A stretch of 64,000 bases of DNA. Source: Blepharisma stoltei ATCC 30299. Its lineage: Eukaryota > Protista > Ciliophora. Positions 1-64,000 of the stretch are shown here, piece after piece. The notes below the pieces were generated by a model, which was given only the letters and a program-made list of their open reading frames with translations, was not told where the DNA came from and did not search any database. Position 1 is the first letter of the stretch. Every line of letters starts with the position of its first letter. Location: assembly GCA_965603825.1 (NCBI GenBank), contig CBFDEM010000062.1:1-64000 (forward strand), given 5' to 3'. The translations under genes and the position numbers were made by a program.

Positions 1-2487
1 AACACCCTAACACCCTAACACCCTAACACCCTAACACCCTAACACCCTAACACCCTAACACCCTAACACCCTAACACCCTAACACCCTAACACCCTAACA
101 CCCTAACACCCTAACACCCTAACACCCTAACACCCTAACACCCTAACACCCTAACACCCTAACACCCTAACACCCTAACACCCTAACACCCTAACACCCT
201 AACACCCTAACACCCTAACACCCTAACACCCTAACACCCTAACACCCTAACACCCTAACACCCTAACACCCTAACACCCTAACACCCTAACACCCTAACA
301 CCCTAACACCCTAACACCCTAACACCCTACACCCTAACACCCTAACACCCTAACACCCTAACACCCTAACACCCTAACACCCTAACACCCTAACACCCTA
401 ACACCCTAACACCCTAACACCCTAACACCCTAACACCCTAACACCCTAACACCCTAACACCCTAACACCCTAACACCCTAACACCCTAACACCCTAACAC
501 CCTAACACCCTAACACCCTAACACCCCTAACACCCTAACACCCTAACACCCTAACACCCTAACACCCTAACACCCTAACACCCTAACACCCTAACACCCT
601 AACACCCTAACACCCTAACACCCTAACACCCTAACACCCTAACACCCTAACACCCTAACACCCTAACACCCTAACACCCTAACACCCTAACACCCTAACA
701 CCCTAACACCCTAACACCCTAACACCCTAACACCCTAACACCCTAACACCCTAACACCCTAACACCCTAACACCCTAACACCCTAACACCCTAACACCCT
801 AACACCCTAACACCCTAACACCCTAACACCCTAACACCCTAACACCCTAACACCCTAACACCCTAACACCCTAACACCCAACACCCTAACACCCTAACAC
901 CCTAACACCCTAACACCCTAACACCCTAACACCCTAACACCCTAACACCCTAACACCCTAACACCCTAACACCCTAACACCCTAACACCCTAACACCCTA
1001 ACACCCTAACACCCTAACACCCTAACACCCTAACACCCTAACACCCTAACACCCTAACACCCTAACACCCTAACACCCTAACACCCTAACACCCTAACAC
1101 CCTAACACCCTAACACCCTAACACCCTAACACCCTAACACCCTAACACCCTAACACCCTAACACCCTAACACCCTAACACCCTAACACCCTAACACCCTA
1201 ACACCCTAACACCCTAACACCCTAACACCCTAACACCCTAACACCCTAACACCCTAACACCCTAACACCCTAACACCCTAACACCCTAACACCCTAACAC
1301 CCTAACACCCTAACACCCTAACACCCTAACACCCTAACACCCTAACACCCTAACACCCTAACACCCTAACACCCTAACACCCTAACACCCTAACACCCTA
1401 ACACCCTAACACCCTAACACCCTAACACCCTAACACCCTAACACCCTAACACCCTAACACCCTAACACCCTAACACCCTAACACCCTAACACCCTAACAC
1501 CCTAACACCCTAACACCCTAACACCCTAACACCCTAACACCCTAACACCCTAACACCCTAACACCCTAACACCCTAACACCCTAACACCCTAACACCCTA
1601 ACACCCTAACACCCTAACACCCTAACACCCTAACACCCTAACACCCTAACACCCTAACACCCTAACACCCTAACACCCTAACACCCTAACACCCTAACAC
1701 CCTAACACCCTAACACCCTAACACCCTAACACCCTAACACCCTAACACCCTAACACCCTAACACCCTAACACCCTAACACCCTAACACCCTAACACCCTA
1801 ACACCCTAACACCCTAACACCCTAACACCCTAACACCCTAACACCCTAACACCCTAACACCCTAACACCCTAACACCCTAACACCCTAACACCCTAACAC
1901 CCTAACACCCTAACACCCTAACACCCTAACACCCTAACACCCTAACACCCTAACACCCTAACACCCTAACACCCTAACACCCTAACACCCTAACACCCTA
2001 ACACCCTAACACCCTAACACCCTAACACCCTAACACCCTAACACCCTAACACCCTAACACCCTAACACCCTAACACCCTAACACCCTAACACCCTAACAC
2101 CCTAACACCCTAACACCCTAACACCCTAACACCCTAACACCCTAACACCCTAACACCCTAACACCCTAACACCCTAACACCCTAACACCCTAACACACCC
2201 TAACACCCTAACACCCTAACACCCTAACACCCTAACACCCCTAACACCCTAACACCCTAACACCCTAACACCCTAACACCCTAACACCCTAACACCCTAA
2301 CACCCTAACACCCTAACACCCTAACACCCTAACACCCTAACACCCTAACACCCTAACACCCTAACACCCCTAACACCCTAACACCCTAACACCCTAACAC
2401 CCTAACACCCTAACACCCTAACACCCTAACACCCTAACACCCTAACACCCTAGACACCCTAGGCACCCTTTCACCCTAACACCCTAA
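1..2487 (+). repeat. Telomeric repeat array (CCCTAACA)n; chromosome end
   Basis: About 310 tandem 8-mers starting at base 1, with degenerate units (CCCTAGACA, CCCTAGGCA, CCCTTTCA) at 2448-2473. CCCTAACA is the known telomere unit of the heterotrichs Stentor and Blepharisma. Confidence 0.99.
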
Positions 2488-3129
2488 GTCAAATTCTAAA
2501 TGTTTCCTATAAAAGACTTGGGCTTTTTCCTTGACATAAAACAATCTTCGGCACTTCGCTTTCTTTTGCATGTTCCGCTTCAAACTTCATATACTCTTTC
2601 CATATTTGTACGTTTTTCATATTAAACCTCACCTCTCTTTGCATAATCCCTCTTGCTGAATCACATCACTTTTAATTTTCTCTTCAATATACCTTGCAAT
2701 CAGCCACATATCAATATTTGTAGGGTGCAATTGTAAAACTTTTGTTATAACCTTGCTTAACTGTCTGTGTGATTTTGACCTCACACAGAAGTTTATGAAC
2801 TCTTTTCAGGCATCTGGGTCTGCTTTGAAACGAGTTGTAAACCTCTGGAAAAGGTTAATGATTTTCCTTATAATAGCTCTATCAGAAGCAGCTGGCTTTA
2901 AGTTTAATTCTTGTTTTCTTTCAAGTCTTTTTTCTTCTAATATAAGCTCATGTTGTATGGCAGACAAAAAATGGTGCTTTAATGGGACACTTCGGGCAAG
3001 CTTGTACCCGAACTCACGGATCTTGTCTATGATTTCGGTGACTTGGGCTTCTGTGAAGATTTCATGCTCAATCATGCTCATTAGGTCGGGGGCCATGTCC
3101 TCTAGAATGCCCTGCACCATATCTGCCAT
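2488..3129 (-). pseudogene. UTP6: UTP6 (U3 snoRNP HAT-repeat protein) 5' fragment, frameshifted and ending at the telomere
   Basis: MADMVQGILEDMAPDL...FTEAQVTEII...FGYKL...AIQHE resembles the UTP6 N-terminus. It reads through TGA(W) to LHPTNIDMW. A frameshift near 2662 precedes SARGIMQREVRFN...IWKEYMKFE, then the sequence meets the telomere. Confidence 0.75.
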
Positions 3130-3239
3130 TTTAATATGTTTGACATAAAAGGATTTATTGATTTTCTTACCATTAGAGGATGAAATATGCAAAGTCGAGA
3201 AAGCATATTTAATTTGTACATCGACTTTATAGTATCAAT

Positions 3240-3445
3240 TTTATTAACGACATATCAGGCCGAGACCATATTGAACTACTCAAAAAATTGCTGATTTTCA
3301 CTATAATAAAGGAGATACTTTAGGTGAATTAGGAAGATATCCAGAAGCAGTAGAAAGCTATGATAAAGCAATCAAAATCAATCCAAATAATGCAGGTTTT
3401 ATAATCGTAAAGGCAATAATCTTTATGCTTTAGCTAAAGTATGAA
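3240..3445 (+). pseudogene. TPR-repeat fragment
   Basis: HYNKGDTLGELGRYPEAVESYDKAIKINPNNA is a canonical TPR, followed by a frameshift. Confidence 0.7.
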
Positions 3446-3495
3446 GGAAATTGGAATGCAAAAATTTTAAAAATCATCCATTTAATAATTATAAT

Positions 3496-4110
3496 ATGAG
3501 GGCGAAGAAATGTTTCGAGTCAGGGTGCATGAATGAGGTTGAGCATGAAAATATTAAGAGTTTAAAAGGGCCTGAAAATGCAAACAATTCAATAAAAAAA
3601 AGCCTAAAAAGTGGGGCAAGATTGCTTAATTCTAAAATAAGCGCTGTTTCTAATTATCTCAATAGTAAGCCCAAGGGAACAGAGAGTGCTTTAAAAGTTA
3701 TAGACATCTTAAGAAATAAAACTGCTGAGATAATGAGTAGATGAAACAATTCAGAATTAGAGATAGACTTCAGAAAAACTTGCTCTGCAATTCAGGCTAA
3801 TTCTAATTTTTATGATCCACCAGTAATGCAAGCTTACCAAGATTATCTTAAAGCTTATCAACAAAAATCATCTCTTTATAATATTACAACAGATTATAAA
3901 ACCGAAAGAACTAATTTGCAAATTTATAACACTGAAACTGAAGCCCAAGAAGTCAAAATCTTGTGGACTCCGCAATTACTAGACAAGGAAACTTGCATAA
4001 CTCAACTTCCAAATGGCAAGCTATTCTGTTATGGTAATAATACACTTTCTGGAATTACAGTGCTAATTGATGTGAACGGTGGAATCAAAGTGTTGCCATC
4101 CGGAACAAAA
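3496..4110 (+). pseudogene. Fragment of the Zn-finger/coiled-coil/kelch-like family
   Basis: MRAKKCFESGC... and TCITQLPNGKLFCYGN...VLPSGT are paralogous to the genes at 8241 and 12378. The sequence switches abruptly to TPR sequence near 4110. Confidence 0.6.
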
Positions 4111-4540
4111 AAATCGCAGTTATTTTTTATAAATTTTGTATACTTTGCATGAATTAGGAATATATTCAGAAGCAGTAGAAAGCTATAACCAAGCAATTCA
4201 AATTATGCCGCAAAATGCCAAGTTTTATAATAGTAAAGGCAATACTCTTTATGCTTTAAGGAGATATCAAGAAGCAATAAAATGCTATGATGAGGCAATT
4301 AAACTTGAACCCAATAATCCTTTGCATTTCTGCAGCCGAGCAAGAGTATTTAATAGTCTCAGACAAGAACGAGCAGCTTTGAGCGACCTTAATAGGGCTT
4401 ATAATTTAAAGCAAAAATATCAAGTAAGTGGTGTTTTCACTGGGGATGAATGGGGGCTTTCTGAAAAAGACATAAATTTTATTAACGACGCATTACGCCG
4501 ATCCCTAAAGAACTATTCCAAAAAATACAGGTTTAGATAA
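4111..4540 (+). pseudogene. TPR-repeat 3' fragment
   Basis: YSEAVESYNQAIQIMPQNAKFYNSKGNTLYALRRYQEAIKCYDEAIKLEPNN; no proper start codon. Confidence 0.7.
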
Positions 4541-4543
4541 AAT

Positions 4544-4876
4544 TTAGTTATAATAAGCAGTCATTATAATAATTATATATTTGAGCAATTCAATTTCACT
4601 CAATTCATGCCAATATTCATCTCTTTCCTTAAGTTTTCCACGACTTCTTTTGCTTTCAAATGTTTGGTTTGTATATGATACAATATCCTGGAGCACTTCA
4701 CTTGTAAAAAACAAATTGAATATTTCAGTGATTGAATAATTATCTGGAACTCTTATATTTGGCTTCTCGCATTCAACCTCCATTTCTTCAAAATATTCAG
4801 GCTGCACTTCATTCCAGCCTTGAAACCCACTATCTGTTGGCTGCATGCAGCCCATTTTAATAGGATATGCATCCAT
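4544..4876 (-). mobile_element. piggyBac-family (DDE_Tnp_1_7/PGBD-like) transposase N-terminal fragment, truncated
   Basis: SITEIFNLFFTSEVLQDIVSYTNQ...WHELSEIELLKYIIIIM matches the piggyBac N-terminal pattern FxLFFxxExxxxIVxxTN...WxxxxxxEL. It ends before the DDD catalytic core. Confidence 0.75.
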
Positions 4877-5638
4877 TTTAATTATAAAGGAACAAAAGAA
4901 GCACTTCTTAGGTTTTTACAAAAGAATAGTCAAAAAATAGCAAGCTGAAGGGAAAAATCCTAGCATCCTTTAGCTAACGTTTAGTTGAATCAAGAAACGG
5001 CATTGAAGAGCTTTTTGAATCAGTTTCAGATGAACTAAGAAATTATTTTACAAAAATTTCTCATAACCTCCTTTAAATGGTTAATTTTTTTCATGGATTT
5101 ATTTATTTATTTCTTGGATAATAACTAAGCCTTCTTGCGTTACAGTAAACTGAACCCAACATTTATTTGTAGCTTTCTTAATTTTTCAATAATTTCCCTC
5201 TGTCTATTTCTTTTTCAGAAAAATCTTTTCTTATTCTAATAAATCTTGAGTAAGTCTCGGCGTCCTTTCTCTGATCTCTATTCATTATCAGCTCCCAAGT
5301 CATAATTTTTTCATTGATTGGTACCCTCCGTGGCCTTTTACGAGGTTGCTTTTTAATAAGTCTACTTTCATAATTTCATGATGAATTTTTACCTGCTCAT
5401 CTTTAATCTGGGAACTTAATTTTTTTATATCTTCGCAAGCCTTTCATTTTTTTTGGTAGTCTTTATAAGCTGCTCCTGGGTTTCGATTTCTTTCAAAAAA
5501 ATATTTTTTTATCTTTTCAGCGAATTTTTTCTATTAAAGTGGCTGCATTGGTTAAATTACCTTTTTAGCTTATTTCAAGAACTTTTCTTGATCAAAATGT
5601 AAAATTTCTACTCTAATTCTTTTATTTTTTCTTCTTAG

Positions 5639-6778
5639 TCAAGTATTTCACCATGAGATCCACTTTCTCCACCAAATCTGACTGAACCAGCCAATATTCC
5701 TCCCTCATCTGAAGTAAAAAAACTATTTATTCTTAAAGCAATATTATAGTCGAACGCGTGCTCTTTAATCAGCATTTTTCATTTACCACCAAATTGAACT
5801 TTGTAGAAAACAATACCACGGAGTATCATTTTGTCAAAATATCTATAATGCTTATCATTATTATGCAAATCAAAAGCAATCTTCATGCATTGCTTTACAC
5901 AGATCAGCCAAAGTACATTCTCCGCTTTTTCCTTGACATGACTAATATCAGCTGTATCAAGCTTCTTATACTCATGAATGATAATACTAGTCTTTTTATG
6001 TTTAGTAGGGATGAAAATCCCATCAACCTTCCTCCTAAATTTATTTGGTGTTTCCAAATGCAATGTATAATTTGCATCTCCTGTCTCTATTGAGGCTAGC
6101 ATCGCTATTCCTCCTAATAAGATTTGAAAATCTGCCTCTGCTTTACTAGTGTTATCGGCCATCTGATCAAGAATCTTTGATTGAATAAGATTTTGGAACT
6201 CAAATTTATCATCTAAGCTGGTGGTAAACTTCTCAACTATCTTATCAATATTAACTTTTCCTAAACCTATTTTTCTATTAATTCATTCTAAAAGTAGCGA
6301 TTTGTAAAAATGCTTTTTTATTTCTCTATTAGGAACTACATGTATTCAAGAGCTCACAAGATTTTTCTCTTCCATTTTAGTTGTGCTATATGGTGTTAAA
6401 TAGCCAGCATGCAGCAATAGGGTTTAAAAATTTTTTGTGCTGCTTAGATCTAATGACAAATTTATATAGCTTTAATTCCTCTTGACAATTCAAGATAGCC
6501 AGTTCTCATTATTTCAAATAATTCATCATAAGATTGTAGGTCATTAAATGCTGGCACCAGTGGATTAAGGCCATTAGCAAAGGTTCAATAAGGCTTGAAA
6601 GGATTGCTATTTTGGATTCTTCCTTTATTTATGCAGTTCATTATTGAGTAAAGATTGTAAATTTTTTGTCCGCAAATATTATATCCGTTATATCACAGCT
6701 TAATTAATCCTTTTTGCTCTAGCATGTCCTTCTCTGAATTACTTTGCAAGTTTTTCTCGATTAGAGTATTTACATCTG
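5639..6778 (-). pseudogene. 3' half of a broken AAA-ATPase-like/PD-(D/E)XK gene
   Basis: Near-copy of 34150-35290 (EADFQILLGG, VDGIFIP, IIHEYKK, LLHAGYLT) with stops and indels. Confidence 0.92.
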
Positions 6779-7500
6779 GAACTCCTTGCTGCGATTCATC
6801 AGCAATAGCACTCTAACTGAATGAAACATCGATTAAGTTTCATATGCACAAAAATTATACCATAGCCTAGGTGAAAACCCTGTTTCTTAGTATATGTGAT
6901 ATCAAGATCCAAAAAAGCTACTGGACACCTTTATTCTTAGTTATTCTTAGTCACAAGGGAAATCCAAAGACTATCGAATGCATATCATCTGAGGCTGCTC
7001 TTGATTCTCAGACTGGATCGATCCCAGTTCGATTTTAGCTTTAATTTTTGGACTGTTGTGCCAAGAGAAGCTCCATTTTAATATATATTAAACTCTTCAG
7101 CTAAAACCCAATATTTATTTCAGCAATTCTGTATATTGTTTTGGAGGATGAAATAATTTTAATTGTTTACCTCTATCCAGTAGATTTGATATTGACGAAA
7201 ATCGATGAATTTCATTGACTCCAATGCCTAAAGCTGATATTTATTGTCATATCATATTTTTTAATAGCAATATTTTGGTTGCTGGATACTTAAATAGAAA
7301 TATTTTGATATATTCGATTGATCTCGATTCATTTTCAAATGTACCTTATGATTTTACATATAGTTACAGAAAGATTTTGATAAATGCAGAAAGAGTATTC
7401 ATGAGCCTATAAATAATTGGATGATATAGACAAAGATAGGAGTCTACATTGGGGAAGCTATGGTTTGCATGAACAGATACTACAAATTTTGTTTAAGTAA
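6773..7500 (+). pseudogene. 3' half of a kelch-like gene, interrupted by a ~300-bp insert
   Basis: SGTPCCDSSAI at 6775-6807, then IYFSNSVYCFGGW...RWISLTPMP from 7113. It continues the gene whose 5' half ends at 12378. Confidence 0.75.
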
Positions 7501-8240
7501 AAAAAGATGACTTTAATTTAAGAAGATTTGTCTTAACTATTTATTAACTCTTCTGCAGGATTGCTCATCATATTCTCTTATGACTGGGCTTTGATCAGCA
7601 ATCAAAGCCTATTAATAAGCAAATTTAATGGTATAAAATAACAGAATTCAGATGACGGAGACACGATTCCATGTGCGAAATTCCTGAAAGCGGGGATTTG
7701 CTATCATTGCCAATGATAGCTCAATAATATCCTTACAAAACGGTCGTCCATGCACAAATGCAAATGCTTGCTTCACGAAAACTCAAAATATATATATTTG
7801 AAGACTATAAGCCTAGAATCATGCTTAAAATAGTGCAAATTTTAAACTCCTATAAGTGGATATTAAAAATCAGATTTCGCTTTAAATTTATTAGTGTCGA
7901 TTCCAAGGTCCTCAAGTGAAATGCTTTCATTGCTTGTGTGCAAATTGCTGTTAGGATTGACCACAATAATCTTTATAACTACACTATTTCAAAAAATTCT
8001 ATGCTATCTTGGGTCGCTTTACGAATAAAATGAGGATAATGCTCTGTCTGTAATATTGAGTCTGAGGGATAAATCATAAAATTGGTAAGATTTTAAAGAA
8101 TAGAGTTTGGAATCGCTACAGAATTTGGCACCCAATGTCATATCGAGTATTATAAGGAATCTTTTTATTAATAAAACATTGTGCATGCTATATGATTTTA
8201 AGCTAAGTAAAGAAAAGTAAATTATTAGATTGCTAAATAA

Positions 8241-9509
8241 ATGAACTGCTGAAAACAAGGATGCAGCCAAAAATGTGAGTTTTTATGCCTGCATGGAGGG
8301 AGCCAAGCCTATTTATGCCAAAGTCACATTAAGGATCATTTAAATTCAGACATAAGCATATGCCATGACATTGATGGACTTTATGCCCAGCCTAATATCG
8401 ATACAAAATTTTCTCTAATTAAATATCTCCAAAGCCTGCTATCAAACTCTGAAAACTTGAAGAATCAATTGGTCAGAGAACTGAGAGACAAAATTCAAGC
8501 CATTTCCACCTTATACAGCCAGCAACTAAAAAAAATAAACGAAATTGAATGGGAATATCAGTTATTAATTAAAAAACTCATACAAGTTAAAGAAATCCCA
8601 AGAATTTCTCCTAACAAACTTGAAGGTTTATTAGTTTTGCCCTCTAAAACAGCGCTGGAAAGGTTCCACAACTTTGAGTATGTCACCAAAGGAATAAGAC
8701 TTGGCTTAAGCCCGTATCACAAAGCTGAAATTTTCGTATTTAAGCAATATTCCAGAAATTTATTAAGATTATCCCTAGATAGCCTACAAACTGTCGTCCG
8801 CAACTTGCCTGAACTAGAAACAACGATTGAAAACCATATTTCTTTATGCAAGCTTCCAAATAATAAAATTTTTTGCTATGGGAATATTTGACCAGAAATT
8901 TCGAGTTCTTTGTCTTCGCCTAGAGGGACATCATTTGTAATTAATGAGGATTTTTCAATCATACCTATAAAAGATGGGAAACCTCGGAGTGGGGCGACTT
9001 CAGTTTATTATGAAAATTCTGTTTATGTATTTGGGGGGTGAAGCACAAAATTACATATTATTGATAGAATTACGGATTCTGCTGATAAATTTGATATTGA
9101 AAAAGGGGTTTGAGAAGCTTTAAATAGAATGCCTGAGCCTTCGATTTACGTATATACTTTAGTTTACAATGATTCGATATTGCTTTCAGGATATAATCAT
9201 CATAAATTGTATTGCTATAATATTATAGACAATGATTACTCGGAGCTTTTGGATTTGAGGGAAAAATGTAATAAGGTGATTTTTGAATGGAATTACAGCT
9301 TATACGTGATAGAATCTGGAGGAAATATTTGAAAAAGCGATAATAATATTTTGGAATGAAGATGGCTTAGAAACTGTATTGCATTTGGAGAAGTTTTATC
9401 TTATCATTCAACCTTCAAGTGGTCGATCTTTTTCTTAGATAGTAATTATTGGCTTTATAAATTCAGGCTTAGTAAAGAGAAGCTTGAAAAAATAAAACAA
9501 ATAATATAA
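8241..9509 (+). CDS. Cys/His Zn-finger (B-box-like) + coiled-coil + kelch-like propeller protein, 422 aa
   Basis: Single ORF with TGA=W: MNCWKQGCSQKCEFLC...LCQSHIKDH, LCKLPNNKIFCYGN, SVYVFGGW, WEALNRMP; ends TAA. Confidence 0.85.
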
Positions 9510-9906
9510 TTTATTTAAAATTAAATCGATTTGGGGTATTAATAAATTCTTCTTTGAATTTAATCCAGTTATTTTCAACATCATAAGTTAAGTGCAAAAT
9601 GTCTATCTATCTATTACTTAGAGTTAAAATCGAAAATAATTATTCGGATTGAGACTTTTTATCACAAGATCTTGCTAAATGGGGTTATGATCCAGATGTT
9701 TATTTGTGGGGCCGTCCATTTGATTTTAGCATATTGTAACAAAAATTCCTTATATATTTTATAAGCTCTTTTTAGAAGGTCTTTTTAGAAGCTCTTCTCA
9801 TAAGCTTTGTGTAATTCTAAAATAAGAATCAAACTTTGGTCAGGATATTCATCAAGCTATTATCAAGTACAATACGTGATGAAGTTTTCTATCAATCATT
9901 AGAAGT

Positions 9907-9964
9907 TATATAAGAATTGCCCGAGGATGGCGCAAGATAGCGCCATCCTCGGGCAATTACTATA
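9907..9964. repeat. GC-rich perfect hairpin (19-bp stem, 6-nt loop) between TATA direct repeats
   Basis: AATTGCCCGAGGATGGCGC (9915-9933) pairs with GCGCCATCCTCGGGCAATT (9940-9958). The hairpin is absent from the paralogous sequence at ~31590. Confidence 0.9.
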
Positions 9965-10356
9965 CATCATATCAGAGTGTATATAAAATCCGAACTATTT
10001 CATAATTCTTCTTATCACTATTTTTTAAAAGTCCCCAAAAATTTAGCATGTTCCACAAATTTTGGGAATCTGAAATCGCGGCTGATCAAATATAATATGA
10101 TATTGAAAACTAAAACTGAACGAGAAATCTAAGCCATTAGCAGCTCTACAGACATTTAAAGCACTGAAGAAGCCTTTTTCATGAACTTGTAAAAATTTAA
10201 TGTTTTACTTCTATAATAAAAGTCATTGTATTAACTGAGTAAAGGATATAGAAAGCTTTTCAACTATCTAAAAGACTTTAAAGAAAATTATATAAAATTA
10301 ATCATATAAAACAAATATGAAGCCCATCAGCCCCTTTTTATAAAATAATAATTGAT

Positions 10357-12383
10357 ATGGAAACCAATTTGTACAAATGCCCAAACTTGGGGAGAAACTA
10401 GCACTCCAGCCCCTTGCTCAACTGCTTATGGCATAAAAGAAGCGCTGAAACAATTTATGGCGATCGAATTCATCTAATAAGCCCTGGCATTTCAAATGGA
10501 AATTCTCCCGCCTTTGAAGATGAAACATCAGGCGTCTTATTTTACATCTCAGCTATGAATCAATTACTTGAGAGTGATAGTAACGCACTTAAAAAGCCAC
10601 TTGTTGCACTTTGGGAATCAAAAATTCTCAGCCAAGTTTCAGAACCTTCTGAAGCAATGCACTTAGAAAATTCATTATGGCAGATGATGGTGATTCTTCC
10701 AAAATATCACACACTTATTAGTGGAAATTCTCTTGAAAGAGCCGCAGAAACAGCATATTTGATAGACTCGTTTGGATTAGATTTGCGCATACCGAAACTT
10801 ATGAAATATTTGATACAAAATGAAATTGAAATTGGAATTTCTAGAGAGAATAGCCCTATCTTGAAATTCGGAGGTCTCTTTCCTGATCCAAACATTGAAG
10901 AAAAAAGCCTTAAGCTTCATGAGCATCCTCATGAAAGCGGACTGTGATCTGTTTTCAGTGCAGTTATGTTGATTTCAAGCGGAAACAATGATTTTTAGAG
11001 CCCTTTAGTATGTATGACCCATGCTTTAGTTTAAAGCTAAGAACTATTCTAAATGTGTATAATATCAAATTAGGCATGAGTCCAAATAGCCCTCTTCCTT
11101 GGTCGAATTATGACTCATGGGAGATTGAAATTGTAAATATGGAAATCCGTTCTACATTGATTTCTGAAATCTCAGACTGGGGAATGCTTGAAAAAGAAAC
11201 GGATTCATCCAAAAACGTTTAAATATCCATCAGCTTTGCACTGTTTGAGTATTAGCAATCAAACTTATGAGGAGAGCCAAAGATTTTATTAAAACAATTT
11301 ATACCCAGCTGAAAAATAAAGGTTCTTCATGAAGTCTTAAATTTAAATTTGATGGCAAATCAAGCACACCGCATCGCCTACCAAAAATTCAAAGTTCAAC
11401 ACTTCCAGCACATCAATCAATCATAAAGACTAAATCTGGTGGCAATTGTTAATTAATAATAAAAAATTTAAAAGGGCAGTTAAGAATAAAGAAAGCTTTA
11501 TTGATAAATCGTTACTCATAAAAGAAATTTTAACTAATGGTGCCCTCAATATACTCATAGTGCGTCCACAAAAATGGGGGGAGCATGAGCATGCTAAAAA
11601 CATTTTTCCACCCAAAATATGATGCATCTGGGAATTTTAAAATTTGTAATTGTTCACCGGTGGTAAAGATAGCATTGATGTCAGCAACTTGGATAAAACA
11701 AGATGTTTAAATATAATAAATGAAGATAATGGCTATTATTACCAAATGTTTGCTGGGAAAATTAGATCATTTTTCTAAACTTCTCCAGTATATATGAAAA
11801 ATTTGGAAATGACCCTGCAGAGGAATATATCGCAATGCAATTTCATATATAATCAAAGAAGCATACTTGGAATACTATCCACAGTATTTGGAATCCTTGA
11901 ACAAAATTATCAAAGAATATATTTCAATAAATCCAGATCTAGTGATAAATTTTAAAGATAAAGGCATATCAGAACTAGAAAAGATTATCGACACATATAA
12001 ACTATTTTTGCCATCGCACATTAAGTTGTTTAGATATTACAAAGATGATAGTTCATCAATAATCCAATCAAATGCTGTGCCTAATCTAGTTAGATTTGCT
12101 CATAAATTTTACAAACAGCAGGCAATTATTATTATTATTGTGGATGATTATGATACCCCACTTATTCAAGTAATAAATACTCCTTATCAAAAGGCTGTTT
12201 TAAGAATAATAGGTATGTTTATGGAGCCAATATGCATAGATGCCCTTGGTTGCATTTTTAAAGTGATAATGATAGGGAAGATACCTATTATAGGGAAAGG
12301 ACTTCCATGACTAAGAAATGTTAATATATATACTGTTCTAGATATAGAATACTCCCGATTTTTTGGCCTCACAGAATCAGATG
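10357..12383 (+). pseudogene. 5' half of a broken AAA-ATPase-like/PD-(D/E)XK gene
   Basis: Collinear with 32112-34155, with many frameshifts and a damaged Walker A region. It stops at GLTESD. Confidence 0.93.
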
Positions 12384-12722
12384 GAAGCGTGAGAATTTCA
12401 TAATTATTATCAACTTTAAAGGTTTCCTCAGAATCTGTGCTGGCAAAACAGAATAATTTACCATCAGGAAGCAGAGCAGTGCACGTGCTTATATCCAGTA
12501 GATTAGTTCCAAGCAATTTAGATTCTTCTTTCAACTATCAGTATCATACACAAACAAATTAGTTCTTCCTTGGATACCGTTTTTTATAAGATATATTTGA
12601 GTGCTTTGACTGGGATAATATTGATAAACTTGATTTATTAAAGCGTTGGAAGAAGAAATATTATTTTGGCTGCTATATGAGATATATATTTGCACAAAAT
12701 AAAAAATCAAATATTCAAGCAA
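12378..12722 (-). pseudogene. 5' half of a kelch-like gene, broken by the inversion
   Basis: RTNLFVYDT...TCTALLPDGKLFCF...EILTLPS is paralogous to 3900-4105. Confidence 0.75.
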
Positions 12723-13778
12723 GTGTCTATCAAAGAAAAAGTATGACTAAGTCTAGAAGTAAAACAAATGTTAGAGCAAAAGTCATGCACCATATTATTT
12801 TCATATAATCTGAAAATTCTTGCTAAGAGGTTCGTTATCCCTGCTAAAAATTCAGAGCTATTTGTATTAATTTCTTAAAACTATAATTAAAAAATATAAT
12901 TGACATGCAATTAGCTTTAGTAAATGCGCTTTTTATATTATTGTAGTAAATCCAAAGAATTATTTCCTATACGAGAGATATAAAATTGTAACTCAATAGA
13001 AATCTTACTTATTATTAATATATAATTTTAATTCATATTTTCAATAACCCTTAAATGTAATTATTCAGAAATTAAAAATAAGAGGAACCTAGGAAAGCAA
13101 GAGAAAGGATTAAACTCATTTTATAGCAAATAGAAAATGATAAAAAATTCAAAATTTAGCTATAAACAATAGCTAAAGCTTTACATTAGTGCGCATATGC
13201 CGATCTATGATATAGCAGTCACGCATATTCAATTAAGTACATTCAAATTGTCCAATAATAGGCCATAATTTGGATTGCGGATAAATTTAGATTAATCTAA
13301 TTAAAATAAGCTATGAAAGTTTTGGTATAGGAAGTTTCTAAACGCTTATAAAATTATTATAATAAAATTTAAAAAATCATGGATTATATTCTTTTATGAG
13401 GAATAAAAGTAAATTGCTAAAATATCACTTTTAAAATCAAATCTCAGTCTATATCGTAGTTATATCCTGGCTTAAAACATCGCTTTATGGCATTTTTATA
13501 ATTTTATAAATTTTATTTGTCTCCTCCTCTTAAAATGCAACATTATTAAAAGTTTATATCCTATTTCATTTAAGGTTTGGACTAAGGACATCGAGATCAA
13601 AGTTTCTCTATAATACTTTCATACTTTCTAAACTGAAAAAATTGAAAAATTGAGTTTTGAATTAAATATAGCAGAGATTTAACAGTTTTGAATTTAGTTT
13701 CTATTTATTATGCTACACAAATTGACAGGATTAATCATTATATTTTCATAAACTTTTAAGAATTAAAGAAACTTAATT

Positions 13779-16700
13779 CTATAAATCGCTGATGCTATAT
13801 CGGTACTGCTTATCAATCGATAGCAAGCTGATACTAACCAAGCGTCTTCTCTTTCTTCTCTTTTTAATAGCAATAATCAATGCCACAACTACTAAAGTGA
13901 TTCCTCCAATAATAGAAACCCATACATATCATCTCGAATACCAGTCTAAATGCGAGCTTGTTTTTTCTTCCCCTTTACTTTTACCCCATTGCAAGCCAAA
14001 TTTTCCAACAGCTTCTTGCGACCCTGATTCGTCAATATACCCCACCAATTTTAAGGTTTTAGCAGAAAATCCTTCAATAGGTGCAAAAGTTGCAATAGGG
14101 CTAAGTCTGATTTCTCCAAGGATAATGCTGTATTGAATCGAGTTTGTGTATTGAAGCAGTAATATAAATCTTAAGGAAACCGCTGTTTCTTGCGTGACAA
14201 ATATTTTTAATTGACCAAAATAGTTTAAATCTGTGCCAATAGGAATATCTGTATAAACACAGTTATCAAACGACTCGCTGTAATTGAGAACTCTGATTCA
14301 TAAGAATGTCGAGTTACTTATAGGGTATAAAGCTAATGTTTGAGGTTCATAGACATAAAGCGAATACATCCATTCATTAGTTTCATCGGCAAGCTGAGGA
14401 AACTCACTTTTCGCTATAAGTCCTGCGTCACAAATATTTATCAATAAAGCCTTTCCATTATTTTCTGTAGCAAGTATTGTTTTTTGGTCAGATAAGAGAG
14501 CAGCTGAGGTATAATAAGATTTATCATCGATAAAACGAGAAGGGAACGTGTATTGACCATAAAGCTCATAAGAAATTTTGTTGCGATTACTTATAGACGC
14601 CTTAATCCATAGGAACCCACTGCTAATATCAGATAATATTATATCAGTTTGATTCAAATACATAATTGAATTAATTTGTAACATACTTACGCCAATTTCT
14701 TCAGAATTTATATTAGAAATTCAGACAAGAGTGTAAGTGCTATTGGCAGGCTGAAGCTCATATATATCGATGCATTGCAGATTGTAAACATAAATTAAGG
14801 GGCATGGCTGCTGATCGGCTACTTCAATTGAGGCCGCCAAATAGGTTTGAGGAACCAGGGTACTATTTGGTAGATCATTTAAGTTTATTACAAATAAGTA
14901 AATGGTTGGATACATTGAGTTTTGAGCAGGATATACATAACAGGAGGCTATCAATATGCCCTGAATGGGTGTTGTATAGATTTTATAGCAGTTTGTTAAA
15001 AAGGCTTCTCTTATTTGGCTAAGGTTGTAAATGTTTTTAAGGCTATATGGATATGCGCTAAGATTATACTCAAAGATTTCATTAGAGCCTGATACATAAA
15101 AGGTATTTTCAAACGCACAAGAATCATAAGAAGAATGATTCTGTCATATAGCCTCATTAAGATTATACTTGCTGGCAATACAAATAGGGCTCACTGCACT
15201 GCAGTCTTGCTCATCCATCATCAAGTCATCTTTTTTAGTATCAAATACGCCAAACTTTATATTATTTCCTTTTACTGCTTGTAGAGGCACATTCTCAGTT
15301 ATTTGAGTTTTAAGTACCTCTATTGTATTCCCAGACGTCAAATTTGAGCTCGATAAATCGAAATCTGCATTAGCTAGAACCACAGTTCCCCTGGGTACAA
15401 GATCTATAGAAATTATAGTTGTCTTGTTACGATATCCATTTTCTGCAGTTAGCATAAAGTCAAAAGTCTGCTCTTCGGTCACAGGTGACGTAAAATTGAA
15501 TTCTATTTTTGCCCAAACCACTTCTGTCTGTGAATAGCTTGGCAACAGACTTGAGCTTGAAGGTGGCATAAAGTTATCTACTGACTGGGCAAGAACATAA
15601 GTCTGTAAAGACTCTCCTTCGTAGACATATAGAAGCGCTATAGAGTTTGAATAGAATATGCAAGCTGACCCGACCCTTGAGATCGGAACAGCCGCATACA
15701 AATTTTCGAATGTAAAATCAAAAGAATCAAAAATCATAATTTGGTTTGACTTGATATTTTCGCATAAAACAGCTACAAAGCGATAGTCAGCAGAAATTGA
15801 AGTATAAATGCACTCAGGGAAAATAGGCAAATACTCAAGGCCTGATATAGTATAATGAAAAGGTATTTCAGCAGCAACAAAACTATTTGATGCTTCTGAT
15901 TGTGGAGAAATGATATATATTTTATTGTTAGCATAAGTAATTTTTGTGTAAATATCTTTAACTGATCCAGCGATGCCTAGTACAGTAACTTGATAAGGAG
16001 CTTGGAAACTTGTAAGATTCATCCATATTAAACCAGCATCAAAATCATATGCATACAAACTCCAGCAGCTTCCTGGATATATTGTAGCAATATCAATTGG
16101 CATAAATTGTGGAATGCCTATAATTGAATTTGTGTTTATAGAAGGAAGAGCTGTTAAAGTGGTATCTGTGGCGTTTAAAGAATATATTTCAACCTGATCC
16201 CCTCTTAATGCTGCAATGTTTCACATGCATAATGATATAATTTTAGCTGAGTTCAGAATTTGGAATCATTTGTGAGTTCTTAGGTATTTATATTCATAGC
16301 TTGTTTCGAAAGTATAAATGTCTCAGTCAACGTCATAAACTCCTGTGCTTGGGTCTTGAAAAATGCATTCAATAATAAGATATCTGATATAATATACAAA
16401 AGTCACACCATTGCTGCTTGTCATTGAAGAATTTGTGCATGAAATTTGATGGCTTAGTGTGGGAATCCCATTATTATCAAAAGAAAATACATATGACTCT
16501 GCAGAATCTGTTGGAATTGCAACCAAAAGCTGAATAAAGTTGTTTTCACTCATTATAAGCACAGGAGAAAATGATAGTTTTGGCGTCACACTGATAGACG
16601 AAGCTAGTAAATATTTTGGAGGATTAATTACTGTGATATTGCCACTATCAGTCTGCTGGAAAGGAGATAAGGAATAGCTGATATTTTGCCCAGAAAAGTA

Positions 16701-18221
16701 GTTTGACAGAGGCAAATAGAGTTCGCCACTATTTTCTTCAATTCTTATACTGGCATATAGATTTATTTGATAAGGCTGCTGATAGCCGTTCCCTAAGTAT
16801 AAGCCTCTTCAATTGTAAATTTCCATAGAGGTTGGGTCTGTCGCATAAATGGTTACTGGGACTATTATTTCATCTTTGCTATTGGATACTTTAAGATTTC
16901 CTACAAAGGTATAGTTATTGTTTATGGCAACTGTGGTCATAGCTGGCAAATTATACTGATATACATACAAGTAATTTGGGGTGCTAAAAATAAAGAACGG
17001 CAAGCCATCAATTCATGTATAAGGAGGAGTTTCGCATAGTAAAGCCTCAGTTCCAAATAAATTGGTTGTATATTCAGATAAAGCTAAATGCCCATAATAA
17101 GTTTCAGTTGGATTGTAAATTCTAAAGTTCGTGCTAATATTTGAAGTAAAATAGCCACTAATACGATTTCATACACTTTCAAGCCTTGATAGTCCTTCTA
17201 ATTCTAGATTTTCATATTTTTCTAAATCTCGGTCATACTCCTGTGCAAAGGTCATATCTGGGACTTTATAATCTACAATCCCTTGGCTTGTCCCGACAAA
17301 CAAATTCTGACTGTTACATGTGCAAGAATAAATTTCCCCGAGGCTCAGTGGGATCCTCAATAATAAGTTGACATTAAAAGTCATGATGGCTTCTGAAAAA
17401 AAATTACCAAGATTTAGGGCAAAAACCCCGTTTTCTGCATCACAAATATACCCATTAAGGCTGTCGTAATAAAAATATATTGGTGAAAATGAGTTTGCTT
17501 GCAGTGAAGTACTATTAAAAATGTAGTAAATTGACGCTGTGCTGTTTTGCGGGTTAAATTTAATGACATAAATCTGAGATTTTACCAAAATAAAAGTGAA
17601 AATATCGTTAAATATAGGATAGACTGAAAATCCAGTTAATTCCATATCTGTTTCAATAGTAATTTGAAGCCCAGCCACCAGAGAAACCTTATAAGGCTCA
17701 GTTTCGTTATAAAAAGAAACCAAATATCCATTAGAAATATTTTGCAAAATCATAAATCCAGAGTTAACAGAATCATAAATTTGGTAGAATCCAAGAAGTT
17801 TTCCTCCTGAAATAGCTTGGGCACTAAGCAGTTTTATTGACATTAAGTCTGAAATATCTCAAAAAGAAAGCAGCTGGCCTTCCAAAGTGTAAATAATATT
17901 TCGGTAGACAGCATTCTGTTGAATTAATTGAAAATTATTTGGTGGAAGGTTTGAGGCTGCTTTTTGAAAAGAAGAATAAAGAGTCATCCTTTGTGAAATG
18001 CTGGGAATTGGAGATTGCAAGTTGTTTAGGTAGCTTCCTGATAATTCATATGTTAGATTTGGCCCTGCGAAAAAATAATCAAGAAGCAGATACTCATTAG
18101 AGTTTTGAGAGACCCTGATTTCTGATAAATCATTTAGCTGGACGATTGTGCCGCATGAAGAGAGAAAGAAAGTAAGAAAAAAGAAGAAAAAGGTGAAATG
18201 AGAGTGGGAGCACTTTTCCAT
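13779..18221 (-). CDS. 1480-aa type I membrane/surface protein of unknown function
   Basis: Seven listed ORFs share one frame and each ends in TGA; the gaps I translated are open. N-terminal hydrophobic signal, beta-rich N/S/T/Y ectodomain, C-terminal TM (WVSIIGGITLVVVALIIAI) followed by KKRRKRRR; ends TAG. Confidence 0.88.
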
Positions 18222-18848
18222 TTATAGAAGAAGGCATAAGCTCTCAAATATTTATATCAGCTATATGTTTTTGCTTATAAATTAAGAAGATTAAATTCTT
18301 GGAGACTAAAATGGGTTGTATTTCTAAGTCTTATAGCCTGCTGCATAAGTAACGGAATTTTCCAATGACTGCAGAAAATCTTATTTAATTGCCTAATTGG
18401 ATAATTGAACACTTCTTTAAGCAAAACATAAAGTCATTTTTTATTAAAAAATCAAAATATCCCTTTTTTAAGAAAATCTCTAAACCAATTTCTCCAAGAT
18501 CTAGCCTGATCTTTAAATTTTGATCTCCTCTTTTCTTCAATGAGCCACTACACATATAAATCAGAAAGGTGCCGAACGATCCTTTTTCTCAACTCCCCTT
18601 AGTGGATCCCGTATGAGCGATGTGCATCTTGAAGTATGAGAAAGCTCTCGGTTGATGATTCAGACCTATTTTGGTTAATTTGGCAAAGTGGTAATGATAG
18701 GCTAATTAGCGAAGTAGTCTATTTCCTTCAATAAAAAAATTCCAATTACCTCTCCCTAAAATTTTGTGAATTTTTTCTTAACTGGCCTTCACACAAATGC
18801 TGCGAATTTCCATATTGCTGTACAGTTGTCGAAAGAATTATTAATTAT

Positions 18849-20330
18849 ATGAGTGCTAGATTAATAGACACCAAATACGACGGACTTACAACTTTTTCAA
18901 CCTGGCTCTTTGGCGTAGGTCACGTTATGAACGATCTCTGTGCAGCCGTCTGATTTAACTATTTGCTCTATTATCTAGCTGATGTACAAAGAGTAGACAG
19001 CGCAACCGCAGGAGCTGTCATGCTCGCTGGACAACTGGCAGACGGCATATCCACCCCTTTAGTTGGACTATACTCTGACCGCTTCGTGACAAAAATCGGA
19101 AAAAGAAAGCCCTGGTATATTTTTGGCACAATTTTGGTCCCAATTTGCTTTTTCTGAGTCTTTGAAGAGTGCTTTCCCTGTACAAACCTTTCTGGAGCCG
19201 CAGATTTAGCGGTTTCTATGATTTGATACTGCGCTTGGGCTGCGTTTTTTAATGTAGGCTGGGCTGCTATACAAATCTCCCATTTAGCGCTAATTCCTCA
19301 ACTAAGTCCCTTAAAAGAGACCAAGGACAAGCTGATTGGGATTAGGACAGGGTTCACTTATATAGCAAATATCGCGGTACTGCTTATTGCGTTGCTGCTT
19401 TTTAAGACAATTTCAAGGCCAGTTTTACAATTTACGGTGCTTACTTTAATTGTGCTAATAGGAGGCGGCATTATTAATGTGATGTTTATTCTATTTATAA
19501 ACGAGGTGGAATTATCAAGAATAGCTGGGGCTAGCTACCTTCAGTTGGGCTCTTTGTTGAGCCAAAACGGAGCTCGAAATCAGGAAGAGCAGGCTACTAA
19601 GTCTGAGGACGTTCAAACAATTGAAGTAGAAGACTCTCCAGCTATGGAGGAAAAAAAGATGACGTGGAGAGACTGGCTTAAAGATACACAAATTTATCCC
19701 GTTGGATTGTGCTATATGATGGCGAGGCTTGCAAATAATGTTTCAACTGCGATGATGCCGTTTTATCTGACCGCAGTGCTGGGAATGGGAGGGGTTCACA
19801 CAATAGAGCAAGCTTCTAAGAAAACTCCGTGGGAATTGGCATTAATTCCTTTATGTATGTATATAGGAAGTGTTTCAATGTCATTTTACATCAAAGCAAT
19901 CACAAATTACGTCTCGAGAAAAATCCAGTTTTTTATTGGAACTGTTTGTGTGGTTATTGGATCTATTCCTATGCTGTTTTTAGAGCATTCCGAACAATAT
20001 GTAATGGTTCCTTTATCAATTGTATTAGGGATTGGGTTCACTTTTGAACTAAATAATTCGCAAAGCTTTATTGCTGCCTTTGTCGGAGCTCAAGGCACAA
20101 CGGGCGCCTTTGTATGGGGAATTATCAGCTTATTTGATAAGTTCTCTTCAGGTATTGCATTATTTTTATTAACAAATTTAGGAAGTCTTGACGATAAAGA
20201 GTATATAAGAATCACAGTTACAGGACTCCCATTAGTTGCTTCAATCGCAGGCACCCTTATTCTTTTCTTTATCAAACCGCAACAAGAGTTTTCTAAGGTA
20301 GACGCAGACAAGAATAAGGAATTAGAATAA
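18849..20330 (+). CDS. MFS transporter, GPH/MFS_2 family (MFSD12-like)
   Basis: GVGHVMNDLCAAV(W)FNYLLYYL, GQLADGISTPLVG, GKRKPW and multiple TM segments. Confidence 0.9.
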
Positions 20331-21155
20331 ATTCAACATAATTATAAATTATTCGAAATAAAAAATAAGCATCCATCAGCTTTAAGCAAAAAATTTCTCC
20401 ATGCTACATAAAACTGATAATGAGCTATAAAATAATTTTTTATTGATTTTTAGGCTTATTTATTACTTGAAAATTCTTCAAATTTTATAGTAACTCCTTT
20501 ATCACTTTTAGGGTTAAAATATAAAATCTTGCCTTCTTCAAAGCTCAAGTCTCAGCTGACATATTTACGGAAGAATTAGTAGCTTACCTCATAATTCTCT
20601 ATTGGATCCTATTACTTTTATTAACAAATTAAAAATTTTTCGAGATAAAGATTGAAAAAAATTGCAGTTTATATTTTCTTTGGCTGCTTTAATTGCTTTA
20701 TAAAGCTACAGTAAGTTTTTTAAACAAATTCTGATAAGAATAGTTTCATTTTGCGATTAACGGTAGTCATGAGTGTTCCAAGAAGTTGTGGTCATTGTGC
20801 AATTTTAGTTGGTTTCTGGAAGAGCTCAAATCTCGTTCTTATTGATTTTTAATATTAGATTCTTGGAAGAGAGCACCTTCTGCAGGATCTTCTTGAAAAG
20901 GTTGTGCTGGAGGAAAAAGTACCTCTCAAGGCGAGGATAGGAAAGCCTTCAGGGTTCATCAGACCCAAAGCCAAGATTTGTTCAACTTAACACCCAATCC
21001 ACTCTATATGGAGAGTCTATCTTCTCTAATTATAATTTTATTTCTCTATAATAATAAAGAGTTCAACAAAATAGGCTTATTTAATATAAAAATAAAAAAA
21101 TTAGAAGTTATGAAATCTGATAGTTCTATATTTATTATAATTTTGCAAATTTAAA

Positions 21156-23507
21156 ATGGAGTTTCAAGGGCCGGTCCTATCATCACGAGAACTAGAAGAT
21201 TTGAATCAGTCAACAGGAATCGACGATAGAAAAATAGTTTACCAACCAATAAGGCTAAAAAAACTGTATGAAGAATCCAATGAAGGTGAACTCAGGCAAG
21301 CTAAATTATTAACAGCTAATGGAATTGAACCTATAGGAATTGGTAGCTCGTTTAAAAGCAATATTTTGTCGAGTTTATTAAATAAAGAAAATGAGACAAA
21401 ATTTTTAATTTTTATTTCCATGTATAACGAAGATCTCTCAATGCTCGAAAAAACGCTATCAGGGATTATGCGAAATTTCAAACATTTCAAAAATGTTGGA
21501 GTAGAGCCTGCTAATATTGCGTGTGTAGTTATATCAGATGGAATGAAAGCCTTTTACTCCAAACATAAAAATGCTAACAATCACGGAGAAAATAGTCCAC
21601 AGTCTAAAAGCAAATTTTTTAATTTTGAAGAAATAAAAAGAGCATTTCCGCTAGCTTATGATGACCTATCGAATTGCAGATTTGCAGGCCAAACCAATGA
21701 TGATGAGTTTGCACATACATTTACGCAAAACTTTGTATTCCCTGAAAATCCAGATGAAGAACTCCAATTAATATTTTGCATAAAGCAAGAAAACAGGCGA
21801 AAATTAAATTCGCATTTTTGGTTCCTGCATGGCTTCTGTAAAATGATTGATCCTAAATTTGTCCAGTTTTTAGATGTTGGCACTATTCCTAATGAAAATG
21901 CTTTAGTATATTTATATCAAGCATTACTAAATGATGAAAGAATAGCAGGCTGCTGTGGGGAAATTGCACCTATTTATACAGGGTGGAAAAATTTAGTAGT
22001 AAATGCGCAGATTGTGGAGTATAAGTTTTCACATACATTTGAAAAGAGCTTTGAAAGCATTTTTGGGTATGTTTCGGTGCTTCCAGGGGCGTTTAGTGCT
22101 TATAGATGGGAAGCTTTACAAGGTCCGCCAATAGAAGAGGATTATTTTAAACCAATTTTGAAACCTGAACTAATGAACCCTTACGAATCAAATGTATATT
22201 TGGCTGAGGATAGGGTTTTGTGTCTTTCTTTAGTATCCAAGAAAGTTCCAAAACCTAAAAAAAGCTATTTGCTTAGATATATCAAAAGATCAGTAGCTGA
22301 AACTGATGCTCCAGATACATTAGGAGATCTGATTTCTCAGAGAAGAAGGTGAATTAATGGCTCATGATTTGCTCTGCTGCACTTCTTCAGTAGTTTTGAA
22401 AAGATTTTCCTGTCAAATCATCACTGGTTTAGAAAATTCATTTTCTTTCTTCAACTACTATATTTTGGTGTCACAACTGTTTTTCAGTGGTTTCTTATTG
22501 GCTCTTTCTTCCTTATTTTTGCATTTACAGTGAGAAATCTCCCAAACTCCTCGGAAAATAGTGAAAGTGATTTATTTACTGCACAAAACATAATATTAAT
22601 TATTTATTCTTCTATGCTCCTCATGACTCTATTAACTTCTCTTGGCACAAAACCTCAAAAGATTTCTGGATTGCTATACACTTTCACCTTTATTTATGGA
22701 ATTTATATGATATTTGAATTGGCTTTAGTAATAATGTATTTATATGACCACAATTTTTTCTTGAGCTGGGTGTGCATCTTAGCTATACAGACAGCTGCAG
22801 CCATGATAATAAATATAACTATCAATTGCTCATTTAAATCAATTTTCAGAGGGATCTTTCAGTACATCTTTTTAACGCCCACTTTTATAAATGTTTTTTT
22901 AATTCATGCAATGTGTAACTTGCATGACTGCACATGGGGGACAAGGCCAGACAATCCGACTGAAAAGGAAAAGGAAAATGAGGAGGATTTTAAAATTTTT
23001 AGGACTTACTGGCTAATGATTTGGGTATTTACAAATACAGGCTTTGCGTATGCCTTGAATTTTTTACATAAAAACAATAAAGGAGAAGGCTACGTGTATG
23101 CAATGGCGGCTGCTGGATTTTTTATTTTATTGGTGAGGTTTTTGGGAGGAATCGTATACATCATCCAAGAATGGTTTTACGATATAAAATCATTAAAATC
23201 CCCTATAAAAAAGAAAGAAAACAGCATTTTTAGCGCTGTTGCTGATGAAGAAAAGATAATAAAAATTGAGACAGAAAGTTTTGCGCTCTCATTTAAGGAT
23301 CGCCCATTAAATCAGAGCTCAAATTCTATAGTGAATAGGCCTGCTAGTTGCTTAAAAGCGTTTAGTGATGGAAATAACTCAGACCATGAGAAATCATTGG
23401 AGCTTTTTATTTCGAAAAGCTGCAATGTTGAAGAAGGGATTGATTTTGATAGCAAAATTAAAAAAATTAAGATTTATCAGTCTGGGATCATGTCAGACAG
23501 AGTCTAA
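21156..23507 (+). CDS. Chitin synthase, copy 1
   Basis: SMYNE, KLNSH, LDVGT, EYKFSH, VLPGAFSAYRW, YLAEDRVL, QRRR(TGA=W)INGS(W)F, then a TM region with HDCTWGTR. Confidence 0.96.
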
Positions 23508-24118
23508 ATGCAAGATATTTAATTAATTTTTTATTAATAGATAGTTATTTGATAAAATGTTGCTTTACTATCTATGATCCTCAATAATAGGTCACTCGTA
23601 AATAAAAGTATTGATACTAGCCGATTTTGAAAATTAGAATAGAAAATATTTTATTTATTACTGTGATTTATTTTTAGATTCTTCTTTTATATTCCTTGAA
23701 TGAATCGTATAAGAATTTGAGGTCTCAAAGTGTGCTAAATCAGTAATATGCTCAATTCTTGGGTTATAATTGAATTCAACTGGAAATTAAAATAAAAAAT
23801 ATAATTTATTAAGCTTAAACTTCTTCGTAGTATCAACGAACAGCTTCGAAAACTATTTTAGAATTAGAAGACCATTCCAGAATCTCTCATTTTGAATGAT
23901 TATTTATTATCAAATATGGGAAGGCACTTGCGATAAAGAGCTCAGAATAATCATAGTTTCAGGACTTGCTATACTGTTTGAGTTCTTGCTTTATTTGTAT
24001 AAAGTCATATTAAGAACAGCCTAATGTAACCACAGCACAAATAAAGAATCAAGATTGATTCCAAAATAACTATTTTATTCAAATCTTTCTACACTTATTA
24101 TAATTTTGCATATATAAA

Positions 24119-26479
24119 ATGGATATTTCAGAGCCAGAGCTATCGTCAATTGATTTAGAAGAAGTCAATCACTCTTTAGTAATTGATGATGGAAAAATAG
24201 TTTACCAGCCAATAAGGCTAAAAAAAGTATATGAGGAATCTAAAGAAGGCAGCTTAAAGCAAACTAAATTGAAAACGGCGAACGGTCTCGACCCAATTAG
24301 CCCAAATGACTCGTTTAAAAGCAATATTTTGTCGAGTTTATTAAATAAAGAAAATGAGACAAAATTTTTAATTTTTATTTCCATGTATAACGAAGATCTC
24401 TCAATGCTCGAAAAAACGCTATCAGGGATAATTTCAAACTTCAAATATCTTAAAAAGGTAAGAGTTGAGCCTATAAATCTTGCGTGTGTAGTTATAGCAG
24501 ATGGAATGAAAGCCTTTTACTCCAAACATAAAAATGCTAACAATCAGGGAGAAAATAGTTCACAGTCTAAAAGCAAATTTTTTAATTTTGAAGAAATAAA
24601 AAGAGCATTTCCGCTAGCTTATGATGACCTATCGAACTGCAGATTTGCAGGCCAAACCAATGATGATGAGTTTGCACATACATTTACGCAAAACTTTGTA
24701 TTCCCTGAAAATCCAGATGAAGAACTCCAATTAATATTTTGCATAAAGCAAGAAAACAGGCGAAAATTAAATTCGCATTTTTGGTTCCTGCATGGCTTCT
24801 GCAAAATGATTGATCCTAAATTTGTCCAGTTTTTAGATGTTGGCACTATTCCTAATGAAAATGCTTTAGTATATTTATATCAAGCATTACTAAATGATGA
24901 AAGAATAGCAGGCTGCTGTGGGGAAATCGTACCTATTTATACAGGGTGGAAAAATTTAGTAGTAAATGCGCAGATTGTGGAGTATAAGTTTTCACATACT
25001 TTTGAAAAGAGCTTTGAAAGCATTTTTGGGTATGTTTCGGTGCTTCCAGGGGCGTTTAGTGCTTATAGATGGGAAGCTTTACAAGGTCCGCCAATAGAAG
25101 AGGATTATTTTAAACCAATTTTGAAACCTGAACTAATGAACCCTTACGAATCAAATGTATATTTGGCTGAGGATAGGGTTTTGTGTCTTTCTTTAGTATC
25201 GAAAAAAATTGCGAAACCACAAAAAAGTTATTTATTAAGGTATATAAGAAGAGCTATTGCAGAAACTGATGCCCCGGATACTTTGGGAGGACTAATCTCT
25301 CAAAGACGAAGATGAATTAATGGTTCCTGGTTTGCAGTACTGCATTTCTTCAGTAGTTTTGAAAAGATTTTCCTATCAAATCACCATTGATTCAGAAAAT
25401 TCATATTCTTTCTTCAATTACTCTATTTTGGAGCAACCACTGTTTTCCAGTGGTTTCTTATAGGCTCTTTTTTCCTTGTATTCGCTTTTACAGTAAGAAA
25501 TATCCCTAACTCTTCACTAAACAGTGAGAGTGATTTATTTACCCCACAAAACGTAATAATAATAGTCTACATGTCTATTTTGCTAATGACCTTATTAACT
25601 TCTCTCGGCACAAGACCTCAAAAAATCCCTGGACTGTTATACACAATCACCACTATTTATGGAATTTATATGATTTTTATAATGGCTTTGGTTATAATGT
25701 ATTTGTATGATCACGATTTTTTCTCAACGTGAGTCTATATCTTATCTGTCCTTACAGCTGCTACTTTTATCATTAATATCGCCATTAATTGGTCATTTAA
25801 ATCAATTTTGAGAGGCATTATTCAATATATATTCTTAACCCCTACATATGTCAATGTTTTTCTTATGCATGCAATGTGCAACTTGCATGACTGCACATGG
25901 GGCACAAGACCTGATAATCCAACTGAACAAGAAAGAGAAAATGAAGAAGATTTTAAAATTTTCAGGACTTATTGGCTAATGATTTGGGTCTTCACAAATG
26001 CTGGCTTTGCCTATGCTTTGAACTTTTTAAATAAAAACAAGAAAGGAGAAGGCTACGTGTATGCAATGGCGGCGACTGGGTTTTTTATTTTACTGCTGAG
26101 ATTTTTAGGGGGGATTTTTTATATGATTCAAGAATGCTTTTATGATAGAAAAATATTAAAATTCCCTATAAAGAAAATTCAAAGCAAAGATAATAGCGCT
26201 GCTGATGAAGAAAAAATAATGAAAATCGAGACAGCAAGCTATGGGAACTCTTTTAAAGATCACTCATTAAGCCAAAGTTCAAGCCCTATTTTGAATAGGT
26301 CCGTATATTATGGAAAAGCATTAAGCGTAGGAAATAATTCAATGGTTGCAGATCATGAGCAATCATTAGATTTTATGTTGTCCAAAAGCTGCAATGATGT
26401 TGAAGAAGGAATTGGCTTTGCAGCTAAAATAAGAAATATGAAGCTTCGTCAATCAGGAATCATGGTAGATAAAGTCTAA
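24119..26479 (+). CDS. Chitin synthase, copy 2 (tandem paralog)
   Basis: Same motifs as copy 1, offset 2963 bp; QRRR(TGA)INGSW. Confidence 0.96.
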
Positions 26480-26537
26480 AATTTTTAATATTTTTAATCA
26501 ATTCAATTATGATAAATATAAAAATTAAATATTATAA

Positions 26538-28277
26538 TTAAATAGGATGTCTATGGAATTTAAAAATGTCTTCGATTTTCCTCATGACTCCAAGGGCAAT
26601 TTCGTCTCTATATGGTAAACTTGCGACATGGACTGAAATTGGGAGACCTTCAGTGTTCTTTGTGATTTCTCTGGCTCTAGAAGTAATTAAGTCATTATGC
26701 TTGCTCACATAATTCGTTTCTCCTTCATGGACAAAGCCAATCGGAACTACTCCTGCAGGGTAGCCAATTACGTTCCATAATGATGAATAGGCAAGTCCTG
26801 CAATTCCCTTAATCGACTCTCTGTGAGGAAGTGCTACAGAGCCAAAGGAAGGACTAATAACGACATCTAAATTAAGAGAAAGCCAATAATCTGTGAATTT
26901 TCGAGTGAATTCAGTAATTTCTCTATAAAGGTCAATATATTCGCTAGCTGAAATATTGGATTTTAAGCTCATTAATTCATGCAAGCGCTCATTTTTGGTT
27001 ACTTTCAGCAAAAGGAGGATTAATCTTTTTCATATTGGGTGGTTATTTAAGAAAAAGAGAACGTTGTAAAAAGATTCAGGAGTTTCACCATTTAAATAGT
27101 CTTCAATGAAGCGACTTCCACAAGTCTGGAGAACCTTAGTGAATAAAACTCCTCCTTGGTCAATCTCTGGGAACTTAAATTCTATAAGAGTGTGACCTTG
27201 CTTCTCAAGGGCTTCTTTGCATTCCTTAAGCCCTCTCTTTAAAGCAGGGCAACTTTCGAAATATTTTAAATCCACAAAATACCCAATCCTTAGACTATTT
27301 TTTTCATAAATTTCTTTATAAAGTTGGGTACTAAAAGGCAATAAGCAATAATTGAAATCATATTTTGACCACTTTTCCTGCCACCAAATTTCCAAAATTA
27401 GTTTCAAGTCGTCTACGCATTTTCCTATTGGTCCACAAGCGCCTCTTATTTGAAAATAAAATGGATTTAGTCCAAGTGTATGTGGGTTTCTTACCCCTTT
27501 TGATGATAGGCGATCTGGAGTTATTTTAAAGCCATATACCCCACAAAATGAAGCAGGAATCCTAACAGACCCTCCGATATCATTTCCTATTCCAATTGGA
27601 GATCCTCTGCAAGCTATCAATCCGGCCTCCCCTCCTGAACTGCCTCCAACTGTGAAATCTGGATCCCATGGGTTATCTGACCTTCCATATATTTCATTCG
27701 CGCTTTCTATTGCCATGATTCCTTGTGGAACATTAGTTCTTACAAATGGGATTGCTCCTTCATCTTTTAAAGTTTGGACTACAAAAGAGTCTTCAGTATC
27801 AGGAAAATCAAGCCTTCATGCGCATCCTCCAGATGTGGTACAATTTCTTTGAGAAAAAATATCTTTGAAACTGATAGGAACACCGTGAAGTTTGCCTATA
27901 GATTCTGGGTTTTCCTTAAGCTGTAAATCACGCAAGTAGGCCAGTTCTAAAGCTTCTTCAAAAAGTTCTTCAGTTGTTAAATTAAATTGACGGCCTAGTT
28001 TATATGATCTAGATATATAGGTTGCGGTTGCTTCGACTGATGAAATTCGGCCTTCTCTGATTTCCCTTGCTAATTCTGTAGCAGAAAGTGCTAAAATAAA
28101 TTCTTGTTTTGATTCTTCAACTTCTGGGATTTTGGGTATTTTTGCATCTCTTTCTGCTCTTTTTTTCAATGCTTTTTTATGAAGCTTATAGGAAATTCAC
28201 TTCTTTTTGAGGGTTGTAAAAAGTTTAATAGTGACAACTCCTGCAATTACGCAATAAGTAATTTTTCTACTTACCAT
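26538..28277 (-). CDS. Amidase-signature enzyme, fatty acid amide hydrolase-like
   Basis: N-terminal TM, LHGVPISFKD, GGSSGGE and GNDIGGSVRIPASFCG. Three ORFs share a frame and join at TGA; ATG at 28277. Confidence 0.92.
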
Positions 28278-28283
28278 TTATTA

Positions 28284-29477
28284 ATGAACTTTTCAGACTG
28301 TGAGAATTTTCTCAAAATCCTTATGAACGGTCCTCCAGGACATATAGAAAACACCAAAACCTTAGCCATAGCTTTCAACAACCCTCATGAAGGCTATAAT
28401 ATAATTCATATAACCGGGACTAACGGAAAAGGCACTGTGTCAAAATTATGTGCATCTGCATTAGAAAAATCAGGCTATAAAGTTGGTCTATATATATCCC
28501 CTCATATCTCAACTTTTCGTGAAAGAATCCGAATTAATTCAAAAATAATCCCCAAGCAAAAATGTGCTCAAATTACTGAAGAAATTGTTAAAATAACACA
28601 AGAAAGAAATCTATCAATTGGCTGATTCGAATATTTTTTATTTTTAGGATTTTTGTATTTCAAACAGGAAAATGTCGACTGAGCAGTCATAGAAGTCGGT
28701 GTTGGAGGATTGCTTGACAACACAAATATCGTAAATTCTTTTATATCAATAATTACATCAGTTGGTTTTGACCATGTAGAATTATTGGGACCTACATTAG
28801 AAGATATTGCTTTTCAAAAGGCTGGGATTATAAAAGAAGGAAGACCTTGTGTTATAGGACCTCATTGTCCTTTAGAAGTTATAAGCAAAGTGAGTAGAGA
28901 AAAGAGGGCTGAGCTAATTTGTGTTCCTGAAATAAGCGAAACAGCTTATAATGAAAATAAAAGAATAGTTTCTACTGCGTTTGACACTTTAAGAAGATAT
29001 GGAATAGAGATACAAGAAAATGTTTTGGATGGTTTGGATATACAGCAACCATGCAGGTGTCAGATCGAAAAAATTAATAATAAAGCAGTAGTTTTGGATG
29101 TTGGGCATAATCCTCCAGCAATTTCTCGGCTTTATCAAGATTTAAAGAATATTTTTCCTGGTTTTAAATTTGTTTCAATTTTTGCAATGACAAAAGGCAA
29201 AATGCATGAGGCTACCTTGAGGGAGCTAATAAATGGCACTGATAAGATTTATATTGTATCTTCAAGCCATCCCAAAATTGTTCCATATCAGGATCTAGCT
29301 GCAGTTTTAAATAATATAGCTCAAGGGCAGCTAGTTGGCTCAGGAGATTGTAATGAAACTGTTCCTGCAGTATTAGAAGAGCTCAGAGATAATGAAATTC
29401 TTGTGATTTGTGGAAGCTTTTATATTATGAAAACTGTTTGTGATTTACTTGGGATATCTTTAAAGGGCAAATTATAA
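28284..29477 (+). CDS. folC: Folylpolyglutamate synthase/dihydrofolate synthase
   Basis: IHITGTNGKGT, SPHISTFRERIRIN, VD(W)AVIEVGVGGLLD, DHVELLG, KAGIIK, LDVGHNP, ICGSFY. Confidence 0.93.
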
Positions 29478-29569
29478 TACAATTGGATTATATTTTATTA
29501 GTAAAATTATATAATTTCAAATATCATATAATTTATTAATTAGGTATCATGGCACCTTCCATGTCCCTT

Positions 29570-31046
29570 TTAATTATTTTGAGTCTGAGTAAAACCTTAT
29601 TCAATCATTGATTATCATTTTTCATACAATTGCGAGAATTTTCCAGTATTTCTGAGTACTCCTGGATTTTCTCTATTTTAATAGAGATATTGTGTCTAAT
29701 TAAATTATAAAATGAGACGAAAATTCCAGTATAAATATCAGGGTGTATGAGTAATTTTCCTAAAATTACATCTAGTAGTCCACTCTCTAAAATTCGCTTT
29801 GCTTGGTCAGTATCGCAAAGACTAGAAATATTGCAAAATACTCAGATGGCTTCTTTTGCAATAGTTTTGTATCATTTTTAATGTATTTCTTAATTTTTCA
29901 AAAACATTTGCACTTATAAAGTGACTAAAATAGATACTGCTATCTGCAGCTAAATTTGATAATGTCCAATATGCCTCTTTTCTCATACTCTCCTTATTAT
30001 AATCTATTAATCGAGTTAACTTTAAAAATAGCCCTGTATTTATGACACTATCTGGGCTCAATTTTTGAGTTGAAGAATTTCCAATATTTTTTAAAGCAAA
30101 ATAACTGATTTTAAAGTTTTGATAGTCTAGGAGAGAAATAATTCTGCCTAAGAGTTGGCTATCTAAAAAGAGATTCATGCTATAATTTTTTTCACTTATT
30201 TTGAAGAAAGAAAAAAGAGCATCTTCCAAAATTCCTTCATTTTGCTCATTCATTTAGATTTTTCGCAAAATAGGAACAAATATTTTGGTTTTATTAAAAT
30301 CAAGATTGCAATTGCGAGTGGCTAAAGAGCTAATGATCATGCAATTGTTCGGAAATTTTCACTTAAAAACTCATTTTCATGTATATTGAGAAAATTACTA
30401 ATAGCTGTGAGATTTAATTTCTGAAGTAATAAATTTTGATAAAAAGAACCAGTAATAGCAATATTTCCAATCGTTCACATTATATGCTCGAAGATTGGTA
30501 TTGAGTTATATTTCTCTAACAAATAATTTAATAAATCCAACGAATTTTGCGAAAGTAAATAGTCATTGCAGGATTTATCCCCTCCTGCGATATTTAATAT
30601 GATATATGAAACTTCATATATAAACTGCTCATCAGAGTATGAGATTAATTGAATGAGAGAAGGAAGGACATTAGATTGAATAACTTTTTGATAAGGAATT
30701 TCTGCTTTATACATAAGACGGCGTAATATTAAAGCCCCAGCTAGCTGCTGGCTACTAAGGCTAGAGCTTATTAAAATTGTAGCATATTTTATAGCATCAT
30801 CTTTAGAGAGATTAGCATTTTTCAGCTCTGATTCTATTAAAAAATCTTGAAGAGGATGAAATTTTTGAATATTTAATGTAGAAGATAATTCATTGGCTTC
30901 TTCAACTGAATTTAAATTTGAAAATTTAGTACCTTGCATCAAAGCATCTTCAGCTTTTTGAACATTTAATGAAGAAAATAATCCGATGACATTTCTAATG
31001 AGTTTTGATTTCCCTGGCTCTCATCAGTCTCCATTAGATCTCCAAT
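29570..31046 (-). pseudogene. Importin-alpha-like ARM-repeat gene, frameshifted
   Basis: YEVSYIILNIAGG, RKEAYWTLSNLAA and KEAI(W)VFCN, with frameshifts and a damaged start. Confidence 0.75.
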
Positions 31047-31076
31047 TGCGCAATTCTAAAATATTTAATATATTAT

Positions 31077-31466
31077 ATGATATCTGAAGATCTTGAAAAT
31101 CGCTATAAAGCCTTAATAAAGGAGTGCAACCAAGTGACTGAACTTAAACTGAAACAAAAAATCGTATATATCATATAGAAATCCGAAAGATGTCTTAGTA
31201 GTAAAGCGCCCAGGCCAAGATCCTGAAGAATTTACCAACAATAAGAAAAATAGATCAAGGTCCCCAAGAAATTTTGAACTGCATACAGAGCGTCCTCCTT
31301 TATTAAAAGGTTCTAAATCTGAAAGACTCCGAAACAAGAATATAGTGACCTCTTTATTAGGTCATCTTAAAAAAGCCAAGCAAGATTTATCTGAACAAAA
31401 ACCCAAGCTCGAGCTGCAAATGAAAGCTAACTTAAAAGTAACCCAAGAAATTAAAAAAAAGAAGAA
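31077..31466 (+). pseudogene. Truncated duplicate of the pinin-like gene
   Basis: Near-identical to 36417-36815, with an 11-bp deletion. It stops at the junction with the nuclease cassette. Confidence 0.85.
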
Positions 31467-32111
31467 TCTATATTTTAGCAGCTTAAGCTCTTTTTGGGTA
31501 ATTCTAAAATAAGAAGCAAATTTTGGTCAGGGTATTTATCAAACCAATATCAAGCATAAACGCTATGAAATTTTTTATCAATTATTGGAAATTATGCATT
31601 ATACCCGAGTGTATATAAGTATTACACTTAACTATATCCGAATTATTTCATAATTCTTTTCATTATATGGATATTTATTTTTCTCATCTGTATTCTCTTT
31701 TTGGTATAACAAAAATTTTCACATAAAAGCCCTGATAACTTCTTAAATCGTTGGTAAGCACAATAATCAAAATATTAATTTTTATAGTCCTAAAATCAGA
31801 CTCAGCTTTGATTAGACATGTAATTCATAAAAAAGATCTAAATATACTTTAGATTTAAAAGCATTTTGATTATAAATTATATTTGCTCATATATATATAT
31901 TTTAAAAAAGTCCCCAAAATGCAGCGTGTTACAGAAATTTGGGAATCTGAAATAAAGGCTGATCAAATATAGTAAAATATCGAAAACTAAAACTCAAATA
32001 AATAATCTAACTTATTAGCGGCTCTACAGACCTTGAAAGCACTGAAGAAGCCTTTTTCATATAATAATTTAATGTTTTATTTCAATAGCCCTTTATAAAA
32101 TAATAATTGAT

Positions 32112-35100
32112 ATGGAAACCAGTTTGCACCAATCCTTCTCAAACCTCTTAGCCTGGTCAGAAACTAGCCCTACAAGCACTTGCTCAACTGCTTATGGCAT
32201 AAAAGAAGTGCTGAAAATGATTTATGAAGATCGAATTCATATAATAAGCCCTGAAATCTCAAATGGATATTCTCCCGCCATTGAAGATGAAACATCAGGT
32301 GTCTTATTTTACATCTCAGCTATAAATCAATCACTTGAGAGTGATGGATACACGCTTAAAAAACCGCTTGTTGCATTTTGGGAATCAAAAATTCCCAGCC
32401 AAGTTTCAGAATCTTCTAAAGCAATGCAGCTAGAAAATTCACTATGGCAGATGATGGTGATTCTTCCAAAAAATCACACATCTATTAATGGAAATTCTCT
32501 TGAAAGAACCGCAGAAGCAGCATTTTTAATAGACTCGTTCGGGTTAGATTTGCAAATGCCGAAACTTATTAAATATTTGATACAAAATGAAATTGAAATT
32601 AGGATTCCTAGAGAGAATAGCCCTGCCTTGAAATTCGGTGGTCTCTTTCCTGGCGTAAATATTGAAGAAAAAAGCCTTAAGCTTCATGAGCATCCTCATG
32701 AAAGCGGACTGTGGTGTGTTTTCAATGCAGTTATGTTGATTTCAAGCGGAAACAATGATTTTTTAGAGCCCTTTAGTATGTATGACCCATGCTTTAGTTT
32801 AAAGCTGAGAGCTATTCTAAACACATATAATATCAAATTAGACATGAGTCCAAAAAGCCCTCTTCCTGAGTCGAATTATGACTCAAACGAGATTGAAATT
32901 ATTAATATAGAAATCCGCTCTGCATTGATTTCTGAAATCTCAGGCTGGGGAATGCTTGAAAAAGAAATGAAATTCGTCCAAAAACATTTAAAAATCCATC
33001 AACTTTGCACTGTTTGAGAGTATCAGCAATCAAACTTATGAGGAGAAGCCAAAAAATTTATTAAAAAAATTAATATTCAGCTGAGCAATAAAGGCTCTTC
33101 TTCATGAAGTCTTAAACTTAATTACAAATCAAGCACACCAAATCGTCCACCAAAAATTCAAAGTATAACACCTCCAACAAATCAAACAATCATGACGGCT
33201 AGACTTGATAGCAATTTGTCAATTAATAATGGAAAATTTACAAGGGCAGTTAAGAATAAAAGCTTTATTGATAAATCATTACTCATAAAAGAAATTTTAA
33301 CTAATGGCGCCCTCAATACACTCATAGTGCGTCCCCAAAAATTGGGGAAAACCCTTAACATGAACATGCTAAAATCTTTTTTCCACCCAAAATATGATGC
33401 TTATGGGAATTTTAAAAAATTGTATTTGTTCACCGGCGGCAAAGATAACATTGATGTCAACAACTTGGACAAAACAAAATGTTTGAATATAATAACTGAA
33501 GATAATGGTTATTATTACAAAAATTTTGCAGGGAAAATTCCGATTATTTTTCTAAATTTTTCCATAATATTTGAAAGAATTGACAATGAGTCTGCAGAGA
33601 ATTATTTACACAATGCACTTTCAGAAGTAATTAAAAATGCATACTTGGAATACTATCCAGAGTATTTGGAATCCTTGGAAAAAATTATAAAAGAATATGT
33701 TTCAGTAAATCCAAATGTTTTGATAAATATTAAAGATAAAGATATATCAGAACTAGAAATGATTATCGACACATATAAACTAACTTTGCCATCACACGTT
33801 AAATTGTTTAGAAAATACAAAGATGATAGCTCATCAATAATGGAACCTACGGCTGTGCCTAATCTTGCTAAGTTTGCTCATAAATTTTACAAAAAGCAGG
33901 TAATTATTATTATGGATGATTATGATACCCCACTTATTCAAGTAATAAATACTCCTTATGAAAAGGCTGCTTTAAGAATAATAGGTAAGTTTATGGACCC
34001 AATATGCATAGAAGCCCTTGATTGCATTTTTAAAGTGATAATGGTAGGGAATATACCTATTAAAGGAAAAGGACTTCCATGACTAAGATATGTTAATATA
34101 TATACAGTTCAAGATATAGAATATTCCCGATTTTTTGGCTTCACAGAATCAGAGGTAAATACTCTAATCGAGAAAAACTTGCAGAGTAATTCAGAGAAGG
34201 ACGTGCTAGAGCAAAAAGGATTAATTAAGCTGTGATACAACGGGTATAACCTTTGTGGAGAAAAAATTTACAATCCTCACTCTATAATAAACTGCATAAA
34301 TAAAGGAAAAACTCAAAATAGCAATCCTCTCCAGCCTTATTGAATCTTTGCTTATGACCTTAATCCACTAGTTCCAGCATTTAATGCCCTACAATCTTAT
34401 GATGAATTGTTTGAAATAATGAGAACTGGCTATCTTGAATTGCCAAGAGAAATTGACAGATACATAAACTTGTCATTAGATTTCAACAGCACACAAAATT
34501 TTTTTACTCTATTGTTACATGCTGGCTATTTAACACCATATAGCACAACTAAAATGGAAGAGAAAAGCCTTGCGACCACTTGAATATATGTAGTTCCTAA
34601 TAGAGAAATAAAAAAGCATTTTTACAACACGCTACTTTTAGAATGAATTAGTAGAAAATTAGGCTCAGGAAAAGTCAATATTGATAAGATAGTTAATGAG
34701 TTTGACACCAGCTTAGATAATAAATTTGAGTTCCAAAATCTTATCCAATCAAAGATTCTTGATGAAATGGTGGATAAAACTAGTAAAACAGAGGCAGACT
34801 TTCAAATCTTACTAGGGGGCATAGCGATGCTGGCCTCAATTATGACAATAAATTCAAATTACATATTACATTCAGAAGCACCAAATAAATTTAGGAAGAA
34901 GGTTGATGGGATTTTCATCCCTACCAAACACAAAAAAACTAGTGTTATCATTCATGAGTATAAGAAGATTGATACAGCTGATACTAGTTATGCCAAGGAA
35001 AAAGCGGAGGATGCCCTTTGGCAGATCTATGCAAAGCAATACATGAAGATTGCTTTTGATTTGCGTGATAGTGATAGGCATTATAGATATTTTGACAAAA

Positions 35101-35438
35101 TGATAGTCCGTGGTATTATTTTTTTCAAAGCTCAATACGGTGAGAATTGAAATATGCTGATTAAAGAGCACTCGTTCGACTTCAATAATGCTTTAAAAAT
35201 AAATGAAGTTTTTACTTCAGATGAAGGGGGAATATTGGCTGGATCAGCCGTGTTGTGTGGAGAAAGTGGGTCGCAAAGTGATAAGCTTGAAGCAAGGAGG
35301 TCTCTCGGTGGAGAAAGAATTAGCAATCTGATTAAAAATATTACTGGCGACAGTGAAGAAGAAACCCTAATAATGAAACGCAAACTTGACCCTGATAAAA
35401 TTAAACCAAATAAAAAGCCAAAACTTCGGGATAATTAA
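32112..35438 (+). CDS. 1108-aa protein: putative inactive Ulp1/CE-clan-like N-domain + AAA-ATPase-like (PF09820-type) + PD-(D/E)XK (PDDEXK_9-type) nuclease
   Basis: One frame interrupted only by TGA. Motifs: FIDKS, Walker A RPQKLGKT (33330), Walker B IIMDDYDTP (33912), FFGFTESEV, (W)YNGY, YNP, PY(W), LLHAGYLT, VPNREI, then VDG...IIHEYK...ALWQIYAKQY. Confidence 0.9.
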
Positions 35439-35511
35439 TGTTAACCTTAGGTTGAAATAATGTTTGCATTGATTAAATCTCCTAAGTAATTAAAGCACGA
35501 TTTCTTTTTCT

Positions 35512-36388
35512 AAATGTATTTCTTAATTTTTCAAAAAATAAAGTGTTAAAATAGATATTGGTATCTGAAGCTAAATTTGATAATGTCTATTATCTTGCTC
35601 GTTTATTAAGATTTTTGCAAAATAGGAATAAATATTTTGATTTTATTAAAATCAAGAGAATGGTTAAAGAGCTAATGCATCATGCAATATTTCTGAAATT
35701 TTCACTTAAAAACTCATTTTCATGTATATTGAGAAAATTACTAATAGCTGTGAGATTTAATTTCTGAAATAATAAATTTTGATAAAAAGAACCAGTAATA
35801 GCAATATTCCAATCGTTCACATTATATGCTTGAAGATTTGTATTGAGTTATATTTCTCTAACAAATAATTTAATAAATCCACGAATTTTGCGAAAGTAAA
35901 TAGTCATTGCAGGATTTATCCCCTCCTGCGATATTTAATATGATATATGAAACTTCATATATAAACTGTTCATCAGAGTATGGAATTAATTGAATGAGAG
36001 AAGGAAGGATATTAGATTGAATAACTTTTTGATAAGGAATTTCTGCTTTGCACGTAAGACGGCGTAATATTAAAGCCCCAGCTAACTGCTGGCTACTAAG
36101 GCTAGAGTTTATTAAAATTGTAGCATATTTTATAGCATCATCTTCAAAGAGATTAGCATTTTTCAGCTCTGATTCTATTAAAAAATCTTGAAGAGGATGA
36201 AATTTTTGAATATTTAATGTAGAAGATAATTCATTGGCTTCTTCAACTGAATTTAAATTTGAAAATTTAGTACCTTGCATCAAAGCATCTTCAGCTTTTT
36301 GAACATTTAATGAAGAAAATAATCCGATGACATTTTCTAATGAGTTTTGATTTTCCTGGCTCTCATCAGTCTCCATTAGATCTTCCAT
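35512..36388 (-). pseudogene. Partial duplicate of the ARM-repeat gene
   Basis: Copy of 29879-31046 with deletions and a frameshift (NSWIY* versus NSLDLL). Confidence 0.85.
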
Positions 36389-36416
36389 TGCAATTCTAAA
36401 ATATTTAATATTTAAT

Positions 36417-37223
36417 ATGATATCTGAAGATCTTGAAAATCGCTATAAAGCCTTAATAAAGGAGCGCAACCAAGTGACTGAAAAGCTTAAGAACTTGAAC
36501 TGAAACAAAAAATCGTATATATCATATAGAAATCCGAAAGATGTCTTAGTAGTAAAGCGCCCAGGCCAAGATCCTGAAGAATTTACCAACAGTAAGAAAA
36601 ATAGATCAAGGTCGCCAAGAAATTTTGAACTGCATACAGAGCGTCCTCCTTTATTAAAAGGTTCTAAATCTGAAAGACTCCGAAACAAGAATATAGTGAC
36701 CTCTTTATTAGGTCATCTTAAAAAAGCCAAGCAAGATTTATCTGAACAAAAACCCAAGCTCGAGCTGCAAATGAAAGCTAACTTAAAAGTAGCCCAAGAA
36801 ATTAAAAAACAAGAAGAGGAAATTCGAGTCCAAGCTCTTGAAGAAATTAATGTAAATTTCGAATAGAAACAAAAAGAGATTGAAATCCAGAAGAAAAACG
36901 AGCTAGATGAGCAGATAGCCAAGCTTCAATTTCAAATGCAGAAAGAGTCTCATGAAAATAGGACAGCAGTATATTGCAGCTATATTTTGACAGAGTAAAA
37001 AATATATAGCACTCAGCCTGGGATATTTTATATGCCCTATAAGCATAATGAAATTACCAAAAAAAGACTGGCACAGTCAAAAGAAAAAATTGAGGTAAAT
37101 TCTAGGCAGGGAAAGGCAGGAGTTTGGCACAGGCATCTTGAAGAAGAGGAGCTTAAAATGTCAAGGGAAAGATTGGAAAAAGTTGAAGAGGAGAATAAAA
37201 TCCTTAATATGAATAAAACTTAA
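36417..37223 (+). CDS. Pinin/SDK/memA-like splicing protein with two 15-nt introns
   Basis: RNKNIVTSLLGHLKKA and YILTDTQPGIFYMP resemble pinin motifs. Introns GTAAATTTCGAATAG (36852-36866) and GTAAAAAATATATAG (36995-37009) remove in-frame stops. Confidence 0.75.
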
Positions 37224-37321
37224 TTATTTTCCTTTTGAATTTGTCTATTTAGCATTAATAAGAATAAATTATTCTGCAGCTTCATATTGGAATATAAATG
37301 CCAAACAATCTAATCTATTTT

Positions 37322-39463
37322 TTATGAAATAAAATTAGCATTAACAAGGTGTTTTTCATAAATTGTTTTTTCAAAAGAACTATACGGGCCTCCATGCCCA
37401 CAAGTTAACGGAATTAAAAATCCAGCTTTCTGGTAATCCACTGTACTTGTCACAATCATGCTTTCGTTCAGGTTAAAAGATGAGCTCGAGTTTTCAGATG
37501 GAGTATTTTCAGCTCTTTCTTCTAGAAAACTCAGAACTCTTTGAAGGCTCTTATAAACTTTATCGACATCTTTACAAATTTCTCTTAATAGCGAGTTTGT
37601 CGAGTTTTCATTTGAAGAAATGACAATTTCCAATTCTTTTATTGCTTCTTTTATGGATTTTATAGTGTAGGTAATCGGACCACAAGTCTCAGAGCCTGCT
37701 AAATATAAGCTTGATCCCCAAATATCGAGTGTAGAAATTCATATTACCAAGTTAAGCTCTTGAAATTTTGCTTTTGATATTGAGCTTAATGAGCTCCCTC
37801 CAGAATCCAAGTTATCCATGACAGCCATTAATCTCATAACTGTGCTCACAATTTGTTCATCATCTAGAGAATCAGTCTCTTTCACCAATAGCTGATACTG
37901 AGTAGGGACTTTTGATAGGTGACCAGGATTATTTAATGAGTCTCCTTCACGAATTTTTTTGAAAATTGATAAATGCTCTATTAATCGAGTGAGCCTAGAA
38001 ATTGAGCCAGAAAAATTTGAAATTTCGTCTTCAGTTAAAATATGCGATTTTTTGATATTTTTCGATTTGGAAAGAGAAGTTGAAATTTTTTCTTGAAACC
38101 CAGTGGTTAATCTATAAGCCACTCCTGCTTTTAATGATGCTAAATCACTGATCATTTTGTCTTGAGGATCTGATGATAATATTTTATAACAGTCTGCAGC
38201 CAAATAATCTCCTGCAGAATCGCTATCAGCTTTCTGGGCCACTTTCAGCCCCCAATATGCGACTTTCCCAAAATTAAAAAACGACGTATCTTCCAGCGAC
38301 GCAAAAGTCCGATCAGCAAATAAAAAATCAAGTGCACACTCCCTTGCCAAGTGTGTCGCAATACACCCTCCTAGCGATTCTCCATGCACCCCCAATTTCG
38401 GCACATTTTTTGTCGTCCTCAAATAATTCACAATAATTTGCCCATCTTTCTGTATTCTTGGCAGACTCGGTTTCCCAGAAGTCCTTCCATACCCTCTGTA
38501 ATTCCACAAAAATACATTGATTCCATTTCTTATATAAAATTCAAGCCACTCAGTCTGAAAAAAAGAAAATTCATAGAAACCCGCATTTGGGTTGCAAATC
38601 AGCATGCAAGGACGTGGCAAGCCTTGAGGTGTGCTCTGCACAAAAAATCCATCAATATTTACACCGTCTTCTGCAGTTATCCAGACCTGCTCTGAATTAA
38701 AGCGCTTTAAGAGATCCGCCCTCATATAGTTTCCTGAGCCTAGCGTGTCGTCAAGTGCCCATCTTTTGAGCCTTTTATAGCAAGTTGTAGGCCCACAAGA
38801 AGTCAAAAGGGCTTTTCCAATTTGTTCACAAGTTTCAATGGCGTGGTGGAATTGTGTGTCATTGAGGCGATCTTCGAAAACTATATTGGATGGGTCAGGC
38901 TTTTCGTATTGGATTTTCATTCAGTTCCAGAGTTTGTATTCATCACAAGAATCCACAATAATTGTAATATCTTCAAGGGTGGATTTTAGGTCTATTAGAA
39001 GTGAGTAAAACTGATTTTGGTGTTTGGACAGTGAACTGCCAAGGGTTTTTAAGTTATCATGAATTGTTTCTATCAGATGACAAGTAAATGATACCGACCC
39101 ATACGATACCTGAGGGTTATTATCTTCATTTCCACTCTTTTTTGCTTTTTCATGCAAATGTTCCAAATATAAGTGAAGGTCTTTCATCTTGTAATAAATC
39201 TGTGACGTCATTTCTCTACAGAAACTTGCTTCAATCGATCGTCTTCAAAATCAGCAGGACCCTGGAAAAATCAAAATTTGTGCCGCAAATCGTAAGAGTA
39301 ATCATAAAGAAATTATGAAAAGCAAAAGAGACCCAGGCAAAGTAATTAGGTAGGAGAGTAAGAAAAAGACTTCGAAAATTAAGGCGAGAAAAAGGAGGAT
39401 ACTTGCCATGACTACGCCTCCAAAAATCAGAAGTTTGAGCTTTCTATTGCAGAAGTTTACCAT
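37322..39463 (-). CDS. Membrane-anchored alpha/beta hydrolase (ABHD-like), 713 aa
   Basis: N-terminal TMs, CNPNAGFYE, WNYRGYGRTSG, nucleophile elbow HGESLGG and ADRTF. Confidence 0.88.
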
Positions 39464-40160
39464 TTATAAGATTTAGAGATTTGATAATAAAAACCTGTAA
39501 TATGAATAAAAAACTGGAAAAATAAATAAGTTATTAGAAAAAGAAAAGTATTAGGTAAATGGGCATTTCCTTTTGGGATTATGATGGAAATGACGCAATT
39601 TTATATTTTTATGAGAAATTATTAATAAATTATTATATAAATGTTTTTCTTATAATAGAAAATGATATTGAGATTTAATTTTTTAGAGCCAAAATGAATT
39701 TGGCATAGATATAGAAAGATCAAGCATAGATCAGTAAAAATTGTAATTCTAAAATAGCTTTAAGATGATGAATAATTAAAAATAATAGATAGAGTTAAAA
39801 AGCTTTCTTAATATTTCTACGGATTTTTGAAACCGTATATTCAATTACTCAAGAAATGCAAAAACAAATCCTGGCAATGGCATTCTGCCAATAAATTTGA
39901 ATAATTAATCTTTTTGATAAGAATTCAGTTTGCCAATTGGCCTCTTAAGCAATTTTCCCATTCCATATTAGAATAATTTTCTTAATATAAACAATAAATT
40001 TCTGAAACGCTTCGATTAATTAAAAAACTCCAAAAGTTTCATTTTAGCTTTCCTTTCTCAATTCTTTAGCCTCCCCTTCAAATGAAACTTAAATTCTGCT
40101 TCATTCCTGCTAAAACTTAAAATTTTAGTTTGAAATGGCTTTTCCGTTTATAGATAAATT

Positions 40161-42116
40161 ATGGGAGGAAAGTCATCAAAGACAGAGGACCCAGACAACG
40201 AAGACCCAAAAAAGCCTGATGATAATAAAGACAAAAAATCTGACTCTAAGTCAAAATACATGGACCCAGACTATAAAGGTGAGCCACTTTCTGATGATCT
40301 TTCAAATGGACCTGTTGAAAAACGCAGATGCACAGATTGCTTATGCTGCCTTGTTTTTCTCGCTTTTGCGGTTACCTGATTTGTAGTAGGAATTACAGGA
40401 TTTTCTGAAGGAAATCCCTACCTTTTAACTTACCCTTACGACTCTGATGGAAACCAATGTGGTCGTCCTGGTGAAAATGCTGAGCACTACGATTATCTTT
40501 ATTTCCCATTCCCAATTTCTGGGTACCTCGACTACCGAGTCTGTGTAAAACACTGCCCTAAGCACTACAACTCCACAGTGGACTGCTACAAAATCGAAAA
40601 ATTCCATTACACCTGTACATTTCTGTTTGAAAATATTTCTGATGCTCCTGATCCTACTTATGGGTATATTAAAGGAATATACCCAAGTGATGGGTACCTA
40701 GATAGATTTTGTTTGCCAGATTCTGATGCAGAAGTTGGATGGGTAAAGTATGGTTATGACGAAGTGAGTGATAAAATTGATGTGACTGTTTTAACAAAAT
40801 GGATAGGCGATGTGTGGAATTGCTGGGAAGTCATGTTTATAGTAGCTGCTATAGCATTTGTCATTGGAGGAGTTTATATGTTTGTTTTAAGGTATTGTTT
40901 AGGAGTTTTAGTGTGGATTTCTATTATTGTCTTTTGAATATTCCTTATACTTTGTGCTTCATTTTTACTGTGGGCTGCTGAAAATAAATACCAAGAAGAC
41001 ACTGACAAAGACACGCGCACAACTTTATATGTTTGCAGTGGGATTATGTGGGGAATAGTAGGGGTTTATTTTCTTTATATCTTGTGCATGTGCAATAGAA
41101 TTAGATTGGCAGTTGCAATCATGAAAGCAGGCACGCTTTATATTAGAGACGTCTGGTATGCAATGCTAGTGCCACCTGTTTTCTTTGTAGTCATTATTGC
41201 GTTTTATATATGGTGGGTGTTGGCTACGCTTTGGCTTTATTCAAGTGGGGATATCAAGCAGCATGGTGATACTGCTTTTGCTGAGGCTGAGTGGAATAAT
41301 GATACAAGAAATGCATTTTATTTTGAATTTTTTGGAATTTTGTGGATAAATGCAATTTTAATTGCCCTTTGTGAGTTTATCTTGGCTGCATCTGTATGCA
41401 TTTGGTACTTTTCTTGTGGGTCAGACCATGGAGCTCAGCGGCCGATTTCGAGACCGATATGGTGGGCATTTCGTTACCATTTAGGGACTTTGGCTTTTGG
41501 ATCTTTTATATTAGCTGTTATCTGGGCAATTAAATATATCTTAATGTACATCCAAGCCAGAATTAAAGCAGTTAATAGAGATGGTAAAAGCAAAGCATTG
41601 CTTTTACTTCTAAGATGCCTAACTTGCTATGTCGTATGCTTTGAAAGATTCGTTAAATTCCTCAACAAAAATGCTTTTATTCAATGTGCCTTAAATTCTA
41701 CTTCATTTTGCACAGCAGCCCGTGATGCATTTTTCTTAATCCTCAGGAACGGTTTCAGGTTTTTGGCCCTTGGATCAATTGGACACGTTTTTCAGTTTTT
41801 AGGAAAATGGATGATAGCAATTATTGCGACTTTCGCTGGATATATGATTATTACCCATGCCTCTAGATGGTCAGACAAGCTGCATTCCCCTATTTTCCCG
41901 ACAATTGTGTTTTTATTGATTGCTTATATTATAGCGTCACTTTTCATGGGAATTTATTCGATGGCATGTGACGCTATTTTGCATTGTTTTCTTGCTGATG
42001 AAGAATTGTGCAAAAATAAAGATCGACCGCCACAGCATGCTCCAGAGATGCTCAAAGATTTTCTTGATAAGGAGAGGAAGAAGGAAAGCAAGCAGAAATG
42101 TTGCTGCTGTTGCTAA
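40161..42116 (+). CDS. Choline transporter-like protein (CTL/SLC44)
   Basis: RRCTDCLCC, YPYDSDGNQCG, RIRLAVA, RYHLGTLAFGS, KFLNKNAFI, FCTAA; C-terminal CCCCC. Confidence 0.93.
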
Positions 42117-43210
42117 TTAGGAAATTAATAAAGAAAATATCTGATTTAATTTTTTAATAAATATAAATTCCAAAAGGCTTGTTGAGATAAGTTTACCTGC
42201 TGCTAGTTTTGAATTATATAGTAATTTAAATTTTTATAATTGGGCTATTTTGAAGGGAATTTTTATATATATATATTAATGGAAAATAAATTAGAAATTT
42301 TGATTGAAATTTCCTATAATAATGAACTCTTTACAATCTAGCTATAAAATCAGTTTTTCTGATAAAGTGGTAAGAAATTCGCGGATTTTGTAGAATCTTT
42401 GAGGGGATCTAAAATTATGATTTATTTTCTGAAGATCATAAAGTATAATTTTTGCAGCTACTGTTATAAACCTAATAAGAGAACTGTAAGCATTTCTTGA
42501 AAAATCGCAAAAAAGCAGTCATTTCAGCAATGCTAATATAGAAATCAGAAATGAATTAGAAAAGATTTTGTTTGGCGGTAGAATTAAAGAGATGAATGCT
42601 AGAAAGGCTAAATTTATTATGGATCTTGATGACTACGATATGGATCTGGAAAAGCTTCAAGAAAGCTATTAAAGAATAAGGAAAAGGCATTTCCATGATT
42701 TTCCATAAATTATTTTATATTTTATAGGCAATTTCAAATGTTTTCACAATTTTTTTAAGATTAGTTGTATTTCTGATGACTACTGCATAATTGACATAAT
42801 CCATTGAGTTATTGCATATATTATTCAGCATATTGGGCTTTCGTAAATAACTTATATCTAGATACCAAATGCCTTTGCAAATAATGCAAGGCATACTATA
42901 ATAGGATTCTTATTTCATAATAAAAAATAAATGTTATTATAAGGGCAAAATTAAGCTTATGCGCATCACTTACATATCTGACGAAATCTAGGCAAATGGA
43001 AGTATAATCCAAATATTGTAAATAATTAAAAATTACGAGGTAAAAGAGATAAAATTATACTTGCAAATATTACAAAAGAATTTCAAAGCTATTTCTGTCT
43101 AAATTTTAAAATTCATACCTAAATATCTTAAGAAAAAGAAAAATGGAAAATTGAAATGGCCTGGATTCGACACAAATATTCACTGAATTAAGCGCTGAAT
43201 TTTAATTAAA

Positions 43211-43564
43211 ATGTCTAAGCGAGAAAGAAGTGAAGACCGATATGTCTTTGTATCAGGCTTTAGCAGTAATGCAAATTCTCATTCAATTGCAAGAGCTTTT
43301 GCTACTTGTGGGAAAATCGAACGAATCCATTTCAGAAACAGAAAAAACTGCATAGTTTGGTTCGAGGAGTCAGAAAGTGTCTGGAAAGCATTAAAATTTC
43401 ATGGAACAAAGCAGCCTTCACTCAATGCAAATATATTAAAAGTGTCTGTGTCTCAAGAATTCCAACCAGCTAAGAAGCCTAAGCCTTGCAGCGGATCGTT
43501 TATAGTACTTGATCCACCAAGGTTTAATAACTTCATGATTCCTATTTTACCGTCATTTATGTAA
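43211..43564 (+). CDS. Small RRM-domain protein
   Basis: YVFVSGF (RNP2-like), FATCGKIERI and CIVWFE (RNP1-like). Confidence 0.7.
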   Translation: MSKRERSEDRYVFVSGFSSNANSHSIARAFATCGKIERIHFRNRKNCIVWFEESESVWKALKFHGTKQPSLNANILKVSVSQEFQPAKKPKPCSGSFIVLDPPRFNNFMIPILPSFM

Positions 43565-43800
43565 TTTATCTGAGGGTAAGCTAATTCCAAAAGAAATTTT
43601 TATTATAATTTACGATTATCGAAAATTAATTTAAAATTAATTATAATAAATAGTTAAAAATCATAATATTAATTAGTGTTATCCTTCGCCCAATTTTCTT
43701 TGTCTATATTTTAGTTTTGCTGATTTATTTTGCAATTTTCTGAATTAATTTTCTTGATAACTACCCAAGTGAATTAATCTACCTGGAGAAATATATATAA

Positions 43801-45132
43801 ATGTGGGTTCACCTCCTCTTAATAGGGACAGCCCTAAGTGCACCTTTAGCTGACTTAGTAAAAAATCAGCCAGGGCTACCAGATGTACCTAATTTTGATA
43901 CATATTCTGGCTATCTTGACATCCCGAACTCAAATGGGAAATCCTTGCATTACATTCTTGTTGAAAGCCAAAATAACCCAGCAACAGACCCTTTGCTACT
44001 ATGGCTCAACGGTGGCCCAGGGTGTTCCTCACTTGATGGCTTTATCTACGAGCACGGCCCTTACGTGTTCCCAGACGAAGGCGTGACTCTTTTTAGGAAT
44101 CAATGGTCTTGGAACACAAATGCAAGTGTTTTATACCTCGAAGCTCCAGCAGGTGTTGGCTGGTCCGTGATGGGCGACCTGGCTAACAACAACACTGACG
44201 ACGAAATCACAGCTCACGACAACCTTCAGGCAATTTTACAATTTTTCAGAAAATTCCCTGAATACAGATACCACGATTTTTTCATTTCAGGGGAAAGTTA
44301 CGCAGGCATCTACGTGCCTACTTTGGCTTATAACGTGCTTATGTACAACAATTACAGTCCTCATAACAGCATTAACCTAAAAGGGATTGCTGTAGGCAAT
44401 GGCTGCACCGATTGGAATGTTGATACAACCCCTGCCTTTATGCAATTGGCATGGACCCATGCCCTGATTGGCTATGAGTGGTACGATAAATTGGTGGCTG
44501 ACTGTGACAACCTTAATGAGTGGAGCAGTGAAGCCTGCCAAAATGACGTAGGGTATATAGAAGGGACACTTCTCAATAATATCAATATTTATGACGTCTA
44601 TGGCCCTTGTATTTACCATAACGACACCCAAGCCCAATTAGACAATAACAGGTACCTGAAGTTTGTGCTCGATCTTAACCCTAATTTGGGGATTATTCCT
44701 CCATGCTGTGCTTGGCAGGGCGCTTATCAGTATTTCCAAAGCCAAGCTGTAAGGACTGCTTTTAATATCCCTAACAGCGTCCAACAATGGACTTTTTGCC
44801 AAGACTTGAATTATCAAGATGACTACCTCCATGGCTCCATTTTTGTGTATCCTTTCTTGATACGTTCTGGACTACGAATTATGGTCTATTCAGGAGATGT
44901 CGATGGGTCAGTGCCATTTATAGGGACAAGACAGTGGATAAACAGCTTAAATTTGGACGTGAAGCAGCCTTATGCGTCTTGGTATGTTGATGAACAAGTA
45001 GCAGGGTATTATATTGAATATGAAGGACTTACATGGGTGACTGTCAAAGGAGCTGGGCACATGGTTCCACAGTGGAAAAGACCTCAAGCGTGGCATATGA
45101 TCAATTCGTGGCTATCTGGAGTTTCGCCTTAA
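43801..45132 (+). CDS. Serine carboxypeptidase (S10), copy 1
   Basis: Signal peptide, [29 protein letters not shown]. Confidence 0.97.
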   Translation: MWVHLLLIGTALSAPLADLVKNQPGLPDVPNFDTYSGYLDIPNSNGKSLHYILVESQNNPATDPLLLWLNGGPGCSSLDGFIYEHGPYVFPDEGVTLFRNQWSWNTNASVLYLEAPAGVGWSVMGDLANNNTDDEITAHDNLQAILQFFRKFPEYRYHDFFISGESYAGIYVPTLAYNVLMYNNYSPHNSINLKGIAVGNGCTDWNVDTTPAFMQLAWTHALIGYEWYDKLVADCDNLNEWSSEACQNDVGYIEGTLLNNINIYDVYGPCIYHNDTQAQLDNNRYLKFVLDLNPNLGIIPPCCAWQGAYQYFQSQAVRTAFNIPNSVQQWTFCQDLNYQDDYLHGSIFVYPFLIRSGLRIMVYSGDVDGSVPFIGTRQWINSLNLDVKQPYASWYVDEQVAGYYIEYEGLTWVTVKGAGHMVPQWKRPQAWHMINSWLSGVSP

Positions 45133-45243
45133 GTAATATTTAGATAAATATGAGGTAAAGTTTATATGGGAGAAATTGCATATTTTAGAGCAAAAATATT
45201 AAAAAATGGATATTTATTTTCAGGTAATTTATAGTAACCAATA

Positions 45244-46557
45244 ATGAGAGGTGAAGAAATTATTAATAGGCTGGCTGGGCTTATATTGATAAGTGTAGCA
45301 TTGAGTGCTCCTTTAGCTGACTTAGTAAAAAACCAGCCTGGACTTCCTGCCGAATATCCTGCTAGTTTTGATACATACTCTGGTTACCTTGATATCCCTA
45401 ACTCAGACGGAAAATCACTACACTACGTTCTTGTCGAAAGTCAAAATAACCCTGCAATCGATCCTTTAATTTTATGGATGAATGGCGGTCCAGGGTGTTC
45501 ATCTATGGCAGGTTTCGTTTATGAGCATGGCCCTTACGTCTTCACAGACGAAACAACCGTACTCCTAAAAAATCAATGATCTTGGAACACCAACGCCAGT
45601 GTCATTTATCTTGAAAGCCCAGCTGGAACTGGCTGGTCTCTTTTAGGAGCTTCTTCCAACAATGTCACTGACGATGAAATTGCAGCCCATGACAACCTTC
45701 AAGCCATTTTTCAGTTTTTCAAAAAATTCCCCGAATATAAAAATCACGATTTTTATATATCTGGAGAAAGCTATGGAGGAATCTATGTGCCGACCTTAGC
45801 TTATAATATCCTTATGTACAACAGCTATAGTCCTCATAATAGTATAAACTTAAAAGGAATCATTATAGGGAACCCTTATGTAGATGATAGTACTGATTCT
45901 ACCTCAGGCTTGATGAAATTGCTATGGTCTCATGCGTTGATTGACTATGAGTGATATAATAAATTGGTGGCAGACTGTGATAATTTCAATGACTGGGATA
46001 GTGTAGCTTGCAATAATGTTACAGATTATATACAGCTTAGCCTTCTCAGCAATTTGAATTTTTATAATATATATGGAAACTGTTTTCCTCAGAATGGCTT
46101 TGCCCCGCCCCGTGGGATAATTCCACCTTGTGCAGGCTGGGAAGGCTCGTTTCAGTATTTTTTAAACCAAACTGTAAGAACTGCTTTTAATATCCCAGAC
46201 TCAGTCCCACCGTGGGCTTTTTGCATATTTTTAGATTATACTGAAGACCTGGTGCATGGGTCTTTATATGTTTTCCCATTTCTTATCCGTTCAGGGCTGC
46301 GTATTTGGGTCTATTCTGGTGACTGTGATGGAGGGACACCGTTTATTGGAACTAGAGAATGGATTAGCAGCTTAAATTTGCCAATAAAGCAAAAATATAC
46401 ATCCTGGTACGTAGAAGACCAAGTAGCTGGCTTTTATATAGAGTATGAAGGCCTTACTTTTATAACAGTCAAAGGAGGTGGTCATAATATCCCAGAATGG
46501 AAAAGGCCTGAAGCCTGGCATATCATTATGTCATTCCTTAATGGAATTTCGCCGTAA
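45244..46557 (+). CDS. Serine carboxypeptidase (S10), copy 2
   Basis: [29 protein letters not shown]; two TGA codons align to TGG in copy 1. Confidence 0.95.
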
Positions 46558-46573
46558 TTAAATTTAAAAATAA

Positions 46574-47110
46574 ATGGGAGGAGTCGGAAGCCAACTACGT
46601 CGAGAAGAAGTTGAAGAATTAATGAGAAAATCGAAATTTAATCAAAAAGAGCTCAAAAGGATTTATCGAAGATTTGCCAGACTTGACCACGAAGAAAAAG
46701 GCTGGGTTAGTGTCGATGACATTTTGACGCTTCCTGAATTAACAAATCATCCTATGAGAGATCGGATTGCTCGAATGATGACTATTGACATGGGTGAAGT
46801 CATTGATTTTAAGCTGTTTGTAGAAACTATATCACTATTCAGTGATAGGCTGAATCCTGAAGAAAAGCTCCGATATTTTTTCAAACTTTATGATATGGAT
46901 GGAGATGGGTTTGTTGGGGAAGGTGAATTATTTGTAATGCTGAGAATCCTGGTAGGTGGGTCATTAAATGATGCACAAGTCCAAAGCATTGTGGATCAAG
47001 TGATCCAGCAGACTGATAGAGATAAGGATGGAAAGCTGAATTTTAAAGAATTTAAAGATATGTTGGGGGAAACACAAGAAAGTTTTAATACGAAAAATTC
47101 TAATTATTAA
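46574..47110 (+). CDS. Calcineurin B-like EF-hand protein
   Basis: MG start, KRIYRRFARLD, KLRYFFKLYDMDGDG, DRDKDGKLNFKEF. Confidence 0.9.
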   Translation: MGGVGSQLRREEVEELMRKSKFNQKELKRIYRRFARLDHEEKGWVSVDDILTLPELTNHPMRDRIARMMTIDMGEVIDFKLFVETISLFSDRLNPEEKLRYFFKLYDMDGDGFVGEGELFVMLRILVGGSLNDAQVQSIVDQVIQQTDRDKDGKLNFKEFKDMLGETQESFNTKNSNY

Positions 47111-49727
47111 AATAATTAAATGGGCTCGCTCAAACCTTAAAATCAGTATTTAAACTCAATAGTAATTCAGCAGATTCAGAATTTTAATTGAATCTTTAAA
47201 ATATTTCTTAAATTTTCTTTTCCTATTTGATTTGTGTCTTCTTTATTAATAAAAATTACCTTATCAACTTTTTCTAATAAATGGTTTCTGTGCATGTTAA
47301 ACTCTCCTCTCAGAATGTCAGATTTGTATAAAAGGATGCTACTTGTGATAGGCCACAAAGCTGCTCTTTTGTTTGGGATGTAAAAAGGAGACCAGAGACC
47401 ATCAATAAATTGCCCAGATTTTATTTCAAGTTTGGCCTCTTTGGCTGATGACTCAACTGAGTTAATGAGTGCTTTGCTTATACCGAAGTATGCAAAATAA
47501 TCAAATCCACGCCAAAATTTTTGTGTTTTTTTTCAAGAGTTCTTATTTTTCTGTAATCAGGATCTAATAAGAAATGATCTGCAAGTAAAAAATGTTAAAA
47601 GTGGGCTGCTTACAATCAAAATATTTACTACTTTCGAGGTGTTTCATAATAATGGTTTATTAGCTTTAAAAGTAATCAATCCATATATAGGCTAAAAGCT
47701 CCAACTGCCACGCTATATGCAATACTTTTTTAAATTCAGTGATTGAATTTGCCACTTTTTTAGGGTAAATTAAATGAATTAGCTTGCTAGAGAAAATCTA
47801 CTCATCAGGCAATATCGAGTATAAAGTGATCAATATTAGTGCGACTTCGATAACCAATTAATATATTCTGTATCATTTTTAAAAGCAAACTCTTTAGCTT
47901 CAGTATAATCGATAAACTTTTTGGCCATTTTATTAGCCCATTCCTCTTTTTCAAATCTTAAATCTGCTAGACATGATATCATCTCTGATAAATAAGCAGA
48001 ACTAAAGCTATCCTCTTTATTGCAAATAGTTTGTACTGCTTTTTCATCAGAAATTCCAGAAACTTTTAATTTATGAATTTTTATGACGTAAATGGCCGGT
48101 GGCAGAGCAATCCGTCATCTCATCGGTCAGTTTTCTTAGGTATAAGTTAATACATTATGGATCAGTCTAGAATAACTTATTAAGCTATCTCTAATGATTT
48201 CTATTACCAAGATTGAGTAGGGTTTTCTTTTGACTTGATGGTGACAAGGGGGGATTCATGCTTGCCCGCTTTTTTTACAAAAAAAATGTATTATAAAAGC
48301 TGGTATATTTTTATCCAAAATTGTTTCTCCATCAACTTTTTTCCTTTAAAAACCTACTATCAAGATTTTTCATATTCTCTCTTCCTCCTCTTTTCGCTGC
48401 ATTTTTCACTTCATTTTTATTATTCTTAATATAAGTGTTTCTGCATTTATTTATGTCTTTGAAACCTTTCTTTAGATAATGTATCGAAATTTACGAGAGA
48501 AATTTAAGATCTTTTAGTCAAATAGTTGATTTTTTTTTTAGGTTTCTTCATATTATTTTTTTTCCGATTTCAATTGAAAAAATATGCAATGGGTGCTATA
48601 AGATTTAAATTGTTATTAAAGAATAAATATTTTGATAGATAATTAGCTTATTATTTTGTATTTCAACTCTCTTTTTCTCTACTTGATATCATTTATTTAT
48701 ATTGAATTTTGCCACAAATAATTAATAGTATAAAAAAATTTTTCTTTTTTCGCTCTTTTGTTAATAAAACGCTTTGTTTGGATGCTTTTGCACCTAAAAA
48801 GTTACCTCATTTTTGGATAAAAATAGAGGGCTTACTTTATTACAGTTTTATTATCGATAGATTCATATATAAGGAGAGACAGGTGGGAGTTTCTTGTTTG
48901 CTGTTTGCTAGGAAAAAAATAAAATAAATAATTTTTGATTATAAAATTTTTATCTTAATAGATTTTAAAGTTTAAAAAAGTATTTTAATTTTAGCATTTG
49001 ATTTAATAGTTTAAATCAACCGCCTGAGATAAGAGAGAACACTTATATATTATCCGTGAAAAATTCTTTGCAAGAGCGCTGATTCTTAGCATTTTTGCCA
49101 AATATTATATATATGGACTAAAATAGAGGCAAAAAGTTTAAAACTAATACATGCATAGAGGATTAGAAAAAATGATTTTTAATAAAAACATTAAAAGCAA
49201 TTTATTAATATTAATTTAATTATAGAGCATAAAACACACGAGGAAATTAAAATATATTATTTTCCTAGGGCAGTTTGGTTATTGGGTATACATTCAGGAA
49301 AAGTAGAGCTGGCAATAAGAATTTTATAAAGCTAAATTTGCTTAAAATATATGCAGATATTTTCTTAGAAAATGAGATACAATATTTAAAAGAAACTTAT
49401 AAATAAATTCTATTAATTTCATATAGATTCTAAAACCATTTTATTAAAGAATTTATTCTGTAAGTAAACATTATTGCTTCTGTAATTGGAGAAATTAGCG
49501 AAAATGGTTTCTTAGGAGTTTTAATCAATAATTTGCAAACTCGGACAATTAAAGCAGCCAAAAAACTTAAATTAAAAATCTCTGACTCAGAAATTCTGTA
49601 TTCTAGTAGAGATTCCGATCCCCCAGCATATAATGAGGATCGACTTTATTTAAGATTCGAGCAAAACTATACCAAGAAAGACCTGCTGGTTCTTCAATAC
49701 GAAAAATAGGATTTAATATGAAAAAAA

Positions 49728-51017
49728 TTATAATAAATTTAATAAATCAGACACTGTAGCTTTTTTAGCTGCTGAGCTTGGCCTTTCAAACACCAATTTA
49801 AGTCGAGGAGGCTCATAAACGCTTTGGAAAGAAGAAAAATGATTTACAGCTGGATGAGCCGTGCTTGGTCTTTGTGGAACTATAACTCTACGCTCAGAAA
49901 AAACTGCAGTGCTTGGACGTGCTGGAGCTGGATCCTTCGCCGTGTTAAAATTAGTGCTAGAATTCGTCCCTGGCTTCCAACAAAGGCTTCGACTTGATGA
50001 TAACTTGTTATTTGATATCAAATAATTATTAAACCGCTGAGGGTATTTTCCTACCGAGGCCGTTCTTTTTGCAATAGAATACCCAGGCTTTACTTCAATT
50101 TGGCCCAAAATTTTTGGTAAAGGCTTAGGGGACTCATTTTTCACTGAATTATTGTTGGGTTCTACTGAATTCGGCTTATTTGTGACCAATTTTGGCTCTT
50201 TGTAGTTTTCTTTTACATATTTTGGGAATAGGCTGAGAACTTCTGCAATTGATGGGCGTATTTTTGGCTTCTTTTCTAAAAGTTTAAAAATAAAATTATT
50301 TAATCTTGCTGAATAACACCCTGGCAGTGGTTTTTGGCGAGTCTTCACGATTTTATTGGCGAGAGAAATCAGATTTTCAGCTTGAAAAGGCGGCTCTAAT
50401 GTAGCTAAATTATATAAAACGCAGCCAATCGCTCATACATCAACTTTAAAATCATAAGGCTGGTGCTGAACCAGTTCTGGGCTTAAATACAAAGGAGTCC
50501 CCACCTGAGTGCCTTCAAAGACGTTATCTTCTTGCATGATCTTAGAAACTCCCATATCAGCAATTCTTGCTCTTTTGTCGTCATCTAGCAAAATATTCAT
50601 GCATTTTATATCTCTATGGGCAATATGTTGTGTATGCAAATATTCGACTCCTAAGCAGATTTCATAGGCGATATTCCATATCAATTTTTCACTAAAAAAC
50701 AGTCGTTTTTCTCTTTGGCGATTTATTAGAGTTTGCAAGTCACCTTCTTTAGCAAATTCCATTAGAATAAGCAGCTTGTTGTCATGGACACAATTTGAAA
50801 AATAGTGGATAATGTGGGAATGGGAAAGACCTTGGAGAATCGTTACTTCTTTTAATGCATCTTGCTGTTTACGTTTAGACAGATGTTCTAGACTTATTGA
50901 TTTTAGTACAAAATCGGCTCCTTCAGGTGAGCTTACCCTATAAACCGTTCCATAGGCTCCACGGCCTAAGGTTTGGATAACTTTGTAGTCCTTAAAAGGT
51001 GAGCCTTCTAAATCCAT
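49728..51017 (-). CDS. NIMA-related (NEK) Ser/Thr kinase
   Basis: LGRGAYG, HRDIKCMN, DMG, GTPLYLSPE, DV(TGA=W)AIGC; basic low-complexity tail. Confidence 0.93.
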
Positions 51018-51032
51018 CTTATTATAAACATT

Positions 51033-51860
51033 TTAATTATGATTTGAAATCGTGTATATTGAAGGGTCTTTTATCCCTTCCCTAAAAGCTCGAGCCCTTC
51101 CTTTTATTTGTTCAACTTTTCTTACCCTTAAATCTGGAGGACTTGTCCCTTGCTTTTCACAATATCTCTTATACTCTTCATAAATTACGTTTACAAGCTC
51201 ATATACCAAATTTTCGCACTGCTGGAATTTATCTAAAAATTTTGATGATAAAATTATTTGAAAAATGCCCTCTTTTTTCTCAAGCTTCAGTGATACTAAA
51301 TGCTTTGGCTTTTCAGGGAGATGTGACCCTCTCGCGCAAATTTCGACGATTTTTCGAAAATTACAGCCTTTTGCTCCGAGGATTTTTTCTTTTAAATGAA
51401 AACCTGATTCCTCAATGATGTTTATAGGAAATTTTGCTACGTATTTTAAAGGTCCTGCGACTAGACAAGGGGTATCGTCTATATCTAAGCTTGGCAAAGG
51501 GACAAAAGTATCAGGAACCTCAAATCTTTTGTTGCTTTCTTCAGTGCTTTTTACATCTTTTCAGTCAATTTTTAATTTGATGCCCATTTCTTCAATATCT
51601 ACTTCATTTAGCGTCTCTTTTGCTAAAAACGCGCCCGCCGTATGAGAAAACGTAATAATTCCTAAATCATCCTCTATTTTTGCCTCTTTTATTTCTCCGA
51701 AAACAGAAAAAATCGCTTGAAGCTGTCCCAGAGTTAAAGAAAAAGGCGGAACAGTGGAGACTTCCAGTGTTTTTAAGTTCGGAGAAAGTCCTTTTTCTTC
51801 TAAAACAAATTTGGCACGTCTCCGGAGTTCTACACTTGTGTAATCATAGTCAATGTCCAT
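51033..51860 (-). CDS. RRM + KH-domain RNA-binding protein
   Basis: IFSVFGEI...GIITF (RRM) and KILGAKGCNFRKI (KH GxxG), joined through TGA. Confidence 0.75.
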
Positions 51861-51871
51861 TTTTATTAATT

Positions 51872-53293
51872 TTATTTGTTATTATACATCTTTGGGTCGC
51901 TGATTTTCATCAAATTGCTGAATGATAAGAAATCTTCGTCAATATTTTTACCATACGCATTGTCGTCTTTCATTAATTTTAATCGTTTTGAAGGGTCGGC
52001 TTTAAATTCGCTGTCTTCTTCGTCTCTTTGGATGTTTCCAATAGGCTCTTTTTTATATGCGTAAGCTTTTGTGGAGTCTACTGAAAATTTTAGCTTATTT
52101 TTGAACCAGGTTTCATTTTCAGTGGGTTCTCTTATTTTACTCAAAAAACTGTTTAATTTTCCTAAAACTTCACCTTCACGGCCTTTTGATTTCACTTTTT
52201 TCTGGTAAAATTGATATCTTCGAAGCTCAAGTGGGCTTAAAAAGCTTTCTTCGTCTTTTATTTCTTGCTGGGCTCTTAAGCTATTACTCCCTGTAGGCCG
52301 CTTTTTTAATTCGAGGAGAAGTTTGCTTTTTAAGTCTTGAAATTCCTCTTCTGGGTCAACTTGTTTAGAAATTATAGTTTTGGAATTATCAGTGGATATT
52401 TTATATTTTCCTATATCAAAATTCAGCTTCAAAACATCAGGGTTTTCGGCTGATAAGGCTTTTTTTTGAGATAACACTTTTTTCCTCATTTTTTCGTCAA
52501 AATCTTGGTCAGATGCCTCAGACTCATTTTTTTCTTGTTGGATTATTTTCTTTTCTGCTTTTACAATTTTAGGTTGGATTTCTTCAATTGGTGCTTCTTT
52601 TTTACTTAGCGTAGGATCTTCAAGAACTTGATGTGAACTTTTTATTGGCAAAGCTTCATTATTTTCTTCTTCATCAGCAAAAGAAAGCATTTTAGGTTTT
52701 GCAATTTTCTTTACATTTCCCAGGTTGTTTACTACTGAAGCAATGTTTTTCTTTATAATCTCTCTTGGTATAATGTCATCAAATGGATTTACTACTACTT
52801 CAGTACTCAAAATAACAGGACATATTAAAGGTCGATCATCAGCTCCTACCTCAACTTCAGAGATCTTTATAACGTTATAAATTGTGTTGTTTCCTACTTT
52901 GCCAAAAATTGTGTGTTTTCTGTCAAGTCATGGAGTCTTGTCAAGTGTAATAAAAAATTGGCTTGCATTGTCATTCTTTTTGGTATTTGACATTGCTACT
53001 AGACCTCTGTGACTGAATTTTAGCCTGCTATGGAATTCGTCTTGAAAAGGAGCTCCATAAACACTTTCTCCGCCAAGGCCAGTTCCTGTTGGATCACCAG
53101 TTTGTACCATGAATCCTGGGATAATTCTATGAAAAGGGCAATTATCATAATATGATTCCAAACAAAGCTGAATAAAATTTCTGCAGGTTTTTTGGGTTTC
53201 TTTTGTTCATAATTCAATATGAATTTCTCCATGAGTTGTCTTCAAAATGACTTTTCCGGTGGTTTGAGGCTCAGGGATGTATCTGCTTGACAT
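51872..53293 (-). CDS. CWC27: Spliceosomal cyclophilin CWC27
   Basis: MSSRYIPEPQTTGKVILKTTHGEIHIEL(W)TKE...CRNFIQLCLE, FHRIIPGFMVQTGDPTGTG, DEFHSRLKF, then a long charged tail. Confidence 0.92.
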
Positions 53294-53576
53294 GTTTATT
53301 TTTATAAATCTTATAATTTTATTAAAAGCTCTTACTTTAAGCAAAAACTTTAAAATCTTTAATGCCTATGCCGTTAATGATATTTATTAAATTTTTAATT
53401 ATTTTTATAAAGATTTTGAGAAATTTGGTGATGAAAAGCTCTTAATTATAAATAATTTTATCATTTTATGGAAATTGTGAGAATATCAATGAAAATTCAA
53501 TGATTAGATAGAAATGGGCATTCAACATAAAAGGCGAAAAATTAACTATAAATCAAAATGGATTATAATAGTAATT

Positions 53577-55364
53577 ATGGAAAAGATTGTTACTGAAACA
53601 CTTACCCAGATTAGAGAAGTAAGGAAAAATCTGCTAGATATAAAGCAAAAGCAATTACAAGAAAATATTCTGCAAATTATTGCTTTTTTGAATAAAATTC
53701 AACAAGCAATTGCGAAATATTACGACAATAATTCCTCAATACAGGAAGGAAATTTAGCATTCGGGATTGTCGCAATAAAATTTATCAGCAAATATCTTGA
53801 CCAATTGCAGAAGCTCGCTCAGAAAATCCATCACAAAAAATATAAAAATAAATATAAAGACCAGATTATAATTACTCAAGCCAAGTTTGATACAATAAGT
53901 GAATTTTTCCCTAATGCATTTAGAACAAGCCAAGACGATATATTTTGCTTAGAAAAAACTCATCAGCGATGGGCAAGACTCGAATCAGTAACAAATCGTA
54001 TCCAAATTGCTGAGCCCAAAGCTCTAAAGCAATCATGAGACAATTTATTTGGCTTAATCGCAATAGCCCAAGCTTTTATGTCAAAAGGCATAAGCAGCCA
54101 ATCAAAAATTGTCCAAAAAATTACAGTAGGTTCCTGCATGATGTTTTATGGGCTTTTCCGAAAGCAAGCCCGAAAGCAGCAAACACTATTTAATGCTCAA
54201 GCGACCCCCGAAATTGTCCAAATTTGTTTTAATGCTCTGGACTCCCAGCTTGGCCATATGATGCTAAAAGTAATTCTCCCTTCAATAGAATTCAATGAGA
54301 TGATTTTTATCCCAAGACTTGCCAATCATGTCCTGTCCTCTTCTTTATACCCCACCCATGATAAATCACAAACAGCCCACTACCTTAACGTCATTAACAA
54401 AGAACCTCATTTATCAGGGTCAAAATTCTCATTAAGCTGGGATCCAGGCAGAATAAGAGTCCCAGTCAGAGTTTTGTCAGCTTTTAAAATAGAAAAAATT
54501 TCCAAAGAAAAAGAAGAAGCAAAATTTTGTGGCTGCCGCCCAGAAAGACCTCTTAGGGGAGCACAAATGAATAAATTGATTTTACATGTCCACGGAGGAG
54601 GATTTGTGGCGATGAGCTCGTATTCTCACCAAAATTATACCAGAATTTGGGCGAATGAGCTGAAAATTCCTTTATTTTCTGTTGATTATAGACTAGCTCC
54701 TCAGCATCCTTTTCCAGCTGCTTTGGACGATGTGTGGCAGGTTTATACGTGGCTTAAAACTTATGCTGAACAATATTTAGGAATTTTGCCTGAAAAAATT
54801 ATATTAGTTGGAGACTCGGCTGGGGGGAATTTAATTCTTGCGCTTACTATTAAAGCGATTTTAATGAACTTTCCGCTGCCTTCTGGGCTGTTAGTTTATT
54901 ATCCAGCCAGCAATTTGGCAAGAGATGACCAGTTCAGCGAGTCTTTATTGTGAAGTTTAGAAGACCCTTTATTATCCCACAATTTTTTGAAAATTTGTTT
55001 GGACTCTTATTTAAAAGACACAAACCTTGACAAAAGACATCCACTGATATCCCCGTATTATGCTGATAATTCAATTATTTCGAAATTCCCACCTGTGAGG
55101 ATTTTTACTGGGAATCTTGATCCTTTGCATCATGAAGCTTTGAGGTTTGCGGATAAATTGATAAGTAATGGGGTCAATACCAAACTATTTATATATCCTG
55201 ACGTGTATCATGGAAGTTTGAATTTTTATGCAAGAGGAGGTATCAAAGCTTGCAAAAAAACTATTGATGATGGAATTGAGATGTTTAATGAGTTATTTAA
55301 TTATGAAGAGCCTGCCCCTGAAAGTGCAACTCTTGCAGCAATAGCATCGAGTTTAAGTTTATAA
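53577..55364 (+). CDS. Hormone-sensitive lipase-like (GDXG) esterase
   Basis: HGGGF, DYRLAP, GDSAGG, DPL...HG. The start could alternatively be 53514. Confidence 0.92.
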
Positions 55365-55639
55365 TAAATAGAAATTTCAATTTATGATAGTTTTAACATG
55401 CTTACTCTCTCTAATGTAAAATTTAATTCTTATCAATGAAAAATATAAATAATAACATTTTAGCTGCATAGATAATAAAAAAGGATAAGAAAGAAAAAGA
55501 AGAATAAAAGCCTGAAACCCAGAAAATTAAACTAGAAACCCTAATTTTTCGTTTAAAAAGGTAAAAGCAAGCCATTCAAGACTTTTAAGCAACCCTTCAA
55601 GCCGTAAACTAAAAACTTTACTCTCCTTATATCACGAAT

Positions 55640-55822
55640 TACCAAATTATAGAAGCAGTCCCTCGACATGCCCAACGAAAAACTATTGTGACGTTTCTGG
55701 CCAGCTCGCCAAATATTCTGACTCTAAAACAGGACTAAGGTTTTGCAGCCTACAAATACAACATCATAAAATACTCAGTCAAAACCCATAAAAAGCTATT
55801 TAGCATTAAGAAAAGCAGTTTA
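55640..55822 (+). pseudogene. YL1_C (Ies6/INO80C-like) remnant
   Basis: PSTCPTKNYCDVSGQLAKYSDSKTGLRF, then a frameshift to YLALRKAV*. Confidence 0.65.
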
Positions 55823-55903
55823 GTTAAGTTACATATATTTCTCTTTTAGTCCTAAAAAAAATTAACATATCTTTTTAACAATTAGGCAAGTTACATAGCT
55901 AGT

Positions 55904-56236
55904 TTACAATTGACAGTCATCATCAGAGTTTGGCTTTTCTCCAGGCTCCGAAAAGCAGTCCCATTTACACAGTTTTTTCAGAAGCAATCTGAAAAACGAC
56001 GAAGAAGAGCCCTTACTATTTTTTTCTGAATCCACTGACAAATCAGCTGGATTTTCTATACTCAGTGAAATAGATATGCTTTGATTATTCGTGGAATCTT
56101 TTTCCCGAGTTCTTTTTGAAGAACCTTTGCTTTTTAGCCTTTGGCTTCTTTCTTTTTCTAATCTCTGAATGATTTGTTTAGCCTAAATTAAAGCTACAGT
56201 TGGAAGTTTCATGGATTTTGCGTTATTTGCATTCAT
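55904..56236 (-). CDS. Hypothetical ~105-aa protein with a 15-nt intron
   Basis: Intron GTAGCTTTAATTTAG (56183-56197) removes an in-frame TAG and opens the frame to TAA. Confidence 0.5.
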
Positions 56237-56362
56237 TTTGAGCAGCAGGGAAGTGCTGAGCTGTATATGAGAATTATAAGAAGAGACAAAAATGGATAAA
56301 AAGTTCACTAAAGAAGGCTTTTATTGGATAGAACGTTATTATGGAAATTTTATAGAAGGAAT

Positions 56363-57298
56363 CTATTGGAATTTAGTTAAAAAGGCTTCAACTGCATCAC
56401 GATTAGGCATGGACTCGAGTGCTCCTTTTTTGGTAATTGATAAAAATGCAGCTGCTGAAGCAAATTTCATGGCTTCTGCAAAGTCTTCGAGGTGAAGGCT
56501 GCCTCTTTCTAAGAGTTTGACTGCGAGGGCGGCTGTAAAGCAGTCTCCAGCACCAGTTGTATCGACTATACTCAATTCTTGGTCGCTTAGGGCTCTTTGC
56601 TCATATCTCCCATTACTACCTAAATATAATGATCCTTCACTCCCCAATTTAACCACTAAATGTTTAACGCCAATTTTAAATAATTTTTCTGATGCTTGCA
56701 CAATATCATTTTGAATCCCAGTCAACCTTTCTAGTTCTGTCGTATTTGGTGACAAAATATCAACATTTTCTAATAATTCGTTAGGCAGTTCTCCTTCTTT
56801 TCCACCAGTGTCCATGATAACAATTTTTCCGTTTTCTTTGGCAAGTCTTGCAGCTTGGATATTTATTTCGTCAGGAATTTCTCTTTGCAACAATAAAGCA
56901 TCGCAGTTAATAATCGTATTTCTTATTGACTCGGAAAGGGAGCTCCATCTCATATTAGCACCTCCAATGATGATAATTGAATTATCTCCAGTTGTTAAGA
57001 GAATAATAATAGCTTGCCCACTTGGAGTATCACTTAAAGTATTAATGTTTTCAATATTGACCCCTCTAGAAGAGAGTTCAGATTTCAGCATACCTCCAGC
57101 TGCATCATTTCCAACCTGGCCTAAAAAGAATGTAGATCCACCTAATAGCGATGCAGCAGCTGCTTGATTTGCACCTTTTCCACCAGCTCTCAATTCGCCT
57201 CCTGCATGAGCTTGAATGGTTTCCCCAATTAATGGAAGTTTGTTGACTTCCACATAAAGATCGCCATTTGCAGAACCAAGAACTGCGAGTTTTTTCAT
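56363..57298 (-). CDS. Ribokinase (PfkB family)
   Basis: GSANGD, GGKGANQA, GQVGND, DTTGAGDCF. Confidence 0.95.
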   Translation of the reverse strand: MKKLAVLGSANGDLYVEVNKLPLIGETIQAHAGGELRAGGKGANQAAAASLLGGSTFFLGQVGNDAAGGMLKSELSSRGVNIENINTLSDTPSGQAIIILLTTGDNSIIIIGGANMRWSSLSESIRNTIINCDALLLQREIPDEINIQAARLAKENGKIVIMDTGGKEGELPNELLENVDILSPNTTELERLTGIQNDIVQASEKLFKIGVKHLVVKLGSEGSLYLGSNGRYEQRALSDQELSIVDTTGAGDCFTAALAVKLLERGSLHLEDFAEAMKFASAAAFLSITKKGALESMPNRDAVEAFLTKFQ

Positions 57299-57357
57299 TT
57301 ATTAATCACAAGTTAACAGACTTAAAAGAAATATTTGTTATTTCATTATATGCATAT

Positions 57358-58041
57358 TTAACCTAACCTAAATCCACGACCTTGATAAGCTTGCTGCTGA
57401 CGTGGAGCACCTGGCTGCAGAATTAATCTTCTGAAGAAATCAGGAGTTTTAGCTAAATCATATCCATATTCTTGAGGAATCTGTTCTTTCAACATATAAT
57501 AGATATGCCCTGCAAGCAGACCAATTAAATCATCCATAATATTGCCTCCCATCAAAACTCTAATTCCTAGCAAGACAAAAGGAAATTGGTATGCTTTTAC
57601 AACAAATCCTCCATAAAATGGGACAATTTGCTGAGGATCAAGTTTGCTTCAAACATAGAGTAACGCAAAAAGCAATCCTGATCCTAAAAAGGTAACATTA
57701 GTAAATAGTGAAAAAAATAGCATTATGGTAGCCATCATCAGAATAGCCCAGATAAAAGAGGCGAAATCTTGATTATAAGTCGGATGAGTTTCTAATGCCC
57801 TTGTAAACCTGACTAATATTGCTAAAGAAATGATAAATCCGAAGCTAAAAGACCCAAAAAATATAAACGTCGTGAGAATTCTTCATGCTTCAAGATTGTT
57901 AAGTACACGTGTTAACACAAAATTCAAACTGTAAGGAGAAATAATTTCGAAGGTTGTGAGTGTAGCTGAAACCATTGCAGAGCAGAAATAGTATTTTGTG
58001 AACGGTGGCAAGCCGTGAAACCATGCATCTATTGTCGTCAT
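57358..58041 (-). CDS. Derlin (ERAD membrane protein)
   Basis: LPPFTKYY, EA(W)RILTTFIFFG, LLYV(W)SK, IGLLAGHIYY, GRGFRLG. Confidence 0.92.
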
Positions 58042-58084
58042 CTTTAAAATTATTATATCTTATTCTTAGAAAATTCCATATTAA

Positions 58085-59425
58085 CTAGTTTAGATGTTTA
58101 TCAATCAGCCACGGCTCATCATTTTCCTGATATTTTGGTGGCGGTACTGCAAAAGGTAATCTCCTCACCATTTCCTTCTTCATTGCTTTGCTTCCTGGCT
58201 TTGGTAAGAATAAGACTCCCATTTCGTAATTCATCATGTAAATCCTTGTGCTATTTTTTTCTCATGTTCCCCAAGCTGCTGGCGATAAATTGTGGCTTCC
58301 GAAATAAAAAATTGTATCGTCGTCAATTTCATAATTATTGTGGGCAATTACAACTTTACTGTGAGAAAGATGCTTACAAATTTGAGGAAATTCTAATGGA
58401 GATGCTATATCTCTTAAAGCTTTTTTTGGAAATTCAGCTGCATTACAGTGTTCTTCTTTAATAAAAGTTGTCCCACCTCCTCCTTTGCCGAGATGGCTAT
58501 TTTCTACAGTTCTGAGGCTTGGGAAAATTATTTCATAATTTGCAAGTAAATTATTGGCAAAACTTTTGCAGAATTCTCCCATAACTTTTCTGTTAAGTTT
58601 TCCTAAGCTAGAACATTGTATCAATAAATCACTATAAGTATTTCCAGTTTGACTAATAAGTCTCCTCATCCTTGCTTGCCCACTATTGGCTAAATCAGGA
58701 GTTCTTCCAGGGACTGAGCATACTAATTCCACTTTTGGGTTTGAAAAATCATAATTTTCTAGATCAATTCCTAGATGCTCTTTCATATCATATGATATCG
58801 GCATAACCTTTACAAGAAACCTTTGTAATTGTGCTAAAAAAGAATTTTCACGTGAATATCCAGCAGGAAAATCCTGAAACCAAACAACTTGGCCGATACT
58901 TGCCCAATCATATTGAACTAAATTTGCACTGCAGACGACAACACGAAGCTTGTCTGGGAATTTTAATAGAAAAAGTTTAGCATGGAATTTGCCCCATGAT
59001 ACTTCTTTGCGCGGGGAAATTATAGTAAAACCTTCAGAAATATTAAATCGTCCTGGGCTTGAACTTTCAGTGATAAGACAAGTTTTAATACCCTGTTTAA
59101 GAAGCGGAGCAATAAAAGTTTCTTCGTAGCAAAATGTTGTCAAAAGAGCAGAAATAAGTGTTTTAGGAGAGCGCGGGTTTTCAAGGAGGTCCTCATACAT
59201 AAGTTGTCGGAAGGAAAGCAAATGAGATGGTGGATTCTGGATGTAATCAAGAGCGGTCATATATATTGTAGTCCCGTCTTTTATAAAGGCAGAACTTTCC
59301 TCTTTCCTTTTCCTTCTTTGATGTGCAAGCTCTCTAAGAATCAGATTATTTTCTTCATAATTTTTATCTTCTTCTACACTATCTTCTTCGTCTTCTTCTC
59401 TTTTGCGTTTTACAGGTACATCCAT
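58085..59425 (-). CDS. TDP1: Tyrosyl-DNA phosphodiesterase 1
   Basis: FHAKL...RVVVCSANL, HSKV...GSHNLSPAAWG, NYEMGV, PW. Confidence 0.93.
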
Positions 59426-59504
59426 CTATTAATTAAATTATAAAATTATCCAAATACCCCTCTTATCAAAATAAATTAACACGAAATCGAAATTTTCTTA
59501 ATAA

Positions 59505-61163
59505 ATGGGCAATGCAAATAGAATAGATTACACTATTACTCAAAATAGGCATCCTGGCTGCACTGTAATTTTCATTTAGAATTGTTTGGGCTGCTCAGAA
59601 TTAATGCTTGATGGTGGAGAACTGGCCATTCATCAACAAGTAGGCATCCCTAGAGGTCGAATAATTCCTGAAAGTTTAAAATACTTGACGAATAATGAGC
59701 TACAGTTACTTCAAGCTGCTGGGACAAAAAATCTCAGCTCAATTCGGTGGTATCTTTCTCAAGGTATCAGCCCAAATACATATGATGAAAATCGAACATC
59801 CCCACTCCACATTGCAGCCCGTCAAGGATCTTTACAAATTATTCAAGAGCTACTTAATAAAGGAGCTTTTATTAATCTTACAGACTGCGCTGGCTGAACC
59901 CCTCTTCACGTAGCTTCATATTACGGCCGTGAACAAGCAGTTACTGAGCTTCTCTCTTATGGTGCAGATTTTTCACTTGTTAATCGCAGAGGTGAAACCC
60001 CTTGTGACATTGCTCGAACCCCTCAAACTCGCGAGGTTTTCAATAATTTTTGTAAAGACTCCTCTCAAATTATCTGCCGGAAAAAAACGCCAAATTTAGC
60101 ATTGGATTTATCTGCCATGGAAGTAAAAAATTTTGTTCAAGATTTCAAAGATGGGCGGACATCAAAAGACCGATCCCCAACACTTGAAGAGCCAAGCGAA
60201 ATAATAGCGCCAATTAATTGAATTTTTCCTGGAATATCATCATTGATTGTTTCACCTTTAATAAGCACCCCTACAAATGAACTGAAGCTTGAATGCATAA
60301 AATTATTTAATTTAGAACCTCTTAGAGGTCTCACATTTATGCTTGCAATGGGAGTTTTAGGTAACAAGCCACAAGAGGTAAGTAAATATTTTCTTACTGA
60401 GCCTAAGTTGAGTAAATCTTCAATTGGGTTTATATTAGGAGAGATCAATAATTTCTATAAAGAAGTGGCTTTTGAATTTATGAAACAGCTAGGCTTGAAA
60501 GGGATTAATATTGTAGTCGCGCTTAGAAAAGTTTTTAGCCATCTTATATTACCTGAGGAAGGAGGAAAAATCACACATATTTTGCAGGCATTTGGGAACG
60601 TTTTTTCTAAACAAAATTGCCAATTTGGAAGCCCAGAAGCTATACAAAGTTTGAGCTTTTCTATAATAATGCTTGACAAATCCATAAAGCAGCATAACCC
60701 TATTGACAAAGAAAATTTCATTACTACCAACAGTGGCTTACGTGACGGAAAAGATTACCCAGAAGGCATCCTCAACTGAATTTATGACGAAGTCTCCCGG
60801 GTTCCTGTCATTTTTCCTATAGAAGACCCTATCGATTTAAGTCTCTTCGATATCCTCGACTTCGAAGGAATCGTCACCATAAAAGAAAGAAAAAGACACA
60901 TGGGCCTCTTCCAAGGCCTCCTCATCTTTTTTGGCACCTCAAAAGTCCCTTACGCCTGCCTCGTCCTCAAAGGAGCCGAAATCAGTGAAAATTGGCTCAC
61001 ACACCTTGTCACGATTTCCCACAAAGAAGGCATGGAAACAGCCAAACTCTCTAAAGAAGGCCGAATGAAGACCCGCAAAGAGAAAAACCTGGCCTTTAAA
61101 AGCGAAAATTCAAAAAAATGAATTGAGGTGCTCAATGCTGCAGCCTCTTGTAATACAAATTAA
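59505..61163 (+). CDS. Ankyrin + Sec7 + PH-domain ARF-GEF-like protein
   Basis: MG start; 15-nt intron GTAATTTTCATTTAG (59565-59579); TSPLHIAA and G(W)TPLHVA ankyrin repeats; Sec7 motifs LPEEGGKI and LSFSIIML; PH-like KK(W)IEVL. Confidence 0.88.
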
Positions 61164-61177
61164 AATAATTCATTATT

Positions 61178-61558
61178 TTATTCTTCATCATCAATAAATT
61201 CTTGTTTGATTTTTTTCCTGATTTCTATTTGTTGCCTGGCATCTTTTTCAAGGGTGTCAAGGTCATCTGAGGATAAACGATGGGCGATAAATGTGAAGAC
61301 GCCGACATATCAGGCAATAAAGGCAAATAAAGCAAGCCAAGTTTTAATTCTGATATCGCGAGGCTGCATATCGAGGGCGGGGGAGTGACGGTATCTCATT
61401 TCAGTTGATATTTTGGATGAAGGGATGCCACCTTTGTAATTCCAGGGGTCACGTCTTTGGCCTTTAAAATCAGGGAGAGGCGTCTTGAAATCTGGGTCCT
61501 TTCGACTGAGTTTTTGAGCTGCTGGGGCTTTGGCTTGCTCGAATAGCTTTCGTAGCAT
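61178..61558 (-). CDS. Small single-TM protein, possibly mitochondrial (Coa3-like pattern)
   Basis: Basic N-terminus, TM WLALFAFIA(W)YVGVFTFIA, followed by SSDDLDTLE. Confidence 0.6.
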
Positions 61559-61863
61559 GATAATTATTAAGTAATGAAAAATAGAGCAATCTTATTTACC
61601 ATTTTAGAAGATTTGAGCCATAACTAGCTGAGTAGGTCAACTGTTTTTGATTGAGAATTAAAGCTAAGAAGTTTTATTGTGGATTTTTTATGTCTTAAAT
61701 TTTTCGCAAGATATTTTTGATATATAATTTTTCAGACTTTTTACTTTATTATTTAGCTATAGATGCTTTTTTACAGATAATAATGCAGTTTTTAAGAAAA
61801 ATAGAGAAAATTATTTTTTTACTTCTTTGGAAATTTGATATTTTATGAAAGAAGAGAAAATAG

Positions 61864-61869
61864 AAAAAA
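61864..61869 (-). terminator. RNA Pol III oligo-T terminator
   Basis: TTTTTT immediately after the discriminator base of the tRNA-like gene. Confidence 0.7.
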
Positions 61870-61942
61870 GTCAGAGACCAGGAATCGAACCTGGAGTGGC
61901 CGTGATGAGCGGCAGCCGTGGGAACCCTTCCACTATCTCTGA
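61870..61942 (-). tRNA. Non-canonical tRNA-like gene with ambiguous anticodon (8/10-nt loop around CUCA; alternative CAU fold)
   Basis: Acceptor stem TCAGAGA/TCTCTGA, D stem GTGG/CCAC, T arm CCAGG-TTCGATT-CCTGG, box A and box B, followed by a T6 terminator. Confidence 0.85.
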
Positions 61943-62675
61943 TTAATTTAATATATCTCAGCTGAAGCAAATACTCATAAAAATTAATATTACTTGATTA
62001 ATCATAGACATGAGATCCTAGTAATTTATTATTCGAAATTTTATTTATGAATTTCTAATCATACATAGAAATGAGAGAATTTGTGCTTAGTATAATAAGC
62101 TCACAATGAAGGTTAATGCTTAATTAATTTTAATTTTAAATAAAATTTAATATATAAAGGCTCTTTCTGATTATGATTAGGCTCTAAGAAAATCAATATA
62201 AATACAACTTTTACAAAATGCAGGTGATATTACAATTTCTAGTTTGTTTCTCAAGCCAAAAAGGATTTTCTTAAAATCCCAGAAGAAGGCGGCACATAAG
62301 ATTTTTAAGTTTCATTCATAAAATTTTATTAATGATGATTTAGCAATAGAACTTGGCTTATGCAAGTATTATTTAATCTTTAAATCTGGATGCTATCAAA
62401 ATTACTATGGAGAAATTAGAATTTGACTTTAGTCTATAATTTCCTATAGAGAAAGAAACTCTTAAATTTATTCCAAATTAATCCTTATAGGAAAAAATAT
62501 TCAATAAAATTAAAAGTATCATATGAGTGGATATAATTTTTTTGAATCATAAATAAGTTAACTAAACTTTCTAGTTATTTTTAACCCCAGCTATAAAATG
62601 TTAGGATTTATTTATTCATAAGAAAACTCCGAACCTAAATAACGGCGTTTGAATTAGTTTCGTAAATAAATTACA

Positions 62676-63515
62676 ATGGCTTTAACGCTGCTTATGAGTT
62701 TTCTTGGGATAGCTGCATCCCAATCTTTCTCATACGATTACCATGGAGTTGAGTGGTCCAGCTATTGCGTCAATGGCCTAAGTCAATCTCCAATCAATAT
62801 CACAAAGGCCTACGATGGCCTCGAGTTGCATGAAAACGACAATGACGCTAACTACGCTTATTTTAAACTAGACTGGAGTGAGCGCCACCTCAAGCCCACT
62901 TACAATCCATTTGTAAACTTCGTCCTAAACTCAGATTTTGGTTTCTCAAACCTCACCAGTGCTGATGAAGTCCTTATAGACTCCTACCACATTCAAACTA
63001 TTAAGGTCCACTACCCATCTGAACATAGATTTAATAATGATGGGAGTGATATTTATGCCCTTACCAACCCTAACGAAATGGAAGTCCAATTCGAACACAA
63101 GAGCTTGACGACTGGCAACGTTATGATTTTGGCAATTATTTATGAGTGGGGAAGTTCTAATTTCTTTATCGAGTCACTTATTGATTCTTTTAACAATCCA
63201 AGTGGCGCTACTATTAGGATGCCAGAAGCAATTCCTGGGCCTAAATATTTGTGGAACTATTATAATTACACTGGGTCTTATACAGTGCCTAGCTGTGGAG
63301 AAGGTATCACTTGGGTAGTTAAAACTCATAAAGAAACAGCCAGCTTAGAACAATTAGACTTTTTCAGAGGAATTCTCATGGCGAATTATTCAGGAGGAAA
63401 TTACAGGTATGCCCAGCCTCTAAACAATAGGACAATTTACAAGTATTCTTCAGATTCAGGAGCAAGCGCAATATTCATGATTTTTGGAGGGTTGGTCCTT
63501 TCTTTCTTAGCTTAA
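62676..63515 (+). CDS. Alpha-carbonic anhydrase-like secreted/GPI-type protein, probably non-catalytic
   Basis: Signal peptide, QSPINI, PSEH, YTGSYTVPSCGEGITW, NYRYAQPLNNR and a hydrophobic tail. Confidence 0.85.
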   Translation: MALTLLMSFLGIAASQSFSYDYHGVEWSSYCVNGLSQSPINITKAYDGLELHENDNDANYAYFKLDWSERHLKPTYNPFVNFVLNSDFGFSNLTSADEVLIDSYHIQTIKVHYPSEHRFNNDGSDIYALTNPNEMEVQFEHKSLTTGNVMILAIIYEWGSSNFFIESLIDSFNNPSGATIRMPEAIPGPKYLWNYYNYTGSYTVPSCGEGITWVVKTHKETASLEQLDFFRGILMANYSGGNYRYAQPLNNRTIYKYSSDSGASAIFMIFGGLVLSFLA

Positions 63516-63599
63516 AATAACTCTAATAAAAATCATTAAAAATATTATAGATAAAAGACTGGATATTAGGCAAATAATAATAACATTTATATATTTAAG

Positions 63600-64000
63600 A
63601 TGGAAGGGAAAAGATCGTCCAAAGATGAAAGCAGCGGTAGTTCAGATGAAATTGAGTCCCAAGAAGATATTGAAGAAGACCTTCCAAAAAGTGAAGAAGA
63701 GGAAGATAAAGGGTCTAATAAGTCACATTCTGATAATGAGCTTGGTGTTATGAAATTACGCAGGAAAAAAACCCAAAGGAGTACCTATAGTTTTCGTACT
63801 GACAGAAGAAATCCTCGAGGCACAAGAACTAAAAAAAGTGAGTCCAAGCGAAAACAAGCTTTAGCCGGCCGCGGAAGAAAAAAAGCAAAAAATTCCTATG
63901 ACAAGCCAGACTGAAGCAAACGCAGCGAAAGTGAAAGCGAAGAATCTTTTACAGCTGTGGAGCATACAGTTGAAAGCCAAGCCCTTCCTATCGTTGAAAA
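63600..64000 (+). CDS. Partial CDS with acidic/basic low-complexity N-terminus, runs off the window
   Basis: ATG after an AT-rich leader; the frame stays open through TGA (63912) to the window end. Confidence 0.6.

Follow-up and report, generated by a model that had tools for sequence, protein, structure and literature searches.

Proteins of the DUF1703 type (PF09820 plus PF08011; PMC1913061, PMC6387759) are widespread, and are linked to Medea1 by association and to the nucleases of CifB by proposed ancestry. The family motifs of their ATPase are RPRRFGKS and DEYD, with arginines 2 and 3 proposed to replace the sensors (Knizewski, PMC1913061); the family is expanded in Cardinium, where its function is given as unknown (Siozios, PMC6387759). 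Medea1 has been placed in CR-NTPase8 plus CR-REase7, and the CifB nucleases are held to derive from such elements (Tan, PMC11342252). In NTPase+REase effectors, toxicity is ascribed to the REase and the NTPase is seen as a regulator; Ulp1-like peptidases occur among the CR C-terminal domains (CRN review, PMC5289972). In CidB the DUB is active and the nucleases are dead (Cif review, PMC7465683), and CifB is reported to have AAA-ATPase-like motifs (PMC12445526).

The window, a stretch of 64,000 nt from the ciliate Blepharisma stoltei ATCC 30299, holds an intact gene related to DUF1703, named copy 1, and a decayed one, copy 2. What is new here is a catalytically dead clan-CE protease domain ahead of a DUF1703 core, in a ciliate family. 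The copy 1 locus is composed as follows.

29880..31465, no strand: left copy of the duplicated target, with an ARM-repeat gene on the - strand and the 5' part of pinin on the + strand
31480..32111, + strand: upstream region with patches of homology to copy 2 (about 9790-10340), the first of them about 15 nt from the left junction
32112..35438, + strand: intact gene copy 1, 1108 aa with TGA read as Trp; model mean pLDDT 81.7
32166..32837, + strand: predicted clan-CE (Ulp1-like) protease fold, aa 19-242, from fold search; catalytic His and Cys positions taken by L111 and S198
33210..34628, + strand: aa 367-839, AAA+ ATPase of Cdc6/STAND-like type plus helical and winged-helix region, from Pfam PF09820 and fold search
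34749..35201, + strand: PD-(D/E)XK nuclease, aa about 880-1030, from hhalign, ESM Atlas and secondary structure
35376..35435, + strand: basic, bipartite NLS-like tail, predicted by eye; pLDDT under 50
35439..35460, + strand: 3' UTR to the poly(A) site, from a contig of run X8 with 8 non-templated A's after 35460
35513..36817, no strand: right copy of the duplicated target, with a truncated ARM gene and a complete pinin gene that runs on

The 1108-aa frame, which requires UGA to be read as Trp and had been proposed from the letters alone, is real: it is recovered on translation with table 4, and it is transcribed and polyadenylated. Nine of its Trp codons are TGA and six are TGG. Among the former are W708 and W744, at the conserved WYNGY and YW motifs where the sequence-only reading had placed them, as well as W845 and W1013; all four are invariant or nearly so in the homologue alignment. 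The reassigned UGA and the telomere repeat CCCTAACA, found at 5-2481 at the start of the window, agree with B. stoltei (PMC9942806). With a GC of 0.33, a GC3 of 0.29 and a codon-usage correlation of 0.90 with 12 neighbouring genes (which themselves give 0.74-0.93), copy 1 matches its surroundings and is thus a host-adapted gene. It is nuclear, as had been argued, and its paralogues are named B. stoltei. Contamination as the source of copy 1 is ruled out by the host code, the codon usage and the read-bridged junctions.

Three runs, X8, X9 and X11, were taken as RNA on the grounds of splicing and poly(A). In X11, a pinin contig has 45 gap letters, as expected from three 15-nt introns, and an ungapped contig of 1383 nt covers copy 1 at 32777-34159. 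Runs X8 and X9 have contigs over the copy 1 reading frame, with the flanks uncovered, and X8 places the poly(A) site 22 nt past the stop codon. The ends of RNA contigs match the paralogues P0002-P0004, so that those copies have transcript matches too. As a separate observation, loose contig ends at 28190, 29389, 29993, 31562, 31867 and 33096 were considered as candidate IES junctions.

The protein of copy 1 was modelled with AlphaFold from an alignment of 24 rows. From the predicted fold and the order of its motifs, the N-terminal domain is a clan-CE protease fold: in fold searches with the predicted model, the matches of aa 19-242 are OtDUB (Z 13.2, with an rmsd of 2.8 over 164), RickCE (Z 12.4), the CidB DUB (Z 10.3, rmsd 3.9, 169 aligned) and Ulp1 (Z 9.5). 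A PDB sequence search with the N-terminus of the metagenome locus L002 gave a RickCE match (E 0.007), and that with the N-terminus of L103 gave nothing significant; a profile-profile comparison between the Blepharisma and the Rickettsiales-type CE domains stayed below significance (probability under 1%). An Ulp1-like domain had previously been invoked only for comparison with CifB; the copy 1 protein itself has one, but catalytically dead. None of the ten B. stoltei N-termini in the motif alignment has the catalytic His and Cys, which are kept in two of eight close metagenome proteins, in all four Rickettsiales-type rows and in both rows of the second eukaryote described below. Identity to distant paralogues is 38-40% in the dead protease domain, 35-39% in the ATPase and 21-25% in the linker. 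As conserved as the ATPase and above the linker, the protease domain is probably retained for a non-catalytic purpose.

The ATPase module of copy 1 is recognized by PF09820 with E 1.2e-13 (51.7 bits, cut-off 26.1), and in fold searches aa 367-839 match archaeal PAB2304 (Z 16.4, rmsd 4.1, 310 aligned) and Sso1545 (Z 15.6). Its Walker A reads RPQKLGKT, where the family has RPRRxGK[ST], and its Walker B reads DDYD, where the family has DEYD; both motifs are canonical in only two of the nine full-length B. stoltei paralogues. The ATPase-nuclease had been described as intact. With the Walker motifs worn and the nuclease site preserved, this label is correct in part only. Judged by its motifs, copy 1 is a derived DUF1703 variant with a non-canonical ATPase, which may bind nucleotide with weak hydrolysis.

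The nuclease is the best conserved part of the protein, with 21% invariant columns against 17% in the ATPase, 11% in the protease domain and 2% in the linker. Copy 1 has E894 (motif I), D932 (II), E949-x-K951 (III), Q971 (IV) and Y977, and of the 14 B. stoltei rows aligned, 4 lack the domain and the other 10 all keep the D, ExK and Q, in line with the residues first picked out. In hhalign the domain matches 14 bacterial PF08011 proteins at 95% with E 3.6e-8, a reversed control giving 0.7%; in the ESM Atlas, a language-model search, it matches PDDEXK_9 clusters (0.94, 184 shared features). The AlphaFold model orders the C-terminal domain as helix, three strands, helix and strand, with one nuclease domain only.

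Profile and language-model searches thus support the PD-(D/E)XK fold, on which the sequence-only reading depended; its assignment to PDDEXK_9 proper is weaker, since Pfam PF08011 gives copy 1 15.3 bits, under the cut-off of 25.5, which P0015, a member of the clade, exceeds at 31 bits. The assignment is made from sequence profiles and the language model: a single-sequence fold has a pLDDT of 35.7, and searches with the whole model barely covered the nuclease region. In PDB sequence searches, the nuclease profile gave no match and the full-length profile nothing significant (one match at E 0.24). E922, on the first core strand, is present, and the residue that is His in bacterial rows is Gln here, by a mapping from one passage of PMC11342252. 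The basic C-terminal tail, found in all nine full-length paralogues, probably imports the protein into a nucleus.

A nuclease site, a tail and a protease fold that are kept, while the protease and ATPase catalysts are lost, fit a gated nuclear DNase. Our preferred reading, held tentatively and with slightly less than even confidence, is a nucleus-targeted, switch-gated DNase that belongs to a fast-turnover conflict or defence family, established after a likely Rickettsiales-type transfer. Entry into a nucleus would depend on the basic tail; nucleotide would be bound by the Cdc6/STAND-like module, which would keep the nuclease off; and the dead protease domain would act as a sensor or bait, binding ubiquitin-like modifiers or a foreign protein. 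Once triggered, the protein would cut DNA, either that of an invader inside the nucleus or that of the nucleus itself. The copies would multiply via ordinary duplication and break repair, without a transposase of their own. The copy 1 protein is likely a triggered DNA-cutting weapon.

An HMMER search of 1.84 billion representatives gave 3843 matches, the closest outsiders being metagenome proteins at 29-35%. Three of the 80 metagenome loci, taken with their context (L001-L003), are AT-rich, use the standard code, bear introns and lie beside kinase, histidine kinase, EF-hand and cyclic-nucleotide channel genes; we read them as a second, ciliate-like eukaryote, in which the protease motif is intact. 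Other homologues come from Stentor coeruleus, with two proteins on 4.3-kb contigs, and from Pirum gemmata, with one. Viral contigs contribute 16 loci at 24-32% identity, none of which extends to the C-terminal end of the clade.

Trees of the ATPase-nuclease core were built from 224 rows, from 64 of them and from 27, rows with fewer than 430 profile positions being dropped. The B. stoltei rows form one group (SH-aLRT 100) inside a 27-row group (99), itself inside a 37-row group (97). The larger group includes a Megaera plasmid gene and the smaller one an Anadelfobacter row, a contig of 1.7 kb and perhaps host DNA that was misbinned; the inner-clade rows are mostly metagenome proteins. Rickettsiaceae, Wolbachia and Bacteroidota rows adjoin the 37-row group, free-living bacteria lying outside, and a single origin with Stentor is compatible with the 27-row tree (p-AU 0.40). 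The homologues of the second eukaryote and of Stentor, too, nest among Rickettsiales-type sequences. The distribution is patchy and nested among endosymbiont sequences; neither a single-copy, vertically inherited ortholog across ciliates nor the lack of a PD-(D/E)XK fold, either of which would have told against the first reading, was seen. The Blepharisma family likely derived by transfer from intracellular bacteria, namely Rickettsiales-type endosymbionts.

In B. stoltei, the family counts at least nine full-length genes of 1013-1110 aa, with 36-68% amino-acid identity to copy 1. These nine and a number of fragments (P0016, P0035, P0044, P0048, P0205, P0210, P0211 and the pieces of copy 2) are spread over 8 contigs, told apart by their length, and the copy number, taken from protein databases, is a lower bound: the gene is multi-copy, as had been claimed, not single. 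PADLOC, run on four proteins, matched no family. Copy 2 lies in the following surroundings.

4544..4915, - strand: piggyBac transposase fragment (Pfam DDE_Tnp_1_7, 25.3 bits, cut-off 22.4)
5639..6778, - strand: copy 2 C-half, aa 681-1060, pseudogene with 1 frameshift and 1 stop
6773..12383, no strand: reciprocal inversion with 6-bp inverted microhomology at its bounds, which also splits a kelch pseudogene
10337..12383, + strand: copy 2 N-half, aa 1-680, pseudogene with 11 frameshifts and 2 stops

The decayed second copy reported at 5.6-12.4 kb is thus present in two halves, 87% identical to copy 1 in nucleotides, with 12 frameshifts and 3 stops in all; its C-half has lost the nuclease motif-IV Q and Y. 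The dN/dS between the two copies is 0.82 (N-half) and 0.50, values mixed with pseudogene decay. The inversion is established in the assembled sequence. On the far side of the 3' break of copy 2, at a distance of about 0.7 kb, comes the piggyBac fragment, which is 2-3 kb away from the telomere. Gene scrambling behind the split of copy 2 is ruled out by the 12 frameshifts and by the second gene broken at the same junctions. Altogether, the Blepharisma family shows birth and death of copies.

The family could instead be a selfish killer, similar to Medea or Spok: the parental macronucleus would load the nuclease, and gene-less progeny, unable to silence it, would die. The ATPase+REase architecture is that of Medea1 (PMC11342252, PMC6387759), but the DUF1703 gene of Medea1 is itself linked to the phenotype by association (PMC11342252), and the CR-REase7 histidine appears to be Gln in copy 1. 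SPOK1 kills through DNA (PMC9972908), and the many diverged copies and pseudogenes, with an insertion at a new locus, would suit such an element; however, no antidote gene was found inside the 4-kb insert that carries copy 1. In the DNA run X12, the neighbours of copy 1 differ from the window by about 1-3.5%, and a 97%-identical piece of copy 1 is contained at similar depth, together with contigs at the left junction region. The second haplotype therefore carries copy 1 as well, and no presence/absence polymorphism was seen in this run; a weak hint in the other direction is that the mixed-haplotype RNA runs have only the window allele of copy 1. We consider this killer unlikely. The recent selfish amplification that had been suspected is not supported either: the nearest copy is at 87% in nucleotides, most are at 36-68% in amino acids, and copy 1 is common to two haplotypes.

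Copy 1 is located within a 4.05-kb insert (31466-35512), flanked by two copies, 1.3-1.6 kb long, of a segment with the ARM-repeat gene, probably importin-alpha-like, and pinin. These duplicates differ by 2.9% (35 mismatches in 1212 aligned nt, 9 indels). Contigs of the DNA runs X1 and X3 cross 31411-32310 and 35009-35724 without a difference. That both copies sit at rearrangements, as first noticed, is verified in the sequence and, at the junctions of copy 1, by two bridging DNA runs.

Such a cassette between duplicates might be the work of a self-copying element, in which a new site would be cut by the nuclease and repaired with a copy of the gene and its promoter, long duplications and fragments being left behind. 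The upstream homology with copy 2 begins close to the junction, at about 15 nt, but terminal inverted repeats, a short target duplication or a DDE transposase, the marks of a cut-and-paste DNA transposon, were not found at copy 1. The piggyBac fragment lies beside copy 2, and the second eukaryote has two 95%-identical copies with different downstream genes, whose homology ends about 150 nt past the stop codon; a transposon origin has also been proposed for such modules (PMC11342252, PMC5289972). In Blepharisma, however, no sibling of copy 1 at 90% identity or more is on record (it forms a cluster of 1), though the flanking duplicates differ so little, which leaves a simple copy-paste at the time of duplication without a donor. 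Six family records are on one 510-kb contig, as local duplication would produce, and the chitin synthase and carboxypeptidase genes of the window are tandem-duplicated too. With two unrelated duplications in the window, the link to rearrangement is real, but a causal role for the gene is not supported, in view also of the missing terminal repeats. Self-copying appears clearly unlikely to us.

A domesticated developmental nuclease, acting in macronuclear fragmentation before telomere addition or in destruction of the old macronucleus, is a very unlikely identity for copy 1. The intact nuclease, the NLS-like tail and the transcription would agree with it, as would the extensive somatic genome fragmentation in Blepharisma (PMC9942806); the high turnover and the many broken copies would not. 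Moreover, protein-database searches found no named gene of the same architecture in any other ciliate: the Stentor homologues are without protease domain and basic tail, and their leader looks mitochondrial by eye. Finally, copy 1 could be the relic of an old acquisition, duplicating and decaying under weak selection and transcribed by leakage. This would explain the dead protease, the worn ATPase, the many fragments and the N-half dN/dS of 0.82 against copy 2, but it is highly improbable given nine frames of 1000-1100 aa at 36-68% identity, an invariant nuclease site and basic tail, and a polyadenylated transcript of copy 1.

We retain the switch-gated nuclear DNase as the preferred reading. 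Of the interpretation first given to this DNA, the nuclear multi-copy nuclease family is supported, and the intact ATPase, the causal part in rearrangement and the recent selfish amplification are not. No account of a DUF1703-type family in ciliates was found in the literature, although Zhang et al. 2016 and the PMC9942806 supplement may list such genes; in the available text of both Blepharisma genome papers (PMC9942806, PMC9942856), no word starts with "ATPase" or "nuclease". In Blepharisma, where conjugation can be induced, two strains exist and RNA time courses are public, simple tests can separate defence, drive and domestication.

Compared with the known systems, copy 1 is like DUF1703 in its AAA+ module, helical region and C-terminal PD-(D/E)XK motifs I-IV, and the diverged multi-copy expansion is as in Cardinium (PMC6387759). 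In contrast to DUF1703, it is a eukaryotic nuclear gene with an added N-terminal clan-CE pseudo-protease and a basic tail, in which the Walker A arginines 2 and 3 and the Walker B Glu are replaced and PF08011 scores below its cut-off. The Rickettsiales proteins RickCE and OtDUB have the same CE fold, and CE+DUF1703 fusions occur in P0069, P0071 and P0074, as well as on the Megaera plasmid (L102). Both catalytic residues, His and Cys, are kept in these effectors and fusions, unlike in Blepharisma, and L102 carries its CE-like domain at the C-terminus.

The likeness to CR proteins and CifB, already pointed out from the sequence, and to Medea1 is borne out by the ATPase-REase order, the variable header and the fold matches to CidB domains. 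Tribolium Medea1 (CR-NTPase8 + CR-REase7), compared by description, likewise is a eukaryotic gene with a bacterial-type ATPase, then a REase, behind a variable N-terminal header, and it is associated with rearranged DNA. Copy 1 differs by having no composite Tc1 transposon, by being common to two haplotypes, by a header that is a dead protease and by Gln at the likely His position of CR-REase7. Wolbachia CidB/CinB (CifB) also combine a clan-CE fold with a PD-(D/E)XK fold, and a fold match to CidB ND1-ND2 was obtained (Z 10.8, rmsd 3.2, 160 aligned).

The domain order of CidB is reversed in copy 1, where a dead protease and one intact nuclease face the active DUB and dead nucleases of CidB; copy 1 is host-encoded, its nuclease is single and not tandem, and it is without a cifA partner, as no ORF of at least 150 aa lies between 31143 and copy 1. 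It is conceivable, though doubtful, that copy 1 is a mirror image of CidB in a ciliate genome: an endosymbiont-derived, single-gene poison and antidote whose nuclease, made by the parental macronucleus, would kill any exconjugant not inheriting the gene, the dead DUB and worn ATPase being a self-protection switch. If true, a ciliate would harbour a drive family like Medea, and the function of DUF1703 could be tested in a tractable way. The protease, intact in bacteria and in one eukaryote and dead in Blepharisma, provides a natural series from symbiont effector to host gene.

The RNA runs X9 and X11 bear on which allele of copy 1, the intact DUF1703-type gene, is expressed. Across 32777-34159 of copy 1 both runs contain the window allele, from which the DNA run X12, carrier of the second haplotype, differs at 16 positions within the same interval. 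In the neighbouring genes (28500-29460 and 37279-38000), the two RNA runs show second-haplotype letters. Allele-biased expression of copy 1 is weakly hinted at; contigs lose minor variants.

Copy 1 is flanked by two copies of an ARM-repeat (importin-alpha-like) gene:

29540-31060 (-), first copy
35513-36400 (-), second copy

Both appear to be broken in the window haplotype. X12 departs from the window by indels in these copies, and X11 contains an RNA contig of X12 type. Loose contig ends fall at the same positions in the DNA runs X1 and X3 (28190, 29389, 29993, 31562, 31867 and 33096); compared with the window sequence, none lies at a TA site.

Upstream of the decayed copy 2, a GC-rich, perfect 19-bp hairpin occupies 9915-9958 (z -8.95; matched by 0 of 200 shuffles), possibly a fold-back repair product. 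The upstream region of copy 1 is devoid of such a hairpin. The surrounding subtelomeric interval is a patchwork of genes and gene pieces, and tandem pairs occur further inside:

2476-13000, patchwork near the telomere, containing:
U3-associated protein 6 fragment, truncated by the telomere
kelch genes and kelch pseudogenes
TPR fragment
piggyBac fragment
21124-26503, chitin synthase tandem pair, 84% nucleotide identity
43801-46581, peptidase-like tandem pair (serine carboxypeptidase, judged by eye), 73% nucleotide identity

Short homologues (P0072 and P0105 of Stentor coeruleus, and P0095) carry leaders resembling mitochondrial transit peptides, and so does the Megaera plasmid gene L102:7557-10493. 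Within the copy 1 family they may represent a second branch, one targeted to mitochondria. A 1.7-kb contig from a Ca. Anadelfobacter assembly (L100:2-1683) clusters with the clade of L002, a ciliate-like eukaryote locus; it represents a close donor lineage, or else host DNA that was binned wrongly. In a Rickettsiaceae MAG, a 2609-aa open frame (L103:1-7830) starts with the same clan-CE domain as the Rickettsiales-type fusion protein P0069, and a DUF1703 gene lies directly downstream.
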